Shown here: positions 1 to 64,000 of the stretch, in pieces | How positions within the stretch are numbered: position 1 is the stretch's first letter | Layout: each line of letters begins with the position of its first letter | Source of the DNA: Macrostomum lignano | Lineage: Eukaryota | Direction: 5' to 3' | NCBI GenBank assembly: GCA_002269645.1 | Contig: NIVC01001348.1 | Location: 37,663 to 101,662, forward strand | DNA length: 64,000 nucleotides | The notes under the pieces: generated by a model | The model's database searches: none | What the model was told of the DNA's origin: nothing | Seen by the model: the letters and a program-made list of their open reading frames with translations, nothing else | Translations under genes and position numbers: made by a program

Positions 1-633
1 GCTAAAATGAGTGCCTGCGGCGCTAAAATGGGGCCAGAGACGCTAAAATGAGTGCCTTCGGCGCTAAAATGAGTGCCTGCGGCGCTAAAAAGAGTGCCTT
101 CGGCGCTAAAATGAGTGCCTGCGGCGCTAAAATGAGTGCCTTCGGCGCTAAAATGAGTGCCTGCGGCGCTAAAATGAGTGCCTGCGGCGCTAAAATGAGT
201 GCCTTCGGCGCTAAAATGAGTGCCTTCGGCGCTAAAATGAGTGCCTTCGGCGCTAAAACGAGTGCCTGCGGCGCTAAAATGAGTACCTGCGGCGCTAAAA
301 ATGAGTGCCTGCGGCGCTAAAATGAGTGCCTTCGGCGCTAAAACGAGTGCCTGCGGCGCTAAAATGAGTGCCTGCGGCGCTAAAATGAGTACCTGCGGCG
401 CTAAAAATGAGTGCCTGCGGCGCCAAAATGAGTGCCTGTGGCGCTAAAATGGGGCCAGAGACGCTAAAATGAGTGCCTGTGGAGCTAAAATGAGTGCCTT
501 CGGCGCTAAAATGAGTGCCTGCGGCGCTAAAATGAGTGCCTTCGGCGCTAAAACGAGTGCCTGCGGCGCTAAAATGAGTGCCTTCGGCGCTAAAATGAGT
601 GCCTGCGGCGCCAAAAGGAGTGCATACGCTGCC
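1..633. repeat. Minisatellite, ~21-bp unit GCTAAAATGAGTGCC(T/C variants)CGGC, truncated by window start
   Basis: Direct tandem repeat. ORFs 48-320 and 444-635 are just its translations. Confidence 0.95.
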
Positions 634-877
634 AAAATTTAGTCATGTACATGTATATGTTGAATTCTTGGCTTTGTCCCCCCACCATAAAATCCATGAC
701 GACGCCCCTGCTGGACAATCAATTTCGGACAAGTTCGGGCGATAACGGAAGAGAACTCCAACAACTCCAACGTTTAACAATGCACGCCGACTCTACTATT
801 AGTAGCTTGTAGGCGCATAAATTTCAAATCCGAAATGACACAGCAGCAATGCCCTAAAACACACAATGACCGCGCAG

Positions 878-3800
878 AGAGCCGACAGTCGAGGAGGAGG
901 CTGCGGCCCCTCCGGCCCAGCAGGAGGAGGAGGCCGAGGCAGCGCCACCTCCGCCGCCTCCGCCGCCGGCTGAGAAGCCGAAGCAGCTGCACCAGGGTGC
1001 CAGCTTTGCTGAGTAAGCCCCCCCCCCCCTCGGCCCAGCATCCCCGAGTATCCCTCATCCGCTGTGCAGAGTTGCTGCTTTCCTCTTGATTCTACAATAT
1101 GAATAACAAACACAAATCAAATACATATCATAATTGCTTTCAGCTTTGGTTGCTTGCCTTGCGCTTCTAGTAGCTGGTAGTAATTGTTAGCTTCTGCAGC
1201 GTCAGCCATGGTAGCAGTAGTATTCAGTAGTATATCTGATTGTGCATGCTGGCGGTCGGTGAATGGGAGGTAGGAGCTCTGCGTATTCGGACTGCGTGCC
1301 AAGCCAGCCACGAGGAGTCTGTATTGCTGCACCTGATGAAGCGTTCTGTAATCATCACTGAACGGCACTTTATTTCCAGAGACGAAAGCGGTCGTAACGA
1401 GGCGCAGATTCGGATGGAGGTGAGCAGATTTGGTTGCCAGGACAATGTTGGCCTTAGCGACTTTGTTTATTCTAATGAATTTATTACCTTATTGCCTTAT
1501 TACCTTATTCCCCATCATTGCGCAGGAGGAGAAGAAGAAGCGCATGGCCAAGATGGAGGAGGAGATGAAGGAGTACGAGGAGATGCGCAAAGAGGAGCGG
1601 GAGAAGCTGGCACAGGAGATCTCGGAGCTCAGGTCCAAGCGGGTGAGTTGTTGCAGCCTTCTGACACAGTCACTCTGGTGCGCTTATCACTCCCGGTGTA
1701 CTGTCATTTTGTCACTCTGGTGTGCTGTTATCTTGCCACTCTGGTGTGCTGTTATCTTGTCACTCTGGTGTGCTGTTATCTTGCCACTCTGGTGTGCTAT
1801 TATCTTGTCACTCTGGTGTGCTATTATCTTGCCACTCTGGTGTGCTATTATCTTTGTCATTCTAATGTACTGTTATCTTGCCACTCTGGTGTGCTGTTAT
1901 CTTATCACCCTGGTGTGCTATTATCTTGTCACTCTAATGTACTTTTATCTTGTCACTCTGGTATGCTATTATCTTGTCACTCTAATGTATTGTTATCTTG
2001 TCACTCTAGTATGCTGTTATCTCGTCACTCTGGTGTGCTATTATTTTGTCACTCTTGTGTGCTATTATCCTGTCACTCTGATTTATTGTCTCACAGTCAC
2101 TCTGGTGTACTGTCACACTCAGTGCCCCGAGCGTATGCCACTATTTTACTCTCTTAGCACTATAACTAACAAACTGGCAATTAACCTGTCACCGAAACCG
2201 CCACCGCTGCCACCCGCCCGGCCTTCCGGTTTCCAGGAGCAGAGGAAGCAGGAGCGGGCCGAGGAGGAGAAGCGGCTGGCTGAGCTGCGCGCCGTCGAAG
2301 AGCAGAAGCGACGCGCCGAAGAGGTTTGGAATTGCCATTATTTAAACATTGGAGTTCCCATTATACTACTGATTGTCGCCTAGATTAGTAGCCTGCTAAG
2401 TATATGAGCTCTCTTTGTCGATAATTTTCGAACGCAATTTTTCTGCCGCTGTCTCTGCAGGAGGAGCGACAGCGCCGCAAGCGCGAGGAGGAGGCCAAAC
2501 GAAAGGAGGAGCGGGAGAAGAAGAAGAAGGAGGCTGAGGAGCGGATGAAGAGTCAGAGCCAGCGCAATTTCACAATCAGCAAGAAGTCTGGCGGCGAGGT
2601 GAGCGGAGGTTGCTTAAGCTGATTGCTTAAACTTGCACTCCGTGACCCTGGTCAGCGATATCCTGTTTTAGAGCAGCTTCTCACGCAATTCGATTTAGAT
2701 TATTCTAGTTTTAATTTTTAATCTGAATAATTTCTTCCCAACTCATTGCCAAGGACTACTCAAGTCCTTGAGTACGTTTCTTGGAAAATTTTAAAAGACA
2801 GGTTTCACCAAAAAACGTACAATCGTACATGCCCCGTGCCTAAAATCATAAGAATGGCAAAAACTCTCTCGACTTATTGGTTTTATGAATCTGTTTTATG
2901 AATTTTTGTTTAAATGACTGTGAAACAATATGTGTAACAGAATGATAAAATAGATTCATAGAACCAATAAGTCGAGAGAGTTGTTGCCATTCTTATGATT
3001 GTTAGGCACAGGATATAAAATTAACACAGAATTATATATTTTAATGAGAAGCTTTATGAACATCAATAGAGCTATAAGAAGGGCAAGACACATCAAAAGA
3101 AGAACATTGGGTCTGCCTTCTATCAGAAGCAATAACAACAGAGCCAGAAGCTGAAAACATGAAAACCTTCTATCTCGGCATTGTTTTTCAAGAGGTTTTC
3201 CAAGAAACGTTGTTTCCCATCTTTCTACTTGAGCAGTCCTTGCTAATTGCATTAAAATTAGTAGTAGTTTTTGTAATTGACCACCTGTACACCAAAAGCC
3301 ATCATTCAAAGCCTGTTCACTATGTTGAATTCATATGAAAAAGTCGAATTCATAAAAGACCAAACACATTCTTAATTACCAAATTGTAGGCTGACGCCAA
3401 GAAGCAGGTAAAAATTAACGGGAAAGCAAATCGATTCCCGGTGGAAATTTGACCCTCCTCTAGGAGCCAAGAGTTTCAAATGCGTTAGTCAAGGGTGCAC
3501 GCTCCGTACTAAGCCATCAATGTATAAAATGCACGATCGCGGGAGGTGGCACTAACGAACTGTTTCCCAAGTTGTTAAACACGGACCGGGCATTCGCCAG
3601 TTATTACTATAAGTAGAAGCCTTAGCAACTATTCGGTAACAAGTTGGCCGCATCTTTAGTCGAAATTTATTGCGCATCGAAAACCAACTATTCACCTTGC
3701 ATTTGCTCTCAGTCCTTGACCTGAATTGAATGACCACGCAAACCCAATATTGGATCATTTTTAATGCGTACATCTGGGCGATGCATGTATTTTTTAATAC

Positions 3801-5880
3801 CAGTGGAATTCATAGAAATTATCGATCGATAGAGACTGTATGCTGGCCTTGGCTAGGCGGAGTGAGGTGGCTGCATGGTCAGGGAAAGGGGTAGAGTAAA
3901 TAAGGGTAGAATGCCACTGTACAATGGAAGGCGCAATGTACATTTACAAGAGCTCAACCAATCAGAATCGCCTTTTGTTAATTTTTTAATTAACCGCAGG
4001 CTGGAGCCTCCGGCGCGGACGAAGCCAAGCAGGGCAAGTCCAAGGAGCAGCTGGAGGCCGAGAAGAAGGCCGCTCTGGAGCAGCGGGTTCAGCCGCTGAA
4101 TATTGACGGATTCAGCGAGTCTCAGCTGCAGGAGAAGGCCAAGGAGCTGTTCTCTAAGATCTACTCGCTCGAGGGAGACAAATATGATCTTGAGCAGCGG
4201 TTCAAGGGGCAGAATATGGAGGTGCGGTTTTATATGCGTGTTTTTGACTTATATAGTTTGAACAGTTTCCAGTTTGAGTAGTTTGCAGTTAGAGTAGTTT
4301 GCAGTTCGAGTAGTTTGCAGTTCGAGTAGTTTCCAGGTCGAGTAGTTTCCAGGTCGAGTAGTTTCCAGTTCGAGTAGTTTGCAGTTCAAGTAGTTTGCAG
4401 TTCGAGTAGTTTGCAGTTCGAGTAGTTTACAGTTTGAACAGTTCGTAGTTCAAGTACTCGAAGTTTCTCATCAAAGTTGCAAATACGATTCGAATTTCAG
4501 ATGGTCGAGCTCACAGAGCGCGCTCGTCAGATGCAGAAGGGGTGCGTGTGCATTGTTTTGAAGGATTTCTATCAGGAAGTCGTTAACAAAACAGCTTTGT
4601 AATAAAAATCGATTAAAACACTCAAATCTTCCTTTTAAATTCTCAGAGGCCAGAAGGGATCCAGCAGCAAGGTTCAGACTGCTCCGTAAGTCGAAACTGC
4701 CGCTAATATTTCGTAAAAAAACAACAGAGTAAAGATAAACCCAATAAATTATCTTTGTTTTGCATTGTCATTTTTAGTGACCCGCTGTCCGAGAAACTTG
4801 GCAGCATCCCGGTAAGCAAAGCAAGGCTCCGACTTTTAATTATCTGTTCCATTCGGCCACTCCCCGTGCTCTTCCGCTTCTTTCCGCTCCGCTTCTTTCT
4901 GTTCCGCTTCTTTCTGTTCCGCTTCTTTCTGTTCCGCTTCTTTCTTTTTCGCTTCTTTCTGTTCCGCTTCTTTCTGTTCCATTCCGCTTCTTTCTTTTTC
5001 GCTTCTTTCTGTTCCACTTCTTTCTGTTCCGCTTCTTTCTGTTCCGTTCCGCTTCTTTCTTTTTCGCTTCTTTCTGTTCCGCTTCTTTCTGTTCCGCTTC
5101 TTTCTGTTCCGCTTCTTTCTGTTCCGCTTCTTTCTGTTCCGCTTCTTTCTGTTCCGCTTCTTTCTGTTCCGCTTCTTTCTGTTCCGCTTCTTTCTGTTCC
5201 ATTCCGCTTCTTTTTTTCGCTTCTTTCTGTTTCGCTTCTTTTTTTCGCTTCTTTCTGTTCCGCTTCTTTCTGTTCCGCTTCTTTCTGTTCCGCTTCTTTC
5301 TGTTCCGCTTCTTTCTGTTCCGCTTCTTTCTGTTCCGCTTCTTTCTGTTCCGCTTCTTTCTGTTCCGCTTCTTTCTGTTCCGCTTCTTTCTGTTCCGCTT
5401 CTTTCTGTTCCGCTTCTTTCTGTTCCGCTTCTTTCTGTTCCATTCCGCTTCTTTTTTTCGCTTCTTTCTGTTTCGCTTCTTTTTTTCGCTTCTTTCTGTT
5501 CCGCTTCTTTCTGTTCCGTTCCGCTTCTTTCTGTTCCGCTTCTTTCTGTTCCGCTTCGTTCCGCTTCGTTCCGCTTCGTTCCGCTTCGTTCCGCTTCGTT
5601 CCGCTTCGTTCCGCTTCGTTCCGCTTCGTTCCGTTCTCCATGAGAAGCTCCGCGCCGCCCGCAGCCGAAGATCGTGATGTACAGCCAGTACGAGCGAGTC
5701 AAAGACCACCGCGGCTTCGGCGAGCGTCAGGATCTGTTCAAAGGCCCGATCTACGGCATCGAGTACGAGCGGATCAAGCCCAGCTCGAAGGTCATCCTGA
5801 CTGAGAGCGGGCCGAGGGCCGTCGAGATCACCGAGAACGGTGACGAGCCAGCGCCAGCCGCCGTTGAGGCAGCCGAGTGA
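878..5880 (+). CDS. TNNT: Troponin T (invertebrate type), multi-exon; start exon not located, probably upstream
   Basis: In-frame GT-AG exons 878-1012, 1380-1419, 1526-1642, 2237-2323, 2461-2598, 3390-3407, 4000-4221, 4501-4541, 4647-4685, 4778-4811, 5665-5880. Translation includes RNFTISKK, KSKEQLEAEKKAALEQRVQPLNIDG, LEGDKYDLEQR and PKIVMYSQYER, all TnT hallmarks. AATAAA at 6385. Confidence 0.93.
1690..2130. repeat. Intronic minisatellite, 24-bp unit CACTCTGGTGTGCTGTTATCTTG(T/C)
   Basis: Tandem copies at 1713, 1737, 1761 etc. inside TnT intron 1643-2236. Confidence 0.9.
4262..4460. repeat. Intronic minisatellite, 16-bp unit CAGTTCGAGTAGTTTG
   Basis: Direct tandem repeat in TnT intron 4222-4500. 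Confidence 0.88.
4870..5635. repeat. Intronic minisatellite, 15-bp TTCCGCTTCTTTCTG grading into 10-bp TTCCGCTTCG
   Basis: Fills the last TnT intron (4812-5664). Confidence 0.95.
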
Positions 5881-7095
5881 AGCTGAAAGCAACGGCAGAC
5901 TTTAATAATTTTGTTAATCCCCATCTCTAATCGCCTCTAAACGGACTGGAGGCTCATTTTTTCGCTAAATGTTCAGTCCTTCTTCTTCATTGGCCTCCGC
6001 CACCCCCCCCTTCAAGCCCGCCGTCGGCCTTCGATTTCGTTGTGTGTGTGTTTTTTATGCTAGAAACATTTTCAATCACTCGAGCCATCTAGCCAGAACC
6101 GGGCATCTTTGAAATTATTCAGCCAACTCTCCGCTTAAGTCTGCGAGTAGCAATGTCCAACTCTTCACTTTTAAATCGGAAAAGTGAGCATCGTTAGCAA
6201 CTATGTTATTAAAGTAGCATTCTTACTGCTTATTTAACCTTCTATTCAAACGATATTTCTCAAGCCTTGGCAACTGTGCTAGTAGCAGCTTCATCAGCGC
6301 ATTAAATCTATAACTAATAATTATAACAAATTTCCCGCTTGTGCCTCCCCGCTTTTCTCTCGCACCGCTTTTTTTAACATAATTAATAAAAGTCATAAAT
6401 TTTTTGACTGTCTGTTTCTTTCTACCACTGGAAATGTACTCAGAAGAATGTCAGTCAAAAATGCACCAGCCGCCTCAGTATTAAAGTGTTCAAATAATTC
6501 ATATCTGCTTATGTACTCGTATATTCGTACATGTCAATTTTGCACCATTCACCCGATCACAATTTCAACCCCTTTGGAATACGACAGAAACTCATTAGCG
6601 CTTCCAAAAGCAATAAAAAAGCACACAGTTTTTCTTAGCCAACTGTCCCAAGTCTCCGACTGAGAAAAATACATTTTTTATTAGAATCTGGAGTACAAAA
6701 AGCACTCCTTTGACCAATAAAAATTGCTTTTTTTACAATTCACGAACTGGTTCTGAAAATCGTACTTAAATGGGAATGTTTAACTATTTGTTTCGTTTTT
6801 GCGTTCTTGTTTATTAAGAAATTGACAGGCAAGGCTGGTGCGTAAAAAGTTAAAGTTTTATGCAAACTGAAATTGTTAGTTTATTTTGAATTTCCTTATA
6901 AAGTCAGCTTTAAAGTTGTTACAGAATTGTATTGCGTTATGATTAACATTGTGCCGAAAAGCGAACATGGCTGTACAGAAATCAATGCCAAACTTCGGTA
7001 CACACTACTGCAAGTAGGAAGGGGAAAGTGTGTAAGTCTTGTGGCCGTGGGAGACTTTGGTGCAACAGAAATCTGCTGCATGAGTTGCTGAAGAG

Positions 7096-7486
7096 CGTCT
7101 AGCTGAGTGTGTAGCTGAGTGTGTAGCTGAGTGTGTAGCTGAGTGTGTAGCTGAGTGTGTAGCTGAGTGTGTAGCTGAGTGTGTAGCTGAGTGTGTAGCT
7201 GAGTGTGTAGCTGAGTGTGTAGCTGAGTGTGTAGCTGAGTGTGTAGCTGAGTGTGTAGCTGAGTGTGTAGCTGCGTGTGTCTACAGCTGAGTGTGTCTAC
7301 AGCTGAGTGTGTAGCTGAGTGTGTAGCTGAGTGTGTAGCTGAGTGTGTAGCTGAGTGTGTAGCTGAGTGTGTAGCTGAGTGTGTAGCTGAGTGTGTAGCT
7401 GAGTGTGTAGCTGAGTGTGTAGCTGAGTGTGTAGCTGAGTGTGTAGCTGAGTGTGTAGCTGAGTGTGTAGCTGAGTGTGTAGCTGA
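7096..7486. repeat. 10-bp tandem array GTGTAGCTGA between the convergent 3' ends of TnT and the kinase-like gene
   Basis: Near-perfect direct repeat. Confidence 0.95.
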
Positions 7487-7644
7487 GGTTATAACACGCT
7501 CTAGCTGTGTGTGGGAGTTTCTCCCTCAAATCTATCTGACGCTTAAATCAAGCTGATTAGGAAAATGGTCATAACCATTTATGGAAATGTTAGCGTGCTG
7601 CAGAAGGTTGTGAGGCCAAGTGTAATAAATACTGAGCCGAGAAC

Positions 7645-9083
7645 TTAAGCATCCGAATGCGGTCTGAGCTGCTGCTGCAGCTGTTGCCGGTGCTCTTGAA
7701 AAAACTGTCTGTACTGAAGAGGCTGTTGCTGCTGATGAGGTGCTGATGAGGTAGTTGTTGGCGGTGGCGGCGGTGCAAACCTAACGGGCCTGGGCGGCCT
7801 CAGCTGCTGCTGCGGCAAACTCGAAGCCACTGCCGTGTGCCCGGCGCCCCACCGGGCAAAGCTGAATCCGCTCTCAGACTGTCCCAGGCCGATGCCGCTG
7901 TCGTGCGAACCAATCGGCTCGGCCTGCTGTTGCTGCTGCTGCTGCGGAGGCGGCGGCGGAGGCAGCGGCAGAGGAAGCTGTTGATGCGGCTGCTGGACAA
8001 GCAGCTGTTCGAAGTTCGCTCGCGCCGTCGCCAGCTGCTCAGCTGATTCCGTCGCTTGGCGCCGACGCAGCGCCGCCTCCTGGCGCCAGCGGCGCGCCTC
8101 GGCCTCAGCGTCGGCCAGGCGGAGCTCGCAGGCCTCCAGGCGGAGCCGCAGCTGCTGACCGGCCAGCCGCTCGGACTGATAGCGGGCCCGCAGCTGACGA
8201 GCCTGGCTGAGGAGCCGCTCGTACCGCCCGTCTCCGCCGCCACCGCCGCCGCCGCCGCTGCCGCCGCAAAAGTCGCCATAGTCGTCATCGAAGCCGTTGC
8301 TGCCGGTGAGCTGCGAGTTCATCGAGGTCATAGAATCTGCGCCGGGGGTGTACTCCAGAACCTGCGTGCAGAGGAAGACAGGCATTGATCCCTCTCCCCT
8401 CAGATGGGTAAATAAATGTTCGCAGAAGGGCCGCGGGCATCCTGGAGCAACCCTTTCAACGACATCGTATGAATACCACAGCCAGCGCTGAAGGCAACTC
8501 TGAAGACAGCCCTGACTTTCTAATCGTTAGGCATGTACACTCTCTGTGATTTTGAGGTTGGCGCCCTGATGGCTGTGAATCGCAAGAAAACCCCCAGGCC
8601 AAGTTTAGTGCAAAAGCTATAAGATTAGATGCGTCCGCGCACGGATTCGAACCCTTGGCTCCCCGCGGAGACTGAGTTATTGCCTTGAAAAGCTAAGGAT
8701 CCCCGAGAATGCATGTAGGATTCAATAAATCCAACGAAAAAATAAAAAACTGAGTTCTTGAAAACTGCGATCTCCAGGTTCCGTTACCCGGATAGAAAGT
8801 CGCAAAAGCAAAAGACAAATTACTTGGCACCTGGCTAAAATTCGAACCCCCACCTGGCCCAGTCGACCCGTTCGCCCGTACGACAATCCGGGCGAAGTCA
8901 GCCGGGCAGGCAGCTGGGCGCCGACAATTTCGTGGTCGCTCTGTGATCTCGGCATCATTGACATTCCGCCCGCCACCGCTGATGCAGCCGCAGGCGCCGC
9001 CGCCGACGCCACTGGCGACATTCCGGCAGTCGGCGTCGGAGTCGCTGACGGAGACAGAGTTGCGGAGGCTTCGACGTTGCCCG

Positions 9084-9114
<31 letters not shown>

Positions 9115-12100
9115 GCCGCTGCGAGAGCCTCGCCAGAACAGATGCCGCAAGCCACCGCCGCCGCGTCGCTTCGATGTCTCCGACGTCGACGCTGCTGGGT
9201 TAGTTGACGACGCTGACGCTGCCGACTCGCTTTGATGTCCGGCAACGGCGTCGACTGTCTGCGAGCGCGGCAGGTTGGTCGATTTCCACTTCTTGGAGCG
9301 GAAAAACAGACGCCGCTTTTTGTCCTTCGGCTTGGCCGCCTCGCCCGCCGAGGCTGCGCCTGCGGCTGCCGACGCCGAGAGCCCCGCCGATGCGTTGCGG
9401 CTGCCGATGCTGTCCGCTGAGGAGCAGGTCGGCAGCTGGTTCGACGACGGACTGGGCGACGGCAGGCCGGAGCTGCTGAATGGCGCGCCAAGACTGCTGT
9501 AGGTTGTTGCCGGGCCTGAAGGTGAGGGAGAGCACCGGGTGTGTCTGTCCCGATGTGTCTGTCCCGATGTGTCTGTCCCGATGTGTCTGTCCCGATGTGT
9601 CTGTCCCGATGTGTCTGTCCCGATGTGTCTGTCCCGATGTGTCTGTCCCGATGTGTCTGTCCCGATGTGTCTGTCCCGATGTGTCTGTCCCGATGTGTCT
9701 GTCCCGATGTGTCTGTCCCGATGTGTCTGTCCCGATGTGTCTGTCCCGATGTGTCTGTCCCGATGTGTCTGTCCCGATGTGTCTGTCCCGATGTGTCTGT
9801 CCCGATGTGTCTGTCCCGATGTGTCTGTCCCGATGTGTCTGTCCCGATGTGTCTGTCCCGATGTGTCTGTCCCGATGTGTCTGTCCCGATGTGTCTGTCC
9901 CGATGTGTCTGTCCCGATGTGTCTGTCCCGATGTGTCTGTCCCGATGTGTCTGTCCCGATGTGTCTGTCCCGATGTGTCTGTCCCGATGTGTCTGTCCCG
10001 ATGTGTCTGTCCCGATGTGTCTGTCCCGATGTGTCTGTCCCGATGTGTCTGTCCCGATGTGTCTGTCCCGATGTGTCTGTCCCGATGTGTCTGTCCCGAT
10101 GTGTCTGTCCCGATGTGTCTGTCCCGATGTGTCTGTCCCGATGTGTCTGTCCCGATGTGTCTGTCCCGATGTGTCTGTCCCGATGTGTCTGTCCCGATGT
10201 GTCTGTCCCGATGTGTCTGTCCCGATGTGTCTGTCCCGATGTGTCTGTCCCGATGTGTCTGTCCCGATGTGTCTGTCCCGATGTGTCTGTCCCGATGTGT
10301 CTGTCCCGATGTGTCTGTCCCGATGTGTCTGTCCCGATGTGTCTGTCCCGATGTGTCTGTCCCGATGTGTCTGTCCCGATGTGTCTGTCCCGATGTGTCT
10401 GTCCCGATGTGTCTGTCCCAATGTGTCTGTCCCGATGTGTCTGTCCCGATGTGTCTGTCCCGATGTGTCTGTCCCAATGTGTCTGTCCCGATGTGTCTTT
10501 TTTCAATGTGTCTAACTGTCTGTCCCAGTTCGTCCGCCCTGATGTGTCTTTTTGTTGTGTCTGACCCAATGTGTCTGTCCTGATGTGTCTGTCTGTAGGT
10601 GGCTGTTCTCGATGTGTATTTCTCAATGTGTCTGTCCCGATGTGTCTTTCTCGATGTGTTCACCCTAATGTGTCTTTCTTGGTCTGTCTGTCCCGATGTG
10701 TCTTATCCGATGTGTCTGATCCGATGTGTCTTTACATGTGAATTAGTTATATATTTTAATTCCTCGTCCTGTTTATTTGCAACACTTGCTACTCACATCC
10801 AGTGTGGTCAGTAGTACAGATCAGCTTCTAGGTACCCAAACTGACTCACCATATTTGTCTCCGTAGAGGCGGCTGCGCAGGTCCATCAGGCTGCGCAGCT
10901 GCTTGCACAGCTCGCTGGCCGAGATGCGCAGCTGGGGCACCTGAAGTTTTGGGGGAACGGGCGGTGGAGACTGCTATCGCTGGCCGGCTTTCACTTTTTT
11001 TCAAGTCCCTGAGTTCGAGTCCGCCGCGCGGCCACACTGATCTGAGGCTCGAGCACCACTCTGTTGTATTCTATATTTTTGTGTATTCATTTCATCAAAA
11101 TTCACCTGTGTGAGTATTGACAACTTTGGCTTATGAAATAAATAGAAATGAATGTGAAAAAGCAACTTTCACTACAAAACTACACGAAATACAAAAATAG
11201 AATGGTTATCTTCACTAGGCCCCAGATCGAATGCAATCATTGATTTTGTGATTTCAAGGGGACTTTTTATTATCTCAGCAGTGTATTTTTTCAGGAAATT
11301 CGCCCCCTAAGAACTAAACTATCCTTGAGTTTTGCGACCTGTTATGCTACAATGGTCCTTGGTCGAACTGTTTCCTTAAATGTTCTCCCCCTTAGTGGCA
11401 TTTTAAGTCAGTCTCCAGTCCAGATGCTTTACTGAGTCCCTGGCTTGGGGATAACTGCTCTAGCTACTCAACACTAATTATGAGCCTCACCTCGTACAGG
11501 CAGGACCGCACCAGGTGTTCCAGCGAGCCGGCCAGCTCCCTGGGCAGCAGGCCGCAGCCCAGGCTGAGACCTTCCTCAGCCAGCAGGTCCCGGCGCCGCT
11601 GCCTGCCGCCGCTGCCGCCGCCGCCGATGGTGAAGGCCGACCAGAGCAGCAGGCCGAACGCCCAGATGTCGGCCGCGGAAGTCGCCACCGAGGCCGACGC
11701 CGCGTCGGCCGCCGCCGACTCCGGGCAGGCCGGACTCACCCGGCAGCAGCGGCGCCACAGCAACTGCACCTGAGGCGGCGGCTCGGAGGACTCAAATCTG
11801 GCGAATAACAGGCCGCCCAGCTTCACTGTGAACCGGTCTGTGCGCTCCATCAGGCAGTTCTCCAGCGTCTGGGAGGAAGGTAAAATACTCTAGCGAGATT
11901 TTTTAATACACCTGCCCCAATGGCTAGATGTTCAACCGACAGCTCAGCCGCAGCTATTGCGCGGCGCATTTGAAGGCTGCGTACGGCTGTTCAGTCCAAG
12001 GACTGGGGGGAGGGGGGGGGTCGCCACACACCCTCAGTTACCCCAGCTATTGCTGGCACCCATTTTACAGCTGGGTGAACTGAAGCAATGCAGAGAGTTA

Positions 12101-15100
12101 AGAGCCAGGCCACTCACCAAGTCGCAGTGCAGGACGCCCTTCCTGTGCAGGTAGGCCAGCCCGGCCGCCGCCTGATGCGCCAGGCTCACCAGGATCTCCC
12201 AATCGTGCAGGAGGCGGTCGCCTTGCCGCAGCAAAAACTGTCGCAGGTTGCCGCAGTTGACGTGCTCAACCACCAGGGTGTAGCGGCTCTGGCTGGGCAA
12301 GTACAGGCCCAGAAGGCGGAGCACGTTTGCGTGGTCCAGGCGCCTGGGATGATAGGCGATTTTTAGAGGGAAATTTTTAAGAGTTTGCCAGTTTTTTTGG
12401 GTCTAAAACTGAATTCTAATGGCTGGCTAATCTGTACATTTCATTTCTGTCTAATCTATAGATTTAATGGCTGTCTAATCTCTGGATCTAATGGCTGTCT
12501 AACCTATGGATCTAATAGCTGTCTAATCTATAGATATAATGGCTGTTTAATCTATATATCTAATAGCTGTCTAATCTATGGATCCAATAGCTGTCTAATC
12601 TATAGATATAATGGCTGTTTAATCTATATATCTAATAGCTGTCTAATCTATGGATCCAATAGCTGTCTAATCTATATATCTAATGGCTGTCTAATCTATA
12701 TAATTTTGTTATGTAATTCCAATCCAATCTCATAATGAAGTGAGAATCTTGAAGCATGATAGTCTCTAAGCATGAGAATCGAAGCATGAGAAAGCATGAG
12801 AATCTAAGCATGAGAATCTAAGCATGAGAATCTAAGCATAATTATCCAAGCATGATAGGGGATATCCATTTGTCTAAAAATATTTAAAATATTTTCTCAC
12901 TTACATAAGAATGAACGCCTCATTCCTCAAGCAGGCGGTAATGTCGCTGGAGTTGTGCCTCCGGGTCACCGCAGTCACAGCCTCCGATCCGTAGCGACCT
13001 TGATGAAACGTCTGAAAAAATGGCGGAAGAATTTTGACTTAAAAAATTCTTTCTTAGGAAAAATAAGAAGTCCGTTTTTTGCCCACCGATGACACACGCA
13101 AGAACCCGTGGGATTCTTCCATGCATGTAACCTTGCGTGTTTCTAGATTTCAACCGGCCCCCCAAACGCGGGCGCGCCATCTGCTGGAGACCGCGGCTTC
13201 GGCAATGTTCTTTTCTATTTTTTCTCTGTTTGAAAGCAGCCGTTCGAGTGATTGATTGGGGCAGGTGCCACTGGGCGCGTCTACTTGTGCCTCATCGTGT
13301 GGGATACTAATGACTTTACAAAATAGTTGGCTGTTTGGTTTCAACTGGCATGGCCATGACTGGTCTCTCCATGTGCAGGCTTGATGTCGGCTTGGGCGAG
13401 ATTTGAATGGCCAGTGTCCTCTTGTACAGCTGTGTAGATGCGTGGGTTCTATTGTACAGCTGTGTAGATGCGTGGGTTCTATTGTACAGCTGTGTAAATG
13501 CGTGGGTTCTATTGTACAGCTGTGTAGACGCGTGGGTTCTATTGTACAGCTGTGTAGATGCGTGGGTTCTATTGTACAGCTGTGTAGATGCGTGGATTCT
13601 ATTGTACAGCTGTGTAGACGCGTGGGTTCTATTGTACAGCTGTGTAAATGCGTGGGTTCTATTGTACAGCTGTGTAGATCGGTGGGTTCTATTGTACAGC
13701 TGTGTAGATCGGTGGGTTCTATTGTACAGCTGTGTAGATCCGCTATGCTAAATATTGTAAGCAAAGTTGTAAACTGGATGGAAAACCTCAGTAAGCGCTG
13801 CTGCTTACTAGCCAAGGTCCGGCGATAAAATTTATAATTAATTAGATTCCTCATAAAACAAAGTCCTATAAATGTTTCTCCCCGTTGGCGTACGCTCGTA
13901 GAGACAATTCTATTAAATGTATTTCATTTTCTAGTGTGGCTGGCCATCTGGCCATCAGTTGTTTACTTTGACGTTTGAATAATATGTGCTGAGCTGCTAG
14001 GGTTTTGAGAATGATATTATTGAATTTGATATTACTACTGGACTCAACTGACTGATAGGAACTTATAGACCGGAAGTGAGCATATAAGACCCGATTGATA
14101 GACCGGAAGCGAGTGTATTAAACCCGATTGATAGATCGGAATTAAGCGTATTAAACCCGATTGATAGACCGAAAGTGAGCGCATTAGACCCGATTTATAG
14201 ACCGGAAGTGGGTGTATTAAACCCGATTGATAGACCGGAAGTGAGCGCATTAGGCCCGATTTATCGACCGGAAGTGAGTGTATTAAACCCGATTGATAGA
14301 CCGGAAGTGAGCGCATTAGACCCGATTGATAGACCGGAAGTGAGTGTATTAAACCCGATTGATAGACCGGAAGTGAGTGTATTAAACCCGATTGATAGAC
14401 CGGAAGTGAGCGTATTGAACCCGATTGATAGACCGGAAGTGAGCGTATTAAACCCGATTGATAGACCGGAAGAGCGCATTAGACCCGATTGATAGACCGG
14501 AAGTGAGTGTATTAAACCTGATTGAAAGACCGGAAGAGTGTATTAGACCCGATTGATAGACCGGAAGTGAGCGCATTACACTGAATCGACCGATCGGAAA
14601 TGCAAACATGAGGCCCCGTGGACAGAAACAACGTCTCACCGTCAGCTGCGACTCTGTGCCGTCGGTGCACTCGGAGCCCAACTCGATGTCGTCCACTGGC
14701 AGCCGCAGGAAAGCTTCAACGTCTGCGGAGCCGGGGTGTCCCGCCAACAGCTGCCCGAGACTGCGGCAGGCTCGGTACCTGTCAATCATTTGTCGGACGC
14801 TAGCGAATTTCTCGTGCCGAAGCACGTAGCACTGGCCGTCGTCATCGCGGTGAATCCACAGGTGCTTCACGGTTGAGTCGCTTCTGCAGAAGTGAAGGAG
14901 AAGGAGGCTTTTTGAAGAGGTCCAGTTTCAAAAGACTTTTGAAGAGGTCCAGTCTCAAAAGCATTTTGAAGAGGTCCAGTCTCAAAAGCATTTTGAAGAG
15001 GTCCAGTCTCAAAAGCATTTTGAAGAGGTCCAGTCTCAAAAGCATTTTGAAGAGGTCCAGTCTCAAAAGCATTTTGAAGAGGTCCAGTTCGAGCACATTT

Positions 15101-16532
15101 TAAAATTATAACCGCCATCCTGTTTTGTAAGCTCGGTTCTGGGACGCATCAGCTACCGATAGGAAAGAAAGCGAGATTCTGCATCATTTTCCCACTTGGT
15201 CATTTTTCCTGCCAATTTTAGCGAATTCTAAAGTGGCTGCCGCAATGGCGGTCAGTTTGGGTAGAGGAGCACCGGCACACTGTGTACCTGCTTTTGCTGA
15301 CCAACCTCTCTTCATTGCAGGACACGGAAGTTCGGGGCATCCCAGCGGGTGGTGCGACATGAAGACAGTAGCCTCTTTAGCCAACCGGTGCCTGTGGTTT
15401 CCCGTCAACTGTGGTTTAGCTTAGGAAAAGCGGGACACTGGTAGCTAGCTAATTAGCATAATTAATGCGAATTCCAGGCCCACATGTACAGGCCGCCGAG
15501 CTGTCAGTCAGGCGGTAGCTGCATTTGGTGCAATAAATTGGCGATGTTGCACAACATATACAAGGTTCAAGTCGCTACAGATGATGAGGACCCGCTGAAG
15601 TTTCCTGTAACTGAATGCACAGTTTTATGCTAAATCCCCTCGTTAAATAATCTCCTAGCTAGATAATTCCCTAGCTAGATAATCCCCAAGCTAGATAATC
15701 CCAAGCTAGATAATCCTCAAGCTAGATAATCCCCTAGCTAGAAAATCCCCAAGCTAGATAATCCCCAAGCTAGATAATCCCCTAGCTGAAAAAATCCCCA
15801 AGCTAGACAATCACTAGCTAGATAACCCTTTCGATAGATAATCCCCAAGCTAGATAATCCTTTAGATAGATAATCCCCAAGCTATATAATCCCCAAGCTA
15901 TATAATCCCCAAGCTAGATAATCCCCTAGCTAGATAATCCCCTAGCTAGATAATCCCCTAGCTAGTAATCCCCTAGCTAGATAATCCACTAGCTAGATAA
16001 TCCTTTCGATAGATAATCCCCAAACTAGATAATCCGATAGCTAGACAATTCCCTATGTAGATAATCCCCAAGCTAGATAATACCCTAGCTAGATAATCCT
16101 CTAGCTAGATAATCCCCTAGCTAGATAATCCCCTAGCTAGATAATCCCCTAGCTAGATAATCCCCTAGCTAGATAATCCCCTAGCTAGATAATCCCCTAG
16201 CTAGATAATCCCCTAGCTAGATAATCCCCTAGCTAGATAATCCCCTAGCTAGATAATCCCCTAGCTAGATAATCCTTTGGATAGACAATCCCCTATCTAG
16301 CTAATCCATAGCTAGACAATCCCATACATTATTCGAACTGCAGCCAAATCCCCGGATCAGCAGCCGCCGCACTCACACAAAGGACAGGGCCAGCCTGCGC
16401 TTGAAGCTGCGCACCAGGAAGCTGCCCTCCGGCATCGGGCCCAGCACCGCCGTGGCCAGCAGTGGCGCCATTTCCTGAAAGAACCAGGCCTCCTCCCGGA
16501 TGTCCGGCATTCGAAATTTGGCTGGATCGTAT
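7645..16532 (-). CDS. SH2-domain tyrosine-kinase-like protein, probable pseudokinase, with low-complexity and coiled-coil C-terminus
   Basis: In-frame exons 16532-16377 (candidate ATG 16510), 14883-14640, 13011-12905, 12343-12118, 11868-11491, 10940-10850, 9515-8854, 8361-7645. SH2: [35 protein letters not shown]. Kinase: [64 protein letters not shown]. Confidence 0.85.
8510..8700 (-). mobile_element. tRNA-derived SINE-like element (family B), intronic
   Basis: B-box-like GGTTCGAATCC on the minus strand. Its 3' part (GGGCGCCAACC...CACAG..AGTGTACATGCCTAACGAT) matches the copies at 46822 and 52098. Confidence 0.6.
9540..10740. repeat. Intronic minisatellite, 14-bp unit GTGTCTGTCCCGAT
   Basis: ~1.2 kb near-perfect array in intron 10849-9516, ending just before the acceptor. 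Confidence 0.97.
11923..12101 (-). mobile_element. 5'-truncated SINE (family A), intronic
   Basis: ~170 bp nearly identical to 31548-31720 (CCGACAGCTCAGCCGCAGCTATTGCGCGGCGCAT...CCCATTTTACAGCTGGGTGAACTGAAGCAATGCAGAG). Lacks the tRNA head. Confidence 0.8.
12410..12700. repeat. Intronic minisatellite, ~24-bp unit GGCTGTCTAATCTATGGATCTAAT
   Basis: Degenerate tandem repeat. Confidence 0.85.
13420..13745. repeat. Intronic minisatellite, 30-bp unit CTATTGTACAGCTGTGTAGATGCGTGGGTT
   Basis: Direct tandem repeat. Confidence 0.92.
14060..14580. repeat. Intronic minisatellite, 33-bp unit GACCGGAAGTGAGTGTATTAAACCCGATTGATA
   Basis: Copies at 14299, 14332 etc. Confidence 0.92.
14905..15095. repeat. Intronic minisatellite, 27-bp unit TTTTGAAGAGGTCCAGTCTCAAAAGCA
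   Basis: Direct repeat next to the acceptor of exon 14883. Confidence 0.92.
15650..16330. repeat. Intronic minisatellite, 16-bp unit CTAGCTAGATAATCCC
   Basis: Direct tandem repeat. Confidence 0.92.
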
Positions 16533-16745
16533 CTTTCAAAGTGAACAAAACAGAGATAGCGAAGAAGGGCGCCGGGTGATGAGGGAGAATCAGTTAGATT
16601 AGTTGCTAGGTGGCGCTGTCTCCTGGCGCATTGTTCCCGAGTTTGCTGCTGTCAACTGCGCTCCGGTGATGGCCACGAATTGGCTGTCCCTGGATTGGAA
16701 TGAGAGATTGGTGATTAGTAGTGTCACGGTATGATAAAACTTGTG

Positions 16746-16753
16746 TATCGATA
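16746..16753. promoter_or_regulatory. DRE-like palindrome TATCGATA upstream of the kinase-like gene
   Basis: Exact 8-mer ~210 bp 5' of the first identified exon. Function is inferred only. Confidence 0.3.
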
Positions 16754-16829
16754 ATTGTTGATAAATTATGCATCATGAAACCAAAAAATTGGATGGAAAA
16801 AGCTGCATTAGCAAATGATTCAGTAAGTC

Positions 16830-17500
<671 letters not shown>

Positions 17501-18184
17501 CAGGGATACTCAATTCTCAACTTTCTCCCACTATACTGGCCCCTCTCTAACATCCCAAAATGTCAGTTAAACTGCAGTTTGCAGCTGAGCGCCGCACCAC
17601 CATCGCAGCACACAATGGCATGACTGAAGTTCCTCTCCCAACTCAAACTGACCCCATCGATCAAGGGTCTAACAGCCAAAAAATGAACCGAAATTAGCCC
17701 CAAAGCCTCAGCCCTCCTGCGGTCAGATACTGACAGACATGCTCGAACTTTTGGTTTGACACAGGCCCCCCAGGCTGGCCGCCACCCGCTGGTCGAGTAA
17801 ATATTTATCGGCGGTCGCTAAGCCCCGCCTCGTGCGCGAAAAAAACCGCACAAGGTCGCACAAGTGGCCGCTATTTGGCCCCTGAAAATAATTATCTTAA
17901 ACCGGCACTTCAGTGGCTGGGGGCATATCAGGTCGAACTAGATGGTATTTTTAAAGATATCTTAGGAATTCCCAGGCCACGCAGTGTATAGCTATGGATT
18001 GAAGCTGATTGACAAGGACAGGCGGGAGGTGTCGGTTTCGCACCTGCACTCTTTCTAGTTGAGCATTGGGCAATGGGGAATTGGTTGCTATGCGCAAAAA
18101 ACGATCCCCTTCTGGGGCATAATGATACTTTATACATTTTAAGCTCTGCAGTCTTGACCACCTCTCTGCAATTTGAATCGGTCA

Positions 18185-18780
18185 CCTCTCTCGTCTAGCA
18201 CTCTCTCCCTCTCTCCCTCTCTCCCTCTCTCCCTTTCTCCCTCTCTTCCTCTCTCCCTCTCTCCCTCTCTCCCTCTCTCCCTTTCTCCCTCTCTTCCTCT
18301 CTCCCTCTCTCCCTCTCTCCCTCTCTCACTCTCTCCCTCTCTCTCTCACTCTCTCCCTCTCTCCCTCTCTTCCTCTTTCCCTCTCCCCCTCTCTCTCATT
18401 CTCTCCCCCTCTCTCTCATTCTCTCCCTCTCTCCCTGTCTCCCTTTCTCCCCTCTCCTCCCTCCTCTCTCCTCTATCCCTATCTCCCTCTCTCCCTGTCT
18501 CTCTTTCTCCCTCTCTCCCTCTCTTCCTCTCTCCCTCTCTCACTCTCTCCCTCTCTCTCTCTCTCTCACTCTCTCCCTCTCTCCCTCTCTCCCTCTCTCC
18601 CTCTCTCCCTCTCTCTCTCACTCTCTCCCTCTCTCCCTCTCTTCCTCTTTCCCTCTCCCCCCTCTCTCTCATTCTCTCCCCCTCTCTCTCATTCTCTCCC
18701 TCTCTCCCTGTCTCTCTTTCTCTCTCTCCCTCTCAACCTCTCAACCTCTCGCCCTCTCTCCAGCCCCTTCTTTTCTATTC
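18185..18780. repeat. CT-rich low-complexity tract (CTCTCCCT)n
   Basis: Direct sequence. Confidence 0.93.
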
Positions 18781-19699
18781 TCTCTCCTCCATCACTTGCT
18801 CTTTTTCTTTATCCTTCATCTTTATCTACTCACATTTTGCAGTCAGCTTGAGTCTATCAATGATACAGTAACAGTTAGTCATCAAGAATAAAAGCACCGA
18901 AAAGTCTTGCTCTGCAGACACACTAGACTGTATGCTCAGTCTCAGATCTGGCACGAACCGTCGCGCAATATGAGCTATAGACCCCCCCCCCGAATAAGTA
19001 AGTAAATTAATTCGAGTTTTACTGCTCGATTTTACCGCACCCACGCGCTGAATGCTGATGCCGATCTTCCAAGACATCATTCGCAAGCAAAACCGAATGA
19101 CGAATAAAAACATTTCTAAGTTCAAAATATGATATAGCTGAATATAGTTGCTATGCGATTAAAATCTGGGTAGCCGGAGGCCAAATTCAAGCAGTCCTTG
19201 AGAAAGAATCTGGAGCGGTCAGGTCCACTGATCAAATAAATGAGCTGCTCCTTTGCAATCCTTTCTGTCAAACGAAACTCTATATCCAGTTGTCTAGCTT
19301 CAGACGTCCTTGGCCGATTCCTGATCGGATCCCTAAGCCAGATCTGTCCGTCCCAGTTTTGTTGAAGAACAAAAAATTTTTTTCGAGGTGCGGGTCGGCC
19401 CCGGCTGAAGCAATAAAACTGCATTTTTTTCTCTCTTTCTGGACAACCCGGCGGAGATCGTAAAACTTCGGGAGGTCAACGGGGCTTATCTGATCTCGGC
19501 GCCCGTCGTGGAGACAGCGAAGACTCGCCCTGCCTCCACCCTCCAAAGCGGAGATTTTTTAAACAAGATTTGCAACAATATTTATGCCATCTGTATAGTC
19601 CGGCTGTAGTCTGACTCACACTGTTGCGGTGCCTGCAGCTCCTGGACACCGGTTTCAGAGGGCCTGACAATAACCGCTCTGTTGTTTCTGACAGGCACT

Positions 19700-20320
19700 G
19701 AATGGTCACTGACAACCACTGTTGTCATTGGTATATTGTTACTGGCAACCACTATGTTGTCACTGGTATATTGTCACTGGCAACCACTATATTGTCACTG
19801 GTATATTGTCACTGACAACCACTATATTGTCACTGGTATATTGTCACTGGCAAACACTATATTGTCACTGACAACCACTATATTGTCACTGGCAACCACT
19901 ATATTGTCACTGACAACCACTATATTGTCACTGGTATATTGTCGCTGGCAACCACTATATTGTCACTGGCAACCACTATATTGTCACTGGCAACCACTAT
20001 ATTGTCACTGGCAACCACTATATTGTCACTGGCAACCACTATATTGTCACTGGCAACCACTATATTGTCACTGGTATATTGTCGCTGGCAACCACTATAT
20101 TGTCGCTGGTATATTGTCGCTGGCAACCACTATATTGTCACTGGCAACCACTATATTGTCACTGGCAACCACTATATTGTCACTGGTATATTGTCGCTGG
20201 CAACCACTATATTGTCACTGGTATATTGTCGCTGGCAACCACTATATTGTCACTGGCAACCGCTATATTGTCACTGGTATATTGTCGCTGGCAACCACTA
20301 TATTGTAACTGACAACTATT
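19700..20320. repeat. Minisatellite, 21-bp unit CACTGGCAACCACTATATTGT with 12-bp variant
   Basis: Direct tandem repeat. Confidence 0.93.
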
Positions 20321-21139
20321 AAATAGTCCCTGACGAGTACCCTGACTGCCTTGACAACTACAACAGTGTCCTTAGCAACCTGGCGCCCCTGCTAACTGAC
20401 AAAATTTTAATTTCCACTATTTAATATTTTACACCTCTCAGCTCATAATTCTTCCCATAGAGAAACTTGGCTAAAAATATTACATAAGTGTGACGCAACC
20501 CGCTCTACATCAACGCCCAGTCTCCCAGTGATGTGGGAGGTTGAACAACATGTATTTCTCCGCATTAGTCAACAAACGAAACGTGCTATTTCGAGCTAGA
20601 GTCATCATAAAATCTTCACATGTAGGCTATATGATAAATGTATAATATCTACATGCTCAATGAATATAGATCCTGAGAACTCCGTAGAGTATTCAAATGT
20701 GCGAAATTGCCTTTGTTGTCCTTGGGACCACCGCCAACCCCAGCGCAGTTAGTTGCCAAGCGCAAGAAGTATAGAATATTTGCCGACACGCTAAAACAAA
20801 CCTTCGCACTGCTCAGACCCTCTCGCCTACAGCACAGCCACTCCATCCAATTAAAACTATGTCTTTCTAAGCTTTCTAAGCTTGTCAATTCATTATCGCA
20901 CAGGGACCGCGACATGGAGTACTGGAATTTCTATCTAGCTAGATTGAGTCGATATTTTGATGCGAAAAGTATAGAATTCTCATACCGTTTTCAACAGTAA
21001 GAATCTTTTCCTTCTCCTACAGATTGCCTTTTTAAGATTCCAATCGCGCTTGGAGCTAAATTGGAAGTCAGTTTTGAGGACAGAGCAGCTCCATGGTTAA
21101 CGCATCCGACTCTCCGCGGGTTTGATTTGGTAACCTCAC

Positions 21140-23180
21140 TGCCTCTCTAGCTCTCCTCTCCTCTCCCTGCCTCTCTAGCTCTCCTCTCCTCTCCCTGCCT
21201 CTCTAGCTCTCCTCTCCTCTCCCTGCCTCTCTAGCTCTCCTCTCCTCTCCCTGCCTCTCTGGTTCTCCTCTCCTCTCCCTGCCTCTCTAGTTCTCCTCTC
21301 CTCTCCCTGCCTCTCTGGTTCTCCTCTCCTCTCCCTGCCTCTCTGGTTCTCCTCTCCTCTCCCTGCCTCTCTAGTTCTCCTCTCCTCTCCCTGCCTCTCT
21401 GGTTCTCCTCTCCTCTCCCTGCCTCTCTAGTTCTCCTCTCCTCTCCCTGCCTCTCTAGTTCTCCTCTCCTCTCCCTGCCTCTCTAGTTTTCCTCTCCCTG
21501 CCTCTCTAGTTCTCCTCTCCCTGCCTCTCTAGTTCTCCTCTCTCTGCCTCTCTAGTTCTCCTCTCCCTGCCTCTCTAGTTCTCCTCTCCCTGCCTCTCTA
21601 GTTCTCCTCTCCTCTCTCTGCCTCTCTAGTTCTCCTCTCCTCTCCCTGCCTCTCTAGTTCTCCTCTCCCTGCCTCTCTAGTTCTCCTCTCTCTGCCTCTC
21701 TAGTTCTCCTCTCCCTGCCTCTCTAGTTCTCCTCTCCCTGCCTCTCTAGTTCTCCTCTCTCTGCCTCTCTAGTTCTCCTCTCCCTGCCTCTCTAGTTCTC
21801 CTCTCCCTGCCTCTCTAGTTCTCCTCTCCTCTCCCTGCCTCTCTAGTTCTCCTCTCCTCTCCCTGCCTCTCTAGTTTTCCTCTCCCTGCCTCTCTAGTTC
21901 TCCTCTCCCTGCCTCTCTAGTTCTCCTCTCTCTGCCTCTCTAGTTCTCCTCTCCCTGCCTCTCTAGTTCTCCTCTCCCTGCCTCTCTAGTTCTCCTCTCC
22001 TCTCTCTGCCTCTCTAGTTCTCCTCTCCTCTCCCTGCCTCTCTAGTTCTCCTCTCCCTGCCTCTCTAGTTCTCCTCTCTCTGCCTCTCTAGTTCTCCTCT
22101 CCCTGCCTCTCTAGTTCTCCTCTCCCTGCCTCTCTAGTTCTCCTCTCTCTGCCTCTCTAGTTCTCCTCTCCCTGCCTCTCTAGTTCTCCTCTCCCTGCCT
22201 CTCTAGTTCTCCTCTCCTCTCCCTGCCTCTCTAGTTCTCCTCTCCTCTCCCTGCCTCTCTAGTTCTCCTCTCCCTGCCTCTCTAGTTCTCCTCTCTCTGC
22301 CTCTCTAGTTCTCCTCTCCCTGCCTCTCTAGTTCTCCTCTCCTCTCTCTGCCTCTCTAGTTCTCCTCTCCTCTCCCTGCCTCTCTAGTTCTCCTCTCCCT
22401 GCCTCTCTAGTTCTCCTCTCTCTGCCTCTCTAGTTCTCCTCTCCCTGCCTCTCTAGTTCTCCTCTCCCTGCCTCTCTAGTTCTCCTCTCTCTGCCTCTCT
22501 AGTTCTCCTCTCCCTGCCTCTCTAGTTCTCCTCTCCCTGCCTCTCTAGTTCTCCTCTCCTCTCCCTGCCTCTCTAGTTCTCCTCTCCTCTCCCTGCCTCT
22601 CTAGTTCTCCTCTCCCTGCCTCTCTAGTTCTCCTCTCTCTGCCTCTCTAGTTCTCCTCTCCCTGCCTCTCTAGTTCTCCTCTCCCTGCCTCTCTAGTTCT
22701 CCTCTCTATGCCTCTCTAGTTCTCCTCTCCCTGCCTCTCTAGTTCTCCTCTCCCTGCCTCTCTAGTTCTCCTCTTCTCTCTCTGCCTCTCTAGTTCTCCT
22801 CTCTCTGCCTCTCTAGTTCTCCTCTCTCTGCCTCTCTAGTTCTCCTCTCCCTGCCTCTCTAGTTCTCCTCTCCCTGCCTCTCTAGTTCTCCTCTCCACTC
22901 CCTGCCTCTCTAGTTCTCCTCTCCTCTCCCTGCCTCTCTAGTTCTCCTCTCCTCTCCCTGCCTCTCTGGTTCTCCTCTCCTCTCTCTGCCTCTCTAGTTC
23001 TCCTCTCCTCTCCCTGCCTCTCTAGTTCTCCTCTCCTCTCCCTGCCTCTAGTTCTCCTCTCCTCTCCCTGCCTCTCTAATTCTCCTCTCTTCTCCCTGCC
23101 TCTCTAGTTCTCTTTCTCCCTCTCTCACTGCCTCTCAAGTTCTCTCTCCCATCTCCCACTCTTCCTCTCTCCCTATCTCT
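21140..23180. repeat. Pyrimidine-rich minisatellite, 23/28-bp unit CTGCCTCTCTAGTTCTCCTCTCC(TCTCC)
   Basis: ~2 kb array. Confidence 0.95.
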
Positions 23181-23899
23181 AGCTTGGAGTCAACCCATGG
23201 GCCAACCCCCACGGCACAGAGGGTGTGCATGCCTCTGACATCGAGAAAGCCAGGGCCGCTGAAAGCCACCGGGAACATATTGTGTGAGCGCGCGTTCAGG
23301 GTTCAGAGGAATGGGCACGACTGCTTGCTTCCCGGTGGCTGCGGGTCGACTTGTCGCCTTGATTTGCGGCAGCACCCAAATTGCCCCCTGCAAAAAAGTC
23401 TAAATAGTCAGTTTCCCTGTCCAGATACTTTATTTAGCACTCCCCGGCCGCAGACAATTGCCAGCAGCGCTTGCGAGACAATAAAAATGCATGTCCAATC
23501 TGCCCCCCCAGCTGAGCCGCCACCCAGCGGGACCCCCCATCTGCCCTTCTCATTGCAATCTGCAAATTGGCTACTCAAACTCAAATTTGGACAAGCTAAA
23601 CTTAAAGGCATTGTAAAACTTCTATGCACAATATGGTCCCAAGATTTATGCACCCCTTGGATAGAGATGATATTGTGGGGGGGGCGGTGGGGTTGGTGAG
23701 ACAGTTCTCAGAACTTGTCAAATCTAATGTTTAGCTGTCTACTTACTTCAAGGGCTTTACCTCTGTAGCAGCAACGACGATTTTATCGTTAGACAGGAAA
23801 AATTAATTAGCGGATATTAGTTTATTAGGTATAAACTTGCAGAATAATTAAGCTAGGTAATTGGAATAAATCACTTAGATTTCTCCCTCCATATCTGTA

Positions 23900-24220
23900 T
23901 ATCTATCTAGATTTCCCTAGGTCTTCATAGATCTCTATAGATCTCTCTAGTTCTTCCTAGATCTCTATAGATCTCTCTAGGTCTTCCTAGATCTCTATAG
24001 ATCTCTCTAGGTCTTCCTAGATCTCTATAGATCTCTCTAGATCTTCCTAAATCTCTCTAGATCTCCCTAGATCTCTCTAGATTTCTCTAGATCTCTCTAG
24101 GTCTTCCTAAATCTTCCTAGATCCCCCCAGGTCTTTTTAGATCTTCCTAGATCTCTCTAGATTTCTCCAGATCTCTCCAGGTCTTTCTAGATCTCTCTAG
24201 ATCTCCCTAGATCTCTCTCA
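23900..24220. repeat. TAGATCTCTC-based degenerate repeat
   Basis: Direct sequence. Confidence 0.85.
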
Positions 24221-25029
24221 TGCCTCATCAGATTTTCTATTTCTAGGCCACACCCTAAATCTCTTAAATTCTTTTTTCTCCATCTCTAGACGTCGCTAGA
24301 TCTCATGCTAGGTTTTTAGACTTTTCTCAATACATAAAATATTTACTCTTTAGATTTTCTATAGATGCTGGCTAAATAATTCATTGGCCAACTACCATTC
24401 GAGAATATATTGATTTCAACTAAGTGTATTTTTAAGCCTCTTGGCGTGTGTGGCATCTACAGCAGAGAAGGCGTAAATTTACTTGGGAATTGAGACTCTT
24501 CAACCAATTTTCTCCATTTAGCCAAATAAAATCTCAGAGACACTTCATCGGGCACTTTGAGTGGTGAGAAAATTTTCAGCAAATTACTGCAACTCGACTC
24601 TGAAGGACTGACTAATGTCATTTGTTGGCTGAGGAAATTCACTCATCTAGTCTGGGACAGCGGGTCTGGGCAGCATTAGGTCACACTACTACATATAGAT
24701 GATGTTCGAGAGGCACTTTGCCAAGGCTTAGGGATGTCACTAGCTACAGTATACCTCTAGCTGGCACAAATGGATACACAAATCAGTCAGTCACTGGCCA
24801 GCTTTGGAAATTAGGGATTACGCAACGTTGCAGAATGGATTAGGCAATCTCGGCTAAGAAAGCAGTAACTAAGAGAGAGGGCAAATACTGTTGCTTTTCT
24901 GGTGGAATTTTCTGCAGGAAGATTGGCAGTCTGAGGGAAGGAGCAGCACTAATTGATTTGGCGGCAAACTTCCCGTCAGCACCAGCAGGCTTTAGTTATA
25001 CTGCAGTGCCGGTATTTCTGGATGTTTCA

Positions 25030-26270
25030 GTCAGCTCACTCAGCTCCGCAACCATTAGGATCCGCTCACTCAGCTCCGCAACCATTAGGATCCGCTCACT
25101 CAGCTCACTCAGCTCCGCAACCATTAGGATCCGCTCACTCAGCTCCGCAACCATTAGGATCCGCTCACTCAGCTCCGCAACCATCAGAATCGCCTCACTC
25201 AGCTTCGCAACCATCAGAATCGCCTCACTCAGCTCAACAACCATCAGAATCGCCTCACTCAGCTCAACAACCATCAGAATCGCCTCACTCAGCTCAACAA
25301 CCATCAGAATCGCCTCACTCAGCTCAACAACCATCAGAATCGCCTCACTCAGCTCAACAACCATCAGAATCGCCTCACTCAGCTCAACAACCATCAGAAT
25401 CGCCTCACTCAGCTCAACAACCATCAGAATCGCCTCACTCAGCTCAACAACCATCAGAATCGCCTCACTCAGCTCAACAACCATCAGAATCGCCTCACTC
25501 AGCTCAACAACCATCAGAATCGCCTCACTCAGCTCAACAACCATCAGAATCGCCTCACTCAGCTCAACAACCATCAGAATCGCCTCACTCAGCTCAACAA
25601 CCATCAGAATTGCCTCACTCAGCTCAACAACCATCAGAATTGCCTCACTCAGCTCAACAACCATCAGAATTGCCTCACTCAGCTCAACAACCATCAGAAT
25701 TGCCTCACTCAGCTCCGCAACCATCAGAATCGCCTCACTCAGCTCAACAACCATCAGAATTGCCTCACTCAGCTCCGCAACCATCAGAATCGCCTCACTC
25801 AGCTCAACAACCATCAGAATCGCCTCACTCAGCTCAACAACCATCAGAATCGCCTCACTCAGCTCAACAACCATCAGAATTGCCTCACTCAGCTCAACAA
25901 CCATCAGAATTGCCTCACTCAGCTCCGCAACCATCAGAATCGCCTCACTCAGCTCAACAACCATCAGAATTGCCTCACTCAGCTCCGCAACCATCAGAAT
26001 CGCCTCACTCAGCTCAACAACCATCAGAATCGCCTCACTCAGCTCAACAACCATCAGAATCGCCTCACTCAGCTCAACAACCATCAGAATCGCCTCACTC
26101 AGCTCAACAACCATCAGAATCGCCTCACTCAGCTCAACAACCATCAGAATCGCCTCACTCAGCTCAACAACCATCAGAATCGCCTCACTCAGCTCAACAA
26201 CCATTAGGACCCACTCACTCAGCTTCGCAACCATCAGAATCGCCTCGCTCAGCTCAACAACCATTGGGAC
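25030..26270. repeat. Minisatellite, 30-bp unit AGCTCAACAACCATCAGAATCGCCTCACTC
   Basis: ~1.2 kb array. ORFs in three frames arise because the unit is a multiple of 3. Confidence 0.96.
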
Positions 26271-27339
26271 TTACCCACAATAGAGACGTAAAAACAAAGC
26301 ACTGATAACTTACCGGCTTGAAAAAGTAAAGACGCCACCAGACGCAGAAAGATCTAGTAGACAAGAAGTCACAATGTTAGAATTGTAAACTGTCGAAGCA
26401 GATTATTTTTAATAATCTTTTTCCTTCCCGCAGTTCTTACTCTGCTTTCTGGACGCTTAAAGGTGTAGCCTCTATAGAGAGAGAGATAGGGTGGAGAAGG
26501 ACTGAATAGGTGAGAGTGGCTGTTGGGCGGAAAGGCAGCTTGAGCGAAGCAAAACTCAAATCTATGAGCCCCTTTAGTGTGTGTGTGTGTGGGCCCGCCT
26601 CTATTCAGGTCTGGATTGTTCTGCCGTCGGCAAGTCCACAGAGAGAATGACAGAATTAGCTACTATTTATGAACTACTGCCAGAGTGTTCAGCAGCTTAC
26701 GGGTGCGCTGAGTGAGAGTTTTACAGAATTTGTCAACGCTTTTCTGGTTAGCGAGCGCTTCTTCTCTTCAACCTCCCCCCCCCCCCGCTCTTATGATTGG
26801 ACTCGGCCTGGAAGGCCAACCAAGCGAACCAGCAGAGTCCCGGTTCATGGGCTATTATAGACTGAATCTGGACAACTTTTGGCCACGGAAGGTGGACTTT
26901 CTGGTAGATCTAGCCCCCCTCCCCTCGATGGTGCCCCCCTGATGGAGCCCTTGAGCTTGCTTCATCACAACTTGCACACAATCTAGCGTTGTAAATCTGG
27001 AAAATTTCATATACAGGCACTTTATAGAAATAGCTCCAGTCCAGACTTATAAGTTTGAGTAGTCCCTGGCTGTCTGTCAGCCACACCGACAGCATTGAAT
27101 GTAAAAACAAATTCTTTTAGTTGTCTCTTGTCTCTTCTCTATTCATTCAAACTAATTTATCATCTAAAAGTAGCTTTCACTTCTGCGGGGCCTCAAAGGC
27201 TCAGACACAATGGCAGGTAAGAAGACCTTGTAGTCAGTTTCCGGATAAATTTTTGCGAGAATGTGCAACTAAAGTCATTTATATTGTTTGAGAATCCAGC
27301 CAGTTTGCCTTTGACGACCTACCGGGTGTTTCGTGAGAA

Positions 27340-28075
27340 CTTCGGCCAGGGGGTATCTTGTCGAGAATCTATGGGTATTGTAATAAGAATCTAGGCCAGG
27401 GGGTATCTTGTCGAGAATCTATGGGTATTGTAATAAGAATCTAGGCCAGGGGGTATCTTGTCGAGAATCTATGGGTATTGTAATAAGAATCTAGGCCAGG
27501 GGGTATCTTGTCGAGAATCTATGGGTATTGTAATAAGAATCTAGGCCAGGGGGTATCTTTTCGAGAATCTATGGGTATTGTAATAAGAATCTAGGCCAGG
27601 GGGTATCTTTTCGAGAATCTATGGGTATTGTAATAAGAATCTAGGCCAGGGGGTATCTTTTCGAGAATCTATGGGTATTGTAATAAGAATCTAGGCCAGG
27701 GGGTATCTTTTCGAGAATCTATGGGTATTGTAATAATAATCTAGGCTAGGGGGTATCTTTTCGAGAATCTATGGGTATTGTAATAAGAATCTAGGCCAGG
27801 GGGTATCTTTTCGAGAATCTATGGGTATTGTAATAAGAATCTAGGCCAGGGGGTATCTTTTCGAGAATCTATGGGTATTGTAATAATAATCTAGGCTAGG
27901 GGGTATCTTTTCGAGAATCTATGGGTATTGTAATAATAATCTAGGCTAGGGGGTATCTTTTCGAGAATCTATGGGTATTGTAATAATAATCTAGGCTAGG
28001 GGGTATCTTTTCGAGAATCTATGGGTATTGTAATAATAATCTAGGCTAGGGGGTATCTTTTCGAGAATCTATGGG
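27340..28075. repeat. Minisatellite, 50-bp unit GGCCAGGGGGTATCTT(G/T)TCGAGAATCTATGGGTATTGTAATAAGAATCTA
   Basis: Copies at 27361, 27411 etc. No spacers, so not a CRISPR array. Confidence 0.96.
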
Positions 28076-28179
28076 TGTTTTGATGAGATCGATCGATATT
28101 TTCAAATATAGGTTATGGTAGGCAAAGTTTCTTAAATAATTTTAGCGAATTATCATGTCTCACTCTACCCTGGGTATTC

Positions 28180-28395
28180 TAACGAGTCAGGGAGGGTATT
28201 CTCCTGGGTCAGGGAGGGTATTCTACTGGGTCAGGGAGGGTATTCTACTGGGTAAGGGAGGGTATTCTACAGGGTCAGGGAGGGTATTCTCCTGGGTCAG
28301 GGAGGGTATTCTACTGGGTCAGGGAGGGTATTCTACTGGGTCAGGGAGGGTATTCTCCTGTGTCAGGGAGGGTATTCTCCTGTGTCAGGGTCAGT
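28180..28395. repeat. 22-bp G-rich repeat GGGTCAGGGAGGGTATTCTACT
   Basis: Direct repeat with three GGG runs per unit, so potentially G-quadruplex forming. Confidence 0.9.
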
Positions 28396-30019
28396 AATTT
28401 TCATGAAACAGCTGGTTAAAAACAAACAGGTACAAAGTAACAACAAATAACGGCATTAAGATTGCTAGTGTCTTGATCAAAATGAAATCGTGCAAAGGAA
28501 ATTAATATAAGCTTATAGTTTTGTATATATTTATTTGAAAAAAAAGTTTTTTTGGATAAACAAATAACAGAAAAAAACAGAAGTAAAAAAGCAGATGAAT
28601 CAACGCACTGAAGCAATCGCATAAGAAATTAACAATCAACAGTTGTAGCGCGAGTGAATGGGACAAGTTTTGAGGGAATTAAAGGGGATAACCGTATCCA
28701 AAATACCGGCTGAGTTAAAGTTTGCAAACAAAGTTAATCGAATTCGCCAAACAAACACAAAATTTGGTTTGAATTTGCGCTGTAAAGTAATGCAGTCTCA
28801 GTTCTATCTCTGGGATAAGAAAAGGAAAAGTAAAGAACTCAAATGATCAATCTACGAATCAGTCAGCCTCTTTAAGAAAACTGTTAATAAACTATATAAT
28901 ATTTGCTACAATCGTAGTCGAAGAAAAACAAAGAAGAAGCAAAGCAACAAGTGCCAGAAATAAGAAGTACAGAGAAAACACATAGCCAGATTATAATTAA
29001 TTCAAATTTAAACAATAAACAAGTTAGTTATAACTTTTACTGTGAAACATAAATACATATTGCTAGAAGGAATATTAAAAAAGAAATGAAAAAATACTAA
29101 AAGACAAGTATTAAAAAGGACATATTGTACTCTAATAGCTGACAATGGATGCCACATCACGTCAGTTAATAAGAATGACAGTTTCCAATCGAAATACGCA
29201 GATCAAATATTATCTCTTGCCAAGGTAGAAAAATCTGCTTTCTAAAGCTAATAATTTAGTATCGGTAATGCGATAATTATTGAGGAATAATTATCTAATC
29301 AAGCGCCTTTGAGTCGAAAAAAATTTGCAGTATAAAAAACAAGCATAATAAAAATAACAAAAAAGAAAAACTCTATCCCTGCTGCTCCTACTCGGCACCG
29401 CAAAATACTACTAACCGAAGTAATTTAGTAAGTAGTGTACTGCAGGCAAAATATTTGTTTAGCGTTGAATTTATAAAGTTGGCTGTGTTAATACAGTCGA
29501 TGCTAGCTGTTAATAAATAGAGACATGACATTTCAAGTTAACCGAGAAAGAGATTCAAACAAGCAGCTCCGGCAACTGTAACGGGCAATGTCGCTATTGA
29601 AGTTTATCGTACAGCTATTCTGGGAGAACCCGAACGATAAGAGAGGACACGAAACCAAACAAATAGTTGTTGAACCGCGGGTTAATCGATTGCAGAAGTG
29701 ACAATATCAAATAAATGAATCTTATTAGTCAACAAATTAAAAAATTATAGACAAGTAAATGAAATTAATAAATAAACAATATACACACAAAATAAAACAC
29801 GGCAATTAAAATTACACATGCAAAATCTAATCGAGTGTAAAGAAAATGTTGTGATTATATTATGAAAAAAGACGCAACAAAAATAACATTTTATAGGAAT
29901 TTTGAGAATAATTGCGGCCACAAAATGACCGCATTCCGCTTCTGGTAATTGTTGACAGTGCGTTGCTTGGCAATAAATTATCTGTTTTTGATTCGTTTGT
30001 GCAATTGTACTTTTGTAGC

Positions 30020-30720
30020 TCACTGAGTGGAGTGAGGTGGCTGGCGGGGTGGCTGGCGGAGTGAGGTGGCTGGTGGAGTGAGGTGGCTGGCGGAGTGAGG
30101 TGGCTGGTGAAGTGAGGTGGCTGGTGGAGTGAGGTGGCTGGCGGAGTGAGGTGGCTGGTGGAGTGAGGTGGCTGGTGGAGTGAGGTGGCTGGTGGAGTGA
30201 GGTGGCTGGTGGAGTGAGGTGGCTGGCGGAGTGAGGTGGCTGGCGGGGTGGCTGGTGGAGTGAGGTGGCTGGCGGAGTGAGGTGGCTGGTGGAGTGAGGT
30301 GGCTGGTGGAGTGAGGTGGCTGGTGGAGTGAGGTGGCTGGCGGAGTGAGGTGGCTGGCGGGGTGGCTGGCGGAGTGAGGTGGCTGGCGGGGTGGCTGGCG
30401 GAGTGAGGTGGCTGGTGGAGTGAGGTGGCTGGTGGAGTGAGGTGGCTGGTGGAGCGAGGTGGCTGGTGGAGTGAGGTGGCTGGTGGAGTGAGGTGGCTGG
30501 CGGGGTGGCTGGTGGAGTGAGGTGGCTGGCGGGGTGGCTGGCGGAGTGAGGTGGCTGGCGGGGTGGCTGGCGGAGTGAGGTGGCTGGTGGAGTGAGATGG
30601 CTGGCGGAGTGAGGTGGCTGGCGGGGTGACTGGTGGAGTGAGGTGGCTGGCGGAGTGAGGTGGCTGGCGGGGTGACTGGTGGAGTGAGGTGGCTGGCGGA
30701 GTGAGGTGGCTGGTGGAATG
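30020..30720. repeat. G-rich minisatellite, 17-bp GGAGTGAGGTGGCTGG(T/C) with 12-bp variant
   Basis: Direct tandem repeat. Confidence 0.95.
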
Positions 30721-31547
30721 ATGTGGCTGGCGGAGTAAAATGGCTGATAGCAGCGATTCCAGTGGGTGGATAAAAGTAACTGCAACCGCATTTTGCAACT
30801 TTTAGCAGAAGCAGAACAATGGATATGGCGGATGGAGATAACAAAGGACTAGACAAAAAAAATCATAAGTATGGCCAGAACTTTGCCTACATTTTTCGAG
30901 TACAAAGCCAGAAATTCATTGAAAAACGGTCGAAAACGAAGCGCAAAAGTGCTAAATCAAAGAGTTAGGCGGGATAAATCAAAGACAAACTGAAAATATC
31001 GTATAAAAACGCTAGTTAAATATTGTTTATGAAAAATATGAAGTTATATAATACCGAAAGAAGTACACGAGGAACCTCTGGATCAGATATACAAAATGAA
31101 AATCAATTAGCTATAAAGATAAGATATAGCAATTATAAATTTCGTGAGTGTCAGTTGAAGAAAGCTGAAAATCATACAGATTAAAGCATAACAAACAGTT
31201 TTTCACGCGTTAGAAAAATTGATAAACCAAACACAGCTGTACTATAAGAGATCGAGCAGAAAATCAAAGGCTACATGGATAAAAATTATTATTGTCTAAA
31301 TAATCTCTAAGCATTGTATTATAATAAACAAATAGGAGATTGGCAAACCGAACAAAATAAAAAAAGTGAATACCCACGGTAAATTTGCTATTGCTATTGC
31401 ATAAGGGCCGCGAATTCGTTACAATATGCTGAAGAGTTGTCCTTAAAAAGGCCGTTTTTTTTAAATTTATGTCAAATTTATAGTTTTTTCCTCACAGCTA
31501 ATTTTTGCTTTTTACTTGCACTAATTGATTACACCTGCTACAATTTG

Positions 31548-31806
31548 GCCAGATGTGCAACCGACAGCTCAGCCGCAGCTATTGCGCGGCGCATCTGAAG
31601 GCTGTTCAGTCCAAGGACTGGGGGGGGGGTCGCCACGCACAGCCTCAATTACCCCAGCTAATGCTGGCACCCATTTTACAGCTGGGTGAACTGAAGCAAT
31701 GCAGAGTTAAGTGTCCTGCTCAAGGACACTTAATTGTTCCAGTGGGATCGGGAATCGAATCCCCGACCTTCCAGTCGTGAGTCCGACGCTCAAACCACTA
31801 GGCTAC
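31548..31806 (-). mobile_element. Full-length tRNA-derived SINE (family A)
   Basis: Minus strand starts GTAGCCTAGTGGTTTGAGCG (A box) ... GGATTCGATTCCCG (B box). This is followed by GTGTCCTTGAGCAGGACACTTAAC..CACCCAGCTGTAAAATGGG, which resembles conserved central domains of metazoan SINEs. Second copy at 11923. Confidence 0.82.
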
Positions 31807-33046
31807 AATCTGCTCTTGCACAAAAATTCATATTATTAATTCATTATTTTAATTTTGACGACCATGTGTTGGTATTAGTGCGTGTTCTTAAAAGGGCCGT
31901 TTCAAGAACATAGCAATATTTAGCTCTGAGCAGCCCCTGAGTAGGCATCAACAAAAAAAATTAGCTGGTAGGAAAGCGAATTTAATTGAAAATAAAACAA
32001 AGAAAACAGATTATTGAAAAAAGAAATTAAAAAAATACTTTTTGTTCTTGTAAAGCTACACTGAACCAGCTAATATAGAATGTAGGATGGAAGGCAAAGA
32101 ACAAAATAGCAAGTAAATAGAACAAGCCAACTGTAAAAAAACAGAGATTATGTTTTAATGTTTCATTAACTTTCATAACAGAAACAGCAAATCAGATAGG
32201 AGTATCGAACCGGGCTTCTGCAATCCAAGCACAACAGCTTCGGCTTGTCTCCAATAAATTTAATTGATCGCTACATTGGCCAGCGGCAGTTGAAACACAA
32301 TTATTTATCAACATATTTTTGGATAGCCTGTGCGCTGTCAGTTAGCAAGAAAATCTATGCAATAAACTAAATTGTATGGAACGCTGACAAACTACTGTTA
32401 GTAGCTAAGTGACGCATTTTAATCGAGGTTTTTTTTTAGAAAAAAGAACTGTATTATCATATTATAAAGTATGCACAGAGGCCTGTGCCAATAGCCAGGG
32501 TAAGCTAAGTAGGTCGCAAATAGAAAGAGCGTAGAAACCAGAAGGTAATTAAAAATTCAATATAACAATAAATTGCATTTCATCTTGAAAGCAAAGTAAA
32601 CATGTTTTAAATAATATTGTATCAAACGGGTGCCAATAGAAAAAATACAAATTGAAACGGTTATTGTCTGTCTATACTACTGGCAGTAGCAGTAGTAGTA
32701 GTAGTAGTAGAAAAATACATTAAATTCATGGCAGAAAGGAGCCAAATTAATTAGAAAAATAATCCGTAAAAATTAATTTAAAAAAGTAACAAATTATAAA
32801 ATAAAATTAAAACAAATCAAAACGATCGGATACAGGAGGCTACAAACCAGCAGATTAAAAAAATAACAGCAATTCACAACAGATAAGTTTATAACACAAA
32901 CTGAATAGCTAATTTAGGAATATAAAAAACATCAATAAGACAGGCAGACAAACAAAAACAAAAGAACTCGTCACTTTCCTCTTCGAAATCATGCCAGAGT
33001 ACTTCTTTACCTTAAAGTTCCTTGATAATTGAATAACATTTTCTTT

Positions 33047-33067
33047 CTACTCCTGCTTCTGCTCCTG

Positions 33068-33116
<49 letters not shown>

Positions 33117-35657
33117 TGCTGCTGCGGCTGCGGCAGGGCCGCGGGCAGCGGAGAGCCAGCCAGCTCGAACAGCTGCTGCAGACCGACAGAGCGACCGCCA
33201 GTCACCAGCAGCACAATGTTGGCCGACTGCGGCCTGGCCAGCTGGCCCGGCCCCACGTGTCGGCCATAGACAGCGGCCAGAGCGGCGCCGCAGACCGGCT
33301 CAGTCAGCAGCTGGTGCTGGCAAAGGAAGCTGACGCTGGCCTTGGCCGCCTCATCCTGGCTGCAGGTCACCGAGTGCAACGGCTGCTCGCGGGCCGCGTC
33401 CAGCGCCCGCTGGCACGGCCGGCCGACTCCGCCGCCGCCGCCACCATCGAGGCAGCCGCCGTTGGTCGTTCGCAGCTCGGCGGCGATCACCGGCGTGGTG
33501 ACCCAGCCGTAGCGCCACAGGCCGGACACGACGCCGGACAGTAGGCCGCCGCCGGACACAGGCAAAACGATAGCGTCGGGCTGTTCGCCGTTCAACGCCT
33601 CGGCGAGTTCGTCAACCAGGCCGCTGTAGCCCGTCCAGACGTCCTCGCTGTCGAACGGGTGCAGCAGGCAGACGGAGCGGCCCAGCTGGCCGGCCAGCAG
33701 CTCCGCTTGGCTGTGCGCCTCGGGCCAGTCGGCGCCGTGCAGCAACACCTGGGCGCCTTCGTCGGCGATGCGAGCGCGAGCCTCTTGGGCTACGGCGGCA
33801 TCGTTGGCATTGGACGCGGCTGATTCGGGCAGCACGACAGTGCACTGCAGGCCGAGACGGGCAGCCGAGTAGGCGCAGGCCAAGCCGGAGTTGCCGGCGC
33901 AGCTGCTGCTGGTCACCACCTATTTATTTATTGATTGAAAGTAAGTTTAAAAAATACAGATAATGTCCTGACTAACTACTGAAGAAACGCATGTTGAGTA
34001 GCATTAAGATATCGTGTTTCCTAGAAATTCCTACAACTGTGACTAAAATTTGTTGCAATAGTTTACAGTTAAAGCGCCATTCAGCTGAAAAGATACATCT
34101 GATTTGCGAAATTTATAATTTTCTTTGCTTTTTATCCTTCACGTCTGAATTTTGGATACTATTGTATGTGTTGTGATAAGTTTTTGCACCCCGTTGCAGT
34201 CTGCTATCTGGAACAAGCCATTTGCTTTTGACCATACAGGCAAAGCATTTTAAACCATCAGCCTGATTATAGTTCTGCCATATTGATGCAATAATGTTCT
34301 GCCGTCATGATTTTTAAAGGTGAAAGCTTGCAGTCTGCCTGAGGATTAAGAGGTTGGGATTCCCTGAAAGTTAGGAGGTATTAAATGACTACCTGAAGGT
34401 TAGGAGGTGCTAAATGACTACCTGAAGGTTGGGGGGTGTTAAATGACTACCTGAAGGTTGGGAGGTGTTAAAGGACTACCTGAAGGTTGGGAGGTGTTAA
34501 AGGACTACCTGAAGGTTGAGAGGTGTTAAATGACTATCTGCAGGTTGGGAGGTGTTAAATGACTTCCTGAAGGTTGGGAGGTGTTAAAGGACTACCTGAA
34601 GGTTGGGAGGTGTTAAAGGACTACCTGAAGGTTGAGAGGTGTTAAATGACTATCTGCAGGTTGGGAGGTGTTAAATGACTACCTGAAGGTTGGGAGGTGT
34701 TAAAGGACTACCTGAAGGTTGGGAGGTGTTAAATGACTACCTGAAGGTTGGGAGGTGTTAAAGGACTACCTGAAGGTTGGGAGGTGTTAAAGGACTACCT
34801 GAAGGTTGAGAGGTGTTAAATGACTATCTGCAGGTTGGGAGGTGTTAAATGACTTCCTGAAGGTTGGGAGGTGCTAAATGACTACCTGAAGGTTGGGAGG
34901 TGTTAAATGACTACCTGAAGGTTGGGAGGTGTTAAATGACTACCTGAAGGTTGGGAGGTATTTAACGATTACCTGAGGATTGAGAGTAAAATAGCGCCAT
35001 AAACTCACGTGAGTGAAGCCCCGCTCAGCGGCCCGCCGCACGGCGTGAGCCATGCCGCGCAGGCACACGGACCCAGTTGGCTGGCAATTCTCCAGTTTGA
35101 GCCAAACGCGGCAGCCTTTGATGCCCATAGCTCTGGCCAGTGGCCGACTTTCAATCAGCGGAGTCCGCACGTGCAGCGGCAGCGGCGCCGGGACGCCAGC
35201 CGATGCGGCGGCCGCGGTGGCCAAGTCCGGGCACAGCAGGCCCAGCTGCGACAGAGCAGTCAGGGCGTCGTGCGGCGGCGAGTCCAAACTCGAGCCGTTG
35301 CTAGACAGCGAGACGTCAAGGTCGGAGGTGATCTCCTTGTGCCCGGCCAGTCTGTGCCCGCCATTGCCGCCGCCGCCGCTACCGCCGCCGCCACCACCGA
35401 TGCCGTTGCTAGTGAGAGTGCGGAAAGCGTTCTGCGTGCCCAGAGCGTTGAAAATGAGCAGGCTGTCAACCATTTCCTCTATGCCAGCCTGCGTGCCGCC
35501 GAAGCCGAAGCTGCCGCTGCCGCCGCCCCAGTTGGACTGTCGGAGTCCAGCAGGCGGCTGAGACCACCGAATCTGCGGCGCGATTGGGTTTGAAGATTTG
35601 AGATGAGATGAGCGATCTGGATCTGTCAGCGGCGCTCTGGCCTGCTGTACTTTTGCA
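33047..35657 (-). CDS. Serine dehydratase/threonine deaminase (SDS/SDSL, PLP fold II)-like domain lacking the PLP lysine; probably the 3' exons of the RRM gene; poly-Gln tail
   Basis: Exons 35657-35009 and 33919-33047. Motifs LHVRTPLIES, VWLKLENCQPTGSVCLRG, SSCAGNSGLACAYSA, HPFD..VWTGY, IVLPVSGGGLL, LTEPVCGAALAAVYG, VLLVTGG. Confidence 0.88.
34360..34975. repeat. Intronic minisatellite, 29-bp unit; sense strand GTAGTCATTTAACACCTCCCAACCTTCAG
   Basis: Direct tandem repeat, ~20 copies by length. Confidence 0.95.
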
Positions 35658-35719
35658 CTGGGTTGGGGTGCCATAGAAATAAACTTAACGATTACGTATG
35701 CGCCTCTCAGCCTCGGTCT

Positions 35720-36830
35720 TTTTGTCTGTCTGTCTTAGTGTCTGCTTGTCTGTTTTTTTAGTGTCTGTCCGTCTGTCTTAGTGTCTGCTTGTCTGTTTTT
35801 TTAGTGTCTGTCCGTCTGTCTTAGTGTCTGCTTGTCTGTTTTTTTAGTGTCTGTCCGTCTGTCTTAGTGTCTGCTTGTCTGTTTTTTTAGTGTCTGTCCG
35901 TCTGTCTTAGTGTCTGCTTGTCTGTTTTTTTAGTGTCTGTCCGTCTGTCTTAGTGTCTGCTTGTCTGTTTTTTTAGTGTCTGTCCGTCTGTTTTAGTGTC
36001 TGCTTGTCTGTTTTTTTAGTGTCTGTCCGTCTGTCTTAGTGTCTGTTTGTCTGTTTTTTAGTGTCTCTCCGTCTGTCTTAGTGTCTGCTTGTCTGTTTTT
36101 TAGTGTCTGTCCTTCTGTCTTAGTGTCTGCTTGTCTGTTTTTTTTAGTGTCTGCCCGTCTGTCTTAGTGTCTGCTTGTCTGTTTTTTTTGTGTCTGCCCG
36201 TCTGTCTTAGTGTCTGCTTGTCTGTTTTTTTTTGTGTCTGCCCGTCTGTCTTAGTGTCTGCTTGTCTGTTTTTTTAGTGTCTGCCCGTCTGTCTTAGTGT
36301 CTGCTTGTCTGTTTTTTTAGTGTCTGCCCGTCTGTCTTAGTGTCTGCTTGTCTGTTTTTTAGTGTCTGTCCGTCTGTCTTAGTGTCTGTTTTAGTGTCTG
36401 ATTAGTGCCTGTCTTAAAGTCTGTCTGTCTGGCAGTTTTAGTGTCTGTCTGTCTGCCTTAGTGTCTGTCTGTCTGCCTTAGTGTCTGTCTGTCTGCTTTA
36501 GTGTCTGTCTGTCTGCTTTAGTGTCTGTCTGTCTGATTTAGTGTCTGTCTGTCTGCTTTAGTGTCTGTCTGTCTGCTTTAGTGTCTGTCTGTCTGATTTA
36601 GTGTCTGTCTGTCTGCTTTAGTGTCTGTCTGTCTGCTTTAGTGTCTGTCTGTCTGCTTTAGTGTGTCTGTCTGCTTTAGTGTCTGTCTGTCTGTCTGATT
36701 TAGTGTCTGTCTGTCTGCTTTAGTGTCTGTCTGTCTGCTTTAGTGTCTGTCTGTCTGATTTAGTGTCTGTCTGTCTGCTTTAGTGTCTGTCTCTGTCTGT
36801 GTTAGTGTCTGTCCTAGTGCCTGTTTTTAG
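35720..36830. repeat. Intronic minisatellites, ~43-bp and ~24-bp TAGTGTCTGTC-based units
   Basis: Direct tandem repeats. Confidence 0.93.
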
Positions 36831-37570
36831 TATTTGTCTGTCTTATTTGGCCTGTCTTCTGTCGTCTTAATTTCTGCCTGAATCTGGCTTAATGTTTCTT
36901 CAGTATATTCATATCTGTTTTTTATGTCTTACTAGTAGTGACTTAGTGACCGAATGTCTGCCTGTCTTAATATCGTGTCCATCCGTCTGTCCTTCTGTCC
37001 GTATTCATGCCAGTTTATTTTTACACATCTATATATAGATAGCTCGTATCCCAAAGATCGAAGCAACCACGCTTTGCATTTTGGCCCGCTAGTCGGAAAT
37101 GATCGGAAATCGATAACATCGATAATTTTACACAGGTAATCTCAAGCAGAAGTCTTTTTGCACAGCATTCCTCGCCTAAATTTCTGTTTAAGAAGCTGTC
37201 TCAACACTAAGCTCAGACTGTCCTACGTGTGTCGCCCCTAATATCAATGCTCGAGACTTAAGGGCCTTAGGCTCGATTCTTAGCGTAGCATACCAGCTGT
37301 AAAGCAAGCCAATGCTAGAAATGTACAATTCCCCCGACAACAAGCCAAGTTAAATTAAACATCAGCCTGTCTGTAACATAAAGCGTATTTCACAAATATA
37401 AATTACAGAACCAGCTACACCAAGGTGAAGGTTTCCAAATTCGATGCTAATCTCTGCCGAATTTCCGTCGGCTAAAGCCGATCCTTTACCCACCTGTCTG
37501 GCCAAGCCGCAGTGCGGGTCAAGGGGCGAACAAACAAGTTGAACAACACGAAGCTATGAAGAGTTATTTT

Positions 37571-37571
<1 letters not shown>

Positions 37572-37652
<81 letters not shown>
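37572..37652. repeat. (CT)n/(GA)n microsatellite
   Basis: Direct sequence. Confidence 0.98.
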
Positions 37653-37654
<2 letters not shown>

Positions 37655-38054
37655 ACAGTAAGCTACGCCGCACAAGATCGCATTGCACAATGCATAATAA
37701 AATTTGTAAAAGCAAAGATTTCGCTTCGTTATTATTAGTTGTAAAACTGAATTGCTGCTGCTGTAGCCTAAGAGAGAGTGGGAGAGAGGGGGGCAGGGGT
37801 AGGTGGCCATTGTCAGATAGGGAGCTTACACACTTGCAGGGTACTGCACCTGTGCACCTTAATTTCTGTGCTAGTGAGGGCAACTATAGAAGAGCCGTGT
37901 TTCAATGTAGTAACACTGTTAAAAAGTGACCATTTTTATTACCTTTATCTCTGCCCACTTCATTCTTAATTCCTAGTCGATTTTTTAATACTCCTTTGAA
38001 GAACACCGATGCGCTGTAAAATTCTTTGGCATTTTGACATATAGAGTCTTCGAG

Positions 38055-38680
38055 GGGCACCAGTCCTCTCCCAGCTCTATTAGATCAGACACCAGTCCTC
38101 TCCCAGCTCTATTAGATCAGACACCAGTCCTCTGCCAGCTCTATTAGATCAGACACCAGGCCTCTCCCAGCTCTATTAGATCAGACACCAGTCCTCTCCC
38201 AGCTCTATTAGATCAGACACCAGTCCTCTCCCAGCTCTATTAGATCAGACACCAGTCCTCTCCCAGCTCTATTAGATCAGACACCAGGCCTCTCCCAGCT
38301 CTGACACCAGGCCTCTCCCAGCTCTGTTAGATCAGACACCAGTCCTCTCCCAGCTCTATTAGATCAGACACCAGTCCTCTCCCAGCTCTATTAGATCAGA
38401 CACCAGGCCTCTCCCAGCTCTGTTAGATCAGACACCAGTCCTCTCCCAGCTCTGTTAGATCAGACACCAGGCCTCTCCCAGCTCTGTTAGATCAGACACC
38501 AGTCCTCTCCCAGCTCTCTTAGATCAGACACCAGTCCTCTCCCAGCTCTATTAGATCAGACACCAGGCCTCTCCCAGCTCTGTTAGATCAGACACCAGTC
38601 CTCTCCCAGCTCTGTTAGATCAGACACCAGTCTTCTCCCAGCTCTGTTAGATCAGACACCAGTCCTCCCCCAGCTCCCCA
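38055..38680. repeat. Intronic minisatellite, 32-bp unit CAGTCCTCTCCCAGCTCTATTAGATCAGACAC
   Basis: Copies at 38061, 38093 etc. Confidence 0.95.
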
Positions 38681-38700
38681 GCTCAAACAGCAGTGCTCAC

Positions 38701-41700
38701 CCGCCGGAGCCGAAGCCAGAGGAGCCGTTGAGGCCCGGGCTGGGGCCGCACAGGCTGGCGCTAAGCCGGCAGCCGGAGGCGCCCCCGGCCGCAGCGGCGC
38801 CCAGACCGGCCGAGTCACGTTGCCGCCCGGTGTCCAGCGGCAGGTTGAACGAAGCGGACAGGCCGGCGTGGCGCGGGCCGGACCGGGCCCTGGCCGAGCC
38901 GTCCTCGGCGAATTTCACCAGCAGCGGGGCCGGCCACTCAGGTCCCTGGATTGGAGCAAAATGCAAACATGTATTACAAACAGTTAGTACACAGCTCCTC
39001 AGTACACAGACCCTCATACATGAACCCTCAGTACACAGCCCCACAGTACACAGACCCTCAGTACACAGACCCTCAGTACACAGACCCTCATACATGAACC
39101 CTCAGTACACAGCCCCACAGTACACAGACCCTCAGTACACAGACCCTCAGTACACAAACCCTCAGTACACAGACACTCAGTACACAGCCCCACAGTACAC
39201 AGACCCTCAGTACACAGACCCTCAGTACACAGACCCTCAGTACACAGACCCTCAGTACACAGACACTCAGTACACAGACCATCAGTACACAGACCCTCAT
39301 ACATGAACCCTCAGTACACAGACCCTCAGTACACAGACCCTCAGTACATAGACCCTCAGTGCACAGACCCTCAGTACACAGACCCTCAGTGCACAGACCC
39401 TCAGTACACAGACCCTCAGTACACAGACCCTCAGTACACAGACCCTCAGTACACAGACCCTCAGTACACAGACCCTCAGTACACAGACCCTCAGTGCACA
39501 GACCCTCAGTGCACAGACCGTCATAAATGAACCCTGTCTTATCTAATTCTACGAAAAAACGTTTCCCAAATCAGTTAGGAAGTGACCTACAAAAGTGTTT
39601 TGATAGTCCTTCAACTATATTAGAATTCAACTTCGAATTGCCCGATCAAGGCCGGCTAGCGGCATGAAGTATTGCATTAGCAAGGCGGGGAATTTTCATT
39701 TTAAGCACCAAAATTGGCTATTACATCTTGTTTTGGACTTCTAAAAAGCATTTTGATCGGAAGTAATTACACAATTGAATACTAATCGAAAGATTTTCTA
39801 AGGTCAGCATCCGATAGCTACGAACTTTATATATAGATATAGACAATTAATTAAAGTACAGAGAAAACTTTTGAATCGAAGAATTTTCTATTCGAAGATA
39901 GGACAAGCTAGATAGCCTAGCTAAGTCTGCAGTAATATTATATAGAGTTTGTGAGTGCCCATTATTTTCCCACACTTTCATCACATGCTGTTACGAGTAT
40001 TGCGCTGCAGTGAGATAAAAAATTGCAATTGTGAATGTCGTCAGTCAAAGCTTAGTATGCAGTACTTGTGCTCGAAGAGCGCACCCCCTGTCGCTGTCGC
40101 TATTCTCAGCACCCCAAGATGAACAATAGAATATAATATAATGTACAAATAAGAAGCAAGCATATTATTACATCACGTAGGCAAAATTATACAGTAGAAT
40201 ATAATGACGGAACTTTACAGATGATTTAAGAACACTGGTTAATAGGAAGGCGAAACGCTTACACTAGTGGGGCTACACTACACCAGCTGATCAGCGTCCA
40301 GGCCAGCAAACAGGAGGAGGGAGGAGACAATTTCAAGCAATAATGACAGCCCCAGTAAAGTACAATGAGTCAGCCTTCTCTCTCTCTCTCTCGCACACAC
40401 AGACACACCGAGAAGACAAGCTGAGTACAGTCGCATTAGTAAGAGGCGGCTATGGTGGGAAGTCTCACAATGGGTCTGCGCACTGATGAGTGAAACCGGC
40501 CTCCCCCCCGTATTTCTCCCGTAGGCATATAATAAAATAGCTAAAAGCTCCAACTGAGAGCAGAGAGCGAGCGAGACAGGGGAGCTCAGGGGGGGGGGTG
40601 AGCAGAGAACCGCGCTCTGAGCCCAGGTGAGAGGCTCATTTCAGGCATTAAAAAAACCATTGAACCAAACACACACAGAGTTGGTGGGGTAGACTAGGCT
40701 TTGGCTACAAAAAACTGCGGTGGTCCGCGACCTACAGTAGGCTATTAATAGTGAAAATGTACGCTGAGATGACGCAAAGCAGCTGAGGTGATGAAGAGTA
40801 CAGGGAGACACTCAATTTTTCTAAGAGCAGAACTTTGTTCTATTTATCACACATTATAAAATCTGACTCACATTTTTTGGGCCAGCATTAGCGTTTTTTC
40901 TTGCTTTAATTAAACAGCAGTTATCAATCATATAATGCACATTTAAGTTGTTCAGATCTATGAGTTAGCAGGTACAGCCGGTTATAAGGCGAGATGGTCA
41001 GATAATACATTGTAAAGCTTATGTGGATAATATGCGGATATAGATACGTACTTTAATCTTTAAAACCTATATTCTTTTTAACGACCACAATTTATCAAGG
41101 CAATGCAGTAACAGCCCGAGATTCGATTGCAAGCCAGCAAACAACGGAAATGGCATGGCAATGGCGTATAGTTAAAGACAAAGTGTACAATAAAGGTCAC
41201 CGTTATGGCGACTAGCTAAAATTGAATGTTAGTGTAAGAGAATCTCTAGTCTGTTTATAAGCAGAATTCAGGCAAGCAAACCACTATTGATATGAGGTGT
41301 GCAGCAAGCCTACCCTCTCAGATGTTCAGATGAGACACAGCTACCATCTCAGATGTTCAGGTGAGACACAGCTACCATCTCAGATGTTCAGGTGAGACAC
41401 AGCTACCATCTCAGATGTTCAGATGAGACACAGCTACCATCTCAGATGTTCAGGTGAGACACAGCTACCATCTCAGATGTTCAGATGAGACACAGCTACC
41501 ATCTCAGATGTTCAGGTGAGACACAGCTACCATCTCAGATGTTCAGGTGAGACACAGCTACCATCTCAGATGTTCAGGTGAGACACAGCTACCATCTCAG
41601 ATGTTCAGGTGAGACACAGCTAGCTACCATCTTAGATGTTCAGGTGAGACACAGCTACCATCTCAGATGTTCAGGTGAGACACAGCTACCATCTCAGATA

Positions 41701-43606
41701 TTCAGGTGAGACACAGCTACCATCTCAGATGTTCAGGTGAGACACAACTACCATCTCAGATGTTCAGGTGAGACACAGCTACCATCTCAGATGTTCAGGT
41801 GAGACACAGCTACCCTCTCAGATGTTCAGGTGAGACACAGCTACCCTCTCAGATGTTCAGGTGAGACACAGCTACCATCTCAGATGTTCAGGTGAGACAC
41901 AGCTACCATCTCAGATGTTCAGGTGAGACACAGCTACCATCTCAGATGTTTAGGTGAGACACAGCTACCATCTCAGATGCTCAGGTGAGACACAGCTACC
42001 ATCTCAGATGTTCAGATGAGACACAGCTACCATCTCAGATGTTCAGGTGAGACACAGCTACCATCTCAGATGTTCAGATGAGACACAGCTACCATCTCAG
42101 ATGTTCAGGTGAGACACAGCTACCATCTCAGATGTTCAGGTGAGACACAGCTACCATCTCAGATGGTCAGGTGAGACACAGCTACCATCTCAGATGTTCA
42201 GGTGAGACACAGCTACCATCTCAGATGTTCAGGTGAGACACAGCTACCATCTCAGATGTTTAGGTGAGACACAGCTACCCTCTCAGATGTTTAGGTGAGA
42301 CACAGCTACCATCTCAGATGTTTAGGTGAGACACAGCTACCATCTCAGATGTTCAGGTGAGACACAGCTACCCTCTCAGATGTTTAGGTGAGACACAGCT
42401 ACCATCTCAGATGTTTAGGTGAGACACAGCTACCCTCTCAGATGTTTAGGTGAGACACAGCTACCATCTCAGATGTTCAGGTGAGACACAGCTACCATCT
42501 CAGATGTTCAGGTGAGATACAGCTACCATCTCAGATGTTCAGGTGAGACACAGCTAGCTACCATCTCAGATGTTCAGGTGAGACACAGCTACCATCTCAG
42601 ATGTTCAGGTGAGACACAGCTACCATCTCAGATGTTCAGGTGAGACACAGCTACCATCTCAGATGTTCAGGTGAGACACAGCTAACCTCTCAGATGTTCA
42701 GGTGAGACACAGCTACCATCTCAGATGTTCAGGTGAGACACAGCTAGCTACCATCTCAGATGTTCAGGTGAGACACAGCTACCATCTCAGATGTTCAGGT
42801 GAGACACAGCTACCCTCTCAGATGTTCAGGTGAGACACAGCAAACCTCTCAGATGTTCAGGCGGGTCCAACGTTACTCTCTTGGCACTCCAGTCTCACCT
42901 GCAGCCCATTGGTGTTCATGATAGCCCGCTCAGCGTTGCTCTTATCGTCGAAGGTGACGAAGCCGACGCCCTTGGACAGACCCGTGTTGGGGTCTGTCAG
43001 CACCCGGATCTGCACCAGCTTGCCAAACCGAGAGAACAGCGCGTTCAAATCGGCCTCAGTCCAGGTGCGCGGAATTCCTGACACGTACAAATTGCCCGGA
43101 TTGCGCAACGGTAGGGCACCACCGCCGCTGCCGCCGCCGCCTCCGCCACTACCTCCGCCGCCGCCTCCGCTGTGCCGCTCAGCCCGCGGCATCTGCGGCA
43201 GAGGCAGCGGCGAGCCGTCGGGGCCAACGAAGCCGGCGCAGGAGCTGCTGCCGGTGGCGGCGTAGGCAACTCGCAGCTTCTTGTTGCCTAGCCGCATGCC
43301 GTGGAACTCGCCGATGGCCTTCTCGGCGTGCTCCGGGAACAGGAAGTCTACGAAGCCGTAGCAGAGCGAGGCGCCAGTCTGCTTGTCGCGCACCACTTTG
43401 TGAGTGCGAATTGGGCCGACCTTTTCGAATAGGGCGCGCAGATCCTCAGTGTCGAATGTCTGTGGCAGATAATTGATGATTAGGTTAGTGCGGCTGCGGT
43501 CTTCGTGGGACTGCTGCTGCTGCTGATGCTCCTGCTGTGGCTGGCCAGCGCCTCTGCCCAGCTGGGCCTCCAGCATGCCACTTGGCGCCGATTCCTGCTG
43601 CAACAT
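38701..43606 (-). CDS. ELAV/Hu/Sex-lethal-family RNA-binding protein, RRM1+RRM2 (no RRM3 found); ends at TGA 38697-38699 if unspliced or continues into the SDS-like exons
   Basis: Exons 43606-42899 and 38945-38701. RRM1 [12 protein letters not shown]...[13 protein letters not shown]...[13 protein letters not shown]2 [11 protein letters not shown]...[13 protein letters not shown]...NGLQ|[13 protein letters not shown]. Start could also be ATG 43576. Confidence 0.9.
38990..39530. repeat. Intronic minisatellite, 15-bp unit CAGTACACAGACCCT
   Basis: Direct tandem repeat. Confidence 0.95.
41310..42860. repeat. Intronic minisatellite, 31-bp unit TCAGATGTTCAGGTGAGACACAGCTACCATC
   Basis: ~50 copies by length, beginning ~35 nt from the exon 1 donor of the RRM gene. 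Confidence 0.97.
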
Positions 43607-46398
43607 TTTCAAATAGTTATTATTGAACTTATTGCAGCAACTTACTATAACTTGAGACAGATGTTTTAATATTTTTTTCTGGCTTGCTATATGAATAGGT
43701 GCATCCATAGCCATGATAGCTATGATAAAGAAAAAGAAGAAATAGAGGTCAAATAAGATCTTAATATCAGGCGTCAGGATCAATATTTGAGAATTAGACT
43801 TTTTCTTATCTTAGTTTGAAAAAGTGCCAAGATAAGAGATTCTTTCTTTTTAGTAGATTGGTAGAATTGCTTGGCTATAAAAGTTTGTAAAATTTTATAC
43901 AAAACAAATTGTCTTAAATCTAAAAAATTTCAATCTAATCTTGCATTTTGTTGCCAAATAAAATCTTGAAAATTCCAGAAAGTCAATATTTTAAAAACCT
44001 ATTTGCTATTGTTGCTAAGCTTCTAAATGAAATAATTTAATGTGTCTTATAATTATAAAAAATCCAAAGTTTATATAATAAAGTGACAAATAAATGCTTT
44101 AAACTATTTTATTTAAAAAATAACTATATAGATTCAACCTTGTCATATTTGTTTTAATAACAAAGCACTTATATAGCTATTTAGCAAATTATTATATAAA
44201 AAATAGATAACTTTAAAAATTTACAACTTTGTATAAAAGAGAATGAAATATGAAAAATAAAGGAAATGATACCATGATATACTATAAAAATCTACTGGTA
44301 CTATAATATTTTAGATAAATTATAAGCAACTTAGACAATACTTGATACAATGCATTATTCATTTCCTTGATTTTATTAAACCAAAATTCTAAATTTAATA
44401 AATAATTTGGTAGACTAATTTAGACTATATAAATTAGTTTTTTAATTCTTTTCAAAAACAAATGTTCAAATTTATTTCATTATTCAAATCAATTGCTAGT
44501 TGATCTTGGTTTCCAATATAAAAGTAAATAAACATATATGATATAGATAAACATAAATTTCATTTAAGCTACATAATCTATATAACTAAATCTGAATATA
44601 ATAAATACTAAAATGAAAGACAGTTTGTTACAAACTTCTATAAAAAATACGCATCACATCACTGCAATATACTTTATTTGATAAAACGAAGCGCAATATC
44701 GTTGGTAAATTTGCTAGTTTTGATAATAACCGGACTTAAACCTTTTTAGAAAATTAGTTTCTTTATATTTTATTAACACTAACTTGGATCTAGTACTGTA
44801 GTACATTTAGAGGTCGATGACTCGTTTTTAGCGCTTCACAAAGATTCGTTGGAATCAACTAAAATGTTTCTGTTTTTATTAATTATTTACTTTTCATTCA
44901 TAAAATAAGTCATAAGTGTGTTAAACTTTAGCTGTCAAAATTTGCTTTGCCTTATTACTTTGAAAGTACAAGTGCGAAGTTTAAAGCGGAAAAAGTGTAG
45001 TTCGTAGAAAGCGCGATATCTTTTATTTATTTCTTATTTGTATTTCCTACTGCTACTAATTACAACAAATTGTTTAAAAAACACATTTGATAAAGCAGAT
45101 TTTTTTTACTAAAAAGCTAAATATCTCTGTAAGTAGAAATACTTTAATTAATGACTAAAAAGCTGTTTAAAATATAGCCCATGCATTCCGCCATTGACGC
45201 GCTATGTTTCAAATGCTATGCTATCAAAACTCATGAGTCCTACATGTATGTACACAGAGTTTGTTTAGTCTCCTAGGCAAGGACGGATTAAGTGGGTCAG
45301 AAGCCAAGTTTCTCATAATAATTTAGCTGCAGCTGGGAGCTAGTGGTTCTGCGCAAAGAACACAATTAGGATTAAAAGACTATTTTGAGCAAAAACCCAT
45401 TTTAAAAAGCGTGTGGAATGCTCACCTTTAGTAAAAAATATTTTCATTTTTGTAAATTAGATTCCCTGTTGTAGATAAAATTTTGTACCCTACACCCCAA
45501 AAGAGTTATATATTTAGTTGCATATAATATGCTTCAATAAAATTTTCTCCTATTCCGCGGGGTACACGTGCACACTGTACATGCAGTGTACGTCATGATC
45601 GCATCAAAAAATTTACTCGTAATTTACACGAAGTTTCGGCAGGTTCTATTTCAGTCGTCCTTGGACCTTGGTATGCATAATACTTGCTCAATGGCCTGCT
45701 GTAAAACTACCAAGGATCGCTAGAAATTACCGTTATATCGACAGGACGTAACACTATACGTACTACGTAACTGATACAATTACATGTAACGCGGTACTTC
45801 TAGTGGTTCTTGAAAACTACGTGTATGAATTAATGCTATACTAAAGTGCGTATACATTACATCGTCTCTTTGGGTGTATAATCATGCTTTATTTTTGTAT
45901 GCTTTTATTTATTTTACACGTACACGTACACTCATAGATAGCTCTTAAACCATGAAAAATTAATTATAAAGGTATGTCCTACCACATATATAGTACATGA
46001 TGTACCTTTTGAACTGGATATAATAAAATAAAAGAAAACGGAGGCTAAAAGATCGATGGTTAAAAAACAACCATCTTCTAATAAATCTAAATATATATAA
46101 GCAGAAGATTGTATACATACGCGTGCAACTCTTTTAAGAGTCGTCGCTTAATGGAAAGGAATAGAGTGGGAGGATAGGTATCAGGTTCAAGTACACTGAC
46201 CGGTCCAGTAGTGAAAAAGAGAGAATTGGAATAGGATTAGTAATGCAAGTCCCAGCCAACACGATGGGGCGGACGGACGGAAAGATGCAGGCCGGCAGTA
46301 CACACAACAGCTGACAATGGGGAGAGAAATCCGGCCGACTCCGCATCGTACCGCTCTCCGATGGGCATAAAAATGAAGAGTCGGCATTGATTTTGCAG

Positions 46399-47614
46399 CA
46401 ACACTATACATCAGCACTCGTCGCAAAGCAATAGAGCCTATAGAGCGCCTGCGGCCCCCCAATACAGATTGTCAAACAGAGGCAAAAGTGGCAACAAAAA
46501 CACGGCCTTCGAGGTGAGCATTTGGACATTTGGACCGGCGCCTAGAAGATCGACCATCGACCCCGGACGTTATCGACAAGAGGCAGCGAGAGGCTGAGGA
46601 GCGACGCAAGGTAGGAGCCTAGGAGGGCCCTTTTGGGGGCCAGCGTACCCCACCATGTTTTGAAAGAAACTTCCTCAATACCGTCGAGTCGATTTAATCA
46701 GCAATATTTTTAGGACGATCAGATTTTCTGCATAAAAGCTGAATTTGCCTTGATGAGCATTCTATTAGTTAGAGGTACGGGTATATCAAGGTTTAAAGCA
46801 ACTTGAATGACATCAGGTTGAGGGGGCCGTAGCCCAGTGGTCCAGCGCGGCGCTCTGATGTATTCTACCAATGGAGCACGCTCGATTCCAAGTGCAGTCA
46901 CATTCATTTGGGGCTAAATTTGAATTTCGGCTTGGCTCTGCTCGTTTACGCCGTTGAAATCCAAATCCAAGAAGTGTACATGCATAACGATAAATAAAGT
47001 TAGGGCCTGTGTGAGTGTGTACCTGTGCGTATGACTGCGTACGTATCCGCGCACTTGTGTGCCTGCTCAGGTGAGTCGGCGGAATGGGCAGCAATGCCTC
47101 TCGCCGGTTGTGTGACAATGCTGTTTAAAGTGCGCCAGGGTGCACAGAGCCCCTGTGACTCTCATAAAAAATCAGATTGAAAGAATTTCCAGGAACTAAA
47201 GTGTCTAACACCTGACTATTTTTGAAAATTATGAATCAAGGGTTGGCAAACTCCGGCTCACCGCCTGCGAAGCCTCTCTACCCGCCTCTCGGGTCCTTTG
47301 AGACTTCACAAATAGCAATCCGGCCCACTCAAGATTTGTCTCTTCTCAGCTATCTTTTCCTCTCTTCTCCATTTCCTTTATCTCCTATCTGCACTCTCCC
47401 CTCTCTCCGCTAGATTCCATACCTGACCCTTGGGTTAAAACAGTTTGCCGAGCCCCGATCTAAATCATCACAAACGCACCGATCGCGCAATACACACTCG
47501 CAGAAAAATGAAGAAGAGATGCTGCGACGCGTTGCCCAACACAATGTCAAGGTGGAGAAAATGGCCAAAGAGGCTGAGCAGCGGCGTCGAGCTTACGGAC
47601 ACAAAGCTAATTGA
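46399..47614 (+). pseudogene. Stathmin-like (STMND1-like) gene or pseudogene with a frame break
   Basis: NTAFEV is in one frame and RRLEDRPSTPDVIDKRQREAEERRK in another. The donor at 46611 splices in phase 0 to exon 47504-47614 (KNEEEMLRRVAQHNVKVEKMAKEAEQRRR...stop). No start codon located. Confidence 0.5.
46822..47000 (+). mobile_element. tRNA-derived SINE (family B)
   Basis: GTAGCCCAGTGG A box and GCTCGATTCC B box. Shares GCTCGATTCCAAGTGCAGTCACATT..GGCTAAATT..GGCTTGGCTCTGCTCGT with 52098-52287. Confidence 0.75.
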
Positions 47615-47719
47615 TTACTCAATGCAGAACTAGAAGGATTTAGATGATCAATGAATACTAATTAGCTTACAGCTTCTTATACGATCTATAAGTGCTCAGA
47701 GGAAGAGCTCAAAGCTAAT

Positions 47720-50290
47720 AGTTGCACTTATTAGTAACTAAAAAGCAAACTAATTGTGCAAAATAAAAGACACCTGCCCGACCGGAAATAATTGTTCTTT
47801 AAATGCGTCAAATAGCACATAAAAAATGAATTGGGGGGAAACCCAAAATAACTGTCGAAACGACACGAAATTTGTGAGAATCGACAATTGGTGGCACAGC
47901 TTGGCACAAATATAACTATGCCAAGCTGTGCCAATTGGCACATGTGACACAATTAAGAATCAAATTTTTAATTGTGCACTGCTGTGCCACAACTGTGCCA
48001 GTTGTCTCAGCTATTTTTGAGTGCTTATAATTGTGCACAACTGTGCCATAAATGTACCATTTGGCACCATACGAGTAAATGTGCAGCTAGAAGCAGTTAA
48101 CTAGCGCGTACTGTGCCATTTGGCGTAAATTCTCCAGACGAGTGAATTTGCAGTTTAAAGCAGTTGAACTAAGCGCATAATGTTCTATCTGATGCTGTTA
48201 CAGTTGACCCGTTAGTCAACTACGAGTTATGAAGTGTATGAAGTAGCTAACATTTTGCGAGAAGTCCTTCTCATGTTTAAATGAGGGAAGACAAATTGAA
48301 AAGAGTTGTCAATGTAAATTAAACTTTAAAATAATGTCGAGCGCGAACATAAACAGATTAAAACAGTTGGAAAAAGGGATGTTGCATAAATACGTATATA
48401 TTTAATGGGAAGTAGCAAATAGGACAAAAAACATGTATAAAACAGGAAAAAGGGGAGGCTGCGGAATTAAAAAATGCATACTAGAAGTTAACGGAAAGAA
48501 ACATAACAGACAGCGGACATTGGACAGGAAACAAAAAACAACGTAATTAAAAAGCGCGGTGCATGAAAATTGTGGTGCCAGCCAAAGAGTTTACACTTCT
48601 AATACATTTGAAACTAAAACATGCAATGTAACAAATTAACTACTGAGTCGACTACACGTGGCACAGGATTTTAATGTAACAACATGTATACATCTAATGT
48701 ATTAATTTAAAAAGCACAAACAAACAACTAGATAAAAAACAAGCAATTAGTGAAACCAACTCCAATACCTCTGTTCCCCTATACTTTTCTAGTTAGACAA
48801 CAAGTCTGATTCCTGGTGCTATTGTAATTTACGAGTCTGGAACTAACTATAGTAATGTAGTTGGTTACTTTATGTGGGAAAGAGCATATTTCCAGGGGAA
48901 AACAAAACCAGAAACATGAGGGAGACAGACCAAGCTAGACGGGTCCCGCATCTGCCAAACAAGTTTAGTTTTGCTAGATGCAACAGCAGATATCCCGCGC
49001 TCAGTCCTCGCGAGTGCATTAGCCGCCTCCGACTGCACAGTGTCAGTGACATTGGCAGCCGCACCTTGACGAAGTTTCTTTACAGGCAAACGTCCGGATT
49101 GCTTTTCACGCCGACTGACGGTGATGGAGCATCGGACGTAGGCCTTTTCAATCGCTTTCATTGGTTGGGATGTCGATTCCAGCCAGGTAGCAGGCGTGGC
49201 CGACCAGGCTCAGTAGCGCGACCGCTCAACGACGTTACCAAAATCTCATCGTCGCTGAAGCACCCCCGCACCATCTCGCGGAGAAGTGCATTGAGGTTGG
49301 CTGGAGTCGTTGGTTCTTGATATATCCTTACTGGCCGTGACCCTGGTCCGAGCGACGTTGGACGTAAAGGCGAAACCGATTGGCTGCAGAGGTGTTTTTT
49401 AAGGATTGAAGAGCGTTTGAGAGTAACAATAGGATATTTGCGCGATCATAAATGAAGGACTATTAATTTCTTACCGTAGTATAATTTCTTTCCATTGTCG
49501 TCGACCAGCATGTTGTCAACTGTGACGGCTGGGTCCACGAGCTGATCTAGATGGACGGCGAGATGCTGCGTGATCTGCTGCTTTAGTTCTTTTGTAATGG
49601 CGTCAATCAAACGCAGTTGCGCCATTTTCGAGCGTCTGAGCAGATCATGCCGCAAGTTGGGAGTGAAAACCTGCCGGTCATCTGCCAAAATCGAAGCTAC
49701 TGACGTCGCAGCCTCAGTGCAAGTTGCACCGGGTGTGCGTCAAACAGTTTTGTTAGGTAATTAGTAATAAAAAAGGTTATTTGAGCCAAGTGTGCCAAGA
49801 AGGACAAAGACATATAACTGTGCCAAATGTCATTGCTGTGACACAACTGGTACAATTGTAGCAAGTGTGCCAAGTGTGCCAGTCTGTTTTAATAACCAAT
49901 TAGCTATAAAAAGGATATTCGTGCCAAGTGTGCCAAGAAGGACAGTCCAAGACAGTTATATAACTGTGCTAAATGGTATAGCTGTGGCACAACTGGCACA
50001 ATTGTAGCAAGTGTGCCAAGTGTGCCAATTGGTTTCATTGGCCAATTAGCAGTAAAAATACTATTTGTGTCAAGGGTGCCAAATAGGACATACATCGACA
50101 TTTACAAACTGTGCCAAATGGCATAGCTACGGCACAATTGGTACAATTGTATCAAGTGTGCCAAATATGACATACAAAGACATTTATAACTCTGTCAAAG
50201 GGCATATTTGTGGCACAACTGGCACACTTACTGTTTTTGAAAGGACAAATATTTTCGGTCGGGTGATCCGATGTAGTTTTTGATGCTTAG
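47720..50290. mobile_element. Degenerate DNA-transposon-like element with inverted ends carrying TGTGCCAA/TTGGCACA subrepeats and a decayed internal ORF
   Basis: CCCGACCGGAAATAATTGTTCTTTAAA (47777-47803) is the imperfect inverse of 50238-50263. Subterminal motif clusters lie at 47890-48120 and 49790-50225. Broken minus-strand ORFs span 48865-49690. Confidence 0.55.
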
Positions 50291-50773
50291 ATTAACATTA
50301 GATATAAAAGTACATGTAATACACCTCACAGCCTAGTCTATAAGACAGATAAAACACTGCACAGTTATATACGACCATGTTATTATCCGGGACTGTTTAA
50401 CCAGAAATAAACTGTCAGAAAATATTTTCAAGCTTGATTTATTATGAATTATTTTTATTAACAAAAACAATTTCACACCGTTACTTTCCGACTATTGCAT
50501 TTTAATGCTATTGAATTGCCAGTAACCAGGTACAAACTGATACCAAGGACCACTAGAAGTCACCGTTGAATTCATACTTTAGCACTAAATTATCTATACT
50601 AGTATAACTCACCTGTCTTACCTGGTATCTGTTCGATTAGAGGTTCGAATGACAAGTTATTCGAATTAGAATATTAAATATGATTTTTCTTAAAACTTTA
50701 GATTAGCTATACAGAACGCCAGTGTAAAGTCCTGACGATACAAAATAACTTCTAGTAGTCCTTAACTATTAAA

Positions 50774-53700
50774 TTAATCATCAAGCTTCAAAGCTTTCTG
50801 TCTGGCCTGCTTCAGTCGCAGGCGTTCAAACCGGGCATTAGTGTGGGATTTGAACAGCGGATTAGCTTTCAGCCAGGATTCGTAAGCGGAGCGGAACAGC
50901 TGATATTCTTTGGGATCGACGGGGCGGCCACCGCAGGCCGAGCTGACCTCGGCGACGGCCAAGGAGGACGCAGAGGAGGCCGCTGCTGCGGGCAGGCGGT
51001 CGCGGCACCTGGCCAGTTCGGCCTCCAACAGGCGGACAACAGCCGGACTAGGCGGCACATCAAAGCCGGTCATCCGCCTCACCAGCCAGATTCTATAGGC
51101 CAAATCGTAGGGCTGGGCGGCGCTTAGCATAGCGTGAAACACGGCCTGGTCAGGCTGGGCCGCGTCGCGCGCCATGTCCGCCAGGAGGCGCTCGGCGGCC
51201 TCCTTGGAGCGGCAGGCGCCGCCCAGAGCCACGTAGGTGTCCCGGTCCGGCCGCAGGCCATTCGACCGCATCTCGTCCAAAGTGTCCGAGCAGTCCAGCC
51301 GGTTCCGAACCCGATAGCGGAGCAGGGCATTGTACAGGTTGGCCCCGCCGCCGGGAGTCGATGCCCGGTGGAAGCCGCGGCTCCGGCAGAGCCGCATCAG
51401 CGTCCGCTCAGCTTCCGGTATTGGCGGAAGCATCTCCATCAGTTCGAAAGCGATCGCCGGAGTTGGCTCGGCGCCGTCGGCTCGCATTGACTCGAGTAGG
51501 CCAGCTAAGCCGCCAATTAGAGTAAGGCGTTGCCATGGCAACCTGAGCGCATCAGGCGAGTCTGGCAGGCTTGGCAGCGGCTGACGCGGCCGGAGGAGGC
51601 TGAGCGGGCAGCTCAAAGCCAGAGCGGCTGGTGGCTGAGCCGGCAGTGAGAAGTCCAGCTCTGACTGCGGCAGTTCAGCAGCAGACTCAGCTACCGGCTG
51701 CCTCATCACTGTCAGATTCTGTGCGTCCAGCTCGGCCGACCAGCCGTCCTGCAGTCGCTGCATCGCGGCGCCAGCGCCGGAGCCTTTGACGTCGCCAGAT
51801 TGGCCGTCGCCGAGTCGATTGGAGCCGGACCGCATGAAAGCCCGGGCTGGCGGCCCGGCCGCCGCTTCCGCCGCCGCCATGAGGCTCGGCTGACCGATGC
51901 CACAGGCTCGAAGGCACCTGAGATGGGGATTTGGTAGAGTTGCATCTGTGTTGCATCGTCTACCAAAAGCCGAACCAGAAAAAGAAATTGAGTCATATTC
52001 ATTTTTTAAAATCTATCGTTCTGAGAAATTATAGCATTCTTGGCCTCATATGCAGTTAAGCAGACGCTTGCAAACAAACCCTCCCACAACCCATAAAGCG
52101 ACGGTCAATAGCCCATTGGTCCAGTGTGGCGATCTGATGTGCCAGCGGCCCAGGCTCGATTCCAAGTGCAGTCACATTAATTTGCGGCTAAATTGGAATC
52201 TTGGCTTGGCTCTGCTCGTGCAATTAACGGCCGTGAGGGGGCCAACCCCCAAGACACAGTGAAGTGTACATGCCTTAACGATAAAAGAGACCAAATGATT
52301 TCTGCGACAGTTATTGGAAGACCTTTCCAGTTAGAAGTTAGACCAACCTGAGCAGCCGATGATAGTGATGGGCCGACAAGCGGCCGCCGAATGCCAGACG
52401 GAATCGGCGCCAAACAAGCAGTGCGATGGCGCTGCCGGAAGTTTTGTCGGCAAAGGCCGCCAGCAGCAGCGCGTTTAGCATTGTAGGCAGCGGGTGCTGC
52501 TGTCCAACGGATACGGAATCGTCGAATATCTGCAGTTGTTGCACAGTTAGTTTCAGTGAGATTTAAATAGAAATTTGCAAACATCACTTAGAAACATTGT
52601 TTTTCTATTGTGGCCACTAATAATAAGACTTGGGAGAGGAGCGGCATCTACTGAGGGAGCAGGGTAAGGGGAAGGGCCACCGTAGCAACAGCGGCACCCA
52701 CAGCAGGACAGTAAAGGAGCAGCGGCAACCAACGCAGGACACTGAGGGAGCAGCGGCAACCAATGCTGCAGGACACTGAGGGAGCAGCGGCAACCAATGC
52801 TGCAGGACACTGAGGGAGCAGCGGCAACCACTGCAGGACACTGAGGGAGCAGAGGCAACCACTGCAGGACACTAAGGGAGCAGCGGCAACCACTGCAGGA
52901 CACTGAGGGAGCAGCGGCAACCACTGCAGGACACTGAGGGAGCAGCGGCAACCAATGCTGCAGGACACTGAGGGAGCAGAGGTAACCAATGCTGCAGGAC
53001 ACTGAGGGAGCAGCGGCAACCAAAACTGCAGGACACCGAGGGAGCAGCGGCAACCAATGCTGCAGGACACTGAGGGAGCGGCGGCAACCAATGCTGCAGG
53101 ACACTGAGGGAGCGGCGGCAACCAATGCTGCAGGACACTGAGGGAGCAGCGGCAACCAATGCTGCAGGACACTGAGGGAGCGGCGGCAACCAATGCTGCA
53201 GGACACTGAGGGAGCAGAGGCAACCACTGCAGGACACTGGGGGAGCAGCGGCAACCAATGCTGCAGGACACTGAGGGAGCAGAGGCAACCAATGCTGCAG
53301 GACACTGAGGGAGCGGCGGCAACCAATGCTGCAGGACACTGAGGGAGCAGCGGCAACCAATGCTGCAGGACACTGAGGGAGCGGCGGCAACCAATGCTGC
53401 AGGACACTGAGGGAGCAGAGGCAACCACTACAGGACACTGGGGGAGCAGCGGCAACCAATGCTGCAGGACACTGAGGGAGCAGCGGCAACCACTGCAGGA
53501 CACTGGGGGAGCAGCGGCAACCAATGCTGCAGGACACTGAGGGAGCAGAGGCAACCACTGCAGGACACTGAGGGAGCAGCGGCAACCACTGCAGGACACT
53601 GAGGGAGCAGCGGCAACCACTGCTGCAGGAAACTGAGGGAGCAGAGGCAACCACTGCAGGACACTGAGGGAGCAGCGGCAACCAATGCTGCAGGACACTG

Positions 53701-55553
53701 AGGGAGCAGAGGCAACCAATGCTGCAGGACACTGAGGGAGCAGCGGCAACCAATGCTGCAGGAAACTGAGGGAGCGGCGGCAACCAATGCTGCAGGACAC
53801 TGAGGGAGCAGCGGCAACCAATGCTGCAGGAAACTGAGGGAGCGGCGGCAACCAATGCTGCAGGACACTGAGGGAGCAGAGGCAACCACTGCAGGACACT
53901 GGGGGAGCAGCGGCAACCAATGCTGCAGGACACTGAGGGAGCAGAGGCAACCACTGCAGGACACTGAGGGAGCAGCGGCAACCAATGCTGCAGGACACTG
54001 AGGGAGCAGAGGCAACCACTGCAGGACACTGAGGGAGCAGCGGCAACCACTGCAGGACACTGAGGGAGCAGCGGCAACCACTGCAGGACACTGGGGGAGC
54101 AGCGGCAACCAATGCTGCAGGAAACTGAGGGAGCAGCGGCAACCAATGCTGCAGGAAACTGAGGGAGCGGCGGCAACCAATGCTGCAGGACACTGGGGGA
54201 GAAGCGGCATCCCATAAAAACAATGAAGTAAGACAAACCTTAAGCGCCTCCTGCACTAGTCCATTCTTGGCGCAGGCTAGCACAGCAAAATAGTACACGT
54301 ATCTGTGCTGCTCCCCTCCGCCCCCAGCCTGCTTGGAGTCTTCGCAGAGCGCGTGATAATAGCGACAGGCCAGCTCGCCCGCCACCCGGTCCGGAGTGCC
54401 GTCATAGTAAGAGGCCTTAGCCAGAGAGTGCAGATAGTGACAATGGGTCGCATAGTTGGGCTCCACACCGGCTGAGCGACACCTGAATTGAATTATGATT
54501 CCATAATAAATCTTTATTAGTCTGGATTAAACTCTCAAAGTCTCTAAACATTTGCTCGATTCAATCTCGATTGTAACAGCCATTCAGTCAGTTCAGTCAC
54601 CTAGGCTAAGAAGCATCCCAGAATATCAATGGCATCGCCGCAGGTAACACGTACAGGTAAAATAGGAAAGAGGTGACTCCAGACGACTCTAAAATGATGA
54701 GATGTCACGGTAAAAGTCGTCAGAAAGTCACTTAAGAGTCACTTTGAAGCGTTTTATTGTCAGAGATTCTGAAAACGACTCTTGGACGGTAGAGTGGTAT
54801 CTGAGGCAGGACCTTTAAAGCTTATTTAAGTACTGAAATTGTTTTTAATTGCTAGTAAAAAATATTTAAATTTAAAACTAGCGGGTAAAAAGCGCGAGTA
54901 TATCAAAAATTTGCCTCGGCAGCTAATTAGTTATCAAAAACCTTTATTTTTACGAATCATAATCAGGCATCGCACCTATTCATCACCGCCTTAACCTCGT
55001 CGTAGGCGCCAACCGAGGCCAGGTGTCGCATTGTCTGATTCATTATTCGCCTAGTGGGCAGGAATCGATCCTCGCCGATCATGTCTCGATGCAGCAGGCG
55101 CACAATGCCGGCCGTGTCGCCGGCCTCCGCTAGCTTGTCTAGCCGTCGCAGATACCAGCCTTCGTCGTGCTTCCTGCCGACTCGCGCTAGAGGCCGATGA
55201 TCGGGTAGCCGGTCCTCGTCAATAATAACTGTATCGTCTGGCGCCGATTCCGACATAGCGTCGGCGGCCTCTTCTAGGCCGAGCTCGATGTCGATCCGGG
55301 CGGATTCGGGCGGCTCTACTAGGCTGCTGGTGCGGGCCAGGGCGCCGAATTCGAAGCCAGATTTGTCCGTCCGCATCGGCTGCTGTTGCTGTTCAACCCG
55401 ACGCCGATTGGCTTTGTTCCGATTGGCCAGCTGTCCAAATCGAAACGCGCTGCTGGAGTCCTCCATGGTGGCCACGGAGCTGCTGCCAAGCCGGCGACTG
55501 GCCGCAGCCACTGTCCTGGTGGCAGATGATAGGCACAGGCGACAGAGCAGCAT
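50774..55553 (-). CDS. PTCD1: Mitochondrial pentatricopeptide-repeat protein, PTCD1-like
   Basis: In-frame exons 55553-54976, 54482-54239, 52529-52348, 51917-50774. Arg/Ser-rich presequence-like N-terminus. WYLRRLDKLAEAGD..DMIGEDRFLP, ALLVWRRF..HYHRLLRCLRACGIG, and C-terminal PPR repeats (NLYNALLRYR, MRSNGLRPDRDTYVAL). Confidence 0.85.
52098..52287 (+). mobile_element. tRNA-derived SINE (family B), antisense in PTCD1 intron 3
   Basis: Homologous to 46822-47000 and 8510-8700. Confidence 0.75.
52700..54200. repeat. Intronic minisatellite, 34/31-bp unit GGGAGCAGCGGCAACCA(ATG)CTGCAGGACACTGA
   Basis: Fills PTCD1 intron 2. Confidence 0.96.
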
Positions 55554-56273
55554 TAATGCAGAAAGAGTTTATTTTAGTTTTATTTTTATGGCTTTAAGAT
55601 TGCATGTTAGAGGTTGCATGAGAGATAGCCCTTGAGTAATTGCTCAAAAAGTAGAGTTCCCACGTAGCTAAGGATACGGTTACAGGAAGTTACAGACACG
55701 GAGATTTTTTTATTTCCTAAGAAATCCTTAGTCCCTGGGGTTGGAGACTTAAGCAACGGATTTTCGATGCCACATGCATGTTTTCTTGTTGGGGCTTAAG
55801 TTAATATGAGTGCAGTTGCAACCATTGCAGTTCCAACCAGTTCCAACACTCTTGTCAACTCCGACACGAAAGCGTTGCTTCTTGTCGATATGGTTTCCTC
55901 CTCGTAATATGCAGTTCCATATTTGAATTTGTCACTAATTGTTTTGCTGAGCTAGTTAATCTACTGATTAGTTGTGACTCGTACTTGAGTAGTTTTGGGC
56001 TGGCTCTCTGTTTGTCGGAAGCTACAAACCAGCAAGTCACTTCTGTTCGCGGTTACAGTTTCTAGTGACTTTGTTTTTTATAGGGTTCTTTTTCTCCCCG
56101 AATTTGTAGCCGGAGGTACTTAATTTTCAATTTGCAGCTATCTTGATGATCGATAATATTGGTGCAGAACTTAGAGCTTAGTTGCACGTCCAGTGTCGCA
56201 TTGGGCAGTGTTACAATCCAGTTTTAATTATCTGTTATTCAATTGATCAGTTTTCTATGTCTTCCCTCTACAG

Positions 56274-57000
56274 ATCCTGGCTCTTCGCATAGTCATCGAG
56301 GAAGCGAAAGGGCCGTGCTTCCAATGGTGTTTCGTGCTTACAGCATGCCAGAGAGGCTGATTACAGCCGTCATGGCACTGTATCATAGCACGATAGCTGC
56401 TGTGCTGACACCGGGCGGCTTGTCGGATTTCTTTGAGAATCCTCTCGAGTGCTTCAGGGAGATACGCTTGTGCCGTTCCTGTTCGTCCTGGTGCTGCGGA
56501 CTACTCTCCCTTCTAACGAAGACGGCTGCAGCGATGCGTGGGTCGACGCCAACTGGAGAGGCGGCTCAGCGTGCTTGGCTACGCCGACGATCTCGCCCTG
56601 CTGCCCTCGACCGTCGAGGGCGCCCAGCGCCACGTTCGCGAGGACCTGCGACGTCGCCGCGGACTTGCCTGGGCTGCCATCCGCTCTGCAAGGGCTGTCG
56701 TGAAGTCGGAGGCAATGCCTGGTCGCCAGAGGGCGGCGATATTCCAGGCGGTGATCGAGACTGTACTGTCCTACAACGCCTAGATCGGTACGCTGGCGGA
56801 ATCGCTTGAACAGCAGGTCGATGCAGCGCACGCCCCCTTCATGATTGGCTACGAGCAAGTCACTCACTCTATCGCCGGAATGGCCTGTCCCGTCCCAGCG
56901 AACTGTTGCACCGTCGGTGCAGGAGGTGCTGTCGCTGACGCCGCAGGCACCCTACCGGCGAGGACAGGCGTGCGCACTCGACCTCAAAAAGCCCTATTAC
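56274..57000 (+). mobile_element. Decayed non-LTR retrotransposon (RTE-like) reverse transcriptase fragment with internal deletions and frameshifts
   Basis: ILALRIVIEEAK, AYSMPERLITAVMALY, LQGDTLVPFLFVLVL, LGYADDLALL. The 3' part matches 60826-61158. Confidence 0.85.
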
Positions 57001-59987
57001 GAGTGCGAGGCTCATGCAGTACCGAATATTATACAGGGCAGTGTATTACATTGTTAACGTAAACGAGAACGCAAAGGCAAAATACAAAGCAATGAATGGT
57101 TTGAGAGGGGTATGGGCATGGCTAGTGCTCACGCAGTTTCTCTCTGCAATTTTTAGGCAACCATCAACCACCACTGCACCCCAAAGCATTTGCTGCGAGT
57201 CTTCTGTCTCCTGTGTTCGCAGGCTCGCTGACTTGGACCTCAAACCTCAGCTTCGGCATTGAGGTTGGCTAGTTTAAAGATAGTCTGTTTGCATAGTGTT
57301 CATATCACAAAGTATCTATTGAAATATTATTCCAATCTAATCACTTATACAAATACTTGATATCTATTATAACTAAAAATAATATACAACTTAAATTTTT
57401 TAAAAGAAATTAGACAATTATAAAAGTATACTACTAGGTCTAAGATAGATTGAAACCCTTAAGTGATTTCATTATGGATTACTAGCAATCTAGTGCCCCC
57501 TTCAGGGCGCCCAATAAGCAAGGAGCAAAAATTATTCATGTAAATTCATTAGAAAAGCATATTTTCATAAATTAAAATTTTGATTTAATTAAAATTTGAC
57601 TTTTGGAAGTGTGTAAAAGAGTGGCGAAAAATAAACTAATTTTTGCTATATATACATGCATTTTGTTCTGTATAAGCAGTATATCAAGAGTAAAAAGTGA
57701 GTTTTGGTCATACAAAACTTTGTTTTTCTGAATTTTGATTTTAGAAAATTTCAATTACCATTTTGGAAAGTTAGCAAATTTTAATTTTGACAGAAAATGA
57801 TTTCTAATAATCCTAAAGCGCATTAAAATAACTTGACTCTTTTTCTAAAGCACGCATCCACAAGTTTTCAACATTTATTCCAATAGGGACACCAAGTCAT
57901 TTAGATTAAATGTCACAAAACAGTTATGACATAACTAATTTCAAAGGCAAGTCAATATTAGTTTCAATTAACATTGGCAATATGGTTACATAATGTAAAT
58001 CAAGTTTAATGCTACATTCTTCTACACTATATTTTCAACACTATAATGCAATTCCAATTGATGTTAAAATTTTTAGCTAGTACACAAACAATAAATAAAA
58101 AGCCTTGTATAATGCAATCTTTATCAGAACCAGAATTCAGTCAGTTTTTTTAACATTTTTATAAAGTATTTCAAATTGAAAAGTCCATTTGACCTTTGAA
58201 AAAAACATGTTTTTTTATATTTAATCACTTTAGCATTGAGAAATTACTTAGCCAAGACATATGTACCATTAGGGGAAATTTATACATAAATTTGAAAAAG
58301 TTTCTTAAAGTTTGAAGAAAATTGGTTTAATCATTTTTCTCTAATTAAAATTAGATAGCAAGTCAATTTGCCAAAAGTTGATCTGCCAAAAGTCAATTTA
58401 CTAAATGTAGGTTGTTTTGCCAAAAGTTTTTTGTTAAACAAATAAACAACAAACAACAACAAAATCAATCTTGTATAAGCCTACAATTATTTGTTTTTTT
58501 AACTGCTATTGAACAATCTGGACATCCTATGTACAGCTAATAAATCTTTAATAATTGTTCATGAGTTTAAAGTGGCAAGGGAAAGGCAGAAAAAGGTAGG
58601 GGTAAAGGCAGCTACTACCTACTACTTACTGTCATATAATGTAGAAAATAAAAAAATGTCTATTGATACAAATTGTCTAAATTGCCATATACTATATAGC
58701 CTATAAATGGCAAGTTGTTAGGCAAAAAATATTTTCTTTATATTTTACAATTAAAAAATTGTACTAGCAAAGAGAAATATTCTGTAATTAATAATGAATT
58801 AAAATAATTTTAGGCAATGACAGCCAACAAATCAAATTTATGATATTTAACATGTTATCAATCAAGTTTTAGCAAATTGACTTAAGTTTTGCAAAAATAT
58901 ATTTGGCAAATCATCTTTTGGCAAAAAAAGTTTTTTTGCAAATTATCTAGTATTCATAAATCATATAAAATAGATTTTTATCTACCAACAAGACATTTTT
59001 TAGTATATGGATTATATTAGACATTATATAAAAAAAAGAATTTAATCAAACTTAAACTAAGCCATAAACAATAAGCAACTATCAGCAAACTATTTTGATA
59101 TAATTATAGTACTCCTAGTTCTAGTCCTATTCTGTGCATATTTTAAACCAAAACCACTAGCCCTAAATTAATACAATTTTATATTTAGTAGGTCCCTACT
59201 GTTATGCATGAAAAGAAGTTGACTTTGCTTGTTAATTTTCCTTTCTAAAATCGAAATTGATAGCTTTATTGTTAAATTCCCAAGTGTCTCACTTAATATT
59301 ATATTACATTACAATACATATATTATAATATTACATATTATATTATATTCTAAAGATAATACTTGATGTTATTGTTAGCCTCTCTCTTGTAATAGTACAA
59401 TTAATTGAATGCCAGTTAAATAATAGTAGTTTATCTGTTTAGCTAAGTAGTCTAGCCTAGTTAGTATTAACAGTTTATCATTAACTTAATTTACAATAAG
59501 TAAGGAATAGAAACTGGTGCGTTTTCAACAACCACCGCATACATTAATTTTCAATTTTCATTAAATGAAGTTTCACGAGTCGATAATTTTTCAAAATTTA
59601 AACTTTCTTCTGTGGAGTTAGAAGATTTATATTCATTAAAACAAAGTGAATGTTGGTTAAGGGGACGCCGTATGCTGTTCTTTACTTAGTAAATTTAAAA
59701 GTTAGGCTTCTGTGTATAGTTTTTGCACCGATTGATGTAGAACTGAAAATATTAAGACGATGGGACAGGGACCCAGGGACGAAGGGCAACACTTTTGCAT
59801 TTGGTTAAGACCAAACCCAAGGACTATTCAAGTAGTAGCAGTTGAGTAGTCTTTGGTATTACTGTACAGAACTTGGGCACCATGCCATAAGCAGTCCAAT
59901 CTACCGAAGTGCCGCTTACCGAAAGCATGGGCACTGAAATGAAATGCCTGGCAAGTGTCAACCCTCTCAGTGGAACTATAATAACAA

Positions 59988-60636
<649 letters not shown>

Positions 60637-60774
60637 GTGAAATATAGGCTCATTTTCATGAAGAAAGATACATCTACGTTTCAATACGTTTAAATTCATC
60701 CGCAAAATATGTAGGCACAACAAAGATCTCAACAAATGTCGATGATATATGTTTTCTGTCTCAACATGATGCCC

Positions 60775-61158
60775 ATGCCAACAACAACAAAAACAAAGTA
60801 CGCTGTCAGGTGGAAAAAACCAGCGTCACAGGGCACGCTTCAGAGCCTGGGCGCGAACAAAGGCCGCACCGCCGGCAGATTCCGGGGCGCCAGCGTTGGC
60901 CAGCAGGCAGTCGACGAAACGCCGAGTTCGGGCCTGGCCGCGCCGGTAGGGTGCCTGCAGCGTTAGCAGCAGCACCTCCTGCACCGGCTGCGAGCAGTAG
61001 GACTCGGCGCGGATGATGTGGCCTGCCAGCTGGAGTCGCCGAGGTCGCAGCAGTTCACTTGGACGGGCCAGGCAGGCGCGGCGATAGAGTGCCGCGTTAG
61101 TGATCCGCTCGTCGCTGATCTTAAAGGCGGCGCGCAGCAGGCCAGGCACCCATGCCAT
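60775..61158 (-). mobile_element. 3' end fragment of the same RTE-like LINE family
   Basis: RITNAALYRR..RPSELLRPRRLQLAGHIIR..VQEVLLLTLQAPYRRGQA, then stop and a short (TTG)n tail on the minus strand. Confidence 0.8.
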
Positions 61159-61778
61159 GGACCACTGTAGTGATTTGTCATGTAGTCCGTCTTCTACAGT
61201 GGTCCTTGGTGTACATTACATCCATTACATATGTGCATACATGTATTACACCGGCGACTCGGCCTATTCGAGCACGGCGTTCATGTAAGTGGCTCGTCAA
61301 CAAGTAGGTCACTGCTGTCCGCTTGACAGACAGCAGCACGCGGGAGTGAGCAGGCGCTTGAACTAGCTAAACCCGATTGCGACCGTTTAAGAACAACAAA
61401 ATGCTCCAGGTAGGATGGATAATCGCGGGTGCAATAAAAATCTTGTTAAGCAAACAGATGAGGGCTCAAAATCTTAACTACTGATAGATGCTTTCATTCT
61501 TGTCCATCGTGTATTTTGGCAACATTCTAAGAGAATAAATTTGGAAAGAAAGCTCGCAGCTTTCTGCGATCGCAGTGAGACATTTAGTTGCCAGAAGAAA
61601 CACCCACGACTACTAGGATAAGAAGTTTTCAAAGGTTCGAATAGAGAAGTTAGCTGTATCGATAGCAGTTATATTGGCCAAAAACCATGGGATAAGTTTT
61701 CTGAGTTCATTTTTAACTCTCACAAAGTTCACAATCAGGCGCTGATTAAAACAAACAACCGTCTTGACCATCTGGTTC

Positions 61779-62667
61779 CTAGGTCACCAGAATGGCAATG
61801 TAGTCCGCGTGCTGAATTGTTGAACTCATTGACTGTGTCGGATCGGTGCTGTAGACAATTGTCGGGATGGGATTAGTCGATCTGTACATGGCGCACACAT
61901 CGATCTGATTGTCTAAGACAGCCATAAAATTGCGGTCGTTGCTGCAGCCATTATAATCAATATTGATAAAAAATCTTCGTTCATTTGTCTTATCCGTGGC
62001 TCCTTCAATAGAAAAGTAGTTCGTGTTCATTGACGACAGGCTGGTCATAGGCCAGCTCTGCACAAGGCGCTCCTTGCTGAACCAATTCAGGCTGGTGACA
62101 CCTGGAGCATTTGTGCCAACATCGAACACGAGTCTCACAACAACGGCGGAGTTCTTGTACAGCTGCACGATGAACTGCTTGAAAGTCAGTCCAGAGATCA
62201 GACGCTGCACATCATCGAGCAGACCGGAGCGGAAGGTGTCCAGCATGGCGGCCGCGTCAGGGTGCATTGGCTGCACGCGTCCCGTCAGGTCGAGATGGTG
62301 GGTCGGTCAGCACCTCCCATACCTTTTGACCGCAGCCGCTCTTCACGCTCATGACGACGTGCTCAAGAGCCGTCAGTCCGACTGGCATGAACACGGTGCA
62401 GTCAGTTGTACACAGCTCGTAGCGGGGGCACACAGCGGCTGTCACGTGACACGCGTCTTCACTTGACGACGTCATAACTGCAGCGGACTCAGCGGCCGAC
62501 ATTGAGGCGTAGAAGCTGCAGGTTCGCTCACTGGCAGCAACGATGATCGAGCCCGGATCAGCGCACACCGGCTTAAAGGAGTACCTCAGGTATTGCAGGC
62601 TGCGGGCAGCTTTGGCCGCCGCAATAAGCAGTAGAATATGAAGAGAGAAATTTTGCTGTAGCAGCAT
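61779..62667 (-). CDS. Secreted uncharacterised Cys-containing protein (signal peptide + PAN/apple-like region + C-terminal domain) with a frame break near 62271-62322
   Basis: Hydrophobic N-terminus MLLQQNFSLHILLLIAAAKA. Second frame WFSKERLVQSW..NYFSIEG..RRFFINIDYNGCSNDRNFMAVLD resembles a domain common in marine invertebrate secreted proteins (recognition only). Confidence 0.6.
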
Positions 62668-63244
62668 ATTGAGTTATTGCTCTAGCAGACCAGTGCAAGC
62701 TCCTGGCGCTTAAGGATTTTATCAGAAATTTTTATAGAAATTTCATCCGTGTCTCCGTGCAGGGCCGTGAATTTCTAATGTAATGACAGGTTATTGACAA
62801 AAGGCTGAAATTTGATGGACAAAGCTCCGGGTAAAAGCCAGGATAGAAATTAAAAGATAGAAATGCAAAGAGTCACTACTAACTATCTTCATCGTCTGTA
62901 AAGCCATAAAAGTTCTGAGGCAGGAACTTTTTGTTTGGGCTCTGTTTTGGCAACTGAACGCTGCACTAAGTAGAGGCATGAACGAGTATTCCACTAATGA
63001 CTAGTGCTCCATCATTCCTCATTTCCTCTTCACTGCAATATGCTATCGCCCTGGCCTCCACAATCTTTCTATTCTCAACCGTTGCACAGCAGTTTATGGC
63101 TGCATAGCAACTTGTTAAACACATTCAGCCCAACCTGAGTCTGGGAGATGCACTCTTAGACTATAAGCTAGATGGATGAAGTTATCGAATAAACAACTAT
63201 TTCTCATTTACTAGCACTCTACCTACCTCATGGTCCATAGGTGT

Positions 63245-63345
63245 AGCACCCGTGCCTACCCTGCATGGTCCTTCGATACAGAACCTGTGCCTACCCTGCA
63301 TGGTCCTTCGATACAGCACCTGTGCCTACCCTGCATGGTCCTACT
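63245..63345. repeat. Three copies of a 35-bp unit GTGCCTACCCTGCATGGTCCTTCGATACAG(A/C)ACCT
   Basis: Copies at 63252, 63287, 63322. Confidence 0.9.
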
Positions 63346-64000
63346 AAAAATAAAACTAAGAATTAGAATCACGTTTTAATTAAACAAACAGAAAATAAGT
63401 ACGCGTATGTTAGAATAAAACGCAACGAAAAAGTGCCCGATTGTCACAAGAGAAATCTAACCATTTTAATCGTATTGAGGCTAAAATAAAAAAAATGCAC
63501 CGGAAGCTTAGACTAGACTATTTTAATTTCGAGCAAAGTTCGCTAACCCGAAATTCACTGACAAATCCAACTATCAAGGCTTCAGTAAGATAGAGGCAAT
63601 CAATTCCAAACTACAATTTATCCAGACTAAGAAGAACCCCAGGTGCTATCTGGATGCTCTCAGAAAATGTCAAGTTACATTTCCATGACGACAAGGGCCG
63701 AATGGTATCTAAACTAGGTTTAAAAAATTCTGCCGTTTGGATTTGATTTTCTTCCACTCACCAGCGTTGCTAGGTAGCACATCTAGCGGCCCCTGGAACC
63801 AATTTGCACTGGCTGACCCAGTGCTCTCATTTTTGTCTAAGTTGAGACAATGACGTTTCAGTGCAACAGAAGAAAAAATCTAATATTTTTAAGAACTGCT
63901 GCCACACAACACAAGTGGCGTTATTCCCTGCAACCCAAACAGCAACAATTGAAAAGAAGATGAAGGCAATTATTAAATGAAAATTCGAAATCAGCATCAA

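Follow-up and report, generated by a model that had tools for sequence, protein, structure and literature searches.

A Macrostomum lignano locus as a probable member of a flatworm gene family that fuses ELAV/Sxl-type RNA recognition motifs to a serine dehydratase-like domain

A 64,000-nucleotide stretch of the Macrostomum lignano genome, hereafter the window, probably carries one copy of a conserved fusion gene that is so far known only from flatworms. Its product would combine, in one polypeptide, tandem ELAV/Sxl-type RNA recognition motifs (RRMs), a disordered linker of ~190 aa and a C-terminal serine dehydratase (SDS)-like domain of the fold-type II PLP enzymes, followed in M. lignano by a polyQ tail. 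The window corresponds to contig NIVC01001348.1, with 100% identity over 2,980 nt of a repeat-rich intron and the same polyQ DNA, and the Mlig_3_7 assembly contains three near-identical copies of the gene: the window locus (L003), L001 and L002. At the level of the gene family the fusion holds true. A preliminary description of the locus was partly confirmed in its observation and partly supported in its interpretation.

Evidence for the family comes primarily from deposited proteins. PAA73106.1 (779 aa) and PAA82197.1 (781 aa), both with the Pfam domains RRM_1 and PALP, are the GenBank coding sequences (CDSs) of two near-identical M. lignano loci, and single proteins with both domains are annotated in 26 other flatworm species (trematodes, cestodes and one monogenean); the orthologue gene models are computational predictions. 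In an exhaustive search, every match that outscored the best single-domain match was a flatworm fusion, all 22 cluster representatives at E<=1e-60 were flatworm proteins with PF00076 and PF00291, and the architecture was confirmed with Pfam in Dicrocoelium, Mesocestoides, Trichobilharzia, Hymenolepis and the monogenean Cichlidogyrus. No RRM_1+PALP protein was found outside flatworms in the searches run. The M. lignano and parasite proteins are colinear over full-length alignments, and the window copy carries the RRM1 signature of the family (blocks of 15 and 11 residues followed by LRVAYA); a profile made from parasite orthologues alone gives its RRM1 146 bits. The orthologues are clearly not always encoded as two genes: besides the 26 species with single proteins, the 848-aa protein of Mesocestoides corti is encoded within only 3,018 nt, and a stretch of ~700 nt there, almost uninterrupted in its coding sequence, contains the end of RRM2 as well as the start of the SDS-like domain.

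The preliminary description did not recognise the architecture from other animals, but it is widespread in flatworms and is already deposited in databases under enzyme names. Flatworm entries called ‘L-serine ammonia-lyase’ or ‘serine dehydratase-like’ share the colinear architecture and the orthologous RRM1 signature; examples are A0A0R3U5Y8 of M. corti, CDS43193.1 (EmuJ_001093200, ‘EmTD’) of Echinococcus multilocularis and a ‘Serine dehydratase-like’ protein of Schistosoma japonicum. The parasite proteins differ from that of M. lignano in a degenerate, insert-bearing RRM2, longer C-terminal tails and the absence of polyQ. A 2025 paper treated the Echinococcus family member as a threonine deaminase, and no paper describing the flatworm RRM-SDS family was found in the literature.

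The M. lignano gene, on the minus strand, would consist of four exons. Exon 1 (42899..43606, 708 nt, phase 0) starts with an ATG at 43606, the annotated CDSs of the paralogues being 5'-partial, and ends in CTGCAG|GTGAGA; its translation contains RRM1 (from NLIINYLP at ~43486) and the greater part of RRM2 (from ~43093), with a Gly-rich linker of ~55 aa between them, both motifs being recognised by Pfam as RRM_1. Intron 1 (38946..42898) contains two repeat arrays, a tandem one of 31-bp units (41310-42861, ~50 copies) and one of 15-bp units (38986-39523, ~36 copies). Exon 2 (38701..38945) completes RRM2 with its last strand (PLLVKFAED) and opens the disordered linker; as described previously, it is 245 nt long and ends in GGC GG|GTGAGC in phase 2. 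The GenBank CDS of L001 is spliced from this donor too, and the donor motif of M. lignano is GT[G/A]AG (PMC8629364). When exon 2 is left unspliced, a TGA stop is read at 38697..38699 (GGG TGA, after …GFGSGG), giving an RRM-only product of 318 aa, and an older annotation (UniRef A0A1I8I0G4) terminates at this very codon.

Under the transcript-supported junction, intron 2 spans 35573..38700 and contains a 32-bp array (38058-38676), a GA microsatellite (~37572-37650), a 20/43-bp array (35723-36843) and AATAAA at 37940 and 37019. Exon 3 (35009..35572), delimited as in the GenBank CDSs of the paralogues, encodes linker sequence (FGGLSRLLDSDSPT…) followed by the initial portion of the SDS-like domain and ends at …ERGFTH|GTGAGT. 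Intron 3 (33920..35008) includes a 29-bp tandem array (34363-34976, ~21 copies), and exon 4 (33047..33919) encodes the remainder of the domain, the polyQ tract (~33133-33050) and the TAG stop (33049-33047). The SDS-like fold and polyQ tail reported earlier are both present.

The point at which the two halves are joined differs from that proposed in the preliminary description, where exon 2 was spliced to an exon starting at 35657. An AG (35659-35658) does precede T GCA AAA there, and with the subsequent 35009|33919 join it yields one open frame of 824 codons, through both RRMs, a linker rich in Gly and Ser, the PALP domain and polyQ, to the stop at 33049-33047, in whose product Pfam detects RRM_1 twice (1.9e-37) along with PALP. 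This junction is probably wrong all the same, as the transcript-derived CDSs of the paralogues splice at CGCCGCAG|ATTCGG, equivalent to 35573|35572 in the window. The annotated junction, 38701|35572, is canonical (GT-AG) and phase-matched, with its acceptor 85 nt downstream of the 35657 acceptor, and the L001 CDS rebuilt with the 35573-equivalent acceptor reproduces PAA73106.1 over 764 residues. The 85 nt between the two acceptors (35573..35657, from AG 35659-35658 to AG 35574-35573) are identical in all three assembly copies and open in the SDS frame of the window copy. The 84 nt that the 35657 acceptor would add do not look coding, with a GC3 of 0.46 versus 0.78-0.88 in the sure exons (binomial P = 0.0003 at p = 0.78 and 0.008 at p = 0.70). 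Against a profile of parasite orthologues, the two acceptors score alike (425.0 vs 424.7 bits), because the linker is too divergent for the profile to separate them.

Phase compatibility by itself is weak evidence for a fusion: eight AG dinucleotides between exon 2 and the SDS-like domain each give an uninterrupted phase-2 fusion frame, a stop codon sits at the donor, and an in-frame ATG (35672..35674) just upstream of the 35657 acceptor opens, in this copy only, a stand-alone SDS-like ORF of 512 aa (MAPQPSAKVQQ…). From the sequence alone, these features would fit two separate genes equally well. The junction evidence consists of the CDSs deposited at the two paralogous loci, which are transcript-derived models as opposed to RNA-seq reads. 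The M. lignano annotation was built from StringTie, TACO and Trinity RNA-seq models, which were split where spliced-leader (SL) and poly(A) sites had been mapped experimentally and were then processed with TransDecoder (PMC5730564); it made no cut between the RRM and SDS halves.

With the annotated junction, an RRM1-RRM2-linker-PALP product is encoded in a single ORF in L001 and L002, whereas the window copy is frameshifted and remains intact only via 35657. The difference lies in a run of GGGG at 35526..35529 that reads GGGGG in L001 and L002: the transcript-supported mRNA of the window copy would read out of frame to a TAG at 35481-35479 and stop after 348 aa as an RRM-only product, and adding one G to the run restores a fusion of 796 aa. 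The claim of an in-frame RRM-SDS fusion is supported for the gene family, as represented by two M. lignano paralogues and 26 other species, but not for the window copy with this junction. GenBank has a single CDS at the window locus, an SDS-only protein of 429 aa starting MVDS, although RRM exons lie upstream of it; a longest-ORF caller would be expected to produce exactly this from a frameshifted fusion transcript, since 429 aa exceeds 348 aa. The variant G-run goes together with an ATT/ATG (I/M) difference at 35455-35453. All differences in the RRM exons are synonymous, seven relative to L001 and three relative to L002, with no non-synonymous change in either comparison. We give about equal weight to a homopolymer assembly error and to a disabled copy or RRM-only paralogue as explanations of the four-G run. 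As given, the window sequence has an intact long ORF from the 35657 acceptor or from the ATG at 35674, not from the annotated junction, and if the four-G state is real, a splice other than the annotated one may be used in this copy.

Three other explanations have to be weighed. The one closest to the preliminary description retains the splice from exon 2 to 35657 and regards the four-G run as genuine and harmless in an 824-aa RRM-linker-SDS-polyQ protein. The frame indeed stays open all the way (43606 to 33047), the published motif (PMC8629364) makes CCCAACCCAG|T a plausible CAG acceptor, and the four-G state would leave the gene unbroken. We nevertheless consider it improbable: the five-G paralogues are out of frame with 35657 and use 35573 in their transcript-derived CDSs; the copies do not differ at all between 35720 and 35533, leaving no copy-specific splice signal; the low GC3 of the added 84 nt and the seven other AGs equally in phase tell against it; and a transcript with the 35657 junction or the ATG at 35674 would have led to a longest-ORF call of about 824 or 512 aa, not the actual 429 aa. 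Still harder to accept is that the fused models are chimeras of neighbouring genes and that no flatworm makes such a protein. Fused gene models are a common error, and most orthologue entries are unreviewed, being either an ‘unnamed protein product’ or automatically named ‘L-serine ammonia-lyase’, but the same colinear architecture was obtained from independent pipelines and assemblies in 27 species, the family-specific RRM signature travels with the SDS-like domain, the coding sequence between the two parts is nearly continuous in M. corti, and the M. lignano junction is canonical with matching phases.

An operon-like pair of genes is also unlikely. The RRM protein would end at GGG TGA (38699-38697) and be polyadenylated within ‘intron 2’, the SDS-like protein would have its own mRNA, either SL trans-spliced at 35573 or starting upstream of the ATG at 35674, and the fused CDSs would represent minor read-through or conjoined transcripts. 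Consistent with this are the stop exactly at the donor, the in-frame ATG, the AATAAA at 37940, the RRM-only product of the older annotation and the fact that only an SDS-like ORF was called by GenBank at the window locus. M. lignano makes common use of operons and of SL trans-splicing, has intergenic spacers inflated by repeats, and carries ATG as the last three letters of its SL (PMC8629364); translation confirms that SL ATG|ATT CGG TGG… is read in the SDS-like frame of the window copy, with a product of 479 aa. However, in the five-G copies both the SL-derived ATG and the ATG at 35674 are out of the SDS-like frame, and the TBONE pipeline, which cuts units at mapped SL and poly(A) sites, kept RRM and SDS as one gene at both paralogous loci. 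Furthermore, the window locus has RRM exons with no separate annotated RRM CDS, and the fusion is conserved in 26 other flatworm species, in some of which the gene is too compact for a second promoter or outron. A conserved fusion gene with the annotated junction remains the preferred explanation.

By sequence, the RRM tandem of the fusion belongs to the Hu/Sxl subfamily. RRM1-RRM2 matches HuR (5.8e-44), HuD (7.9e-43), HuC (2.8e-40) and Sxl (9e-33), and HuR, HuD and Sxl are among the Foldseek matches of the AF2 model of the fusion, in which RRM1, RRM2 and the SDS-like domain are confident (pLDDT about 90) and the linker falls below 50. The ELAV/Hu proteins (HuR, HuC, HuD; PDB 4ED5, 1FXL, 1FNX) provide the best match in both sequence and fold; they have a hinge after RRM2, where the M. 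lignano protein has its disordered region, and three RRMs, whereas the fusion has no RRM3 and ends in an enzyme-derived domain. The inter-RRM linker of Hu proteins is about 10 aa long, as opposed to ~55 Gly-rich residues in the M. lignano fusion. The absence of an RRM3 exon, stated earlier, was borne out: across the 64 kb, RRM3 probes (tblastn) match nothing but RRM1 and RRM2, neither the AF2 model nor Pfam (two RRM_1 matches only) reveals a third RRM, and none occurs in any family member examined; the replacement of RRM3 put forward earlier is a proposal about evolution. Sxl (PDB 1B7F, 3SXL, 4QQB) is a two-RRM protein of the same subfamily, but it ends in a Gly-rich tail without an enzyme domain. 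Outside flatworms, the closest relatives of the RRM part include arthropod ‘sex-lethal homolog’ proteins, at about 33-36% identity. The ordinary elav genes of M. lignano, melav1 and melav2 (PMC2795745), encode three RRMs and lie at other loci.

The C-terminal domain matches Pfam PALP (PF00291) at 1.6e-52 (179 bits). Its best solved-structure matches in sequence are human SDSL and SDS and rat SDS (1e-44 to 1e-42), and Foldseek TM scores to human and rat SDS (4H27, 1PWH) and to SDSL (2RKB) are 0.82-0.83. SDS and SDSL (human SDS 1P5J and 4H27; SDSL 2RKB; rat SDS 1PWH) share this fold-type II PLP fold, but the window domain lacks the lysine and is fused to RRMs. The Schiff-base lysine motif GSFKxRG reads GSVCLRG in M. 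lignano, with a TGC (Cys) codon at 35063..35065 in place of the PLP lysine, which is present in 25/25 stand-alone SDS homologues. In addition, the SSGGNAG loop reads SSSCAGNSG, with a 2-aa insertion, GGGGL reads SGGGL, the 14-aa substrate-side segment ITSxATSLGA is deleted, and there is a 12-aa insertion relative to SDS; the Gly-rich phosphate loop and the Cys near the ring nitrogen are largely kept. Judging from these residues, the M. lignano enzyme domain looks inactive. A stand-alone SDS of the same species, PAA55083.1 (337 aa), keeps GSFKIRG and is only 45% identical to the fused domain. Trematode proteins, unlike that of M. lignano, keep the catalytic lysine (14 of the 15 representatives), whereas it is lost in all eight cestode representatives, where the residue at this position differs from that in Macrostomum.

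By analogy with Hu and Sxl proteins, the RRM pair would bind U/AU-rich RNA. With Cys at the lysine position, the M. lignano SDS-like domain could not form an internal aldimine, and this replacement together with the missing 14-residue segment suggests that it is most likely a non-catalytic module; the same two changes weaken the idea of PLP sensing put forward for this protein. SDS enzymes are homodimers, and ELAV proteins multimerise through the hinge and RRM3. The most economical role of the SDS-like domain would accordingly be dimerisation or ligand binding, in place of the ELAV hinge and RRM3. In trematodes, where the active-site motifs are intact, the protein may have remained an RNA-tethered or RNA-regulated enzyme. 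A broader scenario, which we put forward tentatively and hold to be possible but doubtful, is that of a phylum-wide RNA-binding protein with serine dehydratase as its third module, the active site being kept in trematodes and lost in cestodes and Macrostomum; this small-molecule-sensing or dimerising module would couple serine/threonine or PLP status to mRNA regulation, with an RNA-regulated enzyme in trematodes. If this is true, the ‘threonine deaminase’ annotation of the cestode protein is wrong. We know of no description of such RNA-metabolism coupling elsewhere. It is more speculative still that the G-run acts as a switch among the M. lignano paralogues, which would make either a cis-spliced fusion protein or a stand-alone SDS-like protein initiated at the SL ATG.

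Other RRM-enzyme fusions include ALKBH8, TRMT2A and PPIL4, in which the enzyme part acts on RNA or protein. These and the RNA-binding metabolic enzymes resemble the flatworm family in uniting an RNA-binding module and an enzyme fold in one polypeptide, but compared with ALKBH8, TRMT2A and PPIL4, the flatworm partner is an amino-acid catabolic PLP enzyme that has repeatedly lost its catalytic residue. For Trichobilharzia regenti, the annotation lists shorter products as well, of 582 and 616 aa, the latter named ‘RRM domain-containing protein’; short isoforms may coexist with the fusion protein.

The preliminary description of this locus had proposed that a pair of RNA recognition motifs (RRMs) of the ELAV/Sxl type is joined in frame to a serine-dehydratase-like (SDS-like) domain. 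On the minus strand of the window, exon 1 (43606-42899, 708 nt) is followed by exon 2 (38945-38701, 245 nt), which ends GG|GTGAGC in phase 2; the proposed CAG acceptor lies immediately before 35657, exon 3 ends at the donor 35009|GTGAGT, and the last exon occupies 33919-33047. Translation of the window bore out the exon coordinates, the phase 2 donor and an open frame of 824 codons when the exons are joined via 35657. As anticipated, Pfam recognizes two RRM_1 domains and one PALP domain in the joined protein. In sequence searches the RRM pair is nearest to HuR, HuD and HuC, with Sxl next, and the PALP part is nearest, by sequence matches to solved structures, to human SDSL/SDS and rat SDS. A search for RRM3 agreed with the earlier reading, revealing no third RRM anywhere in the 64 kb window. 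Sequence alone is no proof of the fusion, because exon 2 left unspliced runs into a TGA stop (GGG TGA, 38699-38697), the SDS-like domain is preceded by an in-frame ATG (35674-35672), and an in-phase fusion is possible from eight different AGs upstream of that domain. The possibility that the SDS part is bacterial or a contaminant was considered and rejected on the basis of the spliceosomal intron inside it, the surrounding flatworm exons with their GC-rich codon usage, and its flatworm-wide orthologues.

The gene family genuinely encodes the fusion, a conserved and uncharacterised, yet already deposited, protein found so far only in flatworms. When the fused protein served as query in an exhaustive HMMER search, two matches outscored the best single-domain match, namely those to Dicrocoelium dendriticum (959 aa, 335 bits), where a single alignment spans RRM2 through the SDS-like domain, and to Mesocestoides corti (848 aa). 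A subsequent profile search yielded, at E<=1e-60, 22 cluster representatives, every one a flatworm fusion that carries PF00076 and PF00291. Representatives and cluster members together place the architecture in trematodes (five Schistosoma species, Heterobilharzia, two Trichobilharzia species, Paragonimus, Opisthorchis, Clonorchis, Echinostoma, Fasciolopsis, Calicophoron and Dicrocoelium), cestodes (Mesocestoides, two Hymenolepis species, Schistocephalus, Spirometra, three Echinococcus species, Hydatigera and Taenia) and a monogenean (Cichlidogyrus). Direct Pfam scans found both domains in each of the six parasite proteins checked; the parasite and M. lignano proteins align colinearly, and RRM1 bears the family signature. 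The HMMER and profile searches returned no RRM-SDS protein outside flatworms. A nemertean protein labeled "serine dehydratase-like" (Tubulanus polymorphus XP_074641592.1, 568 aa) combines two N-terminal PDZ domains with an intact SDS domain (GSFKLRG) and constitutes another SDS fusion in Spiralia, of independent origin.

The window coincides with locus L003 on contig NIVC01001348.1 (assembly GCA_002269645.1), to which it is 100% identical across 2,980 nt of intron rich in tandem repeats, and the CAG-repeat DNA agrees as well. The gene of the window has two near-identical paralogous copies, at the loci L001 (contig NIVC01001036.1) and L002 (NIVC01000487.1), which are 94-99% identical; redundant copies of this kind are expected for the M. 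lignano DV1 line (PMC5730564). The SDS-like ORF of the window shows 99% identity to M. lignano proteins, and the GenBank proteins of both paralogous loci, PAA73106.1 (Mlig010810g1, 779 aa) at L001 and PAA82197.1 (Mlig003997g4, 781 aa) at L002, contain RRM_1 and PALP according to Pfam. At their junction these proteins read …GFGSGG|FGGLSRLLDSDSPTGGGGSGSFGFGG…, which combines the donor proposed earlier with the acceptor CGCCGCAG|ATTCGG (window 35573|35572), 85 nt downstream of the proposed one. L001 DNA spliced at this junction reproduces PAA73106.1 across 764 residues, and the match stops where the deposited CDS omits 18 nt of the CAG repeat. M. lignano was annotated from genome-guided RNA-seq assemblies (StringTie, TACO) and a Trinity assembly (PMC5730564), so that the junction 38701|35572 is transcript-derived. 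Moreover, TBONE cut the models at spliced-leader and poly(A) sites that had been mapped by experiment, before ORFs were called by TransDecoder (PMC5730564), which means that at L001 and L002 neither kind of boundary was recorded between the RRM and SDS halves. The junction 38701|35657 is thus most likely wrong: the transcript-derived CDSs use 35573|35572, and the 84 nt that the proposed acceptor would add have a GC3 of 0.46, as against 0.78-0.88 in the sure exons (binomial P = 0.0003 at p = 0.78). An orthologue profile scores the two acceptors at 425.0 and 424.7 bits, the linker being unalignable and hence providing no discrimination. RNA-derived contigs of M. lignano are absent from the protein cluster, whose members come from NCBI and UniRef only, and neither Mlig010810 nor Mlig003997 turned up in a full-text literature search or in the supplements of PMC5816591 and PMC5730564. 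The polyQ tract is shorter in PAA73106.1 and PAA69090.1 than in the underlying DNA (window 33050-33133; L001 around 20800; L003, on the same contig as the window, around 12400); in both, the annotation drops part of the CAG repeat in an intron-like manner, probably through mapping of one allele's transcript onto other copies.

Exon 3 is the same in all copies save for two linked sites, which read ACT GGGG C (G-run 35529-35526) and ATT (Ile) in the window and L003, and ACT GGGGG C and ATG (Met) in L001 and L002. With the annotated acceptor, the window copy reaches a TAG stop at 35481-35479 after 348 aa, and insertion of one G into the G-run regains a 796-aa fusion. At L003, GenBank has a 429-aa protein with the N-terminus MVDSLLIFN (Mlig003997g1, PAA69090.1) and no separate RRM CDS, though the RRM exons are present upstream. 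The 429-aa call is the expected longest-ORF output from the same four-exon transcript carrying the frameshift; a transcript using 35657, or one using the ATG at 35674, would not yield it. The four-G state has been observed once, because the window and L003 are one contig, and loss of one base from a G5 homopolymer is an error typical of long-read assembly. The linked SNP marks the window as a distinct copy, which does not by itself prove the indel, and the four-G run is about as likely to be an assembly error as to mark a paralogue that is truly disabled or RRM-only. A comparison of substitution patterns between copies, aimed at decay of the window copy, had very few differences to work with. 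Thus the proposed fusion stands for the gene, as given by the L001 and L002 CDSs and the orthologues, but the window copy, read through the supported junction, is frameshifted or misassembled, and the lesson specific to the window, where the copy may be broken or misassembled, is modest. A spliced leader (…TTGCATG) trans-spliced at 35572 would give ATG|ATT CGG TGG… in frame with the SDS-like domain (479 aa) in the four-G copy; this hypothetical ATG would be out of frame in the five-G copies.

Separate expression of an RRM protein and an SDS-like protein, from two genes or an operon, would account for the stop at the donor, the ATG at 35674, an AATAAA at 37940, the ATG in which the M. lignano spliced leader ends (PMC8629364) and the in-frame ATG|ATT CGG… at the 35573 acceptor of the window copy. 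As the main product, however, this arrangement conflicts with the phylum-wide conservation of the fusion and with the transcript models left uncut, and it may describe minor isoforms. The suggestion that orthologues might always be encoded as two genes is clearly contradicted by the single-protein orthologues and by the compact gene of M. corti, where the whole 848-aa protein lies within 3,018 nt and a nearly uninterrupted coding stretch of about 700 nt takes in both the end of RRM2 and the start of the SDS-like domain, so that two genes would not fit. It is also very unlikely that the fused models are pure annotation artefacts, as they come from 27 species and several independent pipelines. 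The exact junction 38701|35657 would be possible in the window copy only if it were spliced unlike its paralogues, from which it does not differ in splice-site sequence. Shorter annotated products of the same gene (616 and 582 aa in Trichobilharzia regenti, 215 aa in an older M. lignano annotation), some named "RRM domain-containing protein", hint at alternative isoforms that stop short of the SDS-like domain.

For the 779-aa paralogue, AF2 models RRM1 (residues ~30-110), RRM2 (~165-243) and the SDS-like domain (~440-760) with pLDDT of ~90, and the Gly-rich inter-RRM linker of ~55 aa and the linker of ~190 aa both fall below 50. Foldseek matched human and rat SDS (TM 0.82-0.83) as well as the HuR, HuD and Sxl tandems. 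The M. lignano SDS-like domain has Cys at the position of the Schiff-base lysine (GSVCLRG), two additional residues in the SSGGNAG loop, SGGG for GGGG, and a 14-residue deletion that removes the ITSxATSLGA segment. The lysine is kept in 25 of 25 aligned stand-alone homologues; the canonical stand-alone SDS of M. lignano (GSFKIRG) is 45% identical to the SDS-like domain of the fusion. Among the fusion proteins, 14 of 15 trematode representatives retain the lysine, and all eight cestode representatives have V, T, L or A in its place. The ancestral fusion would accordingly be expected to have possessed a competent active site, and catalysis appears to have become dispensable in several lineages with fold and fusion retained. 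The M. lignano domain is a predicted non-catalytic module and, since SDS enzymes are dimers, its likeliest role would be dimerisation or ligand binding, where ELAV uses the hinge and RRM3. The latter serve multimerisation in ELAV (PMC2795745). The family, in which the lysine is kept in some lineages and lost in others, documents an enzyme-to-pseudoenzyme change. Within Trichobilharzia, T. szidati has GSFEIRG versus GSYKIRG in T. regenti, which may reflect either a very recent loss of catalysis or a sequence error.

Without RRM3 the M. lignano gene falls outside ELAV, and without the lysine its domain falls outside SDS as an enzyme; we rate it as an RNA-binding protein of ELAV/Sxl-like type whose C-terminal module derives from an enzyme. 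Database entries named "L-serine ammonia-lyase" or "serine dehydratase-like" contain the unnamed flatworm family to which the gene belongs, and the former label on fusion-family proteins constitutes an annotation problem. Identity with melav2, a 422-aa protein with three RRMs, or with the published testis ELAV4 was rejected, as the window contains neither the testis ELAV4 primers (Wudarski 2017) nor those for melav2 (Sekii 2009). The literature search found no paper describing an RRM–serine dehydratase fusion in flatworms. A 2025 study of threonine metabolism in Echinococcus treated the single E. multilocularis member, EmuJ_001093200, as the threonine deaminase of the parasite, "EmTD", with near-zero expression and undetectable protein in metacestodes (PMC11795093). 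The EmTD qPCR primer from that study (PMC11795093) encodes FLQPTGSVA, matching CDS43193.1, which is EmuJ_001093200; this protein contains RRMs, and its PLP lysine is replaced by Ala (GSVALRA). Judged by these features, the enzyme assignment of EmTD appears doubtful, and cestode metabolic reconstructions may therefore err here. The family pairs, unusually, the fold of a post-transcriptional regulator with that of an amino-acid catabolic enzyme, and its distribution spans parasites (Schistosoma, Echinococcus, Taenia, Clonorchis, Fasciolopsis and others) and the free-living model Macrostomum, in which RNAi and transgenesis are feasible.

The introns of the gene (33920-42898) are each mostly filled by their own tandem array of 20-50 copies, at 41310-42861 (period 31 bp), 38986-39523 (15 bp), 38058-38676 (32 bp), 37572-37650 (2 bp, GA), 35723-36843 (20/43 bp) and 34363-34976 (29 bp), with copy numbers that vary among the three assembly copies. 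Upstream on the same minus strand lies a 714-aa gene with faint PPR_2/PPR_3 matches (~50774-55553; L001 1235-5260; L002 1337-5266), which has a long repeat in one intron or exon that can be read as a Cys/Ser/Leu-rich ORF (52553-54466). The long mechanical ORFs at 8722-10626, 24953-26305, 29745-30856 and 59909-60693 are translated tandem repeats with periods of ~30-50 bp rather than genes, and such repeat-derived ORFs dominate the ORF list of the window.

What the first reader, a model, noticed from the sequence alone, without database searches (positions are those of the whole stretch)
33047..35140. The SDS-like domain looks like a pseudoenzyme: PLP Schiff-base lysine replaced
Seen: KLENCQPTGSVCLRG where SDS/threonine dehydratases have KxEnxQxxGSFKIRG, so the catalytic Lys is Cys. 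The phosphate loop reads VSGGGLL rather than VGGGGLL. The segment equivalent to human SDS TSVAKALG is replaced by a Gly run (CLDGGGGGGVG), and the C-terminal CGG is TGG. Fold motifs (AGNSG, PFD, EPVCGAALAAVY) are intact and both exons are stop-free, which suggests retention for a non-catalytic role such as dimerisation, ligand sensing or scaffolding.
Basis: partly seen in the sequence, partly recalled or inferred. Interest (0 to 1): 0.8.

Follow-up and report, generated by a model that had tools for sequence, protein, structure and literature searches.

The report
Dead serine-dehydratase domain on flatworm RNA-binding protein
The flagged stretch of flatworm (Macrostomum lignano) DNA encodes a serine-dehydratase-like domain that has lost the lysine that holds its vitamin-B6 cofactor, and it forms the tail of an ELAV-type RNA-binding protein found in at least seven flatworm species, several of which lost the same lysine, apparently independently.

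Summary
On the minus strand, two exons (35009-35572 and 33047-33919) encode a PALP/serine-dehydratase (SDS) fold. The PLP Schiff-base Lys is Cys (TGC, 35063-35065), the stacking Phe is Val, the phosphate loop reads SGGGL, the Asn loop has a 2-residue insertion, the ITSVAKALG loop is deleted and replaced by a Gly run, and Cys303 is Thr.

This is not an assembly error. All three near-identical M. lignano copies carry TGC, and the active paralog has AAG.

The domain is the C-terminal part of a 4-exon gene whose first exon encodes an ELAV/Hu-type RRM1-RRM2 tandem. The SDS-like domain sits where ELAV proteins have RRM3. The same fusion occurs in trematodes, cestodes and a monogenean. Three trematodes keep the Lys. 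Trichobilharzia (Glu), Mesocestoides (Val), probably Echinococcus (Ala) and Macrostomum (Cys) have lost it.

The fold is confidently predicted. Synonymous changes outnumber nonsynonymous ones, and the domain evolves at about the rate of its active paralog.

Best reading: a retained non-catalytic module, acting in dimerisation and/or ligand binding, on an RNA-binding protein.

Caveat: the window's own copy has a 1-nt deletion in a G run that uncouples the RRM exons from the SDS exons. It may be an assembly error or a real frameshift.

The parts
42899..43606 (-). Exon 1. It encodes an ELAV/Hu-type RRM1, a Gly-rich inter-RRM linker and RRM2. The start codon is uncertain (ATG at 43604-43606 or 43574-43576). 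The donor is CAG|GTGAGA.
   Evidence: tblastn of P0001 aa 1-230 gives 100% identity. Pfam RRM_1 x2, E 2.5e-36. HuR RRM1-2 (4ed5) E 1e-43, then HuD, HuC and Sxl. Coordinates.
38701..38945 (-). Exon 2. It encodes the end of RRM2 ([14 protein letters not shown]) and the start of a low-complexity Gly/Ser/Ala linker.
   Evidence: tblastn of P0001 aa 229-312. Splice sites ..tccag|GGACCT and GGCGG|gtgagc.
35009..35572 (-). Exon 3. It encodes the linker (including the IEEMVDSLL(I/M)FNALG motif) and the first 57 residues of the SDS-like domain. The acceptor is ccgcag|A and the donor CAC|GTGAGT (phase 0).
35526..35529 (-). Run of four G (mRNA sense) where the other two genomic copies have five. This 1-nt deletion shifts the frame between the RRM exons and the SDS-like part in this copy.
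   Evidence: Three-locus DNA alignment. The translation reading from exon 1 hits a stop. Coordinates.
35479..35481 (-). TAG stop reached in this copy when reading in the frame set by exons 1-2.
35471..35473 (-). ATG used by the deposited 429-aa model for this locus (Mlig003997g1, PAA69090.1, MVDSLLIF...). UniRef names this model 'L-serine ammonia-lyase'.
35054..35098 (-). KLENCQPTGSVCLRG, the degenerate PLP-lysine motif. Val (35066-35068) replaces the ring-stacking Phe40 and Cys (TGC, 35063-35065) replaces the Schiff-base Lys41.
34363..34976 (.). 29-bp minisatellite (21 copies) inside intron 3 (33920-35008). It is not coding.
   Evidence: The introns of the three copies differ mainly in array length.
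33047..33919 (-). Exon 4, the rest of the SDS-like domain, a poly-Gln tail and the stop codon (33047-33049). It contains the Asn loop SSSCAGNSG (33884-33910), the phosphate loop VSGGGLL (33539-33559), the Gly-run replacement loop CLDGGGGGGVG (33422-33454), EPVCGAALAAVY (33266-33301), and LLVTGGRS (33188-33211), in which Thr replaces Cys303.
   Evidence: The AF2 model has pLDDT 91.3 and is weak only at the Gly-run loop.

Best explanation
The region encodes the C-terminal domain of a flatworm-specific RNA-binding protein. The protein has an ELAV/Hu-type RRM1-RRM2 tandem, a long low-complexity linker, and a serine-dehydratase-like (fold-type II PLP, PALP) domain where ELAV proteins carry RRM3.

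In Macrostomum lignano the domain has lost the Schiff-base lysine (Lys to Cys), the ring-stacking Phe, part of the phosphate and Asn loops, and the whole loop that carries two K+ ligands and covers the cofactor. It therefore cannot carry out PLP-dependent Ser/Thr deamination (shown from sequence; activity not assayed). A separate canonical SDS paralog with all motifs intact exists in the same genome.

The dead domain keeps its fold and is under purifying selection, so it is retained for a non-catalytic job.

Most likely role (inferred, not shown): it supplies the self-association surface of a normally dimeric enzyme fold. It would then stand in for the multimerising RRM3 of ELAV proteins, so that the protein binds RNA as a dimer. 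It may also still bind a small ligand in the remnant pocket (PLP, or a PLP-amino-acid adduct held non-covalently).

The fusion predates the split of Macrostomorpha from the parasitic flatworms. Catalytic competence was apparently ancestral, because three trematodes keep all motifs, and it was lost independently at least three times.
For: Identity and architecture:
- The window is M. lignano NIVC01001348.1, which is locus L003.
- P0001 (779 aa, RRM_1 + PALP) maps as four colinear exons.
- Pfam finds 2x RRM_1 (E 2.5e-36) and PALP (E 4e-52).
- The N-terminal half matches HuR RRM1-2 at E 1e-43.
- The gene models come from a genome-guided transcriptome that is cut at trans-splice sites (PMC5730564).

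Dead active site:
- Searches show 15 of 69 family-conserved columns changed, including F40, K41, S65, A68, G168, L223, V225 and C303.
- The named motif columns are hit 8/19 against 7/50 elsewhere, p=0.02.
- Residue roles are taken from PMC555945.
- There is no alternative Lys.

Not an artefact:
- TGC is present in all three copies.

Fold kept:
- AF2 pLDDT 91.3 and pTM 0.91.
- The top Foldseek hits are human and rat SDS and SDSL, TM 0.82-0.85.

Constraint:
- Among the three copies, 12 codon differences are synonymous and 4 nonsynonymous (binomial p=2.6e-5 for the whole gene; 2 nonsynonymous of 7 changes in PALP, p=0.018).
- Against the active paralog, the first 37 codons are 31/37 identical in protein with dS about 1.1 and dN 0.12. 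Over the whole domain dN is 0.50 and dS 1.36.
- Tajima relative-rate tests show roughly equal rates with 7 of 9 outgroups.

Family:
- Dicrocoelium, Fasciola and Paragonimus keep GSFKIRG and GGGG. Trichobilharzia has GSFEIRG and Mesocestoides GSVVLRG.
- Dicrocoelium, Trichobilharzia and Mesocestoides have the RRM + PALP architecture. The Fasciola and Paragonimus models are N-terminally truncated, and Pfam finds only PALP in Fasciola.
- P0001 against the Dicrocoelium protein is colinear end to end, E 2e-104.
- E. multilocularis EmuJ_001093200 hits both SDS and ELAV-like proteins, and its qPCR primer reads QPTGSVA.
- Lys is otherwise present in 418 of 419 non-family sequences.

Precedents:
- The C. 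elegans CBS-1 N-terminal PALP module cannot bind PLP and is non-catalytic (PMC3316156).
- ELAV RRM3 is implicated in multimerisation (PMC2795745).
Against: - No experiment or structure shows dimerisation, ligand binding or RNA binding for this protein.
- The AF2 confidence is partly inherited from an alignment of active homologues.
- The selection tests are low-powered. There are only 17 changes among near-identical copies that may undergo gene conversion, and dS against the paralog is near saturation and sums both lineages.
- In the NJ tree the M. lignano fused domain groups weakly (61%) with the M. lignano canonical paralog rather than with the neodermatan fused domains. A single origin of the fusion therefore rests on the RRM and linker colinearity, not on the SDS tree.
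- The window's own copy is frame-broken between the RRM and SDS parts.
- No orthologue from another Macrostomum or a planarian was available.
- No expression data for this gene were found.
Confidence: 0.62

Rival explanations
1. This particular locus is a broken duplicate. The 1-nt deletion in the G run is real, so the window copy cannot make the RRM-SDS fusion. It yields at most a truncated two-RRM protein, and possibly a free 429-aa SDS-like protein from an internal ATG. The two other copies (L001, L002) carry the function.
For: The window has GGGG where L001 and L002 have GGGGG, and the RRM frame hits TAG 30 codons into exon 3. The depositors called only a 429-aa product here. The DV1 line carries extra large chromosomes and the assembly holds 180 Mb of blocks at least 95% identical, so redundant copies are expected to be free to decay (PMC5730564).
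Against: Homopolymer deletions are the typical residual error of PacBio/Canu assemblies, and Pilon polishing is weak where reads map to several copies (method; the error profile is my own knowledge). Apart from the indel, the window copy differs from the others by 3 synonymous changes and 1 conservative change (M/I), with no sign of decay. This rival does not change what the domain is, because all copies share the Cys.
Confidence: 0.35
2. The dead domain acts as a regulatory partner ('prozyme') of the active enzyme. It heterodimerises with the canonical M. lignano SDS paralog, modulating or localising real Ser/Thr dehydratase activity, for instance by tethering it to RNA-protein complexes.
For: A canonical paralog with all motifs intact is present in three copies (P0002, P0120, P0121). 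The two proteins share 31/37 identical residues at the N-terminal segment despite saturated synonymous sites. Dead paralogs that activate their live partners by hetero-oligomerisation are known, for example trypanosomatid deoxyhypusine synthase (PMC3663545, listed).
Against: The conserved TPLIESRPL and WLKLE segment is also conserved in bacterial SDS homologues, so it reflects ancestral constraint rather than co-evolution. For E. multilocularis the authors' BLAST found only one SDS/TD-like gene, the fusion itself. If that holds, Lys-less cestode proteins have no live partner. No interaction data exist.
Confidence: 0.12
3. The domain is still an enzyme. It would use non-covalently bound PLP or the new Cys, or catalyse a different PLP-independent reaction.
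For: Asn67, three of the four loop glycines, Leu172 and a hydroxyl residue (Thr) at the N1-contacting position are kept. The pocket could therefore still hold PLP. Two new Cys sit in the former active site, at the Lys position and in the Asn-loop insertion.
Against: The Schiff-base Lys is essentially invariant in this family (418/419 outside the fusion family). It is required for transimination and proton transfer in fold-type II enzymes (established enzymology, my own knowledge). Phe40 and the K+/lid loop are also gone. Other lineages replaced the Lys with Val, Glu or Ala, so no common new chemistry is apparent.
Confidence: 0.05
4. The fusion is an annotation artefact. The RRM gene and the SDS-like gene would be neighbouring, separately translated genes (an operon or trans-spliced unit), and the SDS-like gene would be a slowly decaying relic.
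For: Many M. lignano transcription units are polycistronic precursors (PMC5730564). An older model (A0A1I8I0G4, 215 aa) stops exactly at the end of exon 2. The window copy is annotated as SDS-like only.
Against: Exon 2 splices in frame into exon 3 at a canonical acceptor in the two intact copies, giving 779- and 781-aa ORFs. The TBONE pipeline, which cuts at trans-splice sites, did not cut these models. The same colinear architecture is called independently in Dicrocoelium, Trichobilharzia, Mesocestoides and Echinococcus. Synonymous changes outnumber nonsynonymous ones.
Confidence: 0.05

Closest known systems
Mammalian L-serine dehydratase / SDS-like (human SDS 1p5j and 4h27, SDSL 2rkb, rat SDS 1pwe and 1pwh)
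   Same: Same fold-type II PALP fold: 34-36% identity over the full domain, E about 1e-44, predicted TM 0.82-0.85. Asn67, GGG-L, Glu194 and the EPxCGAAL motif are kept.
   Different: Lys41 is Cys, Phe40 is Val, Gly168 is Ser and Cys303 is Thr. The Asn loop has a 2-residue insertion and the 218-225 loop (K+ ligands Leu223 and Val225) is deleted. The domain is fused behind two RRMs and ends in poly-Gln.
M. lignano canonical SDS paralog (Mlig001465g1 / Mlig016438g1; P0002, P0120, P0121)
   Same: 43-44% identity by BLASTP and the closest relative in all searches. It shares the phase-0 intron just before VV(S/T)SS.
   Different: The paralog is a stand-alone 324-337 aa protein that keeps GSFKIRG, GGNAG, GGGGL, the ITSKATSLG loop and CGG, and 66 of 69 conserved columns. 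It has one extra intron.
ELAV/Hu proteins (HuR, HuD, HuC) and Sex-lethal
   Same: RRM1-RRM2 tandem with ELAV-type RNP motifs. HuR 4ed5 scores E 1e-43 across both RRMs.
   Different: There is no hinge plus RRM3; an SDS-like domain takes that place. The inter-RRM linker is about 45 residues and Gly-rich. RNP-1 of RRM1 reads LCYGFVDF. The protein is not melav2, the described M. lignano elav-like gene (422 aa, three RRMs; its primers are absent from the window).
RRM + SDS-like fusion proteins of parasitic flatworms (Dicrocoelium CAH8561339/52, Fasciola TPP66525, Paragonimus P879_11148, Trichobilharzia CAH8830505, Mesocestoides VDD76155, Echinococcus EmuJ_001093200)
   Same: Same colinear architecture and unusual RRM1 sequence ([13 protein letters not shown]...[11 protein letters not shown]), and 35-45% identity in the SDS-like domain. 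Lys is also lost in Trichobilharzia (E), Mesocestoides (V) and probably Echinococcus (A).
   Different: Three trematodes keep Lys and all motifs. The parasites have a large insertion in RRM2 and a conserved C-terminal extension (..LNPHDLVNFSKLL..) instead of poly-Gln. Only M. lignano has deleted the 218-225 loop.
C. elegans CBS-1 N-terminal module (a dead fold-type II PLP module)
   Same: A PALP module that cannot bind PLP or catalyse, kept within a larger protein (PMC3316156).
   Different: It comes from a different PALP subfamily (CBS) and is fused to a live copy of itself rather than to RNA-binding domains.

Membership tests
L-serine/L-threonine dehydratase (SDS/SDSL, EC 4.3.1.17/19) | Fold-type II PLP (PALP, PF00291) fold | tested here: met
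   Pfam E 1.6e-52. AF2 pLDDT 91.3. Foldseek top hits are SDS and SDSL, TM 0.82-0.85.
L-serine/L-threonine dehydratase (SDS/SDSL, EC 4.3.1.17/19) | Schiff-base lysine in the S-x-K-x-R-G motif (Lys41) | tested here: not met
   GSVCLRG, with Cys encoded by TGC at 35063-35065 in all three genomic copies. No substitute Lys.
L-serine/L-threonine dehydratase (SDS/SDSL, EC 4.3.1.17/19) | Phosphate-binding loop GGGG(L/M) (168-172) | tested here: inconclusive
   The loop reads SGGGL. The first Gly, which is also a K+ ligand, is Ser, and the rest is kept. Whether phosphate can still bind is unknown.
L-serine/L-threonine dehydratase (SDS/SDSL, EC 4.3.1.17/19) | S(A/G)GNA loop that hydrogen-bonds PLP | tested here: inconclusive
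   Asn is kept, but the loop reads SSSCAGNSG, with a 2-residue insertion and Ala68 changed to Ser.
L-serine/L-threonine dehydratase (SDS/SDSL, EC 4.3.1.17/19) | Cys303 contact to the pyridine N1, and the K+ site (Gly168, Glu194, Ala198, Ser200, Leu223, Val225) | tested here: not met
   Cys303 is Thr. The Leu223/Val225 loop is deleted, Gly168 is Ser, and Glu194 is kept (residue roles from PMC555945).
L-serine/L-threonine dehydratase (SDS/SDSL, EC 4.3.1.17/19) | Ser/Thr deaminase activity and a 410-420 nm aldimine absorbance | not testable with these tools
   This needs recombinant protein.
ELAV/Hu family RNA-binding proteins | RRM1-RRM2 tandem of ELAV type | tested here: met
   HuR 4ed5 E 1e-43, HuD 1fxl E 1.4e-42, both RRMs aligned. 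Pfam RRM_1 x2.
ELAV/Hu family RNA-binding proteins | Hinge followed by a third RRM | tested here: not met
   There is no third RRM by Pfam. A PALP domain occupies the C-terminus.
Pseudoenzyme (dead paralog retained under selection) | Loss of essential catalytic residue(s) with the fold retained | tested here: met
Pseudoenzyme (dead paralog retained under selection) | Purifying selection after loss of catalysis | tested here: met
   Among the copies, 12 synonymous against 4 nonsynonymous codon differences (p=2.6e-5; PALP alone p=0.018). dN/dS is about 0.1 in the N-terminal segment and about 0.37 overall against the paralog. Evolutionary rate is roughly equal to the active paralog. Power is modest.
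Pseudoenzyme (dead paralog retained under selection) | Expressed as a stable protein | not testable with these tools
   The models derive from RNA-seq-guided annotation (PMC5730564). No protein or expression data for this gene were found.
Flatworm ELAV-like RRM + SDS-like fusion family (not described in the searchable literature) | Colinear RRM1-RRM2-linker-PALP architecture with the [13 protein letters not shown]...[11 protein letters not shown] type of RRM1 | tested here: met
   P0001 against Dicrocoelium P0371 is colinear, E 2e-104. Architectures. Echinococcus EmuJ_001093200 hits both SDS and ELAV. In the window copy the continuity is broken by a 1-nt indel.

The most novel reading that the evidence does not exclude
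Flatworms possess an undescribed class of ELAV-like RNA-binding proteins in which RRM3 is replaced by a serine-dehydratase module. This module would work as an amino-acid or vitamin-B6 sensing and dimerising domain, coupling Ser/Thr or PLP status to post-transcriptional control. Catalysis would be dispensable for that role, which would explain why the Schiff-base lysine was lost independently at least three times (Cys in Macrostomum, Glu in a schistosomatid, Val/Ala in cestodes) while the domain is kept. A corollary is that the only 'threonine deaminase' annotated in cestodes such as Echinococcus is not an enzyme at all.
Probability: 0.2. Interest if true: 0.8.

Novelty: new variant of a known kind. 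Interest (0 to 1): 0.55.

Why it matters
Three points make this more than a routine annotation note.

1. It is a clean natural example of an enzyme fold recruited into an RNA-binding protein and then repeatedly stripped of catalysis. Active and dead versions survive side by side across one phylum, which gives a ready-made comparative system for asking what a dead PLP fold is kept for.

2. It corrects database names. UniRef calls the window's product and its Mesocestoides counterpart 'L-serine ammonia-lyase'. The Echinococcus counterpart has been treated as that parasite's threonine deaminase in a metabolic and drug-target study (PMC11795093). The sequence evidence here suggests that the cestode proteins lack the cofactor lysine.

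3. M. lignano is a transgenic, RNAi-amenable model, so the proposed functions can be tested directly.

Tried and rejected
- **Assembly error at the Lys codon: rejected.** All three loci read TGC, and the codon differs from AAG at all three positions.
- **Recent gene conversion from the canonical paralog, to explain the 31/37 identical N-terminal segment: rejected.** That segment carries about 13 synonymous differences, with dS about 1.1.
- **The gene is melav2 or melav1: melav2 rejected.** melav2 is 422 aa with three RRMs, and its primers are absent from the window. melav1 could not be checked because no sequence was at hand.
- **A substitute lysine: rejected**.
- **Fast neutral decay of the dead domain: not supported** by the relative-rate tests.
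- **First homology search.** It was swamped by the poly-Gly and poly-Gln words and missed even vertebrate SDS. The domain-only search and the profile search found no relative closer than the paralog, plus Paragonimus. The word-free representative search is what revealed the parasite fusions.
- **SDS-domain NJ tree.** It does not resolve whether the M. lignano fused and canonical domains are sisters (61%) or whether the fused domains are monophyletic.
- **Literature searches found nothing on this gene or on the fusion architecture.** Terms tried: the gene identifiers, 'Macrostomum' with 'serine dehydratase', and 'serine dehydratase' with 'RNA recognition motif' and 'flatworm'. The supplementary files of PMC5816591 also held nothing.
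- **Rfam and tRNA scans of the window were empty**.
- **Not attempted:** PLP docking and dimer modelling. The structure tool returns no coordinates and predicts single chains only.
Full report
**1. What the window is**

The best protein match to the translated region is 'hypothetical protein BOX15_Mlig010810g1' of the free-living flatworm Macrostomum lignano (P0001, 779 aa, Pfam RRM_1 + PALP). The window is 100% identical to contig NIVC01001348.1 of assembly GCA_002269645.1 (Mlig_3_7). This is locus L003, and window 45473..23047 corresponds to L003 1..22427.

The gene lies on the minus strand. Introns are AT-rich and packed with minisatellites, and exons are GC-rich.

**2. The observation**

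I spliced the two exons at a GTGAGT donor (exon ends at 35009) and an ..aatag acceptor (exon starts at 33919). The result is an open frame whose PALP domain scores E 1.6e-52 in Pfam. It aligns over its full length with human SDSL (2rkb), human SDS (4h27, 1p5j) and rat SDS (1pwe) at E 5e-45 to 2e-43.

- GSVCLRG against GSFKIRG, with the Cys codon TGC at 35063-35065.
- VSGGGLL against VGGGGLL.
- A Gly run in place of the ITSVAKALG loop.
- VTGG against VCGG.

I built a 39-sequence family alignment and numbered it on human SDS. In that numbering K41, N67, G168-L172, E194, L223, V225 and C303 fall exactly where the literature places them (PMC555945). There are 69 columns that are at least 88% conserved among the 35 Lys-bearing members:
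- The M. lignano fused domain keeps 54.
- Its canonical paralog keeps 66.
- The Lys-bearing fused proteins of Dicrocoelium and Fasciola keep 64 and 65.

The 15 changes are F40V, K41C, S65A, A68S, G168S, T195L, G197T, deletion of S218/A220/L223, V225 (an Ala-consensus column where M. lignano has Val), D248Q, V266T, A269V and C303T. Columns inside the motifs the literature names as PLP or K+ contacts are hit 8/19 against 7/50 elsewhere (Fisher p=0.02). The Asn loop also has a 2-residue insertion.

**3. It is not an artefact and not chance**

The assembly holds three near-identical copies of the gene: L001 (Mlig010810g1), L002 (Mlig003997g4) and L003, the window (Mlig003997g1). This fits the known extra large chromosomes of the sequenced DV1 line and the 180 Mb of duplicated blocks at least 95% identical (PMC5730564).

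All three copies read GTG TGC CTG. The canonical paralog reads TTC AAG ATT, which is six nucleotide differences in three codons.

The exceptions are M. lignano (three copies), Trichobilharzia (three isoforms), Mesocestoides, and one unrelated protein.

The domain has only three lysines:
- The K30 equivalent, which is invariant in active enzymes too.
- One in a variable loop.
- One that is K/R polymorphic between the copies.

No substitute Schiff-base lysine is therefore available.

**4.

P0001 maps to four colinear minus-strand exons:

| Exon | Window coordinates | Content |
|---|---|---|
| 1 | 42899-43606 | RRM1, Gly-rich linker, RRM2 |
| 2 | 38701-38945 | end of RRM2, start of linker |
| 3 | 35009-35572 | linker, first 57 residues of the SDS-like domain |
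| 4 | 33047-33919 | rest of the domain, poly-Gln tail, stop |

The N-terminal half is an ELAV/Hu-type RRM1-RRM2 tandem. HuR 4ed5 scores E 1e-43, followed by HuD, HuC and then Sex-lethal, and Pfam finds RRM_1 twice. ELAV proteins have a hinge and a third RRM at this position; here there is a low-complexity linker and the SDS-like domain.

It is not melav2, the described M. lignano elav-like gene. melav2 is 422 aa with three RRMs, and its primers are absent from the window.

The gene models come from a genome-guided transcriptome that is explicitly cut at trans-splice sites (PMC5730564). Exon 2 joins exon 3 in frame in L001 and L002, giving 779- and 781-aa products.

**5. The window's own copy is frame-broken**

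Relative to L001 and L002, the window has four G instead of five at 35526-35529, in the segment CCAACTGGGG[G]C. Reading from the RRM exons, the frame then runs into TAG at 35479-35481. This explains why the depositors called only a 429-aa product here, starting at the ATG at 35471-35473. UniRef names that product 'L-serine ammonia-lyase'.

I cannot tell whether this is a residual homopolymer error or a real mutation. The assembly was made with Canu from PacBio reads and polished with Pilon in a triplicated region. Otherwise the copy differs from the others by three synonymous changes and one M/I change.

**6. The fusion occurs across flatworms, and the lysine was lost repeatedly**

A word-free HMMER scan of 1.84 billion representatives found long proteins with a C-terminal SDS-like domain. 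Their sequences and names show the same architecture in several flatworms:

| Species | Group | Length | Motif at the Lys site | Other motifs |
|---|---|---|---|---|
| Dicrocoelium dendriticum | trematode | 959/964 aa | GSFKIRG | GGNAG, GGGG |
| Fasciola gigantica | trematode | 728 aa, N-terminally truncated model | Lys kept | |
| Paragonimus westermani | trematode | partial | Lys kept | |
| Trichobilharzia szidati | schistosomatid trematode | 963 aa | GSFEIRG | TGSLA, GDGG |
| Mesocestoides corti | cestode | 848 aa | GSVVLRG | TANAG, GCGS |
| Protopolystoma | monogenean | partial | site missing | |

P0001 and the Dicrocoelium protein align colinearly from RRM1 to the end of the SDS-like domain at E 2e-104. 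They share the unusual RRM1 sequence [24 protein letters not shown] and the RRM2 tail (N)G..(A/G)P(E/D)W.APL.

A published study of Echinococcus multilocularis took its single SDS-like gene, EmuJ_001093200, to be the parasite's threonine deaminase and found it barely expressed (PMC11795093):
- The study's own reciprocal BLAST table lists both serine dehydratases (query cover 0.37-0.40) and ELAV-like proteins (cover 0.16-0.18, 40% identity).
- The forward qPCR primer reads F-L-Q-P-T-G-S-V-A in frame.

This is therefore the same fusion, probably with Ala at the lysine position.

Three trematodes keep every motif, so the ancestral fused domain was most likely a competent enzyme. The lysine was then lost at least three times, with different replacements: in Macrostomum, in a schistosomatid and in cestodes. 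This is inference from parsimony.

In each Lys-less lineage the neighbouring cofactor motifs have also degraded. That pattern is expected of genuine loss of cofactor chemistry.

**7. Is the dead domain maintained?**

- *Copies.* Over 762 codons the three copies show 12 synonymous and 4 nonsynonymous codon differences. Within the PALP domain there are 5 synonymous and 2 conservative nonsynonymous differences (V/A, K/R). With about 73% nonsynonymous sites, the binomial p is 2.6e-5 for the gene and 0.018 for the domain.
- *Paralog.* The first 37 codons of the domain are 31/37 identical in protein to the canonical paralog, while synonymous sites are near saturation (dN 0.12, dS 1.09). This also rules out recent gene conversion. 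Over the whole domain dN is 0.50 and dS 1.36.
- *Rates.* Tajima relative-rate tests give roughly equal numbers of lineage-specific changes in the dead and live paralogs with 7 of 9 outgroups, and at most a 1.8-fold excess with the other two.
- *Fold.* An AlphaFold2 model built on a 74-sequence alignment has pLDDT 91.3 and pTM 0.91. The only weak stretch is residues about 210-229, the Gly-run loop. Foldseek ranks human SDS, rat SDS and SDSL first, with TM 0.82-0.85.
- *Caveats.* The counts are small, the copies may exchange sequence, dS is saturating, and the model's confidence is partly borrowed from active homologues.

**8. Origin within M. lignano**

The canonical SDS paralog (P0002 and two further copies) is a 324-337 aa protein with all motifs intact. 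Its gene (L004) shares with the fused gene the phase-0 intron immediately before VV(S/T)SS, and has one further intron. Both genes therefore descend from an intron-bearing ancestor.

An NJ tree gives these groupings:
- All flatworm SDS sequences together, at 76.5% bootstrap.
- The neodermatan fused domains, at 100%.
- The two M. lignano sequences, weakly, at 61%.

The tree cannot decide whether the canonical gene is an old paralog or a Macrostomum-specific offshoot. A single origin of the fusion rests on the RRM and linker colinearity.

**9. How it most likely works**

*Shown.* The domain cannot form the internal aldimine, and it lacks the stacking Phe and the lid and K+ loop. The fold and many non-catalytic conserved positions are retained. 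The domain is covalently attached to an RNA-binding tandem whose RNP motifs are intact.

*Inferred.* SDS-type enzymes are dimers (my own knowledge of the rat and human structures, not tested here). ELAV RRM3 has been implicated in multimerisation (PMC2795745). The dead module may therefore serve as the self-association domain of this RNA-binding protein. A precedent is the PLP-free, non-catalytic N-terminal PALP module of C. elegans CBS-1 (PMC3316156).

M. lignano keeps Asn67, GGG-L and a hydroxyl residue at position 303, so non-covalent binding of PLP or of a PLP-amino-acid adduct is conceivable. Lysine mutants of other fold-type II enzymes are known to hold such adducts (my own knowledge). 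Ligand sensing therefore remains open.

A 'prozyme' role through heterodimerisation with the live paralog is a weaker alternative. According to the Echinococcus authors' BLAST, cestodes seem to have only the fused gene.

**10. Novelty**

Pseudoenzymes and dead PLP-fold modules are known kinds. An ELAV-like RRM tandem fused to an SDS-like domain, present across flatworms and repeatedly inactivated, was not found in the literature I could search. The proteins exist in databases only as 'hypothetical', 'unnamed' or 'L-serine ammonia-lyase'.

I rate it a new variant of a known kind, of moderate interest. It offers a comparative system of live and dead versions of one fusion, it corrects enzyme annotations in parasites, and it sits in an experimentally tractable model.

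Noticed in passing
window 35526-35529 (G run) and 35479-35481 (TAG): The window's copy of the gene has GGGG where the other two genomic copies have GGGGG. This shifts the frame between the RRM exons and the SDS-like exons. It could be a homopolymer assembly error or a real frameshift in one of three redundant copies.
   Followed up: partly
Not in the window: Echinococcus multilocularis EmuJ_001093200 (PMC11795093, S2 and S4 Tables): The gene treated as the parasite's threonine deaminase ('EmTD') hits both serine dehydratases and ELAV-like proteins in the authors' own BLAST table. Its qPCR primer encodes QPTGSVA. It is therefore the same RRM-SDS fusion and probably lacks the PLP lysine, which fits its lack of detectable role in Thr catabolism.
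   Followed up: partly
window 33422-33454, 33884-33910 and 35063-35065: The former active site has gained two cysteines, one at the Lys41 position and one in the 2-residue insertion of the Asn loop. A third Cys sits at the start of the Gly-run loop.
   Followed up: no
window 35435-35480 (IEEMVDSLLIFNALG) and the linkers of P0371, P0374, P0375, P0376: The otherwise low-complexity linker contains a short acidic-hydrophobic motif. Counterparts in the parasite proteins are MELLDLLDSH, LGILDFLDSH and LELLELLD. It may be a conserved short linear motif.
   Followed up: no
window 33059-33130: The protein ends in a poly-Gln tract whose length differs between the three genomic copies (about 11 to about 22 Gln). 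The parasite orthologues instead carry a conserved C-terminal extension ending ..LNPHDLVNFSKLL...
   Followed up: partly
window 34363-34976, 35723-36843, 38058-38676, 38986-39523, 41310-42861, and elsewhere (e.g. 4700-5900, 8900-10600, 24950-26300, 52600-54400): Introns and intergenic DNA are filled with long minisatellite arrays (periods 15-43 bp). These create many long spurious ORFs on both strands, and array length is the main difference between the three gene copies.
   Followed up: partly
window 50774-55553 (-): The upstream neighbour on the same strand corresponds to a 714-aa gene with faint PPR-repeat hits, annotated at the matching position in L001 and L002. Synteny is therefore kept across all three copies.
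   Followed up: no
(homology searches): Apart from its own paralog, the nearest relatives of the M. lignano SDS sequences by sequence identity are bacterial (Pseudomonas, Sinobacterium and similar, 39-42%). They are about as close as vertebrate SDS/SDSL (36-40%). The NJ tree still places the flatworm sequences together, with a nemertean next to them (38.5% bootstrap). This is probably a slow-evolving ancestral type rather than horizontal transfer, but I did not test it.
   Followed up: no
P0223 (Tubulanus polymorphus, 568 aa), P0277 (764 aa) and P0284 (520 aa): Other eukaryotes also carry SDS domains fused to unrelated modules: PDZ domains in a nemertean, a long LRR-like N-terminus in a Dictyostelium-like protist, and a C-terminal RRM-like tail in P0284. 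All of these keep the Lys. The SDS fold seems prone to domain fusion.
   Followed up: no
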